DNA from: Xylographa opegraphella
Lineage: Eukaryota
Length of the DNA stretch: 64,000 nt
Assembly: GCA_022813865.1 (NCBI GenBank)
Contig: JALDZX010000020.1
Location: forward strand, 248,001 to 312,000
Direction of reading: 5' to 3'
Shown: positions 1 through 64,000 of the stretch, one piece after another
Numbering within the stretch: position 1 is the first letter of the stretch
Layout of the letters: each line of letters starts with the position of its first letter
The notes under the pieces: model-generated
The model's database searches: none
Told to the model about the DNA's origin: nothing
The model's input: the letters and a program-made list of their open reading frames with translations, nothing else
Position numbers and translations under genes: made by a program

Positions 1-436
1 GCCAACTTTGCCTCGTCGTCGGAGGTCGAAAAGTGTAAGCCCCACGACACCGACTTTCTTGTCGGAACCTGACATGCCGCCACCAACAAAGCCAGTGGTG
101 TACTCACCAGTTCCGACCTTGGGACTTTGTTAGTCCACCAAAAAATGAAGAATATAATAGGTATTGTACACATCGGACTCGAAGTTCCGCCAGGAAGGTT
201 GCATCTCGATCAACCAGGAGAGAAGCCTCTGATTTTGACTTGGGAAGGAAACGGAATGCTCTGAGAATAGCTAAAACATGTAAATACTGCTCTTCTTTCC
301 TTTACGTATAATAGGAGCAATAGACAACGCAGGAATTTGCGAGATAATACAAACAGCACTTAATGATGCGAACAGATTCTTCATGACCAATTTAGGGAAG
401 GACGAATCTTACCATAAGGACATTGATAGGTGCCAT
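1..436 (-). CDS. gaaA: D-galacturonate reductase (GaaA-type, Gfo/Idh/MocA-like oxidoreductase), 5' part only; exons 436-413 and 117-<1
   Basis: Not in the ORF track. The minus strand reads [13 protein letters not shown]...GACTAAC...[42 protein letters not shown], matching the N-terminus of Aspergillus GaaA as I recall it. It is divergent from a gaaC-like gene, the known arrangement. It runs off the left edge of the window. Confidence 0.9.
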
Positions 437-789
437 ACTGTGAATTATTTCTCTTATTGTAATTTTCTATCTACAGAGATATACATGAAATGGCAGAATT
501 AGTTCAAAGCATGAGTACTCGCAAGCCATGACAGATCTGACCATTACGCAGCTGCAGTTGAACAAAAAATCTCGCCTAATATCGTGTGCGGAAAATCGAG
601 GGGCAATCAATGCCTGACGGTGGGCTTTGGGGATATTCTGGGTGAATACGACGCCGTTTCGGGGCTTCTCGGGGCTAGGTTGAGCATGGTTCGTCCCATA
701 GGTGCTCAACGCTCACGGGTTGCAGGTGAAAGAAAGGCAATTTACTGGTTCAAACCACCCCCACGCCCTTTCTCCTCCAGCTCTTGGTG

Positions 790-798
790 ATTGGTGGA
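790..798 (-). promoter_or_regulatory. GARE (galacturonic acid responsive element, TCCNCCAAT; GaaR site) in the gaaA-gaaC bidirectional promoter
   Basis: ATTGGTGGA on + equals TCCACCAAT on -. It lies between the two galacturonate genes and is flanked by CreA-type SYGGRG sites on the minus strand (759-764, 775-780, 807-812). Confidence 0.75.
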
Positions 799-1315
799 GG
801 AATTCGCTCCGCATATTATGATTAACCCTGTATTCCCTCTCGGAATTTGGACTCACGTTCTGGTATAAGAGCTTTGAGGTACAAAGAACCAGGAGTATAT
901 TCGCCCTGTAGAAAGCCGGAGAAACTGTCACACCTGAAGTTTGTCTGATGAAAGTATGGCACACGCGAAGCGACAGACCGTTGACATGGCTTCCCGTAAT
1001 CCGATATAACGCACCGAATGGAGTATTTGGACTATTCAGGACCCAATGAAACGGTCCGTATGGAATGTCCTGGACAGACTCACCATGGATATCATGACAC
1101 TAGAAGCCTCCTGCTTCCATGAGCATATGCAGCCAGTCTGAGTTTTCTTTCCGGACGATCCCCCACATTCAGCCGTAAGGACTATCAAAGCATGACTGGA
1201 CCGAGTTCATCTAGGATATCAGATCCCCCCCTCGAGATTACCACTTTTGGGGCAGAGCGTCTTCTGGCAACATCGATACAACCTACCATTTCGGCCACTC
1301 CTCAAGCCGACTACG

Positions 1316-2305
1316 ATGTCTTCCACTCATACCAATGGCAATGGTAATGGCTTCTCCAAGCCTCTAACGCCTCTCCGCCATGGTATATACGCCCCAACGA
1401 TGACATTCTTTGACCCAGAGACCGAAGATCTTGACCTTCCTACCATCCGCAAGCACTCGGTCCGCCTCGCCCGCGCAGGTTTGGTAGGGCTGGTGACCAT
1501 GGGCTCGAATGGTGAAGCTGTTCATCTTACCCGTGCAGAGAAAACCGCTGTAACCCGCGCGACTCGGGAGGCCCTCGACGAAGCTGGTTTCACCAATGTC
1601 CCCGTCATTTGTGGCGCCTCTGAGCAGTCTATTCGCGGTACGATCGACCTTTGTCACGAGGGAAAGGCCGCTGGAGCCGAGTATACACTGCTCGTACCAC
1701 CCAGCTACTACCGAACCGCTATGGATGAGAAAAGAATGGAGGAATACTATCTGGGTGTTGCAAATGGATCGCCCCTACCAATCATACTCTACAATTACCC
1801 TGGCGCTGTCGCAGGAATAGATATGGATTCGGACTTCATCATCAAGATCAGCCAACACCCAAACATCGTCGGGACAAAATTTACATGTGGTAACACTGGA
1901 AAGTTGACCCGAGTTGCGGCCGCCATGGACGCCGTGACGCCGCATAAGCAAGGAAGCGGCTATATGGCTTTTGGAGGAATGGCGGATTTCACCGCACAGA
2001 CGGGATGCTCAGGCGGCAGTGGTATAATAGCAGGCGGTGCAAACGTCGTCCCGAAAACGATCGTGAAGGTTTGGACCTTGTGGTCGCAGGGCAAATATGA
2101 GGAGGCGATGAAGTTACAGGTGGTACTTAGTAAAGGGGACTGGGTCCTGACGAAAGCTGCGATTCCCGGGACGAAGCAGGCCATCCAGATGCACTTTGGC
2201 TATGGTGGATACCCACGGCGGCCGTTACGACGGATGGCCGATGAAGAGGTGAAGGTCTTGGGAGAGGGGATCGCCGAAGTGATGAAAGTAGAGAATAGTT
2301 TATGA
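1316..2305 (+). CDS. gaaC: 2-keto-3-deoxy-L-galactonate aldolase (DHDPS/DapA family; GaaC/LGA1)
   Basis: Intronless ORF from ATG 1316. DHDPS motifs GIYAPT, MGSNGE, ILYNYP and Schiff-base IVGTKFT are present. Divergent partner of gaaA. Confidence 0.9.
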   Translation: MSSTHTNGNGNGFSKPLTPLRHGIYAPTMTFFDPETEDLDLPTIRKHSVRLARAGLVGLVTMGSNGEAVHLTRAEKTAVTRATREALDEAGFTNVPVICGASEQSIRGTIDLCHEGKAAGAEYTLLVPPSYYRTAMDEKRMEEYYLGVANGSPLPIILYNYPGAVAGIDMDSDFIIKISQHPNIVGTKFTCGNTGKLTRVAAAMDAVTPHKQGSGYMAFGGMADFTAQTGCSGGSGIIAGGANVVPKTIVKVWTLWSQGKYEEAMKLQVVLSKGDWVLTKAAIPGTKQAIQMHFGYGGYPRRPLRRMADEEVKVLGEGIAEVMKVENSL

Positions 2306-2770
2306 GAATATCATCGATGCTGAATGTTAGAGTGCTTCAAGAGGATTCCTGTGATTTATGAGCTGTCGACAATGATGCCATCAAACATGGAAGAATTGCG
2401 CAGCGCCGTGTTATCAAGTCAAACGAAGCCGCCCCTCCGGATGTTGATACAGACCATTGCAGCCGTTGCGGCTTTCTGCCAGGTCACTTGCGGCCCCTAA
2501 AGCTTTACACGAGCGAGACGGGGTACCTGCATGGGGAATGGCATCGCTAAGCGGAAAAGTCTCTCCGCAACATTCTAAAATTAGCGATCCATATCGTGTT
2601 GCTGCCGGCCATGCCTTTTCGTTCGTGCGCCTCCTCCAACAAAGAGAAATCCTTCGTTCAGCAGTATATATGTTTCTGTATTTGTGCGCTTCTTTATTTT
2701 GTCATTCTTTACTTGGTCCTGTGCTGTTCTAGCAAATTTCATTCCGATTGAGGGTCCAACACTCGTTAAT

Positions 2771-3934
2771 ATGGCCTTTGGTAATAACTTCCGCGCAGCA
2801 CTCAATCATGGGGAGAGGTACTGGGTGTGGAAAGTCGCTCTTCGAGTCATAACTGTGGTCTTCGCGCTGGTATCTGTGGGATGTCTCGCATGGGCTACGG
2901 TCTATGGCTGGACTTTCAGCGAATACTTCGACCTCACCATATGGGAGTATATTCCTGTAAGCTTGAAGCCATTGTATATCACAAAAGGAGATAGCGCAAC
3001 TGACAATTGAATCGTAGCTTGGGGTTTCTATACTATGGAATGCCGCGACCATAATCACTCTCTTTGTACGAAAGCGGCCAGTGCACCCTGGGGCTAATGT
3101 TGGCATGGACCTCGTTTTGTGGTTGGCACTCATCATAACCAGCAGCTTTGCCATTATTGCTGCAATCGGGGAAGTTCAGTATATTGGGGATGAATACGAT
3201 GACGTGGAAGTAAACTCTCTCCACTACCTACAACTCCCCAATGGGACATATGGTTATCTGGAGGGTCATTACACAGAGACCGCGAACGGTACTGAGTACT
3301 TCGTGACCGGAAATAGCTCGGATCCAGTTGCATGTAGTGGCTACGGAAGCTGTGCACAGGAAGATCAGGTGCTGTCCAGCCACCATAAGCTGGGTATAGT
3401 GCTTGCTGTTGGTGTTGCCTTCAGCTTTGCCGTTATGTAAGTGAATGCAGGCTCCTGTCCCGCCATCGCACCCCTCACTAACAACCTCGCAGGCTGTTAC
3501 ACTTCGTTCTTTTTGTGTGGGCTTGTGTAGATACACATCAGCGACGACGGAACAGCCTTGACAAACGGGCCCAGAGGATCGCTCAAAACATTATCGCCGA
3601 GATGACCGAACGAGGTGTATTGCCACAACCAAGAGAGAGACAACAAGAAGAAGGCTTGTTGGCGCACGATGGAAATGCCGGCCGAGACGCCTGGGTGGAG
3701 CCGTCGAGAATGAGCGAGTCGAGGGATCCTTATACTCTACCCACACGGGGAGAAACCCCGTATAATCATCAAGTGGAATCTGCCAGAGCTCCACCTCAAG
3801 AAGGAGAAGTTGCATCAGGTCCACTTCCACCGGTACTGCCACATATGTCTGGCGCTTTGGAGGTCGATGAGATCCCTCCAGCCTCTGCGCCGTACCACGA
3901 TGCGATTCGTGACGACCGAGAGCTTTACGGATAA
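2771..3934 (+). CDS. Fungal multi-pass membrane protein (about 4 TM, MARVEL-like layout); exons 2771-2956, 3018-3436, 3493-3934
   Basis: GT-AG introns with branch sites join the frames. Hydrophobic helices, HPGANVGMDLVLW and LFVWACVDTH motifs, and a disordered C-tail. Confidence 0.75.
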
Positions 3935-5148
3935 TACATTGGAAAATGCGTTGTCACGATGTATATAGAGAGCCTTGTATATTGGCATTTCCAGATAGAT
4001 ACCCCTTTTCGAAGCTATTTAATATGCTGTGTACTTCGCCGATCACTTTTCAGCGATGCCCATCAATATCTATGAAAAGGTCACAAGATACGCCCCAAGA
4101 ACATGGCGCGGTGGCACATTGTGGCGCATGTCGACATGTGGCTGTGCATTGCCACTGCCCGAAGCGTCAAATCCTTTTTCATGCTCTCTGTCGCGAACGA
4201 AGCGCTCACTGCCTTGCGTCATCTGATCTAACACATGCGGAGTCTTGATTGCCCAGTGAACAAGTGCACCCTCTCGCCAAGACAGGTAACCTCGGGGTGT
4301 ACGTACAGTCTCCCGTGTCGCCATCGTGGCGCAGTGTCATTACGTCCCTTCGGACCATCTTCTGTACAGTGGAGTATTGTCAAGGGAAGATCTTGCGTGT
4401 ATGTGTCATGGTTCTTTGACAAACAAGCAGAGAGTTTGCTCCTCCATCATTATGATCGGAGTTGCAAATAATGCACTTCCTTGGAAAGCGGGCTATGAGG
4501 TCTGGGTCTTCGAGGTCAGGCTTGTCAAAGGCGACCACGGGAGTGCGTGACGAAACGACGATATTCAGCGGCGTGGGTTGGATGAAGTCCTTCGAGGTCC
4601 TTCTTGATGGACAAAAGAAGTGTTAGATATATCAGTCCCAGTCCTGATGGTTGTGGCAGCTGTCATTCGGACCATCGCCCTGATTGGCCGTGGTGGCTGA
4701 AGATTTTAGCGCTGGGGATCGGCCTGCAAGGCTCCACGAACGTCGGCGGCTGTAGAGCCCAGACTGGAAGGAATTCTAACCGTTTGTCGCTCAACTCCTA
4801 CATCTGGCAACCTCCAGCGCCTGGCAATTAAAGTTATCGCCGAATGATGCGCAGTAGGCTCCACAATGCAGCACTCCACCAGCCACGCTATCGATTCTGT
4901 TCTTCATCTGGGGCATGATGTGCCAAGCGGGCTGTGCAGCAATAGATTTTCGGCCTTGCCTGTGAAGGAGCGAGTGCGACTTTGCTTTATTGATAAGGCA
5001 CTTTTACGTCTTACCATGCCCTTTCTTTAACTCCTCCTGTTATCTAATTGTAGCATAACTGTTTTTACTTCTGCCTGCTATCGCCCTTGAACACTTCATT
5101 GCGTTCGAGCGATCAGCGCCTTCTCTCCTTTCCTTTCAACCCTTTACG

Positions 5149-8100
5149 ATGCAGAGTAATAGTAATAATAGGCTGCTGACGCCGCCTATGACAATTTACA
5201 TCCGTGTAAGGATTCAAGGGCTATACTCTCTATTTAAGAATATTCGACTGACATTCGATAGACCCCTCCCTTGGAAGAGTCACCCTGCAGTGATCCCACC
5301 TACTCATCCTCGAACCCGGCTTTGTTATCCCTTCGCGTTCCTCCATCCCCCACAGCTGCATCTCTGGACGGTGAGACTTTGCGGTCTAGAGCTGGCTCAT
5401 TCGTCTCTACCGCAGACACAAAAAGGTCAAGAGCGTATTCGGATGTCAGCACTGTACAATGTAGCTATGATGGCGAGGAACTTACAGCGGAGGAAGCGCT
5501 GCGCCCATACAAGGTCGACGAGAAAGACTTCGAGGTGGAAGACAATCCATTCGCCTTCTCGCCAGGCCAGCTGAACAGGTTACTGCATCCAAAATCTCTT
5601 GCCGCATACAAAGCACTTGGCGGTATAAAAGGTTTGGAAACAGGTCTCAGGACCGATGCCGTCCTTGGCTTGAGCGCCAATGAGGAAAATATTGTGGATA
5701 GAATTACGTTTAAAGAAGCAACGTTGGCCGGAAAGAGGAGGAAGTTCACCCCCGAGATTGATCAGATGAGGGAAACAATTCCCACGACCAAACAAGGTTT
5801 AAAAGAGCCGTATGGTGATAGAAAAAGGGTCTACAAGGACAACCGTCTACCAGCCAAAAAATCGCTTAGCATATGGAAGCTATTTTGGAACGCATTCAAT
5901 GACCGAATACTGCTGCTACTCACGGCTGCCGCGGTCATATCCCTAGCATTAGGAATCTACGAAGCAGTCGGACAGAAACCAGCGCCCGGTCAATCACAAT
6001 CAGTGGATTGGGTTGAAGGACTCGCAATACTTGTGGCAGTGATTCTGGTCGTATTGGTTACGGGCTTGAATGATTACCAGAGGGAAAAGCAATTCGTGAT
6101 ATTGAATGCAAAGAAAGAAGATCGTGAAGTCAAAGTTATTCGATCTGGAAGAACTGTACAAATATCTGTCTTTGATGTAATGGTAGGAGATGTGATTCAT
6201 CTCGAAGCAGGGGACCTAATACCTGCCGACGGGGTGCTGGTTGCTGGCCATAGCCTCCGCTGCGACGAGTCCTCAGCAACCGGTGAGTCGGATGCGATGA
6301 AGAAGATGACCGGTGACGAAGTCTGGAGGCATCTTGAGCAAGGAACAGCATCTTCTAAGTTGGACCCCTTCATCATTTCAGGAACTAAGGTTCTCGAAGG
6401 GGTTGGAACTTGCTTGGTGACTTCGGTCGGTGTCAACAGCAGCTATGGCAAAATCATGGTATCTTTACAAACCGAGACCGAGGATACGCCCCTGCAGATC
6501 AAGCTAGCCAAGATGGCCAACTGGATAGGCTATATCGGATCTGCTGCTGCTGGACTGTTGTTCGTCATTCTTTTGATCAGGTTCCTCCTTGGACTCTCGG
6601 GCAATCCTGCGTCCTCGGCGATGAAAGGATCACAATTCTTGAACATACTGATTGTTGCTATTACCATTATAGTTGTTGCTGTTCCGGAAGGTCTTCCTGT
6701 AGCAGTTACCCTCGCATTATCATTTGCAACGAAGAGAATGCTTAAAGAGAACAACCTTGTGCGAAAACTTCGTGCATGCGAAACGATGGGCAATGCAACG
6801 ACTATCTGTTCCGATAAGACAGGAACTCTGACTCAGAACAAGATGACTGTTGTCGCTGGCACCCTCTCAACGCAAATCGAGTTTTCTAGAGCAGCTGGTC
6901 TCCTTGACGGAGACAAGAATATTTTGTCACTTGGTAAAGCTTTCTCACTACTGTCTAGCTCGGCAAAGGACTTATTCAGGCAGTCAATTGCCATAAATTC
7001 CACAGCTTTCGAAGGACTGGAAGATGGGAAGAATATTTTCATTGGCTCCAAGACGGAGACGGCACTTCTTACACTTGCTAAAGAAAATCTAGGCATGGAC
7101 ACTGTAGCAGAAGAAAGGGCAGTCTCGGAGGTGGTGCAGCTCTATCCATTTGATTCGAATCGGAAATGTATGGGCGTTGTCGTTCGACTACCAACAGGTG
7201 ACTATCGATTTTTGGTAAAAGGTGCCGCAGAAATAATGCTTACAAATGCAACAAAGCAACTGATCGATCCAGCTGGAGAATCACTGGAAGTCGCTTCCAT
7301 GCCAGCGTCGACGAACAAGCAGATCAACTTGAAAATTACAGACTATGCTAGACAGTCTTTGAGGACAATTGCATTGCTGTATCGCGACTTTCAACAGTGG
7401 CCACCAAATGGTGTGCGAGTTTCAAAGGACGACAAGCAAATGGCAGACTTCGAGGACGTCTGCCACGACATGACCTTTCTTGGGGTGCTTGGCATCCAGG
7501 ACCCCTTGAGAGAAGAAGTCCCTTATGCAGTGAAAAAGTGTCAAGATGCCGGGATTGTCGTCCGCATGGTTACGGGCGACAACATCACCACAGCTACCGC
7601 GATAGCAACTCAATGTGGCATTAAGACATCCGAAGGCATTGCAATTGAAGGACCCCGGTTTCGTCAGCTTTCCAGTACCGAGATGGACGAGGTTCTCCCA
7701 AACCTCCAAGTTCTTGCTCGTTCGTCCCCGCTCGACAAACAAATCCTTGTCTCCCGGCTCAAACACCTCGGCGAAACAGTTGCCGTCACCGGCGATGGCA
7801 CGAACGATGCACCAGCTCTCAAAGCCGCAGACATTGGCTTCTCCATGGGAATCGCAGGCACCGAAGTTGCCAAGGAAGCCAGCAGCATCATCCTTATGGA
7901 TGATAATTTCTCCTCCATCGTCAAAGCCATCATGTGGGGCCGCTCTGTCAACGATGCTGTCGCCAAGTTCCTCCAGTTTCAAATCACGGTGAACATCACA
8001 GCAGTCATCCTCGCCTTCGTCTCAGCCGTCGCCTCCCCATCCTCTCACTCCGTACTCTCTGCTGTACAGCTGCTTTGGGTCAACCTCATCATGGACACCT

Positions 8101-8864
8101 TTGCTGCCCTCGCCCTTGCGACAGATGCCCCAACCGACAAAATCCTAGACCGCAAACCGAGTCCCAAATCAGCACCCTTGATTACCACGAACATGTGGAA
8201 GATGATCCTCGGCCAAGCTGTCTACCAGCTCGTGGTGACCTTTAGCCTGTACTTCGCCGGTGCTTCCATCCTCGGCTACGATGTCGTCAAGAACCCATTG
8301 CTGCAGACGCAGCTCGACACCATGGTCTTCAACACTTTCGTGTGGATGCAAATCTTCAACGAGCTGAACAACAGGCGCCTGGACAATAAACTCAATATCT
8401 TCGAGGGTGTCTTGCACAATCAATTTTTCCTGGTAATCAATGCCATCATGGTGGCCGGGCAGATCCTGATCGTCTTCGTTGGCGGCACTGCATTCCAGAT
8501 CACACGTATCAACGGCACCCAATGGGCCGTATGCTTGCTATGCGCCGTGCCGTGTCTGGCATGGGCGATGGTACTGCGTTTTGTGCCCGATCCGTGGACC
8601 GAGCGCCTTTTCACCGCCGTGGGACGCGTGTTCTTTGCTATTTACGAGCCAGCTGCCACGGCAGTTGCTGTTGTATGCCGTCCTGTACGGACTGGCTGCA
8701 AAGGTGTGGGTAGACTCTTCCTACGTTTATTTAGCAAAAAGAGCCGGGAGGCTGGGAGCGCTGTTGACGAGGAGACTGCGACCACGGCGGCTGGCTCTCT
8801 GGCCGCATTGCCCGTGGAGATGTCGAGGGCGATACCGCCTATTACGTTTACGACAATGGATTGA
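5149..8864 (+). CDS. pmc1: P-type IIB Ca2+-transporting ATPase (PMC1/PMCA-like); exons 5149-5205 and 5262-8864
   Basis: Motifs TGES, PEGL, DKTGTLT, KGAAE, MVTGDN, GDGTNDAPAL and QLLWVNLIMDT. Intron 5206-5261 (GTAAGG...CTGAC...TAG) joins ATG 5149 in frame. Confidence 0.93.
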
Positions 8865-9544
8865 AGCATTGGGGTTGGTTCGGGAAGGGAAGGGGATTGG
8901 TTACTCATTTAGCGTTGGCGCTGGGATGGGGGCTTTTGTCTGCATCTCTGGAAACGGAGTACATCAATCTGGATTTGTGGATAGATCTCAAAAAGAGAAG
9001 ATCGATTGATATGGGTATTATTGACGAATTATTATTTTTAATTGAGTATAATAGTATGGTGCATTTATTCTTCATTTCGCCGACACTAAGCATGAGTGAA
9101 AGCGAATGAAGACTATTTCAGGTGATCCGTTAAGTTGGCTTTCCTTGTCAGTGATGTTTCTTTGAGTCGTAAACGATACCAACACTGCGGTACAGTGTAA
9201 TCAAATGAAACCAACGCAAAATCGGACGGGGACTGGTAGCGTTATAAATCCCATGGTAATGGAGTTGGGTGGACGGCGAGGGCAAGCCAGAAGAAATATC
9301 TGCAGCAGATCCAATCATAACGGTATAGAGGCATCGAATCCATAAGTGAGATCAGGGATAAGGCGGGATAAATTGAAGTCAATACAAAGTAGCGCTAGTA
9401 TTTCCCATTACGCTAGCTTCTCGCTTCCGTGGAGGCTAGCGTCCGACGTTAGCGAGCACACACAACAACCGCAATTGCAAAGACTCCATGATTTGACGAC
9501 ATCGACGGTTCTTTCCACTCCACCACGACAAGTGCACCGCAATC

Positions 9545-10268
9545 ATGGCTCACATCAACAAGATTGCGGCCACGAGCCCCTCGAGGCAGCATCCTTCCGA
9601 GCTGGAAACCAGCATCGCCAGCGCGATCTACGACCTGGAGACCAACATCGCCGACATGAAGGGCGCACTACGGCCCTTGCAGTTCGTGTCCGCTCGCGAG
9701 GTAGGCTATAGTCTGGAGGCACGACCTCCAAGTGCAGATAGCGATGCTGATTGTGAGAATCTCAGCTCGAGGTCGGCCATGGCAAAAAAGCCATCGTCAT
9801 CTTCGTCCCTGTTGCTCTTCTTGGCGCTTTTCACAAGGTCCAGCAACGGTAACCCCACTCGACTCAATCCCCATCGAAGCTACACTGACACATCTTGAAA
9901 GTCTCACCCGCGAGCTCGAGAAGAAGTTCTCCGACCGCCAAGTGCTCTTCCTTGCCTCCCGCCGCATTCTCCCTCGTCCCAAACGCTCAAACCGGTCCCG
10001 CACCTCGCAGACGCAGAAGCGTCCTCGCTCGCGCACACTGACTGCTGTGCATGAAGCGATCCTTAACGATTTGGTATACCCGGTGGAGATTGTTGGGAAG
10101 CGCACCAGGACGAAGGAGGACGGTAGTAAGATCACCAAGGTTGTGTTGGACGAGAAGGAGAGGGGTGGAGTGGACCACAGACTCGATACATACTCGGAAG
10201 TCTATCGGCGGCTGACAGGACGGGGAGTAGGGTTCGAGTTCCCAATGGGCGGGCCTGCGGAATATTAG
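9545..10268 (+). CDS. rps7: 40S ribosomal protein S7 (eS7); exons 9545-9700, 9766-9848, 9902-10268
   Basis: [25 protein letters not shown] and VEIVGKR motifs; two spliceable introns. Confidence 0.95.
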
Positions 10269-10419
10269 GTGAGAGGAGAGTACTTTGGTGCAGAGGTCAA
10301 GATTTGAGCGCTTAGCGCGCTCCGATTCACAGATTTGAGACTATCGAGCATCATGGCTTGAGAGAATGAAACCATAAATCTGTGTACTAGCTCCCAGTCC
10401 TGATGGGCAGTATGCAATT

Positions 10420-12136
10420 CTATTCCACTGTCTTCACTATCCTGCCAATTCCAAGCACGCACCAGTATGCCAATTCCCTTTTCTCCTTCGTGCCATCGTC
10501 CAGGAGCGCCTTCGGATCGGTCTCGGTGACTTCGGCCTCATACTCCGTCCTCACGAAAACCGGAATCTCGAACACGTCCTCATCCTCCGCCAGCTCGCCA
10601 TCCCTCGTGCGAATACGCGCACACACGACCTCAACGACGACGGCCGTCCAATTCCCACCCATGTCCCAGACCTTACCCGCTTCCGCGATCCTGCCTTCCG
10701 ACGGTCCGCCCCCGGACTTCGCCTTGAGCGTGCGGCTGCTCTGTCGCCCGCCCTCAGCGCCGAGCGCGTCGTCCCAGACGTCGATGTTGGCGCCGACCTC
10801 GAACTGCGGGCACAGCATGGTGACGGTGCTCGGAAAGCGGCCCGGGGTCTGCGCCGGGGTGGCGAGGGTTACTTTGACGGGCACGAAGAGCGGGTTCTTC
10901 ACGAGGAGTAGGAATTGAAGGGGTTTGGAGGGCTGGAGGGCTTCGAGATCGATGGGGGGGAGGGATGGTGCTTGTAGTGGTTGGAGGGACAGGTTCGGGA
11001 CGTAGTTGTTGGCGGTCAGCTTTAGTTTGTAGCGCGTGCTTTGGATCTTGGTCTCTGGCTTTACGAGGATGTGTCTGCATGCTCGGCAGCGTTTGGCTTT
11101 CTTGGTGCGCAGCAGTGTTGGGACGGGCCAGAGGTCGGCGAGGAAGCGTGATGGGGAGACTTGGTCTGCTTGCTGGGTGAGGCTTGCGGTGCCGTGCCAG
11201 CCCCGGGCTTGGATTTTGCGCATCACTGCTTGGTCCGCTTCCGGGTCCACGAGCGAAAGACCTTCGGAGAGATCGGCGCTTTCGCGCATGGTGCTGGGTT
11301 TGCTGGGTGTTTTCTTCCCGTAAGTGCCGGTTCCGGTGTAGAGGTTCATGATGCGGGCGAGACTGCTGGGGGAGTTGTAGTTGAACTCGCTGGAGGGGCT
11401 CATCAGGGGGTTCGCGGATATAGTACTTGAGAGCTGCGATTTGTAGAATGCTTTCAGGTTGTCGAATCTTGCCGCAGGATTCGGGGTAGGGGGGGCTTCC
11501 AATGGTTCTTCTGTTTCTGCCGAGCGTTTCGACGGCGCTCGTTCCATCCTTTCCTGTCTGAGCTTCACAAGCTGGCTGAACACGTTCGTGGGCTTGTCGA
11601 ATTCGATGCCGATATCTAGTGTCGTCCAATTGCAGTAATCACACGCCAGTATCCACGACCCCGCGACTCCCACACCGTCGGCATCCAACGTGTTCACCGT
11701 CATTGGAGCCGTACATATCGGGCAATTGAAGCAATTTCTCGTACACCTATTGACAATTAGCTACAGAACACAGAAAGGCATGGGAACAGGACCATGGAAA
11801 AGGCCCGAGGGATCGGAGATTAAAGGGCTGGCTTACCTACCTGTTCCCTTCGCTCTTCACCATGCTGCTCGGGACCTCGAACAAACAGCTTGGACAGTAC
11901 CAGTAGCATATCTCGGAGATGACACATCGTTCGCATCGGATGTCATTGCAGTCCTCGCACCACACCAGATGGTCCAGCGGCGAGAGGGAGAAGTTCGCGC
12001 GGGGCGAGCGCGGATCGAATGTCTTCTCCTCTTGCTCTTCTTCCGCCTGGACCCCGTTCGCAGCTGCACCTATTCTTCGGGCAATATGCTCTGCCTCGAT
12101 GCATGAGCAGCTCACGTAGCTGTAAGGGAAGGACAT
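10420..12136 (-). CDS. Dynactin p62 subunit (DCTN4/RO-2); exons 12136-11841 and 11746-10420
   Basis: Cys-rich N-terminus (WCEDC..IRCERC, YCPSCLFEVPSS..EGNR|CTRNCFNCP) and LRTKKAKRCRACRHILVKPE. Confidence 0.9.
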
Positions 12137-12329
12137 CGCTGTCAATGTGATGTCCCTATGCCGGCGTTAACGGAGGGAAAACCCGCGCGTATCTGGAAAG
12201 CGCGTCGGCTGATTTTCGGGCTTGAATTGGAACAGCGTCATTGAAACCCTAAAGACATTTCGACCAAACATGCCCCCAACATCACTCCTACGAATGCTGG
12301 TTTGACAGCCAACCAGCATTTCAATCAAA

Positions 12330-13450
12330 ATGAAGCCCCTCGCTCTACGCCCCTATCTCTCCCCGCCCGCTGTCCGACGACGAGTACCCCTCTCTCGCAG
12401 ATACGCCGTCCAAGCCCCCGGCGCCCCCACTCTCCAGGTCTTCAACCGCACCACCAAATATCTCCAGAAAGAGCGCGCCGCTGCCGACGCGGAGCATAGT
12501 CGGAAAGTCGACTACCTCAAAGACGAGGTTGCCACCCGGCTGTGCGAGCGCCTCCTGGTACGTTGCCTCCACCCGTATCCCCGCTCTCACCACTGACAGC
12601 TTCTCCCCAGGATATCAAGCGCCAGCTCCCGCACGTCCTCGACCTCGGCGCGAACGCCTGCAACATCGGGCGCATCCTCACCCTCCCCAACCCGGACCCA
12701 GACCCGTCCATCCCCTCCTCGCCACCGCTCTCGAGCCGCATCTCGCACCTCACGGCCGCCGACTCCTCGCCCACGCTCCTGCACCGCGACGCGGCCCTCC
12801 CCTTCAACGAGCTCATCCCCATCACGCGCGACACCCTGCACGACGAAGAATACATCCCCTACCCGGAGAACCACTTCGACGCCGTGCTCTCCTCGCTCTC
12901 CCTCCACTGGATCAACAACCTGCCGTCCGTCCTCTTGCAGATCGCGCACGTGCTCAAACCCGACGCGCCCTTCCTCGCGGCCATCTTCGGCGGCGACAGC
13001 CTGTACGAGCTGCGCACGGCGCTGCAGCTGGCGGACCTCGACCGCCGCGGCGGCGTCTCGCCGCACGTGTCCCCGCTCGCGGACGTGCGCGACGTCGGCG
13101 GCCTGCTGGGCAAGGCCGGCTTCAAGATGCTGACCGTCGACGTGGACGACATCGTCGTCGACTACCCGACCAGCTTCGCGCTGATGCAGGACCTGCAGGC
13201 CATGGGCGAGGGCAACGCCGTGCTGGGCCGGGAGATGGGCGGTCTGCGCAGGGAGGTGCTCGCGGCGAGCGAGGCCATCTACCGGGAGCTGTATGGTAAT
13301 GCGGACGGCAGTCTTCCCGCCACGTTCCGGGTCATCTACATGATCGGCTGGAAGGCGGGCGAGGGCCAGCCGGAGCCGTTGGCGAGGGGGAGCGGGCAGG
13401 TGAATATGAAGGATATATTGGAAGGAGGGGGGATCAAGGAGCGCGGTTGA
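12330..13450 (+). CDS. NDUFAF5: NDUFAF5-like SAM-dependent methyltransferase-fold complex I assembly factor; exons 12330-12557 and 12611-13450
   Basis: Mitochondrial presequence-like start, DYLKDEVA, VLDLGA, SSLSLHWINNLP, GGVSPHVSP, LMQDLQAMGE and PATFRVIYMIGWK. Confidence 0.9.
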
Positions 13451-13652
13451 GGCGCGGGCTGGGGAGCGGGTTTGGAAGGGACGTCGGGATTAAGGTAGAA
13501 CAGGTCGCGATGACGCTAGTGATACCGTTCGTAAAGCTGAGACGTATCGTCCATATAAATCACGGTCGAAGCGTATGGTAGTGAGCCGCCCCCCCTTTAC
13601 TTTCAACATCCGCACCACCACGCCCATCATCCCACCGCCACCGCCCGCCCAC

Positions 13653-14328
13653 TCACACCGTCCTCCGATCCGTCATCACCCGCACCACGCTCCCCAGCCC
13701 CACCACCTCCACCAGCTTCTCATGCCAACTCAGCAGCACGCTCATCGCCTGCCCGCCGCCCTCCCCACCCCCTCTCGCCACGGCATGGATCTGCGAGAAG
13801 CCCGTCGGCTGCGGGTCCACGGTCCTGCCAGCCGCGGCCGGCGGCGGCTGCGACGAGTGCGACATGCCTTTGTACCTGTACGCCACGCCCGCAGCATCAG
13901 CTGTGTATTCCCATGACAACGTTCGTTCCTCCCCAGCCCCGCCCGGGCAGAGGGGCGCGGGAACAGCTCACTCACAGGTATTTCATCAACACGTCCAGGG
14001 CGTCCGCGCCCGCGGCGTCGGCGCTCATGCGCGCCAGCAGCGGCGACATCTCGGCCTGCTTGATGGACTGCAGGATCTCGACCACGGTGGCGAGGTGGAT
14101 GTCCTTGACGCCCGCGTCGCCGCCGTAGGGCGCGTTCTCCAGCGCGCCCCGCAGCGCGCCTTCGGCGTCGCCGCCGCGCAGGAGTTGGCGCACCTGTGCG
14201 GCGAGGGCGTGTGCGTCGCCGGTAGAGATGGGGGTTGGGGGGGGGGCGAGGGTGGTGGTGTCGAAGTTGGAGGGCGAGTCCGGGTCGAGGAGGTCGATGT
14301 TTATTGTGCGCCAGTTTGTGGTTGCCAT
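13653..14328 (-). CDS. arc15: Arp2/3 complex subunit 5 (ARPC5/Arc15); exons 14328-13976 and 13875-13653
   Basis: NWRTINIDLLDP, DVLMKYL|YKGM and MSVLLSWHEKLVEVVGLGSVVRVMTDRRTV. Confidence 0.92.
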
Positions 14329-14342
14329 TGTGGGGGGTGGGG

Positions 14343-14411
14343 NNNNNNNNNNNNNNNNNNNNNNNNNNNNNNNNNNNNNNNNNNNNNNNNNNNNNNNNNN
14401 NNNNNNNNNNN
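14343..14411. other. Assembly gap (N run) next to a G-rich tract
   Basis: Ns in the sequence, preceded by G-runs. Confidence 0.99.
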
Positions 14412-17400
14412 GGAAGGAGGGTTGGTGAGAGGTTGTGGGTAGAGGTTGTGGGTAACTGTAGAGTACGGTAGGTAGTTAAAGCTGTGAAATCCGCTAGGCC
14501 GGATAGATGATAGCGTAGCCCTGATTGTTTTTTCGGCTAGTGTGACGTGGTAGATAATCTACCTTATTCTCTCTCTAATCTACGATCCACCCAATCTCCC
14601 AATACAGCCGTTTTGCTATCGAGCTCCATGCTAGGAACAACATACGGTACACAGGTATCGTTCACAGCGCGGCCATGCGTCTGGAGTAGATCTCAACCGA
14701 TCACGCGGGATTGCCGACAGCAGTAGCCATCTGGCTCGTCTCCACAGCAGTGTTTAAAGTTGTGATGCACGGAATGGTTGTAGTTCGTCATATTGATCCG
14801 GCACGGCACATCCATTTAAATAAATTTTCTTAAATTCCAAACATTCAATTACGAATTATAAAAATTTGAATTTAATTCTCCCGTAGCCGACCCGCTGGAC
14901 AGATAGTTTGCATCATGAATTATGGTCGGACTCCATAGTGGTAGTGACAGCGACCACGAAGCTCATCGTAACTCCCAAAGGGCGCGGTGGATAACCATAG
15001 AAGCACAGCTTGAACAAACGCAAATTCTCACAAACAACGGGGCGCTGATGCCGGGCACCCACGAAGGAGATAAAGATACTCAAATAAGTCTACTCGACGC
15101 GATCGGTCGACCCTCGATTGCCTCATGAATCACCTCAAGGCAGACGGGCAATCACGGTCGAATCACCTGCTCACCTTCGGCATGCCACTTTCGTAAGATA
15201 CGCGGGCTTCCCATGGTTTCTGGCCTGACGATTCTTGGTTTTGGAGGGACGAGGTGGTTTTAGGAGCTTCGTGCGGGCGAGGACGCAGAGCCGGAACGGA
15301 CCCCGAGGTGAGTTTTCTTGGCAAGTAGCTTGGTGATGGAGCGATGTCGGGCTGCAGCGTATTCTTGGTAACTTGGTGGAGCTCAGGGAGAAAGTTACTG
15401 GCGAGCTTCTGGAAGCGCACGAGACGAGGACAGGAGCAGACGAAAAGGGGGTCGGATTTCGCAGTGGGTTGTATGAAAGGGGCGTTGGAGGATTTGGTGG
15501 ATTTCTAAAATCCAGATATGATCACCTTGGGTGATGGGCCTTGGGTGGGTGCAGCTGTTCGCCTTCGGTAATGGCTGAATTAGCAAACATCAATCATCCT
15601 GAGAGAATATGAGATTTATGGATCAGACCTCTCGACGCGACAACGTGCTGACTAATGGCAAGAAACCAGCGCATAGTGTGGGCGAACTGGCATTTTCAAC
15701 CCCCTCTCAGCCGTGACGCAGTCGGTTCAGAGACCGGAGGAATGCATCCCGATACCTGACCCAGAGCGCTTACCAGCGGCCGAAGCAAATCCCAAATGTC
15801 ATCCTCTGGGAGCCATGAAGGAAGAGGGGTCCAGGAGACTCGCTGATGGTGGCACACGGCTTTGCATTCCTTGCGCTATCAAAAAGGATTCGACAGCCGT
15901 TTCGTCGGAAGGATGGAAGTTGACATTGCCGGAGATAAGATTTCCACCAACCCGCCACTCGCTAGCTGCTAGGATATGGCCAATCCAGCTTTCCGGATGT
16001 TTTGTGCAGCAAGCACACGATGGGGGTCATCTGAGAGGGCTTTTTGGGATGCGAGAGTCAGCGCTCCGTGGGTCGTCCATCCGGTCTGGCCGGAGTCGCA
16101 CCGAGCGATTCGATGTAATGTAATATAATGTAATGTAAATGTATGTGCTCGTGCAAGCATCTGGGTCGATGCCAACGCAGCCTAGATTGTTCGATCCCGT
16201 CGTCGAAACGCGGCCCGGGCATGACCCAACGAAGTCCTTCAATCTTAAGTCCCACCACTCGATCGGTCTCGCCTGAGTGGCTCTGGGAGTGGCTCTGGAG
16301 ATTCCGTCTGGACAAACGCCGATGGAACGACAAAGCTTTTGCCAGATCGGGCAGGTGCCGGTTGGATAAGCATGTCCTGTGGGCGTCATCGCTGAGGCAC
16401 GGGTGCGTGGGATGTCAGTGGAACCCCCCACATGATTCTTCAGACAACAGGCTGGTCAGAGTCCGGACTGAGTCACGGTGGCGGAGGTGTATGAGCGGAT
16501 TATTGTCAGATACGAGGTGGGAAAGCAGATGCAGTCGGTGTGTAATAAAGTCATGATGGAACGAGATGCAAGCTGCAACGCGTGTAACACATAAATTCAC
16601 GAATCTTTTTATAGTAGTCTCCCTTACCTCTTACCAAACATAGTACATGCAGCATCAAATGCTTCCATTCTTCTCTGCCCGCCATCCCATGGAGAAGCAT
16701 GTACGCCGGTGCGGGTGCGGCCGGTCCGACAGGATGACAGGGACGTGTCAGCAACGAACTCGTGGCACACTACTGCCGTGTCACGCTGAGGGCGCGACGG
16801 CAAAAGGGGGGAAGGCGAAGGCGAAGGCGAAGGGCTGCGCAACGTTGATCCACGAAACAATGCAGTCATCATTCTTTCGGTGTCGCAGCCTCCTCCCCTT
16901 CACCGATCACGCACGTGGGGCGGGTGGTCGATTATGTAGCCTAATCTTAGGCTCTCTGCACCTAGTCTGTCTGCCACGAGGTTCACATGGTAACCCGCCC
17001 CCCATCTGCTCCGGCAAGGCTTAGCCACTACACCCTCCCCCCCCCCGAACTTGCGACGTTTCCGAGATGGACCGTTGCATTTCGGGGCAGCGTGAGTTCC
17101 TGCCCCGAGGCGGGGCGGTGGGAAGTGGTGGTGGCACTACCGATGTTGCAAGCTACCTTAGGTTGCCTACCTAGAGGTATTTTTCGGGACTACTACTCCG
17201 TATGGCATGTAGACTACCGTACCTACCTTACTGTGACGAAAGCCGTTTGAGGGAGGATTATTAAGGTGCACTAAGCACTACCCGTACTTGCCGGCCTCGG
17301 GCCTACGATGCTTAGCAATTTCTCCTGTAACGGGGGTGGCAAGCGAAGTCTGATGATATACCACAGTAGTACAGTAAGTACTACGTTCAATATCATCACA

Positions 17401-17617
17401 CCTTCTTGACTGGGTCGGCGAAGGCAGTTGGTGGAGCAGATTCCTGATTGGGGAAGCAGTGAGTGGTCCTGCGCCGTCCCGTCCGATCCAAACAGGTGTC
17501 GAAAAGGATGCATCTGCAGCGATGCACACATCGCCGGAATGTCACGGCGATCTGGAATGTCCAGCATCATCTCAATGCACGCTGCGCGATATTCCATCGT
17601 TTCGGTGGGCAGCGTGG

Positions 17618-17635
17618 CACACACACACACACACA
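17618..17635. repeat. (CA)9 microsatellite
   Basis: Read directly from the sequence. Confidence 0.9.
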
Positions 17636-20593
17636 CCAACGGAGATCGGGATTTGACGAGTACCGGTTCATGCCCAATGGCGTCGGGAATGCGTCCGCGA
17701 AACTTACTGACTACCTTAGGTCCCACATTCCTTTTTTGCACTCGCGTCGACAGCGTGCACGTCTGCCGGCCAATAGAACGGCACTGTGACCCATGATCCC
17801 TGAAGCAAAGGAAAATTCGGATTGACGAAATGCCTTGCCGTCGTCGAAACACTCCGTGATTATGATTGTGCTGCGTGGGGTGCGACAAGCTTCCTCATCC
17901 TTTGTTGGGCCGTCACGCCCGGTCATGCCACGTACCTCGCGACTTCTTTTGCGGCCTCAGAGGCTGTGTTCGATTTGTCACCGTCTAGGTAGACTCGACG
18001 ACGGAATGCGCTTCGACCAGCTCATTTGCCAGACCCTTTTAGTGCCGGCAGATGAACTTTGGGATTGACAGGTCATTAAGCAACGTTTAGCAAGCGAGTG
18101 TAAAAGCCGGCCGTCGTAGTCCTCGTGTCTTGACTTTTGGGGAGCAGCACCATGCCCGCCATTGAAGAAACTAGTCAGTGAAAAGGTTGGGGCCGGCGTT
18201 GCCCTTCAGACGAGCACATGGCAGCGGAAGCGCTCCCTGGTGCCTAGTGCGCAGGATCCCAGGATCTAGGAATGGGCTCGAAGCCGTTTAATTGTCGCGC
18301 GATGATTCCTATTGGAACACCGTCATGGACGGTATACGAACGGTAAGAATTAAGTCGACTTCCGCTCGGCGGAACGAGACAGCACATCCGATCCATGGGG
18401 CCAGTGGTGGTGGTGGTGCTATTGGGTTTCGCCATGGCAGTGGGAAAGGGATGGGTGTCCCTTCCGTCGACGCCGTTGGAGGAGCGAAGGAGCGCGTCGC
18501 AAGGCATCCACGCCGGGTCGCTGGTGATTATTGCGACACGACAACACGAACGACGACGTTGGCCGCGCTCGAGGCCAGCGTCGCACGAGGGCGTGGCCAG
18601 CGGTCATTGTGCATGCGCCAACGAGGCTGTCGGGGACCAGCAGTCCCCGATGCGATTCTTTCGATTCGTTCATGCGTGGCCATGGTGCCTTCTACCGCCC
18701 TTCTAGCCTGAGCAGATTGTGAGCACTAGGTTCGCGTGCAGGAGGCTCAGATGGAATCAATAATCTTGGGGTCTTGGGATGGCTCCCCAAGCCCGCAGCT
18801 TCGGGTTCAGCTAGACGCAGATACGTTTCTCGAGCCATGGTCGTGCTCGACCACCGTACACGCGACGGTTGCGCCTCTTCGACCCCGTCCCACGCGCACA
18901 GTCAGAAAGCTGACCACCCTCTTTGCGATAAGCCAGGCACTGCGTTGAGGCACCTCTGGCGTGGTCGTGTAAGGTGTTATTCTGGGAAGACAACCGGGCC
19001 GCGCCTCATCTCTCACGTCAAGTAGTGGACTCGAGCGAAGATTGGGCTTGAAATCGGGGGTTTATTTTGTAATTCTCTCAGCCGGCGGTCGCGGGCGCAC
19101 GTTTGATTGGAGGGTCAGATGTGCATTTTGGCCTCTCTTGTCCCGACTTACTGTGTATGAATCACACACACCTGTAAAGCCCCTTTGGGTTCAGTCATGC
19201 TACCATGTGTCGATGACTCCTTTTCCGATACCGCGACGGGCAAGGCAGCGACGATGAGCAGCATGCCAATGATAATCCCCGTCGTTGACCTTGTCCAGTC
19301 GCCCATCCCCGAGCAAGCGATCCCCGTCTGACCGCGTCCGCTGGGAATGAGGCTTGGAACGCTTTGAGGCAAAGTGGCTTCCACGCTGCTGCAGGTACCG
19401 GATTGGGGAGACCGGGATGCAGGATAGCTAGCAGCCTCCCCCCTCTTCTCGAGCCTTTAGCGGCCCCTAACCCGCTATCCAAGCCCCCAAAGTCCCCCAA
19501 GTCCCCTCAAGTGCTGAAAGGCCCTGGGAGAAAACGTCGAGCTTGCAGCTTCCGCTGGACATGGGTCATCGATGCTAAGGTGAGCTAGCCATCGCCGTAT
19601 CAGGCATCCATCCCAGTCATTCTCTCTCTCTCCATCGCCTGCAAATAATGAGAGCCTCTCTCTCCCCCCACCCCTGTTGCAGGAAGCGACGTCTGAAACG
19701 CAGTCTTCTTTGCCTCCCCGAAAGAAAAGAGACACTCACCCATGATCCAGTCAGGACGAAGACCAAAGATCCCGCCCGTGCGTCATCAGGGAAGAACCTA
19801 GACATGCCAGCCTTGAACATCCTCCTCCTCCCCTCCCCTAAACCACCCTTGCCCTTTCTCTACCTTACCTCTTCCCCCTACCTCACCTTACCTTACCCTA
19901 CCTTTACCGTACCCTGACTGCTCCCAACGCCCGTTCGGGCCTGTTTAGATTTACGTAGGGATCCAAGGGATAGCTAAATTTCCATCGACCCCCCCCAGAA
20001 TGTCTCGGTTGTCTAGGGGTATCGGCATGAGTTTATATTCCCCATCCGCCGCTCGTCCCAGACTCTTTGCTGGAAGGGAAAAAAAAACACATAAAAAAAC
20101 ACTCTCGTGCAGTGGTTTCATTTTCTTGTTCATTATTCTTTACCCGCGACACTCTTTGATTCTCTGCCTTACCGGTGTAACTCGGCCTGCCGTCCCCCCC
20201 CCCCCCTCCTCCTCCAGTGGACCAGGATCCACAAATCAAAAGGAACACAAAAGTCCATCTTTCCTTTCCGGTCAATCAAAAAGCGACCTGTCGCAGGATC
20301 GGTTCCGAAACTCTTAGGGCCCCCAAATCTGACGGCTTGAGAAAAGCGTTCCCCTGCCTGGCCCTATATTACATGAAGGTGCATCCAAAAGCATCCACCT
20401 CGCTCTCTCTCCACCAGAGTTGGCCGTATTCTAAAAACTTACCGATTCGTCTCACCTGCATCGAACGGATCTTCGGACATCCCAGGTGTCACATCCTCTT
20501 TCAGCTCGATCCGAGCTCTGTACAATCAGCAGCATAGCCCTCTCTACTTGTGAGTCAGCTCCCCGGCACTGGGCAGCCCGGCCGTTGATATGA

Positions 20594-20601
20594 TATATAA
20601 A
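20594..20601 (+). promoter_or_regulatory. TATA box (TATATAAA) followed by a CT-rich leader
   Basis: Canonical TATA about 140 nt upstream of ATG 20736, followed by a pyrimidine-rich tract typical of fungal transcription-start regions. Confidence 0.6.
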
Positions 20602-20735
20602 TTCCGTCCCAGTCTTCCTCAGTTGCATTCCTTCTTCATCACCCCCATCATCGGCTCTCACACTGACTCACGCTTCCACGCCTCCGCAGCTTCACTCTCG
20701 ATTTCATGATCACCAGACCAGACACATCAATCAAC

Positions 20736-20804
20736 ATGGGCAGAGGCGCATACGACACAACCGGCGTTCCCAAGCCGCAGAACCCTCCTTCCAAGCGGTA
20801 TTGA
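20736..20804 (+). CDS. Candidate micropeptide MGRGAYDTTGVPKPQNPPSKRY (22 aa unspliced; may be extended by splicing)
   Basis: TCAAC-ATG-G start context, upstream TATA and CT box, mostly C/G-ending codons, downstream branch site GACTAA and CAGTAG acceptor at 21015-21031. Below the ORF-track length cutoff. Confidence 0.5.
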   Translation: MGRGAYDTTGVPKPQNPPSKRY

Positions 20805-22244
20805 TCGCGGCCGACTCGCCGTGGTCTCGTGTCCCCGCGCCCGCCAGTGCCAGTGCCCAGCATCGGCATCCGCACCACTTCCAGGCCGCAATGCCCGCAA
20901 CACCTCTGCCAAACTTTGTTGTCGTTGCCTGTTCGCGGAAGGAGGGCGTTGGGGCGAAAGAGGCTACTCGAGGCGAGGTGAATGGTGCCATCTATTATTA
21001 CCGTGCATACGTGTGACTAATCATGCAGTAGGCTGACCACCCTAAGAAACACCGTCCATTGTCCATTCTTGCTACCACGGCGACTCTCCCCATCTTCGTT
21101 TCCGCTTCGACCACCACCGACTCCCTGTTCCTTCGGGCATTCCGGCCGTTTGCCTGTCTGCCACCACCAGCATCGGTACCAGTACCAATCGCGACCTTTT
21201 CAGCATTGCGCTGTATCACCACCTTTCCATTCCAGCGAGCGACCTTTCTGCGAACACACACGTGAGCGGTCTTTTTGTTTTTCGTTCTTGCATTGATTAC
21301 GACATTCGTTGCATTGGGTAGCCTTCCGGCAAAAGTGATAGACTTTCGGCGTTCTTGGGCATAGAATTGGGTGGACATCGGGTATGGGAAAAACAAGGAT
21401 ACCACTATAGACCTTTTGGAGACTTCACAGTCGATTGGATGGGAAACAGAGAATTTGTACCAGTACGCTTCAACCACGGGTTCAATACGGGCGGTTGGGA
21501 TCTTGCAGACTGGCAGAAACTTGCAGCTTCGGATTGCGCCTGATGTTCTGGAACGGTGCTGGGGAGACGAGGGCCGGGCTGGTCCCATGATATGATTATG
21601 CTTAGATTCCGCGGAATTAGATTGTCAATTTACAATATTTGCTCCTTCATTGCAGCTCAAAGTCCGCAAGTGGCCTCATGAACAGTATTGCGACGGTGAT
21701 CAAGACAAGCGACCTTAGAGGGGGGATGGGCAATAGGACACAAGCCAGTGTGCGCCAAGCGAAAAACGACACCACGTCGGACGCTGGATGGGATGGTCGA
21801 AAGAGGAATCTGGCTAGAAAGTATCGAGGAAGACTAAAAAGCGGCCAAAAATATCCTCCTCTGGCTGAAATCAAATGATCCAACGCTGCAGAAACTGCAG
21901 ACCGTATCCGAGCCACTAAAAGATTCCTGGGCTTCTTCGCTCCTCAAAGGCCAAGAAACCCGCTGTTAGGCTCTATTCGACGTCACTCGCAAACGAATCG
22001 TCGAACCAGCCGCCAAATTCCCCCAACGGATCCAATCAGCACCGTGAAGGCATACGATCCATCACTTCCGCCCTTATCGATATTCTATTCTCGACCTCAC
22101 GCCATCGTGCTTCGAGCTATAGCCGTTGCGAGATCAGGCCCTGAAGCCGCGGCGGACCGTAGTGCTTCAGCTCCACCCGGTCCCCGCACCCTCGTATCTG
22201 AGCCCGCGTTCGACCTCAGCTGTTTCACTCGCCCCGTAGCCTTG

Positions 22245-23118
22245 ATGGCAGAGTCCACGCCCAACATCCCGAAGCCGTCGAGCAGCGTGAAGCTGGTGCT
22301 GCTCGGGGAGGCCGCCGTAGGGAAGGTATGCTTCACGAGGGGGATATTGACGATTCTGTGTCTCCGCTAATCTGGCAACCTTACCAACAGTCGTCACTCG
22401 TCCTCCGCTTCGTGAACAACGACTTCCAAGAGAACAAAGAGCCGACTATTGGCGGTACTTAACCTCCTTCGCGCTAGAGCGTTGTAAGAATGGGAAAACT
22501 AATACGAGACTTGTCACTTCTGCAGCTGCGTTCCTGACCCAGAAATGCCAACTCCCAACGCGGACCATCAAGTTCGAAATCTGGGACACCGCCGGTCAAG
22601 AGCGGTTCGCCAGTCTCGCTCCGATGTACTATCGGAATGCACAGTCGGCCCTGGTCGTCTATGACCTGACCAAGCCGACCTCGCTCATCAAAGCCAAGCA
22701 CTGGGTTGCGGAACTACAGCGCCAAGCCTCTCCCGGCATCGTTATTGCTCTGGTGGGAAACAAACTCGATTTGACAGCCCAAAGTGGGGGCGAAAGCGAG
22801 TCAACGGGAGGCGAGGATGGGGAGGCCGATGGCGAAGCCGTGGAAGGGGATGCGAGGAAGGTAAGCACAAAGGAGGCAAGATCGTACGCCGAAGAGGAGG
22901 GCTTGCTCTTCTTTGAGACAAGCGCCAAAGAAGGAACCGGTGTACAAGAAGTCTTCACGGCTATCGCGAGCGCCATCCCCGAAACACAACTAAAAGGGGC
23001 GCGAGGAGGGCCAGGAGCGGGAGCGGCTATCGCTGGAGCACAGGCGAGGTCGGACGAAGGGCGCGTCAATCTGACTGGGGCCGGACAACAAGGTGCGAAA
23101 GAAGGGTGTGCATGCTGA
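22245..23118 (+). CDS. vps21: Rab5-family GTPase (Vps21/Ypt51-like); exons 22245-22325, 22391-22454, 22526-23118
   Basis: [44 protein letters not shown] and a C-terminal CAC prenylation motif. Confidence 0.93.
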
Positions 23119-23952
23119 GTTCCATCAAATTTGGGTGTGTGCAGATGGGATGAAGATGAGAAGTGCAGAGTGATTGGCGGTGTTGCATGAAGATGCACGA
23201 CCGTTTACGTCCGTTCCTCCATCGTTTGGAGCGTTCATATCCGATTTGAGAGTCCGATCATCATCCCTGATAGGTGTGGGCGTTTGGGCAACATCGGCTT
23301 GTTTAATTCCGTAGATTGGTCAAAGAAAACCTCGTCGGCCATGGTTACACCTACCACATATATCCTACAGCGCGAGTGAGTGATCCAAACCGTTATGCCG
23401 GTCTCGGGATCATACTTTTGCATGTACTTCTATATGGTCGAGTTTGCAGTACCTCTGTATGCATGCCTGCGCTCGACCGAGTAGCAATATGTGGTAGCCG
23501 AAGAAGTCCACCAATTAGAGATACCGGGTATGGTCTTGGCGTAGGCAACGGCACTGCAGTTGAGACATCCGAACTTGATGGTTCTAGCATCGTGAGGAAT
23601 CGAATAGATCACCGGGCTTTGTTATCAAAGAACTGTAGTCGGACGCTTTAGGGCAAGCCTGCGGTGTTCGCGATGCAGGCAACAAAAAGTCCACGCCCTA
23701 CTCCGGACTTCTGAAGCGCGACGTCATTTTCTTTTTTTGGCCGTGCCTTTCGCTTTTGTGATTTTTCTTGGTTCGCTGTCCTTCGAACAAAAACACACGT
23801 TATGCAATAATGCTCACTTCCAGCAACGACCGGGCACGGCAGCTGTCCTTTTGTCCATTGTTTGTGTCAGCGAGGAAGTCCTAGCAGACCCTATCTCAAT
23901 CTATCGGACCTGTCGCACCTCTCTCACTTACACATATCCTCTCTGTACCACG

Positions 23953-25048
23953 ATGTCCTCTCTGAAGCCCACCCGCCGCCACGGCGCCTCCACGGTTCAA
24001 CTCCCGAGCACCCAAGCAGCGCAGCCACCTCGCCCACCACCTACGCGCTCTCCTCTCCTGCCCACCCCGCGGGAAGCGCTCCTGCTCGCCATCTACCCCT
24101 CCACCCTCCTCCTCGGCTCGCTCTTCTCGCTGCTCAACCCCCTCTCGCGCGCGGCCCCCTACTCCGCCGTCCTGCAGTCCCACCCGCCCGCCTTCGCGCC
24201 CTCCTATTTCGCGCGCAAGAAGAACCTCTTCAACGTCTTCTTCGTCAAGATCGGCTGGTTCTGGACCACCCTCGCCTTCGTCGTCTTCCTCCTGCTGCAC
24301 CCCAGCACGGGCCCGCCCCGCAGCGTGGTGCTCACTCCGCGGCGCGCGCAGGCTTTCGTGCGCTACATGCTGGTGACGGCGTGGTGGGTGCTGGTCACGC
24401 AGTGGTTCTTCGGCCCGGGCCTGGTGGACCGGAGTTTCCTGTGGACGGGCGGCCAGTGCGAGCTCGTGCGCACGGAGGAGGGCAGGGATGGGATGAGCGA
24501 GACGCGGCAGTTCGTCACGGGCGCGGCGTGTAAGCTTGCCGGGGGCAGCTGGAAGGGAGGGCACGATATTAGCGGGCACGTCTTCTTGCTCGTCCTCGGC
24601 AGCGCGTTCCTGTGGCTGGAGATCCTGCCGGTCGTGATGCGGCACGCAGGGTTCAGGGAGCAGAGGCTCATCGTGCACGAGGACGGCGGCGTGAGGAGCG
24701 CGGAGGCGGAGGTGCGGACGGCGGTCGCGAAGGAGGACAGGGGGGAGGGGGAGGGGGAGGTGGAGGCGGAGACGGGGGTCAGCGTCCCCGTCGTCGTGGC
24801 CGGGTTGTCGTGGTGGATGCTGCTGATGACGGCGGCCTATTTTCATACCTGGTTCGAGAAGGTGAGTGCACATCCGTGCCGCTTGGGGGCTTGGGGGCTT
24901 AGGGGCTGGGGGGGGAAGGTTGTTGCTGATGCTGATGTGAGGACAGTTCACCGGGCTCGTGGTCGCTTTCGCGGGGCTTTTTGTCGTCTACTTCCTTCCG
25001 AGGGCGCTGCCGACTATGAGGGCTTTGGTGGGTATGCCGGGGGTATAG
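23953..25048 (+). CDS. scs3: FIT-family acyl-CoA diphosphatase (Scs3-like); exons 23953-24861 and 24947-25048
   Basis: YFARKKNLFNVFFVKIGWFWT, TQWFFGPGLVDR, GGHDISGHVFLL and MLLMTAAYFHTWFEK|FTG. Confidence 0.92.
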
Positions 25049-25244
25049 GCATGGCTGCCATTTAGTGGGAAGGGTGGCTCGATGGGCATGAGGCAATGAG
25101 GGACGGCTATCTCGCTTCTTGCGGGACTATTGAAGCAGCTCGGCGGCCGTTACGTGTGGGAAGCGAGGAGTGCGGGATAATGGGCTCTTTGGGACAAGGG
25201 CATGGTTTGGTGGTGGGGGGGCTTGGGTGGGGGCTTGGGTCTGT

Positions 25245-25550
25245 CTGTCGACCTTCAATCAATGGGCTTGCTCTGCCGAAGTTCTTTGGGCACTTTCTAT
25301 GGAAGGAGGGTTGCTGATATGGTGGCCTGTGTTGATCTGTCAACTAAGGGGTATGCTCTCCCGAAGTTTCGGTGGCACTTCTGACGGGACGAGGGGATGG
25401 TTCGTTGATTTCGCAGCCTCAATTTGTCAACCTTCCTTGATATGGTGGCCTGTGTCATTGATCAACCTTTGTTGAATACGGCGGCCTGTGTCTATCTATC
25501 AACCAAGGGGTATGCTCTCCCGAACTTCCTTTGCCACTTCTTCTCTATGG
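25245..25550. repeat. Degenerate local tandem/modular repeat
   Basis: AAGGGGTATGCTCTCCCGAA is exact at 25346-25365 and 25505-25524. TGATATGGTGGCCTGTGT is exact at 25315-25332 and 25438-25455. Further diverged copies lie near 25262 and 25475. Confidence 0.8.
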
Positions 25551-25765
25551 TATGATCTGCGCGGTGAGGTACCCGGACACTCTACTGGTACTGTTTACCT
25601 CACCTTCACGCGAGTAACAGCCGAATCACAGTAAGACGCTAAAGGCCCTCTCTCGCTTCGGGGTTCATACTTTCATCTGATCTCTGATCTGCAACCTTCA
25701 TCTTCACCTTTGAGTTCTAATCCCTTCACCCAATCCGTTGCGTTGGCAGCGGTTTTCCCCATCTG

Positions 25766-28023
25766 TTGGCATCGAGCGTGGTGCATCCCATCTGTACCTC
25801 TCAACGTCTCTTCGAGTCTACCATTTCACAATTCGTCGACCGCACGGTTCTTGATGCACGGCATCCGTACACGCTTGTATCTTCATCATGTCTCTTGGCT
25901 TGTGCTCTGTATCTGTGCCTAGCAAGGTGTCTGTCTGCAGACGATGGTCAGGTACCATATTTGACCAATCTCGCTGAAGGACTGTCTGGAGTATGCTGTG
26001 ATGTCGTGGTGTCTACAGAGAGTGATCCGGTCGGTGTGGGAGATGGAGCAGAGTCTACCGAGAGCGAAGATGTGTCGATTGGCCACGGCTTATTCAGTAT
26101 TGATGGAAATGTTGCTGGTACACCTTGCAGTATTGAAGAAATGTTCGATGGTGACGCTACAGAATATCAAGACGAGGAGGAGAACGAAGGAGACATTGAT
26201 GACGAAGAGGACGAAGGATGCGCGAACGACCAAGAAGACGAACGTCTATACGGCCATCATAAATCTAAAATATGGCTGTGGCTGAGAACGTTCAGGACTG
26301 AGGTCAAGGGAAATATTGATGGCAAGATGGATGAGCAAATAGCTTCGTGCCGCGCGTGTCCCATCCATAGAAAACCAATCAGAAAGATTTTCTATACTAA
26401 AATGAAAGAGCCTAATCAGGATCTTGCTGACTTGGCCTTTGCTGTTCTTGACCGCTGGGGTTTTCTAAAGACCGACATCATGGATCATCCCATCAAGAAA
26501 GGCTCCGGGGTTTGGGGAAACGAGCTTGACGAAAGCAAAATACTGGTGATTGAGTATCTGAATTTGGACGGAAGACTCAGGCGCCAAGGTATAGCAAAGA
26601 AGCTCTTCGAAGATATCTGGCAGAGGTTCCAGTCTTCGTTTTCAAATTGCAGATTTGTTATGGTACAGGCAACCGACCTTCACAACATCGATGATTGTGT
26701 GCAGATGGAACATATGACGGCACTGAAAGTTACCAATACCTTCAGTCTACTGTGGTATCTGCTGTGTCATTTTGGAGAGCAACGGGCTTTCGACGCATCG
26801 GAATGACACAGTGGTTCTGTCTTGCCGCTGATACAGATCATTCAGCTGCGGACCTTGCGTCACAAGACGATTTCGACCCTCCACAGACATTGTTCTCAAT
26901 TGGTGCTTTGCCCCTTCATGATGCCTTGGATGCTATTATCAATCCCAAAGATATGAACCCCAACGCTCGAGACCACTTTTACCCTTGGCTTGTTAATGAA
27001 CCTATGAAAACTGCGACATTAGAGCTGCTTAATGGATATCTCTCTTCTCACTCACGGACTGATCCGAATTGGACCGCCACTGACCGCGATGGAAATACGA
27101 TCCTACATCTGCTAGCAAAGCCCCGGTTGCTCAAACCACTTCAGTGGGTGCTCCAGTGACTATCGTATGCTCACTTGCTGAAGATTCGAAATCATAACGG
27201 AGACACTCCTGCTGAAGCTTTTGCATGCGAACTTGAAAAGACGAGAACGGAGCTTGGTTTCGGTGCCAGGAGACTAGAGGTGTCTGATATGTTTGATGGC
27301 TACCGCGAGGATGAGGTTGAATGTCTTCTCAAGTTGAGAGGACTTATTAATCCATCGGATATGGACAAAGCACAGGCAACTTTCGGTTGCACATGTGGAA
27401 TGTGTCTCGGGGGCATCAGTCCCAGAATGGGTTTCGCGCTGGAGTGCCAAGTCCGTCTCCGTCACCATGCGAAGAACCGGATATTCAGGGGGGATATTTC
27501 GGGTGAATGTTGGTGTAGCGAGAACTACCTTCACCTCGAACACTTGGCTCCACGCGTTCGACGACAACTCGAAATCAACGAATTCATGCGTCAAGGTGTG
27601 ACCAACCTCTTCCGCCATATTGCGGATTGCCTTCGCCAGAAGCAGGTACCTACCACTCTCAACATGCTTCACGTGCTCGAGGCTGCTGGCGAATGGCCGC
27701 CAAACACCAAAAACTTCCTGCAGAGAGGGGGCACAGTGGCCGCTCTGATGCAAGTATGCTTTGAATTGGCCGGTAACGACGATCGCTACCTCGGAGACGG
27801 TTCTCATGAGAAGGATTTCCAACCTCTGATCGACGAGCTGCCCACCTGCAGGAATGATCGGGAATTCCTGTTTGCAATGAGGGTGTATACTATGATTGAA
27901 GAAGGTCGCCTCAAGATGCCGCCATCACCTGGGAGAGGCTGGATTGACGTGTCAGGATGGGGTGGAGATGCACCGGTGTGGGTTGTACTGCTGGGTGTAT
28001 TTCCGGGGATGGACTGTATATAA
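25766..28023 (+). pseudogene. Disrupted fungal protein with a GNAT-like motif and an ankyrin-like segment (start uncertain)
   Basis: LRRQGIAKKL (acetyl-CoA-binding-like), FWRATGFRRIG, DRDGNTILHLLA and RNHNGDTP. Frameshift near 26720-26745 with no clear intron, and an in-frame TGA at 27157-27159 after which the same frame continues to 28023. Confidence 0.65.
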
Positions 28024-29270
28024 GCAGGATGGAAATGCAGTCCATCATTAGCTTTGGCGCCTTGCTTGCTCTGTACACTTCCATCGTCTTGGCTATTGCT
28101 TCTTATATTCTGTATGTGCGGCTGTCTTATTAGCGCTGGAGATGTTGCCATTCTGTACCATATTTAGGCGCTCAATCGGCTGGGTGGGCTCCTTGCGAGA
28201 CGGCATAGTTGGTAGCTAGGACTCATTAAAACGACTCTCTTCCGTGCCATTTCTGTCGGTTCAGCGATGTTTGCCATGCGTTGTCCTTATGTGGGATTGG
28301 GGAGACGCGTAACTTGAGTGAAGCAGCGGACATGGATCGGAGAAGCAATTTATTTGGGAGTGCTTTAATAATGCTAGGCGTTCTTCGTCTGCTGCGTTGT
28401 TGCCTGGCTGCGGCGTTTTACGCTGATGATTAGGATATCGATGATTGGGACGAGCATGTCATTCTCGGGGTTCGGACATAGTGAGCCGGCTGCTGATGCC
28501 TCTCGCACTGCCGTCACGCTTGCGCTTCCCCACACTTTGAAGATGAACCACTGACCAGTCGGCTAGGATAGCACACCACCACACCACAACCCACCCCACC
28601 TCGCCCACTTTCTCACACGTGGGGTAAAGTTGGAAGTCGGCCATGTTGAGGGGGCCATGACTCCCATCAAGCCACCTGAATGAAAATGGGGATCAGAATG
28701 CTGGAATACTTCACCTACTATCGGCTTCCTCAGGCTCGTGGAATGCCGCACCGTGCGACTGCATACCCGACCATCCATTTGTCTGGATCGTGATTCCCAG
28801 ATCGCGATCGCGCTAAGTTAGCAAGGACGTGGATGACTAAAAGGATGCCGTTCGAACGGACTGACAGCGGCAGCGACTCCCATCACCAACCACAGCGGAC
28901 AGAGCCCAAGACGCACCAACTAAAAGCAGGAAATGATGCATCCGTCGGATTTGCCGAGTTCTCCCCACGGCCTGCTTTATGATGTCGAGATGCATGCCAT
29001 CTGCCGCTTTTGCGGAGAGGGCGTAAAGTCTCCTTTCTGCTTCCTCGAGCAGAAATACTGCTTTCCACCCCTTCGCTTTGGGCCGAGTTGACCATACGTG
29101 CGATAGTGACCAATTGCGTGGGAAATAGCCGTCTTCCTTGTTTGCGACACCTTCGCAATGAGCACGGTTTCATATATGTGTATATAGACTCACTGCTACC
29201 TATTTTTCCACTACAGTCTTTGCTCCACTCCCCTCTCGACAGAATCTAGCTCTTCACACGCCGACCCATC

Positions 29271-31036
29271 ATGCTTGAAGCGATTGTCCCAGCGCTCCTG
29301 GAGCACTGGCCCTTTGTTCTCCTTTTTGTTGGTGTCGCATACCTGGCAAAGAACTACTTCAACCATGGTCTCCAGAAATATCCTGGCCCCTTCATCGCAT
29401 CGTTAACCGATTGGTGGAGGTTTGTGGATGTTTGGGGGAGAAGACCGGATATTACGCATATCAGGCTACATAGGCAGTTGGGCGATATCGTGAGATTGGG
29501 ACCCAACTCGTTGTCCTTTGCAGACCCCAAAGCTCTGAAAACCATCTATGGCCTGAACAAGGGCTTCACCAAGGTAATTTTGGAACGGAATTCTGACGCA
29601 CTGCCACATCGCTAACACTGGGCAGTCTGAATTCTATCCCGTCCAACAAGCCCTCTCGAAAGGCGAACGCCTGCCTTCACTCTTTTCCACTACCGATGAG
29701 GCATACCACGCACAACTTCGACGGTCCGTCAACAATGCCTTTTCCATGTCCGCGCTGGTTCAATACGAGCCTTTTGTCGACGAGACGACAGAGAAGTTCC
29801 TCGACCAGACAACAGCCCTATTCGCTTCCAAAAACGCGGTTTGCGATTTCGCAGAGTGGCTTCAGTTCTACGCCTTTGATGTTATTGGGAACATTACATA
29901 CAGCAAGCGACACGGCTTCGTGGACCGAGGTGAGGACGTCGACGGAATGGTCCAATATCTCGGGAAGCTATTTAGCTACGTGGCGCCGGTACGTCTAGCT
30001 ACGGGCCCAACTATCCGACGCATATCTAATGCATACATAGGTCGGCCAGCTTCCCATGCTTGACGTTCTCCTGCTCAAAAATCCAATCCTTCGATTCCTT
30101 GACCGAACCGGTATAATGTCGTTCACTTTCCCAGTTGTCACCTTCGCAAAGGCCCGCATGGGTGAACGCCTCGCTGAGATCGAGGAAGCGAAATCAAATG
30201 GTCAAGATCCCGAAGCCAGTCCGGGTGTGAAGCGCGGTGATCTCCTGTCCATGTTCTTAAAAGCAAAGGACGACCGCCCAGAGTTCTTCCATGACGGTCG
30301 TGTTTTGACCATGGCTGTGAGCATGGCCTTTGCCGGCAGTGAGACCACCGCGATCAGTTTGGCCGCAGTATTCTACTACTTGCTCAAGAACCCATCATGT
30401 TACAAGAAGTTGATTGAGGAGATTGACGAGGCCATCAAGTCTGGAGAGGTAGAAGATCGAGCTACAGGTCTTGTCACCTGGACAGAGAGCCAGAAGTTGC
30501 CATACTTGGACGCCTGCGTCAAAGAAGCTTTCCGGCTACATCCTGCTGCTGGACTACCGCTGGAACGTATTGTACCAGCTCAAGGCGCGGACATCTGTGG
30601 AGAGCATATCGTGGGTGGCACAATAGTAGGCTGCAGTGCCTGGGTCATTCACAGGAGACCGGAGATCTTTGGCGAAGACGTGGATGTCTACCGTCCCGAG
30701 CGGTGGATCGAGGCAAACAAAGAGCAACGAAAGGAGATGGAAGGGACCATGTTCCAGTTCGGTGCAGGTGCTAGGACGTGCATTGGAAAGAACATCAGTC
30801 TCCTGGAGGTGTACAAGCTGGTACCGAGCTTCCTGAGAAGATTCGAGGTACGTGTTATAATTTTCCATGATGTATCCCTGGGCAGTTCCCATTCACTAAT
30901 ACGCTCTGAAACATAGATCCGTCTCGCAAACCCGGACCAAGAGTGGAAGCTGCACAATGCCTGGTTCGTCAAGCAGCTGAACTTCAACACCTATTTCCAT
31001 CCTCGTCAGATCGGCGGTGAGAAGGCCGCTGCTTGA
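29271..31036 (+). CDS. Cytochrome P450 (pisatin-demethylase-like group); exons 29271-29573, 29626-29988, 30041-30847, 30917-31036
   Basis: N-terminal TM, PGP, VRLGPN, AGSETT, EAFR (ExxR), YRPERW and heme motif FGAGARTCIG. Confidence 0.93.
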
Positions 31037-31292
31037 AGCAAGATGGATCGTTTGGGATTCTCAATTGATGTGATTACCTGTGCCTCAGAATGCATCGCGA
31101 TGGCTGGGGTGGGGGTTTGGTAAGGAGCGTTTGGAATTGAGTCGCTCTGTGCGTTTCTTTTTCTCCATGTACATATTACTTCTTCAACTTTATAATCGCA
31201 ACGGTAAAGGAGGTCCTCGGCGTTTTCGAACTTTTCATGGCTCTTGTGAAGCTGAGGTGTTACACAATAGGAAGAAATACTGCGTGGTCGTC

Positions 31293-31444
31293 TGTTGAGG
31301 TTCTCACCTTCACAGGGTAATTGAGGGGCCATATCAGGCTAGTCACTGGTATCAAAAGGTATCCGTGCCCTTGGTGCTCTGGTGAATGGCATGGAGGGTA
31401 CCTCAGAACTGGGCTTTATATAGAGCGGAGGATTTCTTGCGGTA
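31293..31444 (+). mobile_element. 5' part of an older LTR copy, interrupted by the Tc1/mariner element
   Basis: Starts TGTTGAGGTTCTCACCTTCACAGGGTAA, one mismatch from the solo-LTR start at 41810. Also shares TATAT.GAGCGGAGGATT with it. Confidence 0.8.
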
Positions 31445-31613
31445 CAGTGGCCTTCGATTCCGGTGTCCTCTTGATGAACTCTCTTTAATTTTATCTAAGC
31501 CACACTTAGTCAGCGCTAGACTAGATATGGTTAGTGCTTTATCTCCTCATCGCGATAGCCTCAGGTTAGTAGCCGCTGCTTTTGCTTGATGTAATTTTAG
31601 TCTCTGTGCTGAC
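31445..31613 (+). repeat. Left terminal inverted repeat (imperfect, about 170 bp)
   Basis: 46 of the first 61 nt match the reverse complement of the right end with no gaps (hand count). Further shared blocks: AGCCTYAGGTT, GCTGCTTTTG, CTCTGTGCTGAC. Confidence 0.85.
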
Positions 31614-32522
31614 CTAAATCGGAAGTATTGTTGCAGACAACAATACTTCCTATTTAACGGCAGCAGCAAGAATTGGCTCCACATCTTTCGAAGGCGCAGA
31701 TTAACTCAATCATTGGCACGAATTCAGTTACAGTACAGTATCACACCTAATATATATTTCAAGGTTCGCCGTCTGCTCTCATGCGGCTAAGGACAACACA
31801 TTCTATTGTTGTCCACTACCAATGACTGGCTCTCAATTTGTTCCAGGTGGGCAATTTCAAAATCTTCGAGACTATCTGGTAAACATTTATATCTACCGAA
31901 TAAAGATAGGCGAATATTTTACTTCTTTTTGATGTTTTGGGCTTGACAGCTTACTAGCCGCGCCGTTTAACTTCCGCAAAACAATTCATCATTCTCTTAA
32001 CAGCACCTCTGCCTGTCCGCTTTCCTGGCCTACTATGCAGGAAAGCACCCACTATTCTTCCGGGATCCGAATCAAAGAATGGAAGGTCAAAGACAAGGCA
32101 TAAGAAAGCGTTAAGGTATTGATTTTGGTCGCAAGTAAGTATTCATTGAGTGACAAGAACATTGTACAGAATAGACCAGCTTTGGAAGCGAAATCGACTA
32201 CGAAACAATGCAGTATAGCATCGTGATAATGGAAGGAAGGATGCGAAAATGTTGCTCCTAGGATTTTGTGCTACCGGAGACAATAAGAATGGATTAAATC
32301 TATGAGGCCTTTCCTTTGAAGCACCAAGTTGCCATAAACACATGTCTCAGTCCGGAGGAAAATATCGGCCAAGTACACTTCCTCGCCGAGTCCAGGTCGA
32401 CCAGCCTTCTCATAGTACTCCGTCCAGCGTATTTGATTGCTTCACGCTTCGTTCTCTAGGGGAAAGAAGAACGATTTCTCCTGGATTTAGCGTTGTTAGT
32501 CGACATGAATGACGTTATTGCA

Positions 32523-35500
32523 CTATTTACCAGCACCAGAAGATTTCAAAAGCGCTACAATCTGCAAGTGGCCACCCTCAGCAGCTGCTTGCAACGCCGT
32601 ACGTCCCATATCATCAGTAGCAGCAGCATTGACATCAGCCTTGGCATCGAGCAGCCTCTGAACGACCTCGAGGTGGCCACCCNNNNNNNNNNNNNNNNNN
32701 NNNNNNNNNNNNNNNNNNNNNNNNNNNNNNNNCATTGACATCAGCCTTGGCATCGAGCAGCCTCTGAACGACCTCGAGGTGGCCACCCTCAGCAGCATAT
32801 AAAAGCCCATACAATAGTTCTTTCTGGTCTTGAACTAAGCCAATCAAGATGTCTATATAGTTCAGGCGACCAAGTCTTGCATGACAACAGATCAATCCAA
32901 TTCTTCCCGCAGAATTGAGTTTAGCAGAAGTAACAAATTGTAGAAAGACAGCACAATGGTCGTGCGTGTTAAGCCATTCGTAAATAATATGGCTTGGCTC
33001 GTAGAAATCTTCCGGTGCCCAAGGCGTTGTCACCAGATCTTGCGAGCTGCGTATCATTTTCTTCCAAAGACTCCAAGTTCTAGATTTACCTTCTTCAAAG
33101 ATACAGGTGTGAGATAGCCAGTAGCTTTGAGCGTACTCGAGAAACGGGTGTCCTAGCTGTAACGTAGTCGTCGAGTCTTGAAGACGATCATTGATTATCA
33201 TCATGTCTTCCTTATCACTCTTGATATTACGATAGACGTGAGCACTTAGCTTCTGCTTCGCACGTATTATGCGCGTAGTGATATCCTCTCCTTCCAAAGT
33301 TTTCTCAATGAGATAGTTCGGAAGTCGAGTTGGCAGTGCTGCAGGTCTTCGGACTAATGCTGTCTTAAGGTCATTTGAGTTGAGATAGGTTACACATATC
33401 TCTCCAATAAAGTGATTAGCTTCCGCCAAATTAATGTGAAAACCGAGGAGACTCGAATCAGATGATGGTTCGAAGAGATGCTGAAGGACACTGCGATGTA
33501 TGAATTGAACAATTTGGAACTCCTCGTCTAGTTGGACTAGATTCTCGCACCAGAAAGTCATGCGCTCTAGACCGGTTGGTGTCCTCCCCGTGATGGAATA
33601 AGGCGTGCCAGGCTCATATGAAAGAGCCTCCCGCAGCTCGCCAAGTGTGAGTGCTCGTTTGGTTGCTGCAACCCACCGAAAAATATCGATAGCAGTTTTC
33701 GCAGAGGGACGCTTCGAGATCCGTCTCATAGCGCGATCGAACGTTTCTCCTATGCTTTTAGGAAGATTTAAAAGCGCTCTGCGGATTTCATTATCGCAAG
33801 TACATCCGCATATCTCGGCAATTTGAATGTCAACCCAAAGGAACCTGCCAAATTAGCAAAGCTAATTGATTGTTAAGAGTAACCACTCACATCCCGTTTG
33901 CACCATTAATCAATGCTTTGATAATTTCTTGAGCCATAGCAGGGTCCGTTAACATGAGTCGTTCGTGTATGGGAACTTCTTCCTCCTGTCTTAGGGCTAT
34001 GTTCTCTCGGGTGTATGTCTTAATATCGACTCCTACTTCACCACAGTCGGTAGACTTCTCGTGAGATCTTGGGAACCAATTTCGAACGGCTGCTAACATG
34101 CTGCTTCGGCCGACAAGAAAAAGCTTCACACTAGAATCTGGACGTGATATAACAGATGATAGAACTCGTAGAAGGGTATGGCGCTCCTCATTTTCGAATT
34201 CGTCCAAAGAATCAATAACAATGTACAAGGTAGCAAATTTGCTGGTACAGTACTGAAGTAAGGTCTTGGTTGTCTCCATAACTTTGCCATAAGTCTTAAG
34301 TTCGCTCAGCTGTCTCTCAATTTCCCCGGTTATATCGTCAGGTTCAAGGCACTGCCGGATGATAGATCTTAATACAGAGATGGCACTAAGTGATACAGAG
34401 TCATCATAGCGGGAGAGAACGAAAGCGGTCAGCTCATCAGTCCTTTTCCTCTCACGATAGAGGTACTCAATAACAGCCGATCTAAATCGTTGTTAGCGAG
34501 GTACACTCAGAAAATAGAACAAGTACTAGCGTAAGTACCGTCTTCCCCGACCCGACTACGAGCAGTTTAGTATAGTCTTAAAAGCAAGCGACAGAACTTA
34601 CTCTTCCCGGTCAAGAAGAATACCGAGGGTTTTCCATCATCCTTCCACTTGGTGAATTCTGTGGTAGAGAACAACCACATTGCTGTATTGACATATCGCT
34701 TTTTACGAGCCTGATAGAAGTTCTTTTGGTGTTCGTACGTTGACAAAGAGTCAAGCAATCTCATTCTCTTCTCCCCTATTTCAGTTCAGATTAAAATCGC
34801 CAAAAGAGCTATTCGAACCTACTTAAAAGGACCCGATCTCTACGCCTTTGCCATTCTCTGGCATTTTCAAGCTCTTTTTGAGCTCGTGACGTGAAATTTG
34901 ACAAATGCTTTCTGTGGTTGTCCGCAAGCTTTCGTTCTTGCTCCTGGAGATCTTGTTCTTGTCGATCAGACGTTGCTTTGGCTAGAGCAATTGCTTTCTT
35001 AACATCTTTGGCGCAAATCTGGATGTTCTCAAGCTGGGGACGAAGTTTGCTGCGCAACTCCGTTGTGACTTTCTTTATCCCTTCAGTCTTTAGGTTAGCA
35101 AAGCTCGCTGCAAGAGGTTATGGACTTATGGTCACTTGCATGGCTGCCGTGTTAGCAGGATACTCTGCTGGCACATTTGAACAATGGAGGCATGGAATGT
35201 ACATATTGATTCCTGAAGTTTAGATGAGTGAGGAAAGAGAAGCTGGTATTCCTCAAGTTGGGGAAAAAATTTATTGAGACCCATAAACAGATCCGCGAGA
35301 GACTCATAGTACGAGGTAATGTTGGCTGCTATCTAGAAGTAGCGTTAGGTTCAGCTCAAACAGCGTTGTGCCTCTATGAAAGTCTCAACAGATGCCTTAC
35401 GAGTACTGTAAGCTTGACACTTCCCCATACAAGTGCCGCAACATCCGGGTGGCTTGAAACGAAGGTTTCAACGATCGCGGAGAATTGCTGAACTGACTGC

Positions 35501-35742
35501 AGCATTGAGAACGCCCGCGCGCCGATGCTTCTTCCTCGTCTGGTCGTATTCGATGCATCGAGCTTGGCAGTGAAGATGAGTGCCGCGGAAGCATCGGGAA
35601 CTTCTTTAATCTGCTGCAGCTGCTTCCTCTCATCGTCAGTGAGGACGCTTCCGAAGTCTGAGAGCGCAACTTCGAGCGACTTCATCACCGATCCGTCGAT
35701 ATTACCTGTCCGAGGCGTGCGACCGAGAGCGATGAGAGACAT
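32523..35742 (-). CDS. NLR-like NACHT-ankyrin protein (N-terminal helical domain, NACHT, winged helix, ankyrin repeats); exons 35742-35401, 35332-35140, 35080-34823, 34775-34602, 34555-34531, 34481-33891, 33844-32523
   Basis: Splices into an open frame. N-terminal AALVWGSVK motif, Walker A TGKIGSGKT, Walker B YIVIDSLDE, GMFLWV, LPKSIGETFDR, HPFLEYA..YW..H, and ankyrin GRTALQAAAEGGHL. Needs two GC donors; an N gap (32683-32732) lies within the repeats. Confidence 0.85.
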
Positions 35743-36324
35743 CTTTCAGCGATTGCAATCTGCCGCCAACGACCGCGCGAGTAGTCCTGGAGTCAAGTAG
35801 TTGGCGATGCGGAACGGCGGTGATATAGGAGACAAGCTCTACAGTAGATCAAAGCAGTACAAAGAGCTAGATAACTGAAATTGACATCTGTCGAGAGTCA
35901 AGAGACAGCCTTAAAGGCGAAAGAATGAGGAAATGGGATAAGGCTGTGGCCCTGCGCCTTGGGTCTGAGCTGCGGGGCATATTTTTCAGCTCTCAGCCAC
36001 CACCGGACGGACGCCTCCTATGGCATTGTTAATTCTGTCATGTGACCGTGAACTGCCTCGTTCTCGAATAGCACCAAGCTCCAGAACTCATGAGTTAAAA
36101 TCAAGATAGAGTATAAAACAATCAAAAGCGCCCAAATAAGTCATATAATTTATATAACACATGTTTTGTTTCGGTCCTAATCAATCTATTTACTATGTTT
36201 TCACACCCTGGATCATCGTTGGGTGCGGCACAAATCACCAGTCCACATCCAAGCGATGTCAAAAAGAGCAAATTATAAGTGACACAGCATGCATTGCACA
36301 ACGGGCCTTCTGCAGGAATTCAAG

Positions 36325-38483
36325 TCAGAAAGGACGGATGAGCTGATCGAATGGCATAATGTCCCTCGTGGCCACGACCAAAACTCTCCAATTCTGACAG
36401 AAGGACTTCTCTCCTTTTACCTCGTTCACTCCCTCCCACGCCAGACAAACATTCGCTTTCTCGTCAAGCTTTGCGACTCTCGTTTGATTAAGCTTTCCTG
36501 GTATCTCCAAGTAGTCCAACCAAAGGCCCGGCACGGGTGCCTTAATAGCTCTGGACGGCTTCCGATCCATATATCGAAGCTTCCCGGAGAATATTCCAAG
36601 GAAGTCTCCAGGAGCAACCGAGACCAGCGGAGATATAGCTATTTGTTTTGCTAAGGCAGGCTTCTTGCCAATGACCCTTTTTCCAGATTCGCCTTCATAT
36701 GGAACCATACCAACGAAGATAGACTTGTTACTCGCAAGCTTACCCTTAACACCATGACAGAGGATATACTCGTTAGATTTTCCAGATGTAGCCATCTCAT
36801 TATGATTGGCGAGGAAACGTTCGTATTCTGTTTGGTCTTGATTCCAAACGCTGATATCATTTGCCCAAGCGCCTGTTTGGGCCGTACGAAGTCTTTCGAA
36901 GATGCGCCGATCCTCAATGTCACACCTACCGGAAAAATTAGCTCCCTCTTCAGCTATCACCCTTAGCCGCAGTTGTTGAAGACGGAGGTCCAGAACATGA
37001 TTCTATGAGAGTAGCAAGTCGAATTTCTTGGTATAGCGAAAGAAATGTGCCTTGAATTTACTGCAACGGTAGAGAAGTAAGGAAATTGCTCCCTTGAGCC
37101 GGAGTTCTGACAATAGCTTCCAATAGGATGTCCATTTGCAGACATTGTCTCTGCAGGTGCCGTGGCCTATCGCAGATATGAGCTGTTTAGCGGCAATTTT
37201 CTCCTGCGGAGTAATCTCTGTTTTTCGACCGGGGGGAACAGGAAGTGGGCCAATCATCTTGGCCCGCTGTTGAATCATAGGCCAAAAGTAGGTTTCTTTC
37301 CACAGACTACGCTGTTGGGCTCTGGTATCATTAGCTATTGCTTTCTCGATAGTCTTGATCACGTTTGCGTAGTCGCTATCCTCCTTGAATTCGCCTGTTA
37401 GCTCGGTTGATTCAGAAATGGTATCTAGTAATTCCTTCTCTGCAAGGATTCTGATATCCAGATGTGCAATTGTACTTTCTGTGTTCTTCTTCAAGCGTTC
37501 TGTATACTGCTGTAAGTTGATTTCTGATGCAAGCCGTGCCGGGAGAGTCATGTTCATCTGTTGGCGATCTTCAGCGATGCGCTCTATCTCATGTCGTTCG
37601 AAGTTCCGCAGTCTTTCCTGCTCGATGTCGAGCATTGCTTGGCCATCTGACGATTGCGTCTAACGCAATTCACAGCGACACTCATCAAGATCTTCGAGTA
37701 GTCTGTGGAGTCGCTCTCTAAATAGTCTAAGACGCCTGGAACATGGGAATCAGGTATACGACTTGTATCATCTGCCTTATCGAGCGCCTTCACCACGTCC
37801 TCTAATCGATGACCCGATTCATCGAGGATAGGTCGTTTCGCAATCTGTATCGTCGCACTCGGCAGATACTTGTTCGCAATATCCATCTTGTTGGTATGAT
37901 CTGCGGTGAAGATGCTTGTAAGGAGATTTGTGCTAGGCTCGGAGCTCGTGGATTGCTTCGGAGAGTCCATCTGAGAGACGTTCTCATTGTCTGCAATTGG
38001 CGACATGTCAAGTGCTGACGTATCGTCCACAAGTCTCATGTCGAGAGGAGAGCTAGAGAAATACCCATCGAGTATATCCAATCCATCTTCATGATCGAGT
38101 GTCATACAACCTCCTTCCTGTTGTTGGTCGAGAGGCTCCTGGTCAAGCGATAACAAATTTTCACTAGGGCACTGGTGCAGCGTGTCGTTCGTAAGAGCCT
38201 CTGATGCCTCGGACTCGATCGGTGGAAAGACCGCAGATTCGGAGCGTGGGAAGTCGTTGATGGTATATTCGCTACTGAGGGGATTTTCAACAATAGACCC
38301 CGCAGGAATGGACTCACTAGGAGCTGTAGGCTTTCGTCGCTTGGATCTGCTTGCTCCACCGCTTTGCATAGCAACATAAGATCGTTTCTGTAAGGACGAC
38401 GCCAAACGTTCGGAGGTGCGGCGGGCGTCGAGTGTCTCATTCCCTATTGATGCAGGACTTCGGGGAGGGGTTTGGGGAGACAC
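36325..38483 (-). pseudogene. Decayed fungal protein with a C-terminal SET-like domain (transposon cargo; start uncertain)
   Basis: The C-terminus GDFLGIFSG...GKLN...ANV...VLVVATRDIMPFDQL resembles SET-domain motifs. Frameshift near 37714 and in-frame TAGs at 37662-37660 and 37005-37003. Confidence 0.65.
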
Positions 38484-39234
38484 GAACTCGATGGGACACG
38501 AAGTAAGCCCTGCTGCTCCATTCTTCTCGACACAATGGTTTTGGACAGTGATAGCTTCAGTGAAGGACTTGGAAGTCGAACCGGCTTCTACTTACTGATT
38601 TGACCAAGACGTATTATCAGCTCAGGGAGATCTTCTTCTTCAACATCCGGTAAATGGAGGATGCGCAGCATTCCACGTACACTTGGGGCCAGCTGGTCAA
38701 TGACTTTCTCGGCCATTGTTACATTAGTGGTGAGTGCATTATGACAACCGTCGCATGCTATGTTAAGAAACTGCTTCGATGGTCTTCGGTGATTGTTACA
38801 AATGGGTGGTTCTATTACTAAGCATTGTCTGAATCGTCAGACAATCAATCGAAATACTCTGAAACGATGCTTCACAGTCAAACCTCAATCAGAAATCCGA
38901 ACCACCACCTCAGACTTACTTTCTGAGCGCAACTGTTCCATCGTAGAGTCATTGGCGTCTTCATCGAGGTTCTGGTGAAGCTTCGAGTCCGGAATCATTC
39001 CAGCTGTTTCCCAATGCCAAGACTATGCAACGCACGGACCATGTTCATTGAGGTAGCGGATTGACAGAAGGTTTCTGTGTGCGACAATGCAACCTCCGCC
39101 AGCGTCTGCCAGTGTCCGCGAGCATTATAACTCCGCGACACCTTTGCTAACACAACGTAGCGCCTTTTCTAACATGGCCAGGTAGGAGATTCGGTCGACT
39201 TCGTCCCACGACGGGCTCATTGATTCCTCCTCCA

Positions 39235-40506
39235 ATGGCGAGCATCCTCTCCAGTCCCGAATCGTTCGACGATGGGCAGTGGGATCCTTTCGAGGATGAT
39301 ATTCCTAGCCAGCAACAAACACAACAAGCAGACCAGCTTGGCTTCTGTCAGCTCTCTGACTGGGACGAGGGGAAGACCTACAATGAGCACCCGCCAACCT
39401 GCTTACACTACTCGATGGAGTGGAAGCTTAGGATAAACAATAGGGAAGTTTCCAAGGAGACAGAGCAAGATCTAGTGCTAGCACCAGCGTCGTACTGGCG
39501 TCTATTTCTAAAGTCTAAGCTCGAGGAAGTTGTGCTCCACAAGATTAGAACGAAGAAGCGAGACATGAAATCTGAGGATACCAAGATTGTGATGACAGTC
39601 ACACAACAACGCTCCGAACCTCCTCTTACCAAAAGTTTCGATGAAATAAATATTGATTGGTCAGTTGTAGAGACGCAACTCATCACATGGGGATATCTGT
39701 TTCTTGCGGGCAAGAAACTCAGAGTGACCATTTCATTCAATTACAATTACGTAGAGGCAGGTCAGCCATCGGCCACGTCAAAGAATATTAACCAAAGGGG
39801 CTCCACGACCCAACGGATGCTCACTGAGCTAAATACAGAGCTTGATATAGACGAAGGGCTGACTGGGCGACCAGCTATCTGGAAGGCCGTATATGAGACT
39901 ATGCGGTGTCCTGGTTCTCCATGTGATAAAGGACCACATTGCTGGTGTGACCCTGTTGGCAAGAAGCATTACCCGTTAAGGCCACGCCACTTAAAGAGCT
40001 TTATAAGGTTTGTAGAACAAGGTGGCCTTTTGGAGTCACACTCTGATGTGCCGGACTACATCCGTCAGCAATTATATGCAGAAGAACAGCACTCACTTGC
40101 TGCGAAGCGGCAGAAGAACGCTGGCACGTCCGTAGCAAACCTTCCCCCTATCCATATTACGAATACGATGCCCACATCGTCTTGTCAGAGCTGCCAGCGA
40201 AAGCTCTCATCTGATTTTGAGATGCCTCCCCGGAACTCCTCTCTTAGTATCCCTGGGTTTCGTGACAAAGCAGTAGAAGAGTATTGTGCCTGGCACCAAT
40301 CGAAGTTTGAAAATTCAGAGCACAGAGTAGAGTATCAGAAAGCTCAGGACGTAATGAAGGAAAACGCTATGACCTTGTAACTACTCCATCGGGAACCAGA
40401 TCCAGACTTCCTGATCAAGGGAGGCGTCAAGAGGGGGGCTGCGTTACATCTGGTGAATGATATTGAAGAATGGCTTCAGCAATGCAAGCGAGTTAGAACT
40501 GAGTAA
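39235..40506 (+). pseudogene. Cys/His-motif protein convergent with the transposase, with a premature stop
   Basis: ORF from ATG 39235 with CPGSPCDKGPHCWCDPVGKKHY. TAA at 40378-40380 is followed by 41 more open, protein-like codons (LLHREPDPDFLIKGGVKRGAALHLVNDIEEW...) to TAA 40506. Confidence 0.65.
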
Positions 40507-40583
40507 TGACCAGGAGAAAGCTATAGATAGGTGCATGGATCTAGTCTGATTTTCTTGGTCTTAAATTTAAGTTATGTCTGATC

Positions 40584-41560
40584 TTACAGCTCATCCATTT
40601 TCAAACCTGCGTGTCGGAAGTGGCCCTGGGCACTTTGTTCCCGTTTCCCAACCACGTCAACGCACCACTCCAAAAAGTGATCAAAGCCTTGGCTTGGATT
40701 GGCTTCGTAGACTTGCCAGTGCCGTTTAATGAATGCTTTTAGTTCTGCAAAGAATTCTTCGATCGGATTGAGATCCGGAGAGTATGGTGGCAGATATAGA
40801 AGTTTAACCCCAGCATCAGCACACATCTGCGTGATTCGATCTGTGTGGTGAAAAGATGCATTATCCATGACCAAGACCGACTTTGGCTCTGGCCATCTAC
40901 CACATAACGGCAGCAACTGACGAATGAAATCCTCAAAGAATTCGCTATCTGTCGTACCCTGGAAGATACGACTAAAAATGATCCCATCCACTGTGTATGC
41001 TGGCAGTATTTGGTATCGTTGTTCACGTTGAAATCGAGCGATTTGAACAGGAGTTGTTCTACTGGGGGACCAGCCAGTCCGCTGGAAACCAATACGTTTG
41101 TCGTAGCCGGATTCACTACAAAGACAAAGTGCTTGGGGGAGAGACTTGAAATCTGGTATAGATAGTGGTCACGTAGATCCGTATTCCGTCCATTTGCAAT
41201 GCGACGGATTTGCTTCTTAGTCTAGCCCCTTGAATGTAGCGCTCTTCCAATACTAGAAGCTGTTACAAGGACATCGAACTCGTCTGCCAGAAAGAGTATC
41301 ATTTCAGACTGATACAGTCCAGATTTTTCTAGCAAATGTTCACAAAGCGCGTCTAACATAGCAGGTGTGATGCTTCGCTTTCGCCCTCCCCCGTTTCGAG
41401 GGGCTTGAGGGGCGCCATAATGTCGGATATTTGACTGTATCCTTCGTACCCCACGAGCACTACAGTTAGCTGCTGTTGCGATCTCAGAATTAGTGAATGA
41501 GCTGCTTGAAATCATGTCAGTTATCAAAGTAACTTGCGACTTCGCAAGACGTGGTGCCAT
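40584..41560 (-). pseudogene. Tc1/mariner-IS630 superfamily transposase (HTH + DDE, DD34E), inactivated
   Basis: N-terminal HTH region, FVFV[D]ESG, VLVMDNASFH-x-LPPYSPDLNPIEE (34 residues between D and E). TAG at 41224-41222 and a 1-nt deletion in the first catalytic Asp codon (about 41115). Confidence 0.92.
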
Positions 41561-41608
41561 CTCTGGCTGACTGCTGTTGAGCAGGAGGAGTTGTTGAGAG
41601 TTACCAAA

Positions 41609-41767
41609 GTCAGCACAGAGCCAAAATCAAAAGCAGCAAATTAAAACCTAAGGCTGAAACTAAGTAAGTGCCGAAACTAGCCGTGTTAGGCTTAGTGCTC
41701 ATTGTGGTGTGGCTTATGCAAATCTACAGACAGTAGATAAAGAGGACACTGCAATAGAATCCCACTG
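41609..41767 (-). repeat. Right terminal inverted repeat
   Basis: Reverse complement begins CAGTGGGATTCTATTGCAGTGTCCTCTTTATC. Its inner end lies about 50 nt upstream of the transposase ATG. Confidence 0.85.
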
Positions 41768-41809
41768 TAGAAGGCGTGTTTAATTCATGTTATTATTTCA
41801 CCTACAGAC
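41768..41809 (+). mobile_element. Continuation of the older interrupted LTR
   Basis: GAAGGCGTGTTTAATTCATGTTAT matches GAAGGCGTGTTCAACTCATGTTAT in the solo LTR, just downstream of where the 31293 fragment stops. Confidence 0.75.
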
Positions 41810-42176
41810 TGTTAAGGTTCTCACCTTCACAGGGTAAGGCCGGAGGACGGAGGAGTCATCCCACCGTGCTCCTAGGCCTCGGCACAGGACCACTATGCAG
41901 GGTGCTCCTGGTGCTCCTGGTGCTCCTCCTAGGAGCACCTAGAGCACAGAGAACAGGACTTCTATATCGAGCGGAGGATTCCCTTTGTTATGGAAGGCGT
42001 GTTCAACTCATGTTATGATCTAGCTTATAGACTAAGAACCTTCAATACAATTCTGTACGAAGACTATTATTTCTTTAAGAACGATAAGCCTGTTACTGTG
42101 CCTTCCTATTCACTTATTGACGAATCCAACCCAGATCCTTGATTGAACTGTACCAGTGAGATTCAGGATCGTAACA
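41810..42176 (+). mobile_element. Solo LTR (367 bp) with 5-bp target-site duplication
   Basis: TGTTA...TAACA termini and CAGAC at 41805-41809 and 42177-42181. Internal (GGTGCTCCT)x3 with an inverted AGGAGCACC copy. Confidence 0.9.
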
Positions 42177-42773
42177 CAGACTAAGGGTATCTACTCATCA
42201 AATCCAAGACACGTGATCGATTGTGCGGTTCCTATCTAATCGCACGGCTCCGACGTCACTCTTTTCGCGTTTGTGCACTTCGCGACTTAGCTCCGACCTT
42301 AAATTCGCGACCGCGTCTCCACGCCTCTTTTGCCAAACATGATCCCCAAACCTTGACCCACAGACCCGGAACACCATCTGTACGCGCGACGTTTTGTTGG
42401 TGTGCACACCACCCATTGTCGGAAAGCATCCAATCACAGAATCCCCTATCCACACCCACTGTGCATTACATAGCCTTGGTTTATTTACAAGTTGCTATAC
42501 CTACCACTCACCACTTGCCGTCGATGCGTGTATTCTGTATCTTATAAGACAGAGATGGAGGGAAAAGAGTAGGTTACGGATTCAAACGTCCATTCTGCGA
42601 AGTTTTGAAAAACTGATCAGGGTCCTGTCACAGCTCCTTCCACGCGAAGACGAAATCTGCAAAGCCCGATCAGCCAGGCAAAGCTACCACCTATTGGGCT
42701 GGTGTGCTGATGTGCGACAAGAATACTGCGGGGCCAAAGACTGAAGAGGATTATCTCTGGGTTAAATGTCATC

Positions 42774-45700
42774 ATGTATGTAGTCCTGAATGACATTGAG
42801 CCTCGTGTGAAGCTTTCAAAGACTGACTGGCTAAAGAGGGTGACGGCTGATAAAATCCTTCAACAATACAAAGCAAGAAATCCCACGGAAGACGTCGTTC
42901 TAAGGAGCAACGGCCGTATTGTTGGCAATGAGACGATGAAAATGCTGGATGTGCATGGTGACCAGGTTATTGCTTTCGAGGGCATCAAAAGATCGGATGT
43001 ACACGTACCAGCTGCCGGTACCACCTCGCGAAAGCCACTCCATCCAAGCGGACGGCAAATATCTCAGCCACGTGTCTTATCACCAGAGCCAGCCTCGTTA
43101 GCTTCAGATGTGAAGAAAGAACAGAAGTCGCTGTTCCCAAACGCGAAGGTTCACGGACATCTTCGCAGTCCCAGCAAACCTAAAGTTAAGTCGGAAGATG
43201 CCTACCGCTATCGCACTGACACAACCAACGAGAACATACCGCCTTCCTCCAAGATCTCACCTTCATCACAGCTTGCAACCGCGGCTACAGCCTCACCATC
43301 AATGAGGCCAGTACCTCAAACCTTCCATCAAGCCAGCAATGAAGGCGGTACTGGACCGTTTCCGACCGAGATGACGGGATGGGCAGTCAATCCGCCGTTC
43401 ATGAGGTACCTACAGCTATGTCACATCAGCTGGAAATCGCGAATTGTTGGCCTCCCTGAAGAAAGAATTCAAAGTCTAGCATGGGAGTCATGGAGATTAC
43501 TCACCTGAGGATGTTCCTGCACCCTCATTACTGGATCGAATTAGTTCATCATCAACCATTCACTCTTCCCTTCCACCCCATCAATCGTCAGGTGGCGTGT
43601 CGCATTCCGTACGACCAAATAAGATAGACAAATCGGATATCGGATTCATGACCTGGCTTGCGAAAATGCGTGAAACGCATCTTCCAGTGAATGAGAGAGA
43701 TAAAGCAGCCCAAGAGCAAAAGGCCTGGGTGTCTTGGATGATGTTTACTCCTGAGCAACGAGGAGCATACTCTGCTTCTGTAGCCTCCAGTTCTCAGCAG
43801 AACTTGGAGAATGATGCTATGTCTGAAATTGATTTCAAAGATCAATTCGCCACGAAAGTCGAGTCGACAAGTCAGACTGAGGACCAGCAGGCAAAAACGT
43901 TTCAGCTTCAGAACCTCATAGCTGATGCTAGTCTTGACGTTTTGGAGAAGAGTGTCGAAAGAGGTGTGAAGTTCCTCGATGATTTGAAGGGGCCTCTTCT
44001 AGAAAAGGTCGAAAGTAGTGAAGACGCAAAACAGTGGGTGCAGCAAATTGACAAGCTTCGAAACCAAGCTGTGAAGACCAGAACCGTTATCGGTGTGGTA
44101 GGGAACACTGGCGCGGGTAAGAGCTCGGTGATCAATGCGATGTTGGACGAAGAACGATTAGTGTAAGTTGAATCGCACATCGACAATGAACGCAACTGTA
44201 GAACCACTCTAACATTTGGCAGACCTACTAATACCATGAGAGCCTGTACCGCTGTTGTAACCGAGTTGTCCTACAACTATGACGATGACGCCTATCGTGC
44301 TGAGATTGAGTTCATCACGATTGCAGACTGGGAAAAGGAGTTGCAGATCCTTTTCAAGGATCTATTGGACGATAATGGGAATGTTTCTCGTGACTGTGCA
44401 AATCCGGATACCGATGCTGGTATTGCGTACGCCAAAATCAAAGCCGTCTACCCGAAAAAGACCAAGGAAGATATCAGCAACAGCAATATCAAGGGGATGT
44501 TGCAAGACGTTTCCCACCTCTTGGGAAACACTAGGAAAATCAGGGAGAGCGATTCGCTGATGTTCTACGAACGCCTGCAGCATTTCGTGGACAGCAAGGA
44601 AAAGGTGACAGGCAAGAAGGATAAAGACAAGAAGAATGAACCCAAAGAAATGGAGTTCTGGCCATTGATTAAAGTTGTCAGGATTTTTGTGAAGTCCCCT
44701 GCTTTGGCAACAGGTGCTGTCATCGTGGATCTTCCAGGAGTTCACGATGCCAATGCTGCGAGAGCGGCAGTTGCAGAAGGATATATGAAACAATGTACCG
44801 GGCTGTGGATTGTGGCTCCCATCATTCGTGCAGTTGACGACAAGGCTGCCAAGAATCTTCTTGGAGAATCTTTCAAAAGACAGCTCAAGATGGATGGCGG
44901 TTTCAGTTCGGTCACCTTCATTTGTAGCAAGACCGACGACATTAGCTTGACGGAAGCTTCTGACTCTCTCGGGCTTGACGAAGTGAATGGTCCTGCTTGG
45001 GAAGAAATGGATGGGTATGCTAAGAAGCAAAAAGAACTGAAGAAAGAGCTAGAAGTATTAGGTCAGACCAAGACCGTATACGGTGAGACCGTGGCGGACG
45101 TTGACGAACAACTCGAGCTCTGGGAGGAACTCGAAGCTAAGATCAAAGACGGAAATACAGTTTATCCTCCGAATCATGACAAGAAACGCAAAAAGAGTGC
45201 TGCGGAAAGTCCAAGAAAGAAAGCCAAACTTTCGCGTGACGATGATGACGATGACTTTATAGATGATGAAGAAGAGGTCGTGGAGGAGGATGACGACGTG
45301 GAAGAGGAGGACGAGACCACATCCAGTACAAATCCTCCTTTGACTGAAGAACAAATCACGTCCAAGATCTCCGAGTTACGGACAACAAAGAAGGAGGGTC
45401 GTCGACAGCGTACAGAACTGGACCAGAAGATGAAAGCAATCCGAACAGAGATTGCTGCTGCTAAAGTAGCAGAGGAAAGAATCGAAAGCCAAATTTCCAA
45501 GGTTTGTATCGAGGGAAGGAATGCTTATAGCAAAAGTGCTATTCAACTAGATTTTGCAGGTAAAGTTTTTATTACGCAGTCTATGGGTTTTGTGTCCATG
45601 CTAACTGGTGCCTTAGCTGGAATGAAGGAACTTGATCAGGAAATCGCCGCTGAGGACGACGAGGAGAATTTCGATCCCGAAGCGGACATCCGTGATTACG

Positions 45701-47667
45701 ATGAAGTGGCCCGTTCTCTTCCCGTCTTTTGTGTCTCATCCCGTGGATACCAAAAACTACAGGGTCGGCTCAAGAAGGACCCAGCCGTGCCAGGGTTCCA
45801 ATCACTCGAACAGACCGAAATTCCTCAGCTTCAAGCACACTGCAAGCAACTGACTGTTGCAGGTAGGACGACAGCATGCAAGCGCTTCATGACAAACTTG
45901 AGTCAGTTGTTGAATTCCATGAACCTCTGGGCGTCAAATGACGGTACGGGTGCGAATCTCATGCCGGAAAAGCGGGCCAAGGAGGCTAAATTCTTGCAAA
46001 AAAGTCTGGAGAATCTCGAGAGTGTAAGCGGCCCTCAGCTGAAGTAGGATCTCCGTCTGTAGAACTCTTGAACTGGCACAGTCAACCCTTTTTCTCTCTC
46101 TCTTTGATGTACCCCCACCACATTTCTTCATGCCTAAACCCTTACTTACCATCCTCGCGTTCCATTTCTTTCGACTCTGACTAATCTACCTAGCGCCTCA
46201 CTAACCCAATCCCCTTTGTAGGGCCTTGAAAAGATTATTTCGACAGTTGTCAACGATCTCAAAGAGGAGCTCGCCGACAACATCTTTGACAAATATGAGA
46301 CAGCAGTCCCCCATGCCCTGGTCAAGGCAACCCGGACTTGCACTGACTGGGGCCGACCTGTCAATCGCGAAGACAGAGCGGCCGGTGGTTACTTCTGGTC
46401 AAGCTACAAGGCCGTCTGCCGACGGAACGGAGTCTACGCCAACGCGCAAGGCCCACACGACTGGTAAGGACTGTTGCTCCCGATGGACCTAGAATGTTAT
46501 TGTTGACCGATCAATAGGAACCAAGCCCTGTCGGATCCTATGCTGAAGACTCTTGCTGGTGGGTGGGAGCGAACCTTCACCCGTCGTGCTCCGGCAGTCC
46601 TTGCTGGTCTTGCTAAGAACGCTGGCAACTTGTTCAGCGCTTTCCACCAAGACATCGATGCGCGCGCACGTAGAACAGGCGCCAGTGTTGCAGGACTGCA
46701 CATGTTGCAGCAGCAGCTCCAAGTTTATGGGGACATCTTCAAAGATTTGTTTGCCACTACCAAGGAGAGTATTGATAACCAGCAAAAGGATATTAATCGT
46801 GAATTTGTTCCAGTAATTGAGAAGGCAATGGCCGAAGCTTACGAGATATGCACCAATGAGAGAGGTGAGTTATATCTATTGCACAAAGTGCAACAACTGA
46901 CAAGGTGGTAAGGATCTGGATCGTATGCCCGAATGAAGGCTGCCATGAATGCACATGTCGAGAGACAGAGACATACAATGTTCGCAGACAGCACCAAGGA
47001 AGTGCAGAAGAAATTGAAAGCCATGCTTCGCGGAGTGGAAGAAACCATGTCAAACAAGGCTGATGAGGTCTTCATTGCGATGAGTCGAGACTACCGATCC
47101 GTTCTCGGTGGCGGAGACGTCCCTCATGGAGAGATGATGCCCAAGTGGCAGCGTGCAATGCGTAGGGAAGTCAAAGGCGTTATCAACAAAGCAGAGAAGA
47201 TATTCAAGAGGATAGCGGGGATGGAAGTCGAGGATGACGAGGATGACGAGGACGAATCTGAAGTTGCAGCGTTGGGCCGTGCTGGTAGCCCATCGTCTGA
47301 TGAACGGGTCAAGCAAGAGGAGAACCATGGGTCGGAAATGCAAGGCATCGTCTCCGGAGATACTGCTGTCAAGGCCGAGAATGAAGCAGGCTCCCCATCA
47401 GCCGGCATCGACTATGGTCCTGATGTTAAGATGGAAGTGAACGATGAAGATTCGGGTGAGGAGGACGCTGCACCCGCTGAAAGAGACGAAGAAGCCTCCG
47501 CTTCCGCCCATCATAGTGCAAGGTCGTCGCTTGAGGCAAATGAGCACGAGTCATCACCAGAGGTTCAGCAAGCCTGCAATCAAGAATCGACCACGAGCGA
47601 CGAAGATGATGCATATGACAGCGTGGCAGGCCTCTCGGAGGAGAGCTCTGTCGAAGACGACGCCTGA
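42774..47667 (+). CDS. Dynamin-superfamily / SLIP-GC-like large GTPase, multi-exon, with a frame break near 43500
   Basis: G1 GNTGAGKS, G2 PTNTMRACT, G3 VDLPG, G4-like SKTD, coiled coils and an acidic tail. Introns at about 44163-44222, 45560-45617, 46024-46221, 46464-46517 and 46865-46912. Confidence 0.8.
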
Positions 47668-48378
47668 CCGGGGTTCAAGATGGTTTGTAGCCCGATTTCA
47701 TTGTACATAATTGCGTTCTCTCCCGATCACTCTTCGCAGCTGGGAGGAAAGTGGGGGGGTGGGGGGGGGGGGGTTTCCGCCAGCGGATATCTTCTGGCAT
47801 TTACATTTTTTGATGCTGGATGCTCACTAGGGTAATCGACTTGGTGCTAAATAGAGAATGTGATCGGGGGGGGGTGTTATTGTGGGATGTGTGAGGGTGT
47901 TGGGGTTTTTGGGTACTGGTTGTGAGGTTGATGGGGGTTAGTGGGTTTTGGGTGTGAGATGGGTGGAGGAGTGGGGGAGGAAGGGAAGTGAGGGTAAGGT
48001 GGCGCACTGAGGGATTTAATATCGATGTTTGCGGACAATCAGATGGCGAAGGGGGCGCGAATATCAGAAGCAGGATTGTTTCGAGGAAGAGTGAGACTTG
48101 CAACAATGGGGAATATAGGCCGGTTGTTGCAAGCGTCCTTTGTCTCGCAATTCAGAAGCCTTGTCCTGTGGCATATAGTGTCTTCAGAGCTCTCAGCTTC
48201 CCAATCTTTTTTCTTTTTTGGCCTTTCCAACTTCCCATTTCCAAAGCCATTCGATCTCGGCAATCGAAGGAATTCCCAACAACCACTTATCTCCACAGCA
48301 CGGCCATCAAACTCAATGCTCCTAAGTCTCCTTTCCCGAAACCACTTCTCCCCCCCCCCGCCCCAACACACCCACACA

Positions 48379-48768
48379 ATGCGCGAAATACCTCCCTCGA
48401 GCTATACGGAGGACATGCAGCCACCGCACGCGCCCGAAAACTGCGAGGAGTACACGCCGGAGGCGTGCGAGCTGTACCACCAACACGACCTGGCCTACAT
48501 CAAGATCTCCCACAAGATGGCGGAGCGCGCGTACAAGGACGCCGCGGCGGGCCTGCCGGAGGCCATGAAAGCGTACGAGGACGCGAAAAAGGCGGGGCGG
48601 GACGAGGTGATGAGGAGCATTAAAGAGGCCAAAGAGGCCGTTACGGCGATGATCGCGGCGGGGCAGGAGAGGGCTAAGAGGCTGAGGCGGAAGAGGGAGA
48701 TGGTTGCTGCTGCGATGGGGAGGCTGGATACGTACTTCGATGAGCTTGATGAGCTTGAGGAGCTTTGA
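48379..48768 (+). CDS. Small hypothetical helical/coiled-coil protein (129 aa)
   Basis: CACA-ATG context and strong G/C third-position bias like the neighbouring real genes. No recognised family. Confidence 0.55.
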   Translation: MREIPPSSYTEDMQPPHAPENCEEYTPEACELYHQHDLAYIKISHKMAERAYKDAAAGLPEAMKAYEDAKKAGRDEVMRSIKEAKEAVTAMIAAGQERAKRLRRKREMVAAAMGRLDTYFDELDELEEL

Positions 48769-49591
48769 GGCGGGGTTGATCGTGGGCTGGACCGTGGGTT
48801 GAGACGGGGAGGGGAGGAGAAGGGATGTAGATTGATTACTAGTCTTCGGGAATAAATTTAACTGGTAGTCCTTGAAAGTAGATTAACTGGCAGTCCTCGA
48901 AATTAGACTGCGAATTCATTACGCGAGGCTCGGGCTTGTGATTCGTCAATATTGAAAATCCAGGAATGCTCCAACGGTATCCGGACGCTCGGGAATTTGT
49001 AGTATGTGATCGAGGACAATGTTTGTGCTCCTCGAATCTTACCACGGCCAGGAAGCATCGCCACCAGCAGCTCAGGATAGAAGCAGGTTCTGCTTATCCC
49101 GTTCAGCCTTCCAGACACCCGAGAAGGGTAATCATCTATAATCCAGGAGCAATTAGTCAAACTAGAACAGCATTCCTTTATCAAGCCGTGAGTGCTTCCA
49201 CGGTAAATGGTGGAGGATCGAAATTACTCTTGTTTGAATCTCACTTATTCGAACGATAATTGCTTAGTCTCAACCGATGTTGTGTTGAAAGCCTTGAGGC
49301 AGGCCGTCGGGCGCCCAGGGTTCGAGCTAGGACTATCCTAGCCCCAAGGCTGCGACACAGCCCTCGGCCTAGGGCGCGAGCTAAAGCTTCTAAGCCTCAT
49401 GAAGGCGTGGGCAATATAGCTCTGATAGGCTAAGGTACACACCACCATAAACGATTCGTTCTCCTCTGCGGCCTCAATCACGAGGCGGCTGGTTCTTACG
49501 GCCAATATTCGCAGCCATGGATTTTTATCCTTTGCTACACCCAACAGCCCTCAAGCTACTCCCAGGAACTTTACTTCGATAAGACCAATTC

Positions 49592-51386
49592 ATGTACGAC
49601 TCGCGCAATCCATTTCGCGATGTCAATCAAAAGCCTAGCACATGGACTACGAGTGGCACCGGCACATTCGCCTCCAGTGATTCCCACTCGAAGTTCTCCC
49701 GATTCCGCCATAGTGATTATAACAACTCAGGGCATTCTCGGAAAAAGGCTGCTCCATCGCAGAGAGCCATCGAAACAGACCCAGTGACCGGTGGATGTGG
49801 GGATGGCACGAACAGTTCCTGGCCCCGGGAGGACTTTGGGGCGTTCTACGATGCACCGTACCATGGTGTAGAAACAAAGGAAGACTTTAGGGATAAGGTC
49901 CTGGACGAGTTCAAGGATGTGTTCCGGGCTACGGCACGCCACTGCTTCTTGGACCCTGAATTTGACTCCAATAGTTTCCCATTCGAGCGATTCTTTCTAG
50001 GAAATCTTGCGCATGGTCGCGTAGTGTCCTTGGAAGAAGAGCTGTACTCTGATAGCGATGAATCCTTCCCTTCCACGACTCAAATTCAGTGTGAGAAATC
50101 ATTATACGAGAACCGATTTGACGTTCTGTTCGACAGGCTGACACTGAGCTATGATCTATGGGGGGATACTGTTAGTCTACATTGGACATCTATGGTGGAT
50201 ATGCTTCCACAATACCTTAGGCACATGGTCTCTTCTTATCTCATGGATCTGCCGTTGGAACAAAGTCTCTAACCCCAGTAGATCGTGGAGCACAACATGA
50301 ACAGTGGCGACATGACTTCGTCGATGGGATGAAACGACGACTTCATCACTGTTTCCATAGATGTCAAGAAGGGCAACCTGATGCAAGACAACAGCCTCCT
50401 ATGGCGGCCTGGCTTAAACCACAATCAACTCTTCGGCGTACCAGTCTTCGCAAGCGTTCATGGTTACTTTTGAAGACCTTGAGATGTATTCGGTGGCTCA
50501 ATCGGTTTCCGCAGCACCGCAAAATTGATAAACGAACCTATCCATATATCGAGACTGACTTTTTCCTTGGATCAAGAGAGGACCCAAATTTGATCACACA
50601 AAACACGCCGGAAATGTATGTATTGACCAAAGTATGCATAATGCGAATTCGTTATACATTGTTCACTAAGCTTCCACTAGCCCAACGAAGCTTCTTTTTG
50701 AATCGATATATATTCCAACAGTAAGGAATTCCCAAGAAGCCTCATTGAAAATTCCTTATGAAAGTTTCAAAGGGTCAATGCTTGGACCCTCGTTCCGTAT
50801 CAGCGGCATTATTGGAAGGGACTCGTATGGCGAGATATACCAGATTGAAGATCTTTCTGGCGCAATCACTTGCACAGCGAAGGCGTATGATCAGGCCAGC
50901 GTCTCCGAGAAAGACAGAATGTACAAAGCCCGCAGCATCAAAAGACGTGAGAAGTGGCCGACGTACATGGGCTGTATCCAGCAGTCTGGAAGGAAGTTTC
51001 TTGTTTTTCGTGGAACCACAGTGGACGTTGCAGCCCAAATGCCCCAGCAGCCTATAGTGCCTAGCATATGCGAATTTGATAGAAGGAGTGCAAGATTCAA
51101 TAGGTATTTTCCCAAGTTGCCGCGAAGACCGTCTTCAGTATCGGGCGATGAATATATAAATAGGGAAAAGACGCGAACCTATGAGAAGAAATCGTTCGCG
51201 ATAAAATCTGGCGTGTCAATATCGAGAACTTATGCAGAGGTTGCACGCATGTCTACACGAACTCAAGAGAAAGGGCTGAAAAGTACTCATCGAGCTGAGC
51301 GGAAACAAACCAACCAACGGGAAAAACGGCGGAGAAAGCGTGAAGAGAGAGCCAAAATAAGACTAAATTCAGAGAGCGTAACGTGA
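49592..51386 (+). CDS. Hypothetical multi-exon protein with a kinase N-lobe-like fragment
   Basis: Intron 50616-50680 joins ORFs 50329 and 50745 in frame. Contains IIGRDSYGEIY...CTAKAY. Linkage to ORF 49592 is uncertain (possible intron 50091-50278). Confidence 0.45.
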
Positions 51387-52410
51387 ATGACTTCGACTTC
51401 GAGATAGCATTCAAAATTAAGCGTCCTTCTTCAGAAGACCTATGGGTTGACCAGTTGATAATTGCAAGAATTTCGCTAATGGTATTTTTTGCTCAAACAA
51501 TATGATACTCACGATATACATGGGTAATTTGCGAAGCTATCATAATGTTGTTGGATCCCTTGTGATAGATTTAAATATGGTTATCTATCTGATAGAATGG
51601 AAGTCTCGAATTATGGAAGAATAACCACGAGCCTTCAGTGCGTCGCAAGTAACCTCAGACTCACCACGTGATCATGGCCCTATGATAGCTCGGTGCCAAG
51701 ATATGCCAAGCCTCAGGTGCAGGCCAGCGGTAGTGGGCATGTAAGGTAATACCCCGATGATGCACAGATATATTATATGAAACGATGAGTAATAACTCTG
51801 TATATGACGCAGATAACAAAACGATCTCAATTATAACAGTATCACTTGAAAGTCATTTTCTTCGCTTCGTTCAATGGAAGGCCTCATTCTGGATGCCTGG
51901 CCAATTGAGGCCTTGGCAATGGCCCAAGGGTCCTGTTCTATTTTGGGTACTTTTGAGGGAGCCAATCGCGTTGACTTGAGCTCTCCCGCCTATCGTTCTT
52001 AAGCATCCCCACCTGCCATTTCATGAACTTTTCCCTTCAACTCTTTTCCCCGCAAGCTTAATATTTGTTATCTTCTCGCGGTCGGTTGTCCTCCATTGAG
52101 TACATCTTAGACTCGAGTGGCACTATCGGGCCCTGGGCCTTAAGAGCCCGGGAAGACTGTGCGGCCATATTACAAGCAGACCAGACATTATTGAGTGAGC
52201 TACCGGTATGGATCCTGCTTCTGGTCTTCGAAGAAAAGACTCCTGTAGAAGTACTGACTATAGACAGGCTGCCTTTGCGCAGAAAATCAAGGGGATTAGC
52301 GCGGAGGCCACGGTCTTCGCGCAAATACAATCCGAGGAGACTTTAATGATCATCCCGTAACTGACAGTCAGCGCGGACCTCCACACCAATATGTCAGTCT
52401 AGCAGACATA

Positions 52411-53337
52411 TTGGTGTGGAAGTCCGCGCTGACTGTTGAGAGATGTGGAAGAAACTCTAGTTGTTCGCAGGAGCATACCCCTTCTTGTATATCAACAGAT
52501 CTCAGCTTGTGTTTTGGCTTAGATAGTCCGAACCAGCGAAGAAATCCTAGCAGGAGCTCAATTGAGACAACACCGGAAACAGACAGTGCAATCTTGTGTC
52601 ACAATGTCGCTTCAAGCGGTTCGCGACCAGGAAGCACTCTGTCCACGGTGCCCCAATTGGAAATCTCATGCGAACGACGTTCTTTGTTGTGTACTGGCTT
52701 TTTGTCTCGTGAGACCGAAGCCACCAGACAACCAAGACAGGATCTTGTTGGAACATATGGAGGGGCAGCTTATGCTGAGGATTTTGGTATCAGTAACGAA
52801 ATCGCATTATCTGATGGCGGTAGCGTCGAATCAAGTCTTCCCCTATTCAACGCTCAATCACCAAGTGGTGTTACATATGATCCATTACATGGAGCTATAC
52901 CACCACAAACAATTTCATCAACCTCTGGAACCAATACGTTCACGACGCCAATGCAGAATATGTATACTTTGGAGACAGTTGACCGTATTATTCCGTCAAC
53001 AGCCCCGGAGATACCGTCGTCGGCCACTCGGGTATCGCCTCTGTCAATAACACCAGTACTTCACCAGTGTTTGACCTGTGGAAGACGCTTTCCTAGTCGA
53101 AGCCTACTCCACCGACATGAACGCGAGCACCTGGGTCCCGCTTTCAAATGTCTAGTCGCCCAATGTGCCCGGACTTTCAGGTACGAAAAAGACCGGAACC
53201 GCCACCAGGAGACTATACATGGTACAAAAGCATTCACCTGCCCGCCATGCGCTTATCAAACAGCGCGGGAAGATAACTTTTCACGACACGTGAAAAGCTC
53301 TTTACATTTGAGGAGAATGGCCAGAGCACAATTTTGA
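52411..53337 (+). CDS. C2H2 zinc-finger protein (three C-terminal fingers; start unresolved)
   Basis: CLTC..F...LLHRHEREH, CLVAQC..F...RHQETIH and CPPC.Y...RHVKSSLH. Confidence 0.75.
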   Translation: MVWKSALTVERCGRNSSCSQEHTPSCISTDLSLCFGLDSPNQRRNPSRSSIETTPETDSAILCHNVASSGSRPGSTLSTVPQLEISCERRSLLCTGFLSRETEATRQPRQDLVGTYGGAAYAEDFGISNEIALSDGGSVESSLPLFNAQSPSGVTYDPLHGAIPPQTISSTSGTNTFTTPMQNMYTLETVDRIIPSTAPEIPSSATRVSPLSITPVLHQCLTCGRRFPSRSLLHRHEREHLGPAFKCLVAQCARTFRYEKDRNRHQETIHGTKAFTCPPCAYQTAREDNFSRHVKSSLHLRRMARAQF

Positions 53338-55915
53338 GTTAAGAATGGAAGCATAAGAAGCACATCTTGAGAACCACGAACGCAGTAGGAATCCCAAGCG
53401 AAAGTCCTCACTGGACAGATTTAGCAGCTTTCTATGCACGGAAAATAAGGGGAGATTTTTGGAAAGCCCTACCATTGGAAGGAGGTTGCGATTTAGTGAT
53501 CTGATACAGTTTTGTTTCCAGGTGTTGGCGACGGAACCGCGTTTGCTTAATTCGAATGATCTTGGTGGGACTTGCCCTTTCGGGGGCAAGTCGAGCCTTG
53601 ATAGATCGGATCAAAGGATGGCAAGAATCATTCGAGGACTGACTACTCCGGCGATACCTTTCCGTCTTGGTTTTCAGTATAGATTAGCCGAGGGGGGCTA
53701 TCTTATTTCTTGTTTTGCCGGGAATTTTCTGCTTTTGAAAACGAAAAACAGCTGTACGTTCGCCTGGATGACAAGAAAGGGCAACACTCTTGAATGGCGA
53801 AGGCAATTCCAGATGCACTGTTATCTAGTCGGTCATCCATCCATAGCTCTTAGCTCCGCTGAAGTATCAGCGGATCAGTAATTTACGAATTTTCTATAGA
53901 ACCTGAGCACTCCGATTGAGTAGAAGATTATAATGTTCGAGATTGAGATCGACCACTCCTTCCCACCTGATTGAGGAGGGCAGACTCAAAACTCCATGCA
54001 AAGTTACAAGCTTCAAAGGGACTCGGGCCCGATCGGCTTCATAGAGAATCTCGAGACTGGTACCTATCGATAGCCAAGGAGAAGAGCCCACTCGATATCA
54101 GCTGAAGCCCAAGTAAAGCATGTCGAATGGGCCTAACAACAAAAGCCATTCGTATGAACGGCCATGATGTCGATAGCGTGGCGTAACCAACCCCAGCCAC
54201 CTACCAGTGTTGTTACTAATCAGATAACAATGCTCTCATCACAAAGCCAAGCTTCTGCGAGGATAAAACGATCATCCCAATAGTGCTTCACACAGCAAAG
54301 CTTTCTAGAAGGACAATGCTTCTTCCAGAACGATGTCCGGCGTTCAAGACAAGACCATTACCTGCTTCTATCCTCCAGCGATAGCACTCACTCACCACAT
54401 GCAACCCTCGAGGCTATCTTGTCCCCCCATTACCCATCGCATGCATAATGATCCATCTCTTGTTCCTCGTCTGTTCCATCCTCGCCATCTACATCTACCT
54501 CCTCTACTGCTTCACTTGGACATACACGCACGATGGCCCCTCGAAAGGCTGCTTCCCCTCGACAGAGGTTTAGATCGCGGGACGGAGCAACTCAAGTCTC
54601 GAGGTGAGGTCGTTTGTTAAGCGTCTCCGACCCTATTGCGGCTGTAGGATGAAGTTTTAGGAAAGGCGCGAGCGAAGATCCATCGTTGCTCTCGCACATC
54701 ACCCTTGGAGTTCAAGGTAGAGGAATGGCGGAACATAACATCTCTCGACTTCATATAAAATTCTCGTCTGAGAAGCGGCGGTTCCCACCCCAAAAGCCAT
54801 GAGAAACCGCCCAAGGCCGCGTTATAACCTTCTGAAATGTGTGGGCCCTGTCCTATGAGGAGGACTTCACGTCTGGGGAGCCGAGCTAGAGCGTGGTAGG
54901 AAGAAAGCAAGGTCCGCTGAATGGCCTATAACATGTACATAACAGAACACAATTCCATCATCAGAAACTTGAGCAGAAACCGCATGTGATGAATGTCAAT
55001 ATTTAGGGCTTCGTGATCACATGACATGCTTAGTCACACCCTGGCGAACTTGAAGCACATTTGTCATATGTGTAGCACACAAACGTTTACGGGCAAATCG
55101 GTCACTAGAAGCTTAACCAAACTTCGTTCCTTTCCAGAATCGGAAAATCCATAATCTGTTCAGGGGTTATCTTTATATTAGTCACTTTGATTCGATGTTG
55201 GTATATGTTGCGGATTCGAGGTAGGGCGGCGGAGAAGGCTAAAGCTACTGGCATACTCCACTGGGGCGGCGAAGGGCTACTGGGTGTCGTTTCCCGTAGA
55301 TTATGGTGGAATATGAACCCTTGTTCGTTCAATATTATGTTTGAGACAAGGGCCACTAAAGATAATGTGGGTTAGACTGTCATCGTACTCGTGCTGCTGT
55401 TAAGTTCGTAGCAGTAGCGCAAGTATCTGTTTCGTCACGGCGACCTGTAGACTAGTAACCAAGTCGGCGATGCGGCATGTGCAAAGCTTTCTAGTAACTA
55501 CAAGATGGAAGGAGTCTAAAACAACCAATCAACAAAGTCTCACATTTCTGAAATGGAATCACAAAGCCACAGCGCCCGAAGTCGCAAGACAAATACTCCG
55601 CTAAACGCCAACCACTGCAACACAGACCACTCCAGATGTTACACCACCTTTTGTCATGAATCGTAGCCCGTAGGATGTGCAATCCACAACATAGTCATCC
55701 AACTTTTGATCGTCCGTTATGTGCATCTTCATCGCTAATGTGGCTATCCTAGGGAATGTCCATCGGCTAGAAAACTCATGCCTCAAATCCCATAAGTAGT
55801 TCACGAAGCGAAAGCCGTGGAGCTGGCAATCCAACAGAAACTCTGGAGAATGCGAAGATAAACCTGGAGAAAGGCAGAAACTGATGACGGTACTCAACAT
55901 AATCGTTGCGCATGT

Positions 55916-57956
55916 TTAGCCCCTAGTCCTAGGCCTAGAGAGCATATTCAAGCGACTCAGGCTGAGAACGCCCTTCGGTTTTTTATTGCCGGATTTAGCA
56001 TTCTTGCCAGCAACCTTCTTCCTCTCACCCTTACTACTCCCGGCTGTCGGAAATTCCTTTGACGGAGTAGCGATCTTCACCTTCTTCGCTTTTCGTCCTT
56101 CATCAGCCTGCTCACCTTGTGGCGGCATGTTCTCTTCATCCTCGTCACCGCTAGAGTCTGCACGACGACGCTTATTATTCGAAATTCCATGCGGGATCGA
56201 TGGCACAGTTTCGAAGGCAACTAGAGGAGTTGCGATACCGCTGGGGCGTACCGGCCGGATTGTAGGGATTGAAATACCAGAAGCGGTAGGTCCAAAGCGA
56301 GCGGTCTTGGTGGATCGAAACGTGAACTCGCCTGCTTGAGTCAGATTAGAGTTCGTAGGTTCAGTCTGTACAAGCGTCGGATATATGACACTGTCTGGTG
56401 CCTTCGATGGCATAGCATCCTGTGAACGGAAGCGCAAGCTAGAGACTTTCGATGAAGAGGGAGATGCTGCTGCTAAATCATGGGTAGCTTTGGTTGTAGG
56501 TGTGAAGTTGACACGCCGTAGACTGGGCGAATACTGAATTCCCCGTAGTGGTGTACCTGGGAGCGAAGGTAGATCCTTATTCAAAGCCATGTTTTTGCTT
56601 GGCAAAGGTAGATGTGTGCCCTCGGCCACTTTCAAAGGATCATGTGAATATTTTGGCTGGGACTTATGCATAATCGATTTCACACCCATACGGCTCAAAG
56701 ACGAAAGATATTTATTACTTCCCTCAGTCTTCGAACCCGCAGGACTGGAGATATCCTTGAGAGACATCGAACGTCCGAGTGTAGGAATTTTTGTGGTTGT
56801 CTGCGAATGTTTAATACTTGTAGCACGAGCAAGTGATGCTTTGGTTGGAGTTGTCATCACTGAAGGTAAGCCCGACTTCGATCGTACAAAGCCTCCACTT
56901 TGTTGCTTAGCATCCCTCGATACAGGTCGACCGGAGGACGTGTCATCTCGATAATTCTGCTTAGCCCGTTTACCCGGAGCCGTGTTCTCAAGGCGCTCTT
57001 TGGCATCAGAATTGCTCGATAAATCAGAAATAAATTCCGAACTCATCGGAACTGGCCTCCCGTGTTTATTGAGGTTGGTCTTGGATTGACTCCTCTTGAG
57101 AGGAGATGATCCGGCCTGAAACTTGTTCTTCCATGTTGAGACATGATTTGCAATAGAGTCCATCTTCTGGAACTCTTGCATATGAACGTTACTGTATCGA
57201 CCAGCCATTCCCTTAGGTGTTGCAATTTTCCTGCCCACAGTGGTGACAAATTGATCGGATTCACTATCCTTTCGTTCTTGTTCGTCTTTCTCTGCTTGCA
57301 TCTTAGCCTTGATCCTAGCGGCTTCCTCACGGACACTCTCCATGATCTTTTGAGCTTCTGGGCTCAATATTGTATCGGGACGGCTCCACTTGAAGTCAAA
57401 TCCTGGCGAATTCAAAGCTGATTTTTTGAGAGGAGTACCTACGGGTTGCGAAGGCATGTTGACACTGGCAGGTTCAAGAATCGGTTTTGTAGGATTAAGC
57501 TTGATCGGATTGGTGTCCGCAGAATGAAGTGATGGGCGGGATGTAGTTGTTTTCGATGTTTTGGTATGGATTTTGCTAGGATGCACCTCCCCACATGAGG
57601 GGCGTGTGTTAACCTCAGGTTGTGGTGTCATGTAGAGCGAGTCGTCTTGTACAAATGCACCAGGCATTGTAGTAGAATCTGAAGACGACTCCTCTATAAA
57701 TACACTAGCCTTGGTACTCTTCACAGAAGAAGGAGTTTCGGCTCGCTCGAGGAGAGAAGAGAGCTTATTGGCCGCATAGGATGCAAATGAGCGAGTCTAT
57801 GGAGGTCGATGTCAGTTTGTCAGTGTTCAGGCTCACTATGGTAAGCTAGAATCTGAATTGGGTCTTCGATCCCCAGAAGATAAGGGAACAGATTGACCGA
57901 CTTACAGGTGTAGCACTTCCCTTCAAACGGGATGAACGCCTACGTGGGGGGGACAT
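55916..57956 (-). CDS. Basic S/P/K-rich disordered protein with a NuSAP-like motif; exons 57956-57906 and 57796-55916
   Basis: MSPPRRRSSRLK start spliced in frame. RYSNVHMQEFQKMDSIANH resembles the NuSAP HFKEMESI motif. C-terminal LSLSRLNMLSRP. Confidence 0.7.
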
Positions 57957-58311
57957 TGTAGGAATTGCCAACTGCGTAAACTGTACTTAAGTTGTCCACA
58001 ATCCAACTGGCTGTGAGAATTCGCTCACAGTGGTACTTGTCGAAGAAGAATGGCTGTTGGAGTTTGAAAGAAGCTCTCAAGCATGAGGTCTTAATATTTG
58101 GTGGTTGTTGATCCGTTGTTGACATTCAGAAACCTTATCCCCGGCGCTAGCGCCCACGCCTCGGTGTTTAGATCAGCCCTATGACTTCATAAATTCACAG
58201 AACGAGAACCCGCATGATGTAGCTTTGGAGACTGTAAAGCAATACGTACCTACACAACCGAGATATTTATCCGTAATAGCGAAATTGCTACTCGAAAGTT
58301 CATTCGCTATC

Positions 58312-58841
58312 ATGAGTTCACACACCATTGGCCTTAGCCTTCCAAGGGTTCTCTTCCTACGTAAGTATTCACGAGTCCCCCCTGCAACACATACTCTCTA
58401 ATCACATAAATAGCCGTTACTGGTACATGGACTCTACCATTCGCCGCTTATCTCATACTCCTCTCGGGCCGTACGGTATACCAGCGGCTGAGGCATGAGA
58501 AGTATCTCGGCGATAAGGTTGCTCAGGAGTCCTCCAATGACGAGCAATCCAATCCTGATCCACTCCATCTGGCCGTTCGTGCCCATCAAAATTTCATTGA
58601 GAATGTTCCGTTGGCCTTCATTTTCGCTTTAGTTGCTGAGCTCAATGGTGGGAATAAGAAGGCACTCAATTACGGCATGGCGGCCCTCCTTGCTCTCAGG
58701 ATTTTGCATGTGGAATTTGGAATGTATGGCCCACAAACAGTCGGTGCCGGGCGCCCTGTCGGTTACTATGGAACTCAGGCTTGGTTGGCCGGGATGGCTG
58801 CTTACGGCTCCTATCTTGTTAAGGCCTATTGGGGATTCTGA
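58312..58841 (+). CDS. MAPEG-family membrane protein; exons 58312-58360 and 58414-58841
   Basis: RAHQNFIENVPL and ALRILH motifs, with four hydrophobic segments. Confidence 0.85.
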
Positions 58842-59101
58842 AAGCACGGCTATTGAAATCCGGTGGAATGGAGAGGGTCCCTAGCCTTCAAACACTGATG
58901 ATAGTTTCATCAAGAGCTCAGCTGGCAGGGATTTCAAATGCGTACCTGTCAATCGCTCCTTCTTGAAACGGCAAATATTTCTTACACAAGATCATATGGC
59001 GAAATCTGTACATTTTCTCAAATACTCATTGTATCCACTACTATTTGTGCTACGAACATTCGTTATAGACTCTAGTGGGCTTTGCAATCATTTTTCAGTC
59101 C

Positions 59102-61421
59102 ATGGCTCCGCTCCTTTCCGCACCCAAGGCGTACTCTAGTCCTTCACTCACGGTCACTCATGATGAATTTCCGCCCAATTTATCAAATGACGCTCGTTTG
59201 ATCCCACGCCCATTGAGTCCACGTGCCTCGCGCACAAATCTTTCCTTCAATGTACTCCCACTTGGCAAGTATGTTCCACGGGCAGCCAGTCCTAAAGAAT
59301 ACTCCCAAAACGTGGTACACAGCTACTCGCTAGGCTTACGTCCAAGAAACAAGCGATCGCAGGAAGAAAGAGAGGCTTTCTATACCTGCACGCTATGCTT
59401 CTACCCGCTGCCGCCAAAGACGAAACCATATATATTACCCACCGGCAACCCAACCTCAGGATCCATCGCAACCGAAGGAAGCCAGAGGATCTTTTGCAAA
59501 GACTGTTGGATTTGGATATATGATCTTTCGATATGCTGGACATGTGGCGAGGTAGTCGGACGAATGGAAGAGAGGGTAGGATTCGGATGGTGTTGGTGGC
59601 ATTGGGGATGCCTGAGCTGCCTGATATGTAAAGTCTGTGACAGAAGAGTCCCTGCACAGCAAATCATACTTGGTCGTCGTTAATTTCACTTACAGACACC
59701 ATTGAAGCCTCCCCCGTGGACAGAAGACCAGACAGGTATTGAGCTTGTTGCGCCACCAATATGCGATTATTGTGTAGATGATTGGGAGATCGCGGAAGAC
59801 GATACTTCATCAGCAAAACCCCTACAAACAGGCACAAAAGAGAAGCTGAGGGTCCGAACGGAAGATCTGAATCATGCTGCTTCAGATATACTGCATGAAA
59901 TGCGCAAGGCGGGACATGTAGATTGCTACACGAGCACACCTCAGCATGAATCGACCGTCTCTGGGAAGCGTAGCAGACCTGAAGATAAGCCTGATTCCGG
60001 TATCGATATACCGAAGCGACAGAAGAATGTGAAGCTCACGGATGTCTCAGAGAAAGGTACGACATGGTTTCACTATTGTACCATGTAAACTGATTGCGTA
60101 ATAAGACATGAGTACCTGTGATACACAAATCAAACGACCAACACATGTCTCCCTTTTTAAACCACTGGAGCTGAATCAGTCCTTCAGTCCTGGTCAAACT
60201 CGACCACTTCCGAAATGGATGTCGCAGCTGCCATCGAGTCGTATGAAGGACCCTGCCATCCAAACATCATCGTCACCTGTCGAGCATCCTCAAAGAGAAG
60301 GCTGTAGCAAGGATGGTCCAGCCGTTGAAATCAAATCCAAAGCAGATAATATTGCCCCGTTAGAGCGGTCAGGGCCTTCCAACCACTTATCTCCTACCTG
60401 CCATAGCCCTGCGCGGGAATTTTCAGAAGCTGAACATCGTATTCAGCGTGCTCAGAGTGTGCCTGAACGGCCGAAAGGACCACCAAAGCCTTTGGCTGCG
60501 TTCCCGTTCTTCCAGAACCCCAGGGCACCCCTTACACCGGCAGTAGAGAGCTCCTGGGGTAGCGCGCCGTCCTCTGGGATGACACCGTACAACGGCTTAC
60601 CCTCCGCAACTGAGAAGAAGACGCCTTCGCCTAAAACTGGACGCCAGGAAGTATTGCAGAGCAATGAATACAAGGAGAAGTACAGTGTACAGATGCTACA
60701 GAACGATAGTCAAGCCGATAAGACCTGCCCCATCTGCGAGGAAACAATTGCCAGTTCTACGGAGAGCGATGGGACCGAGTGGCGCCAAAGACTACTACCA
60801 CAAGACATCCCCGGACAGTTGGTGATGGGTCCCAACGACCACGCCTATCACATAAGCTGTATTCAATGCCGGGCATGTCGCCAGCCGTTCCGCTCGAAAG
60901 ACAGCATGACAGACTGGACCTGGGTCGGCTCCTCCTCTCCATACCATCGGACGTGTATGGTACAAGGCGCGAAGCCGATGCTCGAGAGACTGAGACGGCG
61001 CCTCAGCATGGCTGGGCTCACACCAGGCCCATCCAGCAAGCCCGAGCCCAACGCCCAAATGCTACCCGGCCTATCGCGACCAGCGCCTCACGTGATGCAG
61101 CTGGCGAAACCCGCGAGCGACGTCGTGCCCGCCTTCAAGAAGCCAGACTACTTGAAGAGCTTGCCGAGTCTGTTCTCCACACGCGCTGGCCCCGAGCCGT
61201 GCGCGTCGTGCGGACACGCTTTGCTCTCCGCCGAGAGCGTCCCGGGGCCGAACGTGACGAAGCATCATGTGGCTTGTCTGAGCGCGTGTGTGCAGTGCGG
61301 TGTGGACTTTGACGGCAAGGGGACCAAGTGGTATGCTTACGGTAGGCGGGGCCTCATACGGGCTTTGTGCCACGATTGTTGGGCCGCTGGCAGGAGCAAG
61401 CGCGGTTCCGTAGGCAAGTGA
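59102..61421 (+). CDS. LIM-like zinc-binding domain protein; exons 59102-59632, 59696-60056, 60106-61421
   Basis: CWTC...WHWGCLSCLIC, CPIC...YHISCIQCRAC and CASC...HHVACLSACVQC...CHDC. Introns join in frame. Confidence 0.75.
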
Positions 61422-62474
61422 AGGTCTCCGTACGAGGTACGGAGTTTTTATTGTCGTAAAAACAGAGAATCGGTCGGCATGACAGTGGTGCGTAAAGTAC
61501 TCCTTGTTGGCAGCCCTCCGTAGGATTATCACTACTCTCTCTGAATTGGATGTTAACTGAGTATCCACTCGTGGTATTCGTTCTCCTTCTCACTAGGGGA
61601 ATACGTGACTCTATAATCCGCACTCGCGATGGCAAAGTTACGCTTCACTATTCATATGCAAAGAAGCGGTGAAATGAAATTCTAATTATATAGTACGACG
61701 TTAAAGGTTATTCGAGCAAGGCACCTTGTCCGTCCCGGTCACCTAACCGAAACTACTACTCCGTATTCTTGAACATGGCTCAGTAGAAAACGCTTAGCGA
61801 TCTTCGAAAGCATGCCATTATTTGCATGGGGTTCGCTCGATCACTTCCGCCATGCGTCTGTTCATCTTCTACACCCTATGTAACATAAGAATGCGCTATG
61901 CCTGATTTCTTGCTTGCTGAAGATCCCATGCTCTCATCAGATTTCCCCGTTGATTTAGCACGATAAAGCTTAACACACCACATGAAAATTGAAACCTACA
62001 CTGAATGCGTGGCCTTTTCAGCTTGAAGCTAAGCCAATCGACGTTCTTCTCGTCGTCTGGCTGATGATATCTGGCAACCCGATTCTGATCCTTCGGTAAT
62101 TTTGTCCAGGAGATCCGTCGTTTGTTCTAATGAGACATAGCCATTTCTCCCATTCATAAATAGCCTGCGTCCAATTCAACGTTTTGGGACCCCTTCTGGC
62201 AGTCTCGGCTCCATGATCGGTTGCAGATGTACTAGTCCAAGCTGTTCAAGTCTGAAGAAACAAATGACCACACAAGCAGTCCACAAGCATCCAGCGACGG
62301 CGATTGCGTCTGGCCACCTGGGACAACAGGAGCTGTGAGCGGAAATAAGAATGAGTTGGGTTATACCACATATGAATCGTACTTGGTGATAGTCAAATCG
62401 TATTCTTTATCGCTGGTGTGCCTCCTCGTAGGTGACTGAGGTGAGACGGAAGCAGTCCTCGAGATCGACGCATT

Positions 62475-63254
62475 TCAGGCTTCTAGATCCTCGCGCGGCT
62501 CCAAAGCCACAAGCATTGCCGAGCATTTCCTCCCTTCAAAGTCCCTACCTCGCTCCATCAACCTCTCTCGTAGGAAGGCATTGATCCCCTCTTCCACTCC
62601 CTTATCCTTCTCCAAAACAGCATCCTCGTTCGTGCCTCCTTCTCCGTGTTCTCTCCTTATTCTCAACACTCTCAGCCGCTCGCAGTCTCGCACGCCCCAA
62701 GCGCAGCTCTCCCACTCGGAATGCCTCGCTGTCGCAGGTGGATGTAGCCACAATTCCAGCTCCTCTAGCCTCTTCAGCGTAGATAGCATTTGCCATATCC
62801 GCGCGTGCCGGTGCCGATATGGCATCCGGAAGGAGAGCCGCCGTATCTGATCCCGGCATCTGCTCGGGATAGCATCGAGGAAAGGAGGTAGCGTCGAGAG
62901 ACTGAAGAAGAAGGTATTGCGACTGTAATATGTCTTCCAATTCTCATGATACAAAAAACGGCATGTCAGGAGCAAAGCGAGACGCGTTGTACCAACCGTG
63001 AAGATGTCTTCAGGGGGTGGTGTGGAAGGTGCCGGCGCCGGGATGGGTCCCATAGTCCGTGGCAGAGTTTTGGCCAAGGGCGGCGGGGAATGCCGATTGA
63101 ATCTGGGCTCATGGATGGTGATAGCAGAGCCTGAGAGGATAAGGTATGAGACTATCTGGGTGCGGATCTCTGGTGGGAGATCGAGTAGGGTGACGGTAGG
63201 TGGCGGCGTGTCGACATGGTGGATGCGGGACGGGCAGTGGGTGGTAAGCAGCAT
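62475..63254 (-). CDS. F-box-like N-terminal motif protein (fungal LLDLPPEIR...LLLTCR..Y.E type)
   Basis: TLLDLPPEIRTQIVSYL, LALLLTCRFLYHE..YYSRNTFFF and an LRR-like LKRLEELEL. Confidence 0.7.
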   Translation of the reverse strand: MLLTTHCPSRIHHVDTPPPTVTLLDLPPEIRTQIVSYLILSGSAITIHEPRFNRHSPPPLAKTLPRTMGPIPAPAPSTPPPEDIFTVGTTRLALLLTCRFLYHENWKTYYSRNTFFFSLSTLPPFLDAIPSRCRDQIRRLSFRMPYRHRHARIWQMLSTLKRLEELELWLHPPATARHSEWESCAWGVRDCERLRVLRIRREHGEGGTNEDAVLEKDKGVEEGINAFLRERLMERGRDFEGRKCSAMLVALEPREDLEA

Positions 63255-64000
63255 TGTTTCGGATTGATGAGAGAGCTTGAGGAGGGCGAGGATGATGCTG
63301 GGACGAGAGGACAGAACGACATGACGAGCGCACCCTGGCTATTTGTTGCTAGCTAGATGCAGTGCGAGGTGGACGGTGATCTTTTGGCGGTGTGACTTAG
63401 CTGACTGCCGATGGGATCGTGTGCGGTATGGGGATGCTGATGTCCGGCGAATCACAGGCGGTGAGGATGACTAAGCTCTCAACTGTTTTTGGCGAGAACA
63501 CCAGTAGCATTTGCTCGTAAGTACTACGTACATAGGTAGGTGGCGACTTACGAATAATATGGAAGTGTGACGGCTGTTTGCAGGAAGGAAGCCCCGAATC
63601 TGATAAAAAATGCCAGAGTCACTTAACTAGGTACGCAGTGGACAGCCTTTTCATCTCATCGACGTTGATGGCTACTTCCTCAACACAATTTTAGCACTTT
63701 TGCCACCCGGCGTGGAACGATTGTAAGTCGCGATGGGGCTTCAAGTGCTGCCGTCTATCGTGAACAGTTTTTTCCTAATACTATCTGCTCTTGTTGTTTC
63801 GTGCGAGATTATCTGGTTTGTTCAAGCTCCTTATCTTGTAGAGCTTCATCTATTTAATCTACATAAAGCTATTCTACCTAGTCCATTCCATTATCAACTT
63901 ATAACATGCAGCCGACGCTGTCCATTTTCAAGAAATTCCCCCCGGAACTCCTAGTGCTTATTATTGACCAGACCAGTGACTTGAGCACTCTTGACAGCTG

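What the first reader, a model, noticed from the sequence alone, without database searches (positions are those of the whole stretch)
20594..21296. Hidden micropeptide gene at the end of a 6-kb gene-poor stretch
Seen: TATATAAA (20594), a CT-rich leader, then TCAAC-ATG-G opening MGRGAYDTTGVPKPQNPPSKRY* (20736-20804). An in-frame weaker ATG lies at 20706. A strong branch site and tandem CAGTAG acceptor (21015-21031) imply a spliced transcript. A GTATTG donor at 20798 would remove the stop and extend the frame to 21296 (about 109 aa); a GTGAAT donor at 20978 would give a 3'-UTR intron. Inference: a highly expressed, heavily regulated small peptide or peptide-coding RNA that gene callers would miss. 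I do not recognise the family.
Basis: partly seen in the sequence, partly recalled or inferred. Interest (0 to 1): 0.7.

Follow-up and report, generated by a model that had tools for sequence, protein, structure and literature searches.

The report
Conserved 32-residue fungal micropeptide gene
This is a real, tiny gene that is usually missed or wrongly modelled: filamentous fungi of at least four classes keep a 30-33-residue peptide with a nearly unchanged core, one published study counted the Neurospora copy as a genus-specific orphan, and what the peptide does is unknown.

Summary
The ORF starts at the 'weaker' ATG 20706 and encodes 32 aa (20706-20804). 57 of 65 non-redundant homologous loci have that upstream in-frame ATG. 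The second Met is replaced in 35 of 142 cores, mostly by Phe. The TATATAAA lies inside a 5'-UTR intron (20550-20689); a homologue shows the matching intron spliced out of a 485-nt AUG-free leader. The 109-aa form has no counterpart. The gene stands alone: vps21 follows in 11 and arc15 in 12 of 28 loci. Named homologues come from four Pezizomycotina classes, nearly all 'hypothetical'; 14 of 128 proteins repeat the core. No Pfam family and no paper with the motif or gene name in its text. The Neurospora orthologue NCU03451 is listed as a lineage-specific orphan; it is expressed, falls 8.5-fold during germination and is lower in an adv-1 deletion. Best reading: a disordered cytosolic peptide carrying a docking motif. 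The mechanism is inferred, not shown.

The parts
20365..20370 (+). Candidate TATA-like element of the upstream promoter (inferred)
   Evidence: TATATT just before the last upstream ATG (20373), 185 nt before the 5' donor. Not tested by reads; most homologues show no TATA at a fixed distance.
20376..20549 (+). Non-coding exon 1, AUG-free; 5' end not mapped
   Evidence: AUG-free for 177 nt here; at least 150 nt in 26 of 27 loci with a donor, against 9% of 540 control positions (3 loci without a recognisable donor left out). Spliced homologue L056 has a 485-nt AUG-free leader.
20550..20689 (+). 5'-UTR intron, 140 nt (donor GTGAGTCAG, branch CTGAC 20663, acceptor CAG)
   Evidence: Signature in 33 of 51 loci against 3% of 960 control windows. 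L056 lacks exactly the 282-nt GTGAGTCAG...CAG segment of its 99.6% identical partner L024.
20594..20601 (+). TATATAAA inside the 5' intron; possibly an alternative internal promoter together with TGAGTCA at 20551
   Evidence: TATAWA in 33 of 51 and TGA[GC]TCA in 23 of 51 loci within 250 nt of the start, against 0-2 of 22-40 in upstream windows. No control against other introns was run. In L024 the TATA-like run lies in the intron that L056 lacks.
20706..20804 (+). Coding sequence, 32 aa: MITRPDTSINMGRGAYDTTGVPKPQNPPSKRY*
   Evidence: first AUG of the predicted spliced RNA; 57 of 65 loci have this start 30, 33 or 36 nt before the second ATG; homologues are 29-36 aa.
20706..20732 (+). Variable N-terminal segment (consensus M-I-x-R-E/D)
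   Evidence: I 31, R 30, E/D 32 of 37 loci with 30-nt spacing; pN/pS 0.56 over 18 disjoint pairs.
20733..20765 (+). Conserved core [ND]-x-G-R-G-[ASG]-Y-D-T-[TS]-G; the second ATG (20736) is the x position
   Evidence: 142 cores in 128 proteins: R, G, D 142, first G 141, last G 137; x = Met 107, Phe 20, others 15 (Tyr was the anchor and cores were filtered at 6 of 10 identity). Asn/Asp stays before x in 32 of 36 cores where x is not Met.
20766..20801 (+). Pro/Lys-rich basic tail
   Evidence: Not fixed by the search pattern: Lys 56 of 57 and Pro 56 of 57 at core positions +12 and +13; pN/pS 0.10. Tail length 9-14 residues.
20815..20977 (+). Long irregular stem-loop closing the stretch from the stop codon to the 3' donor (predicted)
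   Evidence: 26 end-to-end pairs here, reached by 3% of 60 shuffles; 15 or more pairs in 19 of 28 loci against 5 of 71 and 27 of 128 control segments. Against: folding energy is ordinary (z -0.4; z -1.4), only 9 of 28 loci reach p<=0.05, and one of two consensus folds showed no compensatory pair.
20978..21028 (+). 3'-UTR intron, 51 nt (54 with the second acceptor), 173 nt after the stop (predicted)
   Evidence: Donor aligns with GTACGT/GTAAGT donors of six relatives; signature in 27 of 46 loci against 25% of controls.
21029..21430 (+). 3' UTR with short blocks shared with relatives; 3' end not mapped
   Evidence: Alignment with six relatives; L056 carries about 1.2 kb after the stop.
14340..20364 (.). 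Gene-poor upstream region, probably this gene's control region (inferred)
   Evidence: No window ORF in it matches any homologous locus, and no shared upstream gene cluster appeared among the loci except between close relatives. Weakly shared words GCTGCAGGTAC (19388) and TGCGTCA (19779): 11 and 10 of 30 loci, hardly above the background maximum of 7 of 21. No Rfam match.

Best explanation
A stand-alone, single-copy protein-coding gene of filamentous ascomycetes. Shown or nearly so: a spliced RNA with a long AUG-free leader whose first AUG (20706) opens a 32-codon ORF under purifying selection. Inferred: the product is an unfolded, unsecreted peptide that works in trans as a motif carrier. Its near-invariant 11-residue core docks on one conserved cellular protein, as an inhibitor, adaptor or modified substrate, and the Pro/Lys tail is a rigid basic spacer or second weak contact. 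Also inferred: dose is what is regulated, through a multi-kilobase upstream region, two UTR introns and a 3'-UTR intron position that in Neurospora can send an mRNA to nonsense-mediated decay. Tandem-repeat homologues would raise dose or avidity. I put the gene and peptide at about 0.95 and this mechanism at about 0.5.
For: Coding: Arg at 113 of 113 loci, with 12 of 12 AGN codons being AGR although the pattern allowed Ser; all four third bases used at Gly, Ala and Thr codons; start spacing only 30, 33 or 36 nt; pN/pS 0.10 outside the pattern. Start; Sordaria macrospora SMACR_12796 is annotated at 33 aa with Phe at the second-Met position. Splicing and leader. Stand-alone: downstream gene differs; single copy in G000. 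Unsecreted and unfolded: highest 9-residue hydropathy 1.33, CaaX in 0 of 57; AlphaFold2 gives no secondary structure, pTM 0.16. Acting in trans: core-to-stop distance varies from 9 to 14 residues and cores are repeated in 14 of 128 proteins. Regulation: NCU03451 relative level 8.5, 6.2, 1.6, 1 over four germination stages on Bird medium; listed as lower in the adv-1 deletion; NMD through 3'-UTR introns in Neurospora (PMC7746235 passage citing Zhang and Sachs 2015).
Against: No partner was identified and no peptide was detected. No reads for this genome. That L056 is RNA-derived is inferred from the exact intron loss. The window peptide lacks the class I and II SH3 motifs found in 28 and 37 of 57 homologues. 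The second ATG has a purine at -3 in 57 of 57 loci against 41 of 57 for the first, so a shorter product by leaky scanning is possible. Repeated cores behind acidic spacers also fit a processed precursor. Neurospora expression values rest on an 84-aa, 359-bp gene model that is probably wrong. The 3' intron and NMD are predictions.
Confidence: 0.5

Rival explanations
1. Leader-core-follower precursor: the peptide is cut near the conserved Asn/Asp-x, perhaps modified, and the released core is the active unit, as an intracellular messenger or a non-classically exported signal.
For: Asn/Asp kept before x in 32 of 36 non-Met cores. Repeats with acidic spacers, and three two-core paralogues in Anthostomella pinea. 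Earlier AI notes describe separate seven-codon fungal ORFs with a similar G-R-G-x-Y-[DN] start (unchecked). Lower in the adv-1 deletion.
Against: No signal peptide or CaaX. Neighbours are vps21 and arc15, not tailoring enzymes or transporters. The core is constant and the leader variable, the reverse of most RiPP families (recalled). x tolerates M, F, L, S, W, Q, Y, T, so no single protease specificity is evident. The seven-codon family was not found in G000 by two patterns (assembly may be incomplete).
Confidence: 0.22
2. The main product is the 22-aa peptide from the second ATG, with Met removal exposing the Gly-Arg-Gly end.
For: Met at x in 107 of 142 cores; purine at -3 in 57 of 57; a TATA-like element inside the intron could give short RNAs that bypass the first ATG; some protein models begin at this Met.
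Against: 35 of 142 cores have no Met there, including Neurospora, Sordaria and Trichoderma. The -3 purine follows from the Asn/Asp codon, which is kept without the Met. The upstream ATG is in frame in 57 of 57 intact loci and is the first AUG of the spliced RNA.
Confidence: 0.1
3. A cis-acting nascent peptide (uORF or arrest peptide) that stalls the ribosome at the proline run and controls its own RNA or a downstream gene.
For: About 30 codons, polyproline just before the stop, first AUG of a long leader, predicted stem-loop and intron after the stop.
Against: The downstream gene differs between loci (vps21 11, arc15 12, neither 5, of 28). No shared ORF lies between. Core-to-stop distance varies and cores occur in tandem.
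Confidence: 0.1
4. The RNA is the functional molecule and the ORF is incidental.
For: Long UTRs with shared blocks, two UTR introns and a predicted stem-loop.
Against: Free synonymous change with fixed residues; no Rfam match; sensitive blastn of 14600-22250 against 56 loci found nothing at E<=0.5 outside the ORF but one simple repeat.
Confidence: 0.04
5. A longer protein of about 109-119 aa made by splicing from GTATTG at 20798.
For: The frame is open to 21296; public models of some homologues also have long tails, such as the 84-aa NCU03451 model.
Against: The extension has no hit in 56 loci; the long tails of public models are unlike one another; relatives stop at the same place.
Confidence: 0.02

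Closest known systems
Uncharacterised database entries of the same family: Neurospora crassa NCU03451, Sordaria macrospora SMACR_12796, Colletotrichum tanaceti CTA1_1554, Fusarium venenatum FVEN_g13095, Venturia inaequalis Vi05172_g7821, Penicillium steckii PENSTE_c014G08496
   Same: Same leader, core and tail; these are the orthologues or close homologues.
   Different: All are unnamed. Many models have false extensions. NCU03451 is modelled at 84 aa and listed as a Neurospora lineage-specific orphan in PMC10684091 (supplement rows and passages seen), which these data contradict.
Conserved small-ORF (microprotein) genes in general; tarsal-less/polished rice as the repeated-motif example (recalled, not read here)
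   Same: Very short ORF on a long RNA, deep conservation of a short motif, repeats of the motif in some lineages.
   Different: No sequence relation. Repeats here lie within one ORF, not in separate ORFs. No target is known.
Fungal RiPP and Kex2-processed repeat precursors (dikaritins, MSDIN family) (features recalled)
   Same: Short leader, core and follower; repeated cores in some homologues.
   Different: No signal peptide, no tailoring-enzyme neighbours in single-copy loci, constant core with variable leader.
Conserved-peptide uORFs and arrest peptides, such as the arginine attenuator peptide of Neurospora arg-2 (recalled)
   Same: 20-35 codons, residue-level conservation, first AUG of the RNA.
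   Different: No fixed downstream main ORF; variable core-to-stop distance.
Seven-codon GRGGYN micro-ORF arrays of filamentous fungi
   Same: Core begins G-R-G-x-Y-[DN].
   Different: Separate 7-8-codon ORFs at another locus, without leader, T-T-G or Pro/Lys tail; not found in G000. Homology is not established.

Membership tests
Conserved small-ORF protein gene | ORF under 100 codons with residue-level purifying selection | tested here: met
Conserved small-ORF protein gene | Transcribed and spliced | tested here: met
   In homologues only: spliced L056 against L024; NCU03451 read counts. No reads for this genome.
Conserved small-ORF protein gene | Peptide detected or ribosome footprints | not testable with these tools
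   No Ribo-seq or proteomics on hand.
Conserved-peptide uORF / arrest peptide | Same main ORF downstream in all species | tested here: not met
   vps21 11, arc15 12, neither 5, of 28 loci.
Conserved-peptide uORF / arrest peptide | Fixed distance from critical residues to the stop | tested here: not met
   9-14 residues; tandem cores.
Dikaritin / Kex2-processed repeat precursor | N-terminal signal peptide | tested here: not met
   Highest 9-residue hydropathy 1.33 in 57 peptides; a crude test, no signal-peptide predictor was run.
Dikaritin / Kex2-processed repeat precursor | Repeated cores | tested here: inconclusive
   One core in this gene; two or three in 14 of 128 homologues.
Fungal RiPP precursor (any class) | Clustered tailoring enzyme or protease | tested here: not met
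   Neighbours are a Rab GTPase, p16-Arc, a methyltransferase and a FIT protein. Context of the multi-repeat paralogues could not be fetched.
a-factor-type pheromone | C-terminal CaaX | tested here: not met
   0 of 57.
SH3-ligand peptide | Class I or class II PxxP motif | tested here: inconclusive
   28 and 37 of 57 homologues; the window peptide has only a bare PxxP.
tarsal-less-type polycistronic smORF gene | Several separate ORFs with the same motif on one RNA | tested here: not met
   One match per locus in the 80 loci listed; one match in G000.
Any Pfam family | Profile match over the curated cut-off | tested here: not met
   0 families for the window peptide; none over cut-off for 14 homologues.

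The most novel reading that the evidence does not exclude
The gene encodes a leaderless precursor of a peptide signal shared by filamentous ascomycetes, cut at the conserved Asn/Asp-x and exported without a signal peptide. In the boldest form it is the still unidentified signal of the germling-fusion cell dialogue, which works across species. It fits a core unchanged across classes, no intact copy outside filamentous ascomycetes among named hits, expression in early germination and lower levels without ADV-1. Against it: no export route, not listed in any pp-1 column, no mention in the first 12 of 21 supplements of an ADV-1 target paper, and pH has been proposed as the initiating signal (bioRxiv 10.1101/2025.06.24.661326; abstract and introduction read).
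Probability: 0.06. Interest if true: 0.95.

Novelty: new variant of a known kind. Interest (0 to 1): 0.7.

Why it matters
An 11-residue motif kept almost unchanged across four classes of filamentous fungi implies a conserved binding partner and a process that annotation has hidden. The Neurospora copy already has a gene number, so deletion, tagging and pull-down are immediately possible. It is also a concrete case of a published lineage-specific orphan that is in fact old and widely shared, missed because the peptide is too short and its models are wrong. The tandem-repeat homologues give a natural handle on which part is active.

Tried and rejected
RNA runs: none was listed for 20594-21500, so no reads were laid; this is no evidence either way. 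Single-sequence protein search with the 45-aa open frame found nothing; the 'longer' repeat timed out. A search of 110-2000-aa proteins with the three-core P0002 scored none of 86 candidates at E<=1 (weak evidence). ESM Atlas: no usable hit for two queries. Rfam: 0 matches at E<=1 in 14000-23500. PDB: one hit at E 1.9, a loop of yeast Slh1 helicase with 9 of 10 residues like the core; this genome's two large Sec63-domain (Brr2/Slh1-type) helicases read G-R-P-Q-[FY]-[DQ] there, so I treat it as chance. Two phmmer hits (P0010, P0018) are unrelated bacterial repeat proteins and were dropped. Eight of 65 loci lack the in-frame upstream ATG, most also the tail; I read them as decayed copies and left them out of later counts. 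A 63-nt 'gap' between L020 and L041 was a contig end, not a spliced 3' intron. The 41-codon ORF at 20891 has no Pfam or locus hit. A recalled ADV-1/PRO1-type site occurs once at 15766 and upstream in 2 of 57 loci: no support. Viral contigs: 0 matches. Prokaryote genomes: 2 matches, both complete fungal-type ORFs, probably mis-binned contigs. The inversion idea for the two gene orders could not be tested. No complex prediction was run, for want of a defensible partner. Literature: full-text searches for MGRGAYDT (12), GRGAYDTTG/GAYDTTG/NMGRG (27), SMAC_12796 (37), NCU03451 (41) and GRGGYN/GRGAYD/GRGSYD/GRGGYD (52) gave no fungal paper; general searches were seen as listings only. Supplements without a hit: PMC6794485 (one of 10 files unreadable), PMC7746235, PMC10578600, PMC5217103 (12 of 21 files). 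Subscription journals and bioRxiv supplements are not covered.

Full report
Setting. The window comes from a 24.7-Mb, 241-contig assembly (G000:C113:248001-312000); the introns and the named homologues mark it as a filamentous ascomycete. The finding lies between arc15 (p16-Arc, minus strand, start 14328) and a vps21-like Rab GTPase (plus strand, start 22245), with a methyltransferase and a FIT gene further out. The stretch and the peptide are single-copy in G000.

Observation. With the window they collapse to 65 non-redundant groups. These ten residues are invariant there by construction, so I rely on positions the pattern did not fix. The pattern allowed Ser at the Arg codon, yet 113 of 113 are Arg. 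Lys and Pro at +12 and +13 are kept in 56 of 57 intact loci each. pN/pS is 0.10 for six codons after the core and 0.56 for the nine before it, over 18 disjoint pairs, uncorrected.

True start. 57 of 65 groups have an in-frame ATG 30, 33 or 36 nt upstream, never another spacing. The eight others mostly lack the tail too and were set aside as decayed copies. Protein searches that do not fix the Met (phmmer, 30 hits; profile search, 203 hits of 8000 candidates scored, 120 listed) gave 142 cores in 128 proteins. The second Met is Met in 107, Phe in 20 and another residue in 15. The Asn or Asp before it stays in 32 of 36 non-Met cores, so the good 'Kozak' context is largely a protein constraint. 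The product is the 32-mer from 20706. A shorter co-product by leaky scanning is not excluded.

Transcript. Its signature is in 33 of 51 loci against 3% of controls. L024 and L056 are 99.6% identical except that L056 lacks exactly 282 nt from GTGAGTCAG to CAG, with a TATA-like run inside; L056 has 485 nt without AUG before the ORF and about 1.2 kb after it. I take L056 as RNA-derived, which is an inference. An AUG-free stretch of 150 nt or more precedes the donor in 26 of 27 loci against 9% of controls. The window's TATATAAA is therefore intronic. TATA-like and TGAGTCA words are common there (33 and 23 of 51), so an internal second promoter remains possible and untested. A 3'-UTR intron at 20978-21028 aligns with donors in six relatives but its signature is weaker (27 of 46 against 25%) and no spliced copy was found. 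The stretch from stop to donor tends to close into one long stem (19 of 28 loci against 5 of 71 and 27 of 128 controls; loci are related, so the p-value overstates). Folding energy is ordinary and covariation is thin (0 of 10 and 3 of 7 pairs). The 109-aa form has no counterpart.

Context. Among 28 loci with at least 2.5 kb downstream, vps21 follows in 11, arc15 in 12 and neither in 5. One locus has the window's full order. The gene is thus no uORF of one partner. An inversion of the gene with its upstream desert between a divergent arc15/vps21 pair would explain both orders; I could not test it.

Range and knowledge. Named hits are Sordariomycetes, Dothideomycetes, Eurotiomycetes and Leotiomycetes (class assignment of the genera from my own knowledge); no yeast or basidiomycete is among the 120 listed. 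Names are 'hypothetical' or locus tags, apart from one automatic 'dihydrofolate reductase' label on a 47-aa cluster. Fourteen of 128 proteins carry two or three cores, often with acidic spacers, several from Xylariales. Pfam, PDB, the Atlas and five full-text searches gave nothing usable. The Neurospora orthologue is NCU03451. In PMC10684091 (supplement rows and passages read) it is one of the lineage-specific 'orphans', '1 intron/84AA/359bp'. Its level is 8.5, 6.2, 1.6, 1 over four germination stages on Bird medium, 3.0, 1.3, 1, 2.5 on maple medium and zero at six of eight sexual time points. It is listed as lower in the adv-1 deletion and higher in the mat 1-2-1 mutant, and in no pp-1 column. 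In PMC7084071 (supplement rows and passages) baseMean is 157 and 398, unchanged in the vib-1 deletion, with a VIB-1 DAP-seq peak 2758 nt from the ATG. An earlier AI note reached the same family from another genome (e1-7568269); it is not independent evidence.

Mechanism. Shown: selection on the peptide, its start, a spliced AUG-free leader in a homologue, independence from the downstream gene, and regulated expression in Neurospora. Inferred: the peptide is unfolded and has no signal peptide, membrane stretch or CaaX. An almost fixed 11-residue core between a loose leader and a low-complexity tail is what a short linear motif looks like, so I favour a cytosolic or nuclear regulator that docks on one conserved protein (0.5). 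A processed precursor is the main rival (0.22), with a fusion signal as its boldest form (0.06). A 22-aa main product (0.1), a cis-acting stalling peptide (0.1), a functional RNA (0.04) and the long spliced protein (0.02) follow. The 3'-UTR intron could keep the RNA short-lived through NMD, as described for Neurospora (PMC7746235 passage); that is untested here.

Verdict. A real, undescribed, widely conserved micropeptide family. Interest 0.7; new variant of a known kind.

Noticed in passing
L122:601-638 and L123:601-638: Two bacterial genome bins hold a complete fungal-type copy of this ORF; probably fungal contigs binned by mistake.
   Followed up: partly
L005, L028, L045, L055, L060, L091, L107, L113: Eight loci keep the core but lack the in-frame upstream ATG and mostly the tail; several have an out-of-frame ATG near -29. 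Probably decayed duplicates; in L060 the core sits in or beside a 1064-codon open frame.
   Followed up: partly
P0003, P0004, P0013, P0014, P0017, P0019, P0052-P0055, P0119, P0120: Two- and three-core forms with acidic spacers; three paralogues in Anthostomella pinea. Their gene neighbourhoods could not be fetched and may show a separate, precursor-like branch.
   Followed up: partly
window 20550-20601: The 5' donor reads GTGAGTCAG in 19 of 51 loci, longer than a donor needs; it contains TGAGTCA, a bZIP (Gcn4/CpcA-type, recalled) site, and in several loci a second donor follows at once.
   Followed up: partly
window 19580-19682: A further GTGAGC donor-like site and a pyrimidine-rich stretch ending in CAG upstream; may be another leader intron. 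No clear branch site.
   Followed up: no
window 19830-19920: Pyrimidine-rich run of CCTTA/CCTAC-like short repeats in the upstream region.
   Followed up: no
window 14343-14411: Run of N (assembly gap) just upstream of the arc15 start codon.
   Followed up: no
L024, about 1160-1300 nt upstream of the core ATG: A long near-perfect inverted repeat in the upstream region of this homologue, and a TATA-like element about 60 nt before the start of the spliced partner L056.
   Followed up: no
P0022 cluster: Five of eight members of a cluster of this family carry the automatic label 'dihydrofolate reductase', which the sequence does not support.
   Followed up: no

Follow-up and report, generated by a model that had tools for sequence, protein, structure and literature searches.

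Fungal NLR repertoires differ greatly between species, and the routes by which new receptors are gained are poorly understood. NLRs are common cargo of the Starships, elements of tens to hundreds of kb whose movement depends on a DUF3435 tyrosine recombinase. Tc1/mariner elements, with their CAGTG-type ends, usually measure 1.3-2.4 kb and hold a single gene. In the account of PMC6737239, ToxhAT of wheat pathogens is a 14.3-kb class II transposon bounded by terminal inverted repeats (TIRs), and its NLR-type gene encodes a patatin-TPR protein. A recent preprint assigns most of its 5,518 inferred transfers to Tc1/mariner elements and names the Leotiomycetes among the enriched groups; its main text contains no mention of 'Lecanoromycetes' (bioRxiv 10.1101/2025.06.16.659975).

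Here, we describe a Tc1/mariner-type insertion with an NLR gene in Xylographa opegraphella. The window, i.e. the whole stretch of 64,000 nucleotides that was analysed, contains one such insertion with four genes, which extends over 10,323 bp from 31445 to 41767 (Table 1). The interval 32523-41560, as first given, corresponds to the gene limits. A limited literature search turned up no report of an NLR carried by a Tc1/mariner element.

Table 1. Features of the element and its insertion site (window coordinates).
Feature	Position	Strand	Remarks
Left TA target-site duplication	31443..31444		junction ...ttgcggTA/CAGTGG; flank runs on into the paralogous unit
Left TIR	31445..31720	+	starts CAGTGG
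NLR gene, DUF7708-NACHT(NPHP3_N)-WHD-ankyrin	32523..35742	-	seven exons, six introns; Pfam and tblastn
NLR exon 1	35742-35401	-	
NLR exon 2	35332-35140 (or -35164)	-	
NLR exon 3	35080 (or 35107)-34823	-	
NLR exon 4	34775-34602	-	
NLR exon 5	34555-34531	-	25-nt micro-exon with Walker A
NLR intron 5	34482..34530	-	GC-AG; donor GCTAGT, branch GCTAAC, acceptor TTTAG
NLR exon 6	34481-33891	-	
NLR exon 7	33844-32523	-	
50-N assembly gap in the ankyrin repeat array	32683..32732		between two 56-nt segments, 100% identical
Passenger pseudogene, C-terminal SET fold	36325..38716	-	
Cys/His gene	39235..40506	+	second conserved gene of the transposon family
Tc1/mariner-type transposase pseudogene (HTH + DDE_3)	40584..41560	-	ATG 41560, stop 40586-40584
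Right TIR	41440..41767	-	ends ...CCCACTG; overlaps transposase start
Right TA target-site duplication	41768..41769		
Paralogous uninterrupted copy of the insertion site	41950..42033	+	within a repeat of ~223 bp

The outline of the element agrees with the original prediction, which had placed an NLR passenger in an element with a dead transposase: TIRs, TA duplications and gene lesions are all present. The inverted arms are ~330 nt long, share 77% identity over 338 alignment columns and match at 24 of the 30 terminal nucleotides. The inner part of the left arm mirrors the 5' end of the transposase gene, including its decayed start region. When the flanks are joined by in-silico excision, they align across the junction to the neighbouring repeat unit (77% over 84 nt). 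This paralogous empty site supports a single insertion. DDE_3 and HTH domains, TA duplication and TIRs are those of Tc1/mariner elements, while 10,323 bp and four genes do not fit the size and single-gene norm of this group. A promoter and terminator scan of the left end with a bacterial model, which is irrelevant to a fungus, found nothing.

Pfam matches the transposase to PF13358 (DDE_3, E = 9e-27) and HTH_32 (E = 1.6e-4), and it is 71% identical to the intact transposase of a metagenome locus, L004. Where intact relatives encode Trp (GWSKK in L004), the window has a TAG (41224-41222), and the codon of the first catalytic Asp is down to two bases (41116-41115), giving FV-gt-ESG versus FIDESG in L004. 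Comparison with the relatives thus bears out both of the lesions that had been predicted here. The intact catalytic triad of an autonomous element is lost, with one base missing from the Asp codon and the TAG upstream of it.

The premature stop reported in the Cys/His gene is equally real. A TAA at 40378-40380 (CAA>TAA) takes the place of a Gln in the homologue P0055 (...MTLQLIH...). Past this codon, the frame is open for 41 more codons up to the native stop; the protein thus loses its last 41 residues, part of a C-terminal helical domain. The gene is not cargo, as had been assumed, but the core partner of the transposase family. Of 14 metagenome loci, nine have a convergent transposase after the Cys/His gene, as in the window, and one further locus has both genes in a rearranged order. 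L004 and L005 have only this pair in common, as do the window and L001. A Foldseek search of the PDB gave no match for the Cys/His protein at E <= 0.001; the top rows, all weaker than this, are beta-grasp proteins with TM scores by query of 0.11-0.16. VIA-align matches residues 337-422 to a SAM-like five-helix fold at Z 5-7, which is under the trust level of the tool, and in the Atlas the protein falls into unnamed Ascomycota clusters with a 0.79 SAM-domain lead. This large and unnamed Ascomycota family is now interpretable as a transposon gene.

All three neighbours of the NLR gene, namely the transposase, the Cys/His gene and the SET-fold gene, are pseudogenes. In the SET-fold gene, the frame changes at ~37636-37641, where the homologue P0294 is unbroken. 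In run X2, a contig with 98% identity carries an additional G after 37636, i.e. the window carries a 1-nt deletion at ~37636/37637. In addition, a TAG at 37005-37003 replaces a Trp found in homologues. The frameshift and this TAG stand; the second TAG of the original prediction (~38588) sits in a possible 41-nt GT-AG intron (38595-38555) and may be no lesion. The predicted model of the C-terminal domain (pLDDT 88.4) confirms a SET fold: every one of the best 50 of 179 Foldseek matches in the PDB (E <= 0.001) is a SET-domain methyltransferase or a complex containing one, with E ~1e-5 and TM scores by query of 0.33-0.42. Pfam gave no match for this domain or for the related P0295, P0298 and P0329. 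SET proteins have a canonical NHS/C motif, with His after Asn, and a catalytic Tyr. In the alignment of this family, the invariant Asn is kept and is followed by Val at the canonical His position.

The NLR gene was modelled by tblastn of the homologues P0002, P0003, P0004 and P0006, and its exon structure is collinear with P0004 and P0006. It matches the public protein P0001 at 100%. Pfam recognises NPHP3_N (NACHT, E = 1.2e-13), DUF7708 and Ank, and the full DUF7708-NACHT-ankyrin architecture is visible on P0006. Judged by its sequence, the product would combine the hallmarks of a fungal NLR, i.e. a NACHT NTPase with Walker A and B, an N-terminal effector domain and C-terminal repeats. The spliced model has GKIGSGKT as Walker A and IVIDSLDE as Walker B, and there are no stops in 2,847 assembled coding bases. 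For these bases, it is correct that the gene is open through six introns. The statement ends at the assembly gap, because the frame there is hidden by 50 N; taken literally, the gap breaks the frame. The assembly broke within the ankyrin repeats of the NLR, as is typical. Only the GCTAGT splice yields GKTVLT/SAVIEYLY, as in P0004 and P0006, and intron 5 has this GC donor alone (34530). Intron 2 offers GCAAGT or the canonical GTATCC as donor, and either keeps the frame. The public gene model, with a 25-nt intron and an intron spanning the gap, is probably wrong.

The window is a genuine X. opegraphella contig. This contig of 380,353 bp also carries a Ca-ATPase gene (window 5262-8861) that is 89, 87, 84 and 84% identical to those of four other Xylographa species. 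All 25 named matches among the 120 listed for it belong to what we take to be lichen-forming genera, the class having been looked up for Xylographa alone. The NLR is phylogenetically misplaced in this genome. Its exon is 85% identical to Tricladium, 57-66% to other Helotiales matches and 48% to Coleophoma, compared with 35% to the sole other Xylographa match. A quick ML tree joins it to Tricladium (SH-aLRT 100); the surrounding clade has 13 rows, 11 of them named Helotiales and one without a name. As the NLR falls among Helotiales and the flanking Ca-ATPase tracks Xylographa, the sequences suggest that the element arrived by horizontal transfer from Helotiales-like fungi. Contigs of four runs match the element at 93-98%, a closeness that speaks for a young insertion, and near-identical copies occur in other organisms and in metagenomes of air, peat and moss samples. 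In total, 1,512 differences and 57 indels separate the element from the aligned run contigs. The contig of run X5 resembles the window up to exactly 41769 and then departs into unlike sequence, which places that copy at another site.

The TAGs had been said to fit RIP-type mutation. RIP is indicated when TpA/ApT exceeds 0.89 and (CpA+TpG)/(ApC+GpT) falls under 1.03. In sliding windows, these indices are not raised and the element resembles its flanks; a single 1-kb window, 34001-35000, reaches 0.98/0.98. Among the differences listed (40 of 1,512), window-specific changes comprise 10 GC>AT and 9 AT>GC. A role of RIP is thus not borne out.

According to the original prediction, purifying selection in the host preserved the NLR once the element had become immobile, while the other genes decayed neutrally. 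In favour of this, the 2,847 open bases of the NLR contrast with five lesions in ~4.7 kb of its three neighbours, from which the Poisson P(0) for the NLR is 0.045. Yet a neutral model with ~73 lineage substitutions leaves the frame open with a probability of ~0.07. The chance of an open frame under neutrality is thus about 0.05-0.1, i.e. one in ten to twenty, for a pattern that was chosen post hoc. The 11 window-specific coding differences, six non-synonymous and five synonymous, are indistinct from neutral (binomial p = 0.21 versus 0.70), and together these figures do not establish purifying selection. Some constraint would be compatible with four further observations. The NLR diverges less from the copy in organism B than the rest of the element does (5.2% versus 6.9% of nucleotides, p = 0.0035). 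Polarised amino-acid changes number 35 in the window lineage versus 55 in the sister for the NLR, and 26 versus 11 for the Cys/His gene; this asymmetry has p = 0.0017, with sisters that may stem from different genomes. Changes at outgroup-invariant NLR columns are depleted about twofold (6/258 versus 29/598, p = 0.09). Organism B shows a similar pattern, with a 2,227-bp deletion that took SET and Cys/His sequence and one contig that spans the NLR with a single gap. On the other side, NLR splicing depends on the weak GC donor of intron 5, part of the frame lies hidden in the gap, contigs of organism C run into unlike sequence within the NLR (34750 and 35000), and the annotated Tricladium model is without part of the N-terminal domain. 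The sequences thus give weak evidence that the NLR is under selection, and host domestication, although possible, appears unlikely to us. If the GCTAGT donor is unspliced, or if the ankyrin array hidden by the gap has lost its frame or is cut short, the NLR is dead as well. The donor, which follows ...TAC, is far from AG/GCAAGT, the usual GC-AG context, and reading through intron 5 would lead to a stop after 21 codons and a protein ending past the P-loop. P0001 avoids the splice with its implausible 25-nt intron, and a literal gap shifts the frame. However, intron 5 has a perfect branch sequence and a TTTAG acceptor. The Tricladium model P0002 reads through the site and P0003 and P0009 splice around it, so that the odd donor is perhaps old, shared and hence tolerated. 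Beyond the gap, the sequence is open and ends as in homologues, and the frame would survive a gap of 49 + 99n bases. A dead receptor strikes us as improbable.

The NLR could also serve the element instead of the host. In this case, the family would habitually carry NLRs, and copies with a working NLR would spread or persist better, e.g. through cell death or recognition. Five places (the window, L001, L004, L005 and L008) offer 3.9 kb or more of sequence upstream of their Cys/His gene. An NLR on the opposite strand is found at three of them, each time of a different class: NACHT-ANK in the window, NB-ARC-TPR in L004 (twice, in inverted arms) and NACHT-WD40 in L005. The L004 and L005 cores are 85% identical and their NLRs differ. 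Against this, L001 and L008 have no NLR there, the sample is small, and a search for element termini in L004, L005 and L001 found none, which reduces carriage in L004 and L005 to adjacency. The likeness of the left end of L006 (TACAGTG...GTCCTCC) to that of the window is not significant. Because NLR genes often sit in transposon-rich regions, adjacency could reflect insertion bias. A benefit to the element seems quite unlikely. We regard as tentative, and rather doubtful, the broader idea that a two-gene Tc1/mariner family habitually takes up NLRs of varied architecture and ferries them between fungal classes, in the present case from Helotiales-like fungi into a lichen-forming Lecanoromycete, with the receptor outliving its vehicle in at least two genomes. 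Were this idea correct, small DNA transposons, beyond the giant Starships, would offer fungal innate-immunity genes a path to horizontal spread and later host capture. Contamination by a Helotiales genome, or a chimeric join with one, would account for close NLR relatives that are all Helotiales. We consider this very improbable, since both flanks continue into each other via the paralogous repeat unit, the contig carries a Ca-ATPase that follows Xylographa phylogeny, and the boundaries of the foreign part coincide exactly with transposon termini and their TA duplications.

On balance, we favour as the probable account a young, decaying, horizontally acquired and non-autonomous Tc1/mariner element of 10.3 kb, in which the NLR is open by chance or under weak constraint. 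Here, 31445-41767 is one insertion, with a core of a family-specific DDE_3 transposase and the convergent Cys/His gene. The SET-fold gene and the DUF7708-NACHT-ankyrin NLR are passengers between the left inverted end and this core. Horizontal transfer from a pool of elements circulating in Helotiales-like fungi is the most likely source of the element, or of its immediate ancestor. The element is decaying in X. opegraphella, where transposase, Cys/His and SET genes each have disabling point lesions. In the simplest account the insertion is young, in which case the 2.8-kb NLR frame would stay free of stops by chance in about one of ten to twenty cases; weak constraint may also act. Anatomy, lesions, the single insertion and the phylogenetic misplacement are shown by the sequences, from which the transfer, the youth of the insertion and the lack of strong selection are inferred. 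If this account is true, a compact cut-and-paste transposon that took an NLR across a class boundary into a lichen symbiont would be a simple vehicle for receptor exchange, beside Starships and ToxhAT. The window element offers a testable case for host capture of cargo after the death of its vehicle.

Fungal NLRs with highly conserved C-terminal repeats were reportedly described by Dyrka et al. in 2014. The window NLR resembles these in its N-terminal effector-type domain, its NACHT domain and its near-identical ankyrin repeats; it differs from them in its position within a transposon and its origin outside the host lineage. With ordinary Tc1/mariner elements, the insertion shares a DDE transposase, a TA target and CAGTG-type ends, whereas a second gene is conserved across its family and 7.5 kb of passenger DNA lies within the copy described here. 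Starships, the subject of PMC9156397 and PMC11162782, are fungal mobile elements that move host-type genes, with NLRs among them, within and between species, as the window element would have done. In contrast to Starships, it spans 10 kb and encodes a DDE transposase, and no DUF3435 domain was found on ORFs of at least 80 aa between 32635 and 41626. As portrayed in PMC6737239, ToxhAT is linked to a hAT-like transposase and has 74-bp TIRs and the effector ToxA. The window element has instead DDE_3 and the Cys/His gene, TA duplications, ~330-nt arms and a DUF7708-NACHT-ankyrin NLR, and no effector gene was seen in it. What the two have in common, by the same account of ToxhAT, is a length of 10-15 kb, inverted-repeat ends and several non-transposase genes including one of NLR type. 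ToxhAT, too, has moved between distantly related fungi with its own machinery decayed or nested (PMC6737239), a history to which that of the window element may be likened.

The NLR in the window is carried by a real, unusual Tc1/mariner-type composite. A repeat search of the window found inverted arms at both ends of the element, which an alignment with 77% identity lengthened to about 330 nt. On the left, TA is followed by CAGTGGCC, and on the right, CCCACTG is followed by TA; the terminal 30 bases agree at 24 positions. CAGTG-type ends together with a TA duplication are the signature of Tc1. The original prediction placed the element at 32523..41560. This region lies within it, but its limits are the outer limits of the genes, and the element proper extends further (see table). 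Outside the ends, the flanks are part of a repeat of about 223 bp. When joined, they align across the junction with the next repeat unit (77% over 84 nt), which is a paralogous empty site. In contigs of sequencing run X5, from a second organism (organism B), the likeness to the window reaches 41769, with unlike sequence beyond. This confirms the right terminus and means that the organism B copy occupies a different genomic site.

Features of the window, with positions in window coordinates
Feature	Position	Remarks
P-type Ca-ATPase	5262-8861	single exon; phylogenetic host marker
G+C-rich stretches	12001-14000, 24001-25000	62-68% G+C; background roughly 50%
Second assembly gap	14343-14411	69 N
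Direct repeats	25317-25541	2 x 66 nt, 83% alike, spacing 159 nt
Repeat around the element	31292-31434, 41770-42033	tandem-like; blocks of 29-41 nt common to units at 80-97%; perhaps another transposon's end or a satellite
Inverted arms (repeat search)	31443-31613, 41609-41769	
Element	31445-41767	10,323 bp; inverted ends and TA duplications
SET-fold gene (large)	38716-36325	frame change at about 37636-37641; TAG
Next repeat unit (paralogous empty site)	41950-42033	
Right-hand neighbour	43480-46047	long ORF pair with P-loop; weak dynamin-type/other GTPase model matches (E 6e-4 to 5e-3)

The contig is a genuine piece of a lichen-fungus chromosome, because its Ca-ATPase tracks the species tree and an NLR exon (33852-32789) is 100% identical to P0001, a 933-residue NCBI protein of Xylographa opegraphella from a 380,353-bp contig. 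The Ca-ATPase is 100% identical in X. opegraphella, 89, 87, 84 and 84% in four other Xylographa species, 76% in Lambiella and 73% in Ptychographa, a ranking that mirrors the species tree. The genera of all 25 named matches among the 120 listed are presumably lichen-forming, the class having been looked up for Xylographa. A contaminant origin of the contig was rejected, as the Ca-ATPase in the same window tracks Xylographa. On its right side, the element borders on a host gene.

The Cys/His gene had been regarded as cargo, which is not borne out. Its protein is a member of a large Ascomycota family without a name (208 matches, many clusters with several members), in which a family scan found no Pfam domain. 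A metagenome scan for relatives yielded 14 loci, nine of which have the arrangement of the window, a Cys/His gene followed by a convergent transposase. Another locus (L013) holds both genes in rearranged form, and the other four are truncated or too short. Two of the loci, L003 and L004, appear to be repeat samples of a single element. The part shared by L004 and L005 is only 2.95 kb long and comprises the gene pair (85%); likewise, the window and L001 have only the gene pair in common (79-81%). Because the pair recurs in this way and is alone common to these relatives, the Cys/His gene is the transposon's own second gene, part of its core. The passengers are the SET-fold gene and the NLR, in the 7.5 kb from the left arm to the Cys/His gene. 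In locus L014, a relative of the SET-fold gene adjoins the pair. The surroundings of the core in L001, the closest metagenomic relative (1-4000 and 8001-15655), have 19-34% G+C and look like a RIP-degraded or AT-rich compartment.

Three of the four genes of the element are dead, as predicted, and the NLR is open as far as it can be read. The transposase contains HTH_32 and DDE_3 domains (DDE_3 E = 9e-27). Relative to the intact L004 transposase (338 residues, 71% identity), both predicted lesions are seen: a TAG at the Trp of GWSKK, and a first Asp codon (in FIDESG of L004) reduced to two bases. The TAA ending the Cys/His ORF is indeed premature, since the homologue P0055 (85% identity, 422 aa) has Gln there and the 41 further codons are open and P0055-like. 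For the SET-fold gene, a frameshift and two TAGs had been claimed. The frameshift stands: the homologue P0294 is unbroken there, and in run X2 a contig that matches 37534-38843 at 98% identity carries one extra G after 37636. One TAG also stands, at the position of a Trp in P0294, P0295 and P0298. The other, near 38588, falls within a possible 41-nt GT-AG intron and was therefore left out of the lesion count. Neither the domain in the window nor its homologues P0295, P0298 and P0329 matched a Pfam model. The SET-like label nevertheless holds as a fold: with the predicted structure of the C-terminal 225 residues (pLDDT 88.4), the best 50 of 179 Foldseek PDB matches (E <= 0.001) are all SET-domain methyltransferases or complexes containing one.

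Seven collinear NLR exons were found by tblastn of four homologues (P0002, P0003, P0004, P0006) against the window. The introns measure 68, 59 (or 56), 47, 46, 49 and 46 nt, all with a branch resembling CTAAC, and the spliced model encodes a DUF7708-NACHT-WHD-ankyrin protein with GKIGSGKT and IVIDSLDE. The NLR is thus open in its assembled part and keeps Walker A and B, but two places qualify its intactness. For intron 5, located just after a 25-nt micro-exon, GCTAGT is the sole donor. Here, P0001 reads on, apparently excising a 25-nt piece and adding LVLVLFSE after the P-loop; such an excision is implausible. At this position the Tricladium model reads through as well, and two other homologue models splice around it, suggesting that the unusual donor may be old and tolerated. 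The second place is a 50-N gap with an identical 56-nt ankyrin segment on each side. Taken at its written length, the gap throws the frame off, whereas a true gap of 49 + 99n bases would preserve it, and the 52 codons beyond are open with a homologue-like end. Intron 2 keeps the frame with either of two donors, GCAAGT (...RQPW/IKKVT, as in P0004 and P0006) or the canonical GTATCC (...QQT/SFANLKTEG, as in P0009). Within 32523-35742, P0001 departs from the homology-based model at intron 2 (ESISMQVTIRIKKVT), intron 5 and the N gap, probably an annotation artefact.

Whether the open NLR reflects purifying selection, as originally proposed, or chance can be gauged from the substitutions. Stop-creating changes make up 3.5% of substitutions in its coding sequence. 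Halving the 5.2% divergence, or dividing about 51 amino-acid changes by 0.70, puts the window lineage at about 73 substitutions; the neutral chance of a stop-free NLR is then about 0.07. The 5 lesions in about 4.7 kb of the other genes predict 3.1 for the NLR, with P(0) = 0.045. Window-specific coding changes, 6 non-synonymous and 5 synonymous, do not differ significantly from neutrality (p = 0.21 against 0.70). On the other side, the NLR diverges from the organism B copy by 5.2%, against 6.9% in the rest of the element (p = 0.0035). Polarised amino-acid changes number 35 in the window versus 55 in Tricladium for the NLR, and 26 versus 11 in the sister for the Cys/His gene (contrast p = 0.0017), with sister sequences that are possibly from different genomes. 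Invariant NLR columns changed half as often as others (p = 0.09). The low divergence, the asymmetry and the depletion are hints, not proof, of constraint on the NLR, in a pattern that was picked by eye.

RIP-type mutation is not supported. All three nonsense changes in the element are CpA>TpA, but of the five transitions that can create a stop, three necessarily have this context. The 22 window-specific differences tallied among those listed, nearly all seen in every run covering the site, comprise 10 GC>AT, 9 AT>GC and 3 transversions. A C>T/G>A excess was found in organism B's copy instead (205 vs 111). RIP indices in the element are at the level of the flanks, except at 34001-35000 (0.98/0.98), and lend the proposal no support.

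The NLR exon is 85% identical to a Tricladium varicosporioides protein and 57-66% to other Helotiales proteins (Coleophoma 48%); the one further Xylographa match reaches 35%. A quick ML tree with 27 rows pairs the window NLR with Tricladium (SH-aLRT 100) within a 13-row clade (support 100). Eleven of these rows are named Helotiales (lineages checked, with Sclerotinia placed there as well), and one carries no name. A divergence of only 15% across classes, compared with 11-16% for the conserved Ca-ATPase among Xylographa species, points to horizontal arrival of the NLR; we infer the direction of transfer from its nesting. The element is probably young and of foreign origin. Four runs, found via the NLR, have contigs that match it at 93-98%. 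In organism B, one contig shows 168 differences and 1 gap over 32768-36022, a second runs directly from 37230 into 39458 (an internal deletion of 2,227 bp, 37231-39457) and a third spans 40444-41769. In organism C (run X8), contigs diverge at 34750 and 35000, where ~250 nt inside the NLR (34751-34999) are replaced by unlike sequence, which may disrupt the gene. Relatives of the element are decaying in differing ways. One study describes Tc1/mariner transfer among fungi as frequent (10.1101/2025.06.16.659975).

NLRs also recur beside the gene pair. In five places (window, L001, L004, L005, L008), 3.9 kb or more of sequence lies upstream of the Cys/His gene, and three of them have an opposite-strand NLR there: NACHT-ankyrin in the window, NB-ARC-TPR (twice) in L004 and NACHT-WD40 in L005. 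Around its intact core, L004 has ~3.8-kb inverted arms (758-4617 and 8205-11958, 74-91% alike), each with an NB-ARC-TPR NLR; the arms represent giant inverted ends or, alternatively, a palindromic NLR locus. L005 has inverted WD40-repeat sequence on both sides of its core (7205-8108 and 1-401) and, further right, a MULE transposase ORF (8843-9925; PF10551, E = 2e-23). Element ends were looked for in L004 and L005 and not found, so NLR carriage inside the element is established for the window only.

Domestication of the NLR by the host is so far a hypothesis. The nearest known kinds to the element are ToxhAT and Starships. ToxhAT is a 14.3-kb TIR element carrying a patatin-TPR NLR (PMC6737239), and the element in the window is likewise TIR-bounded with NLR cargo.
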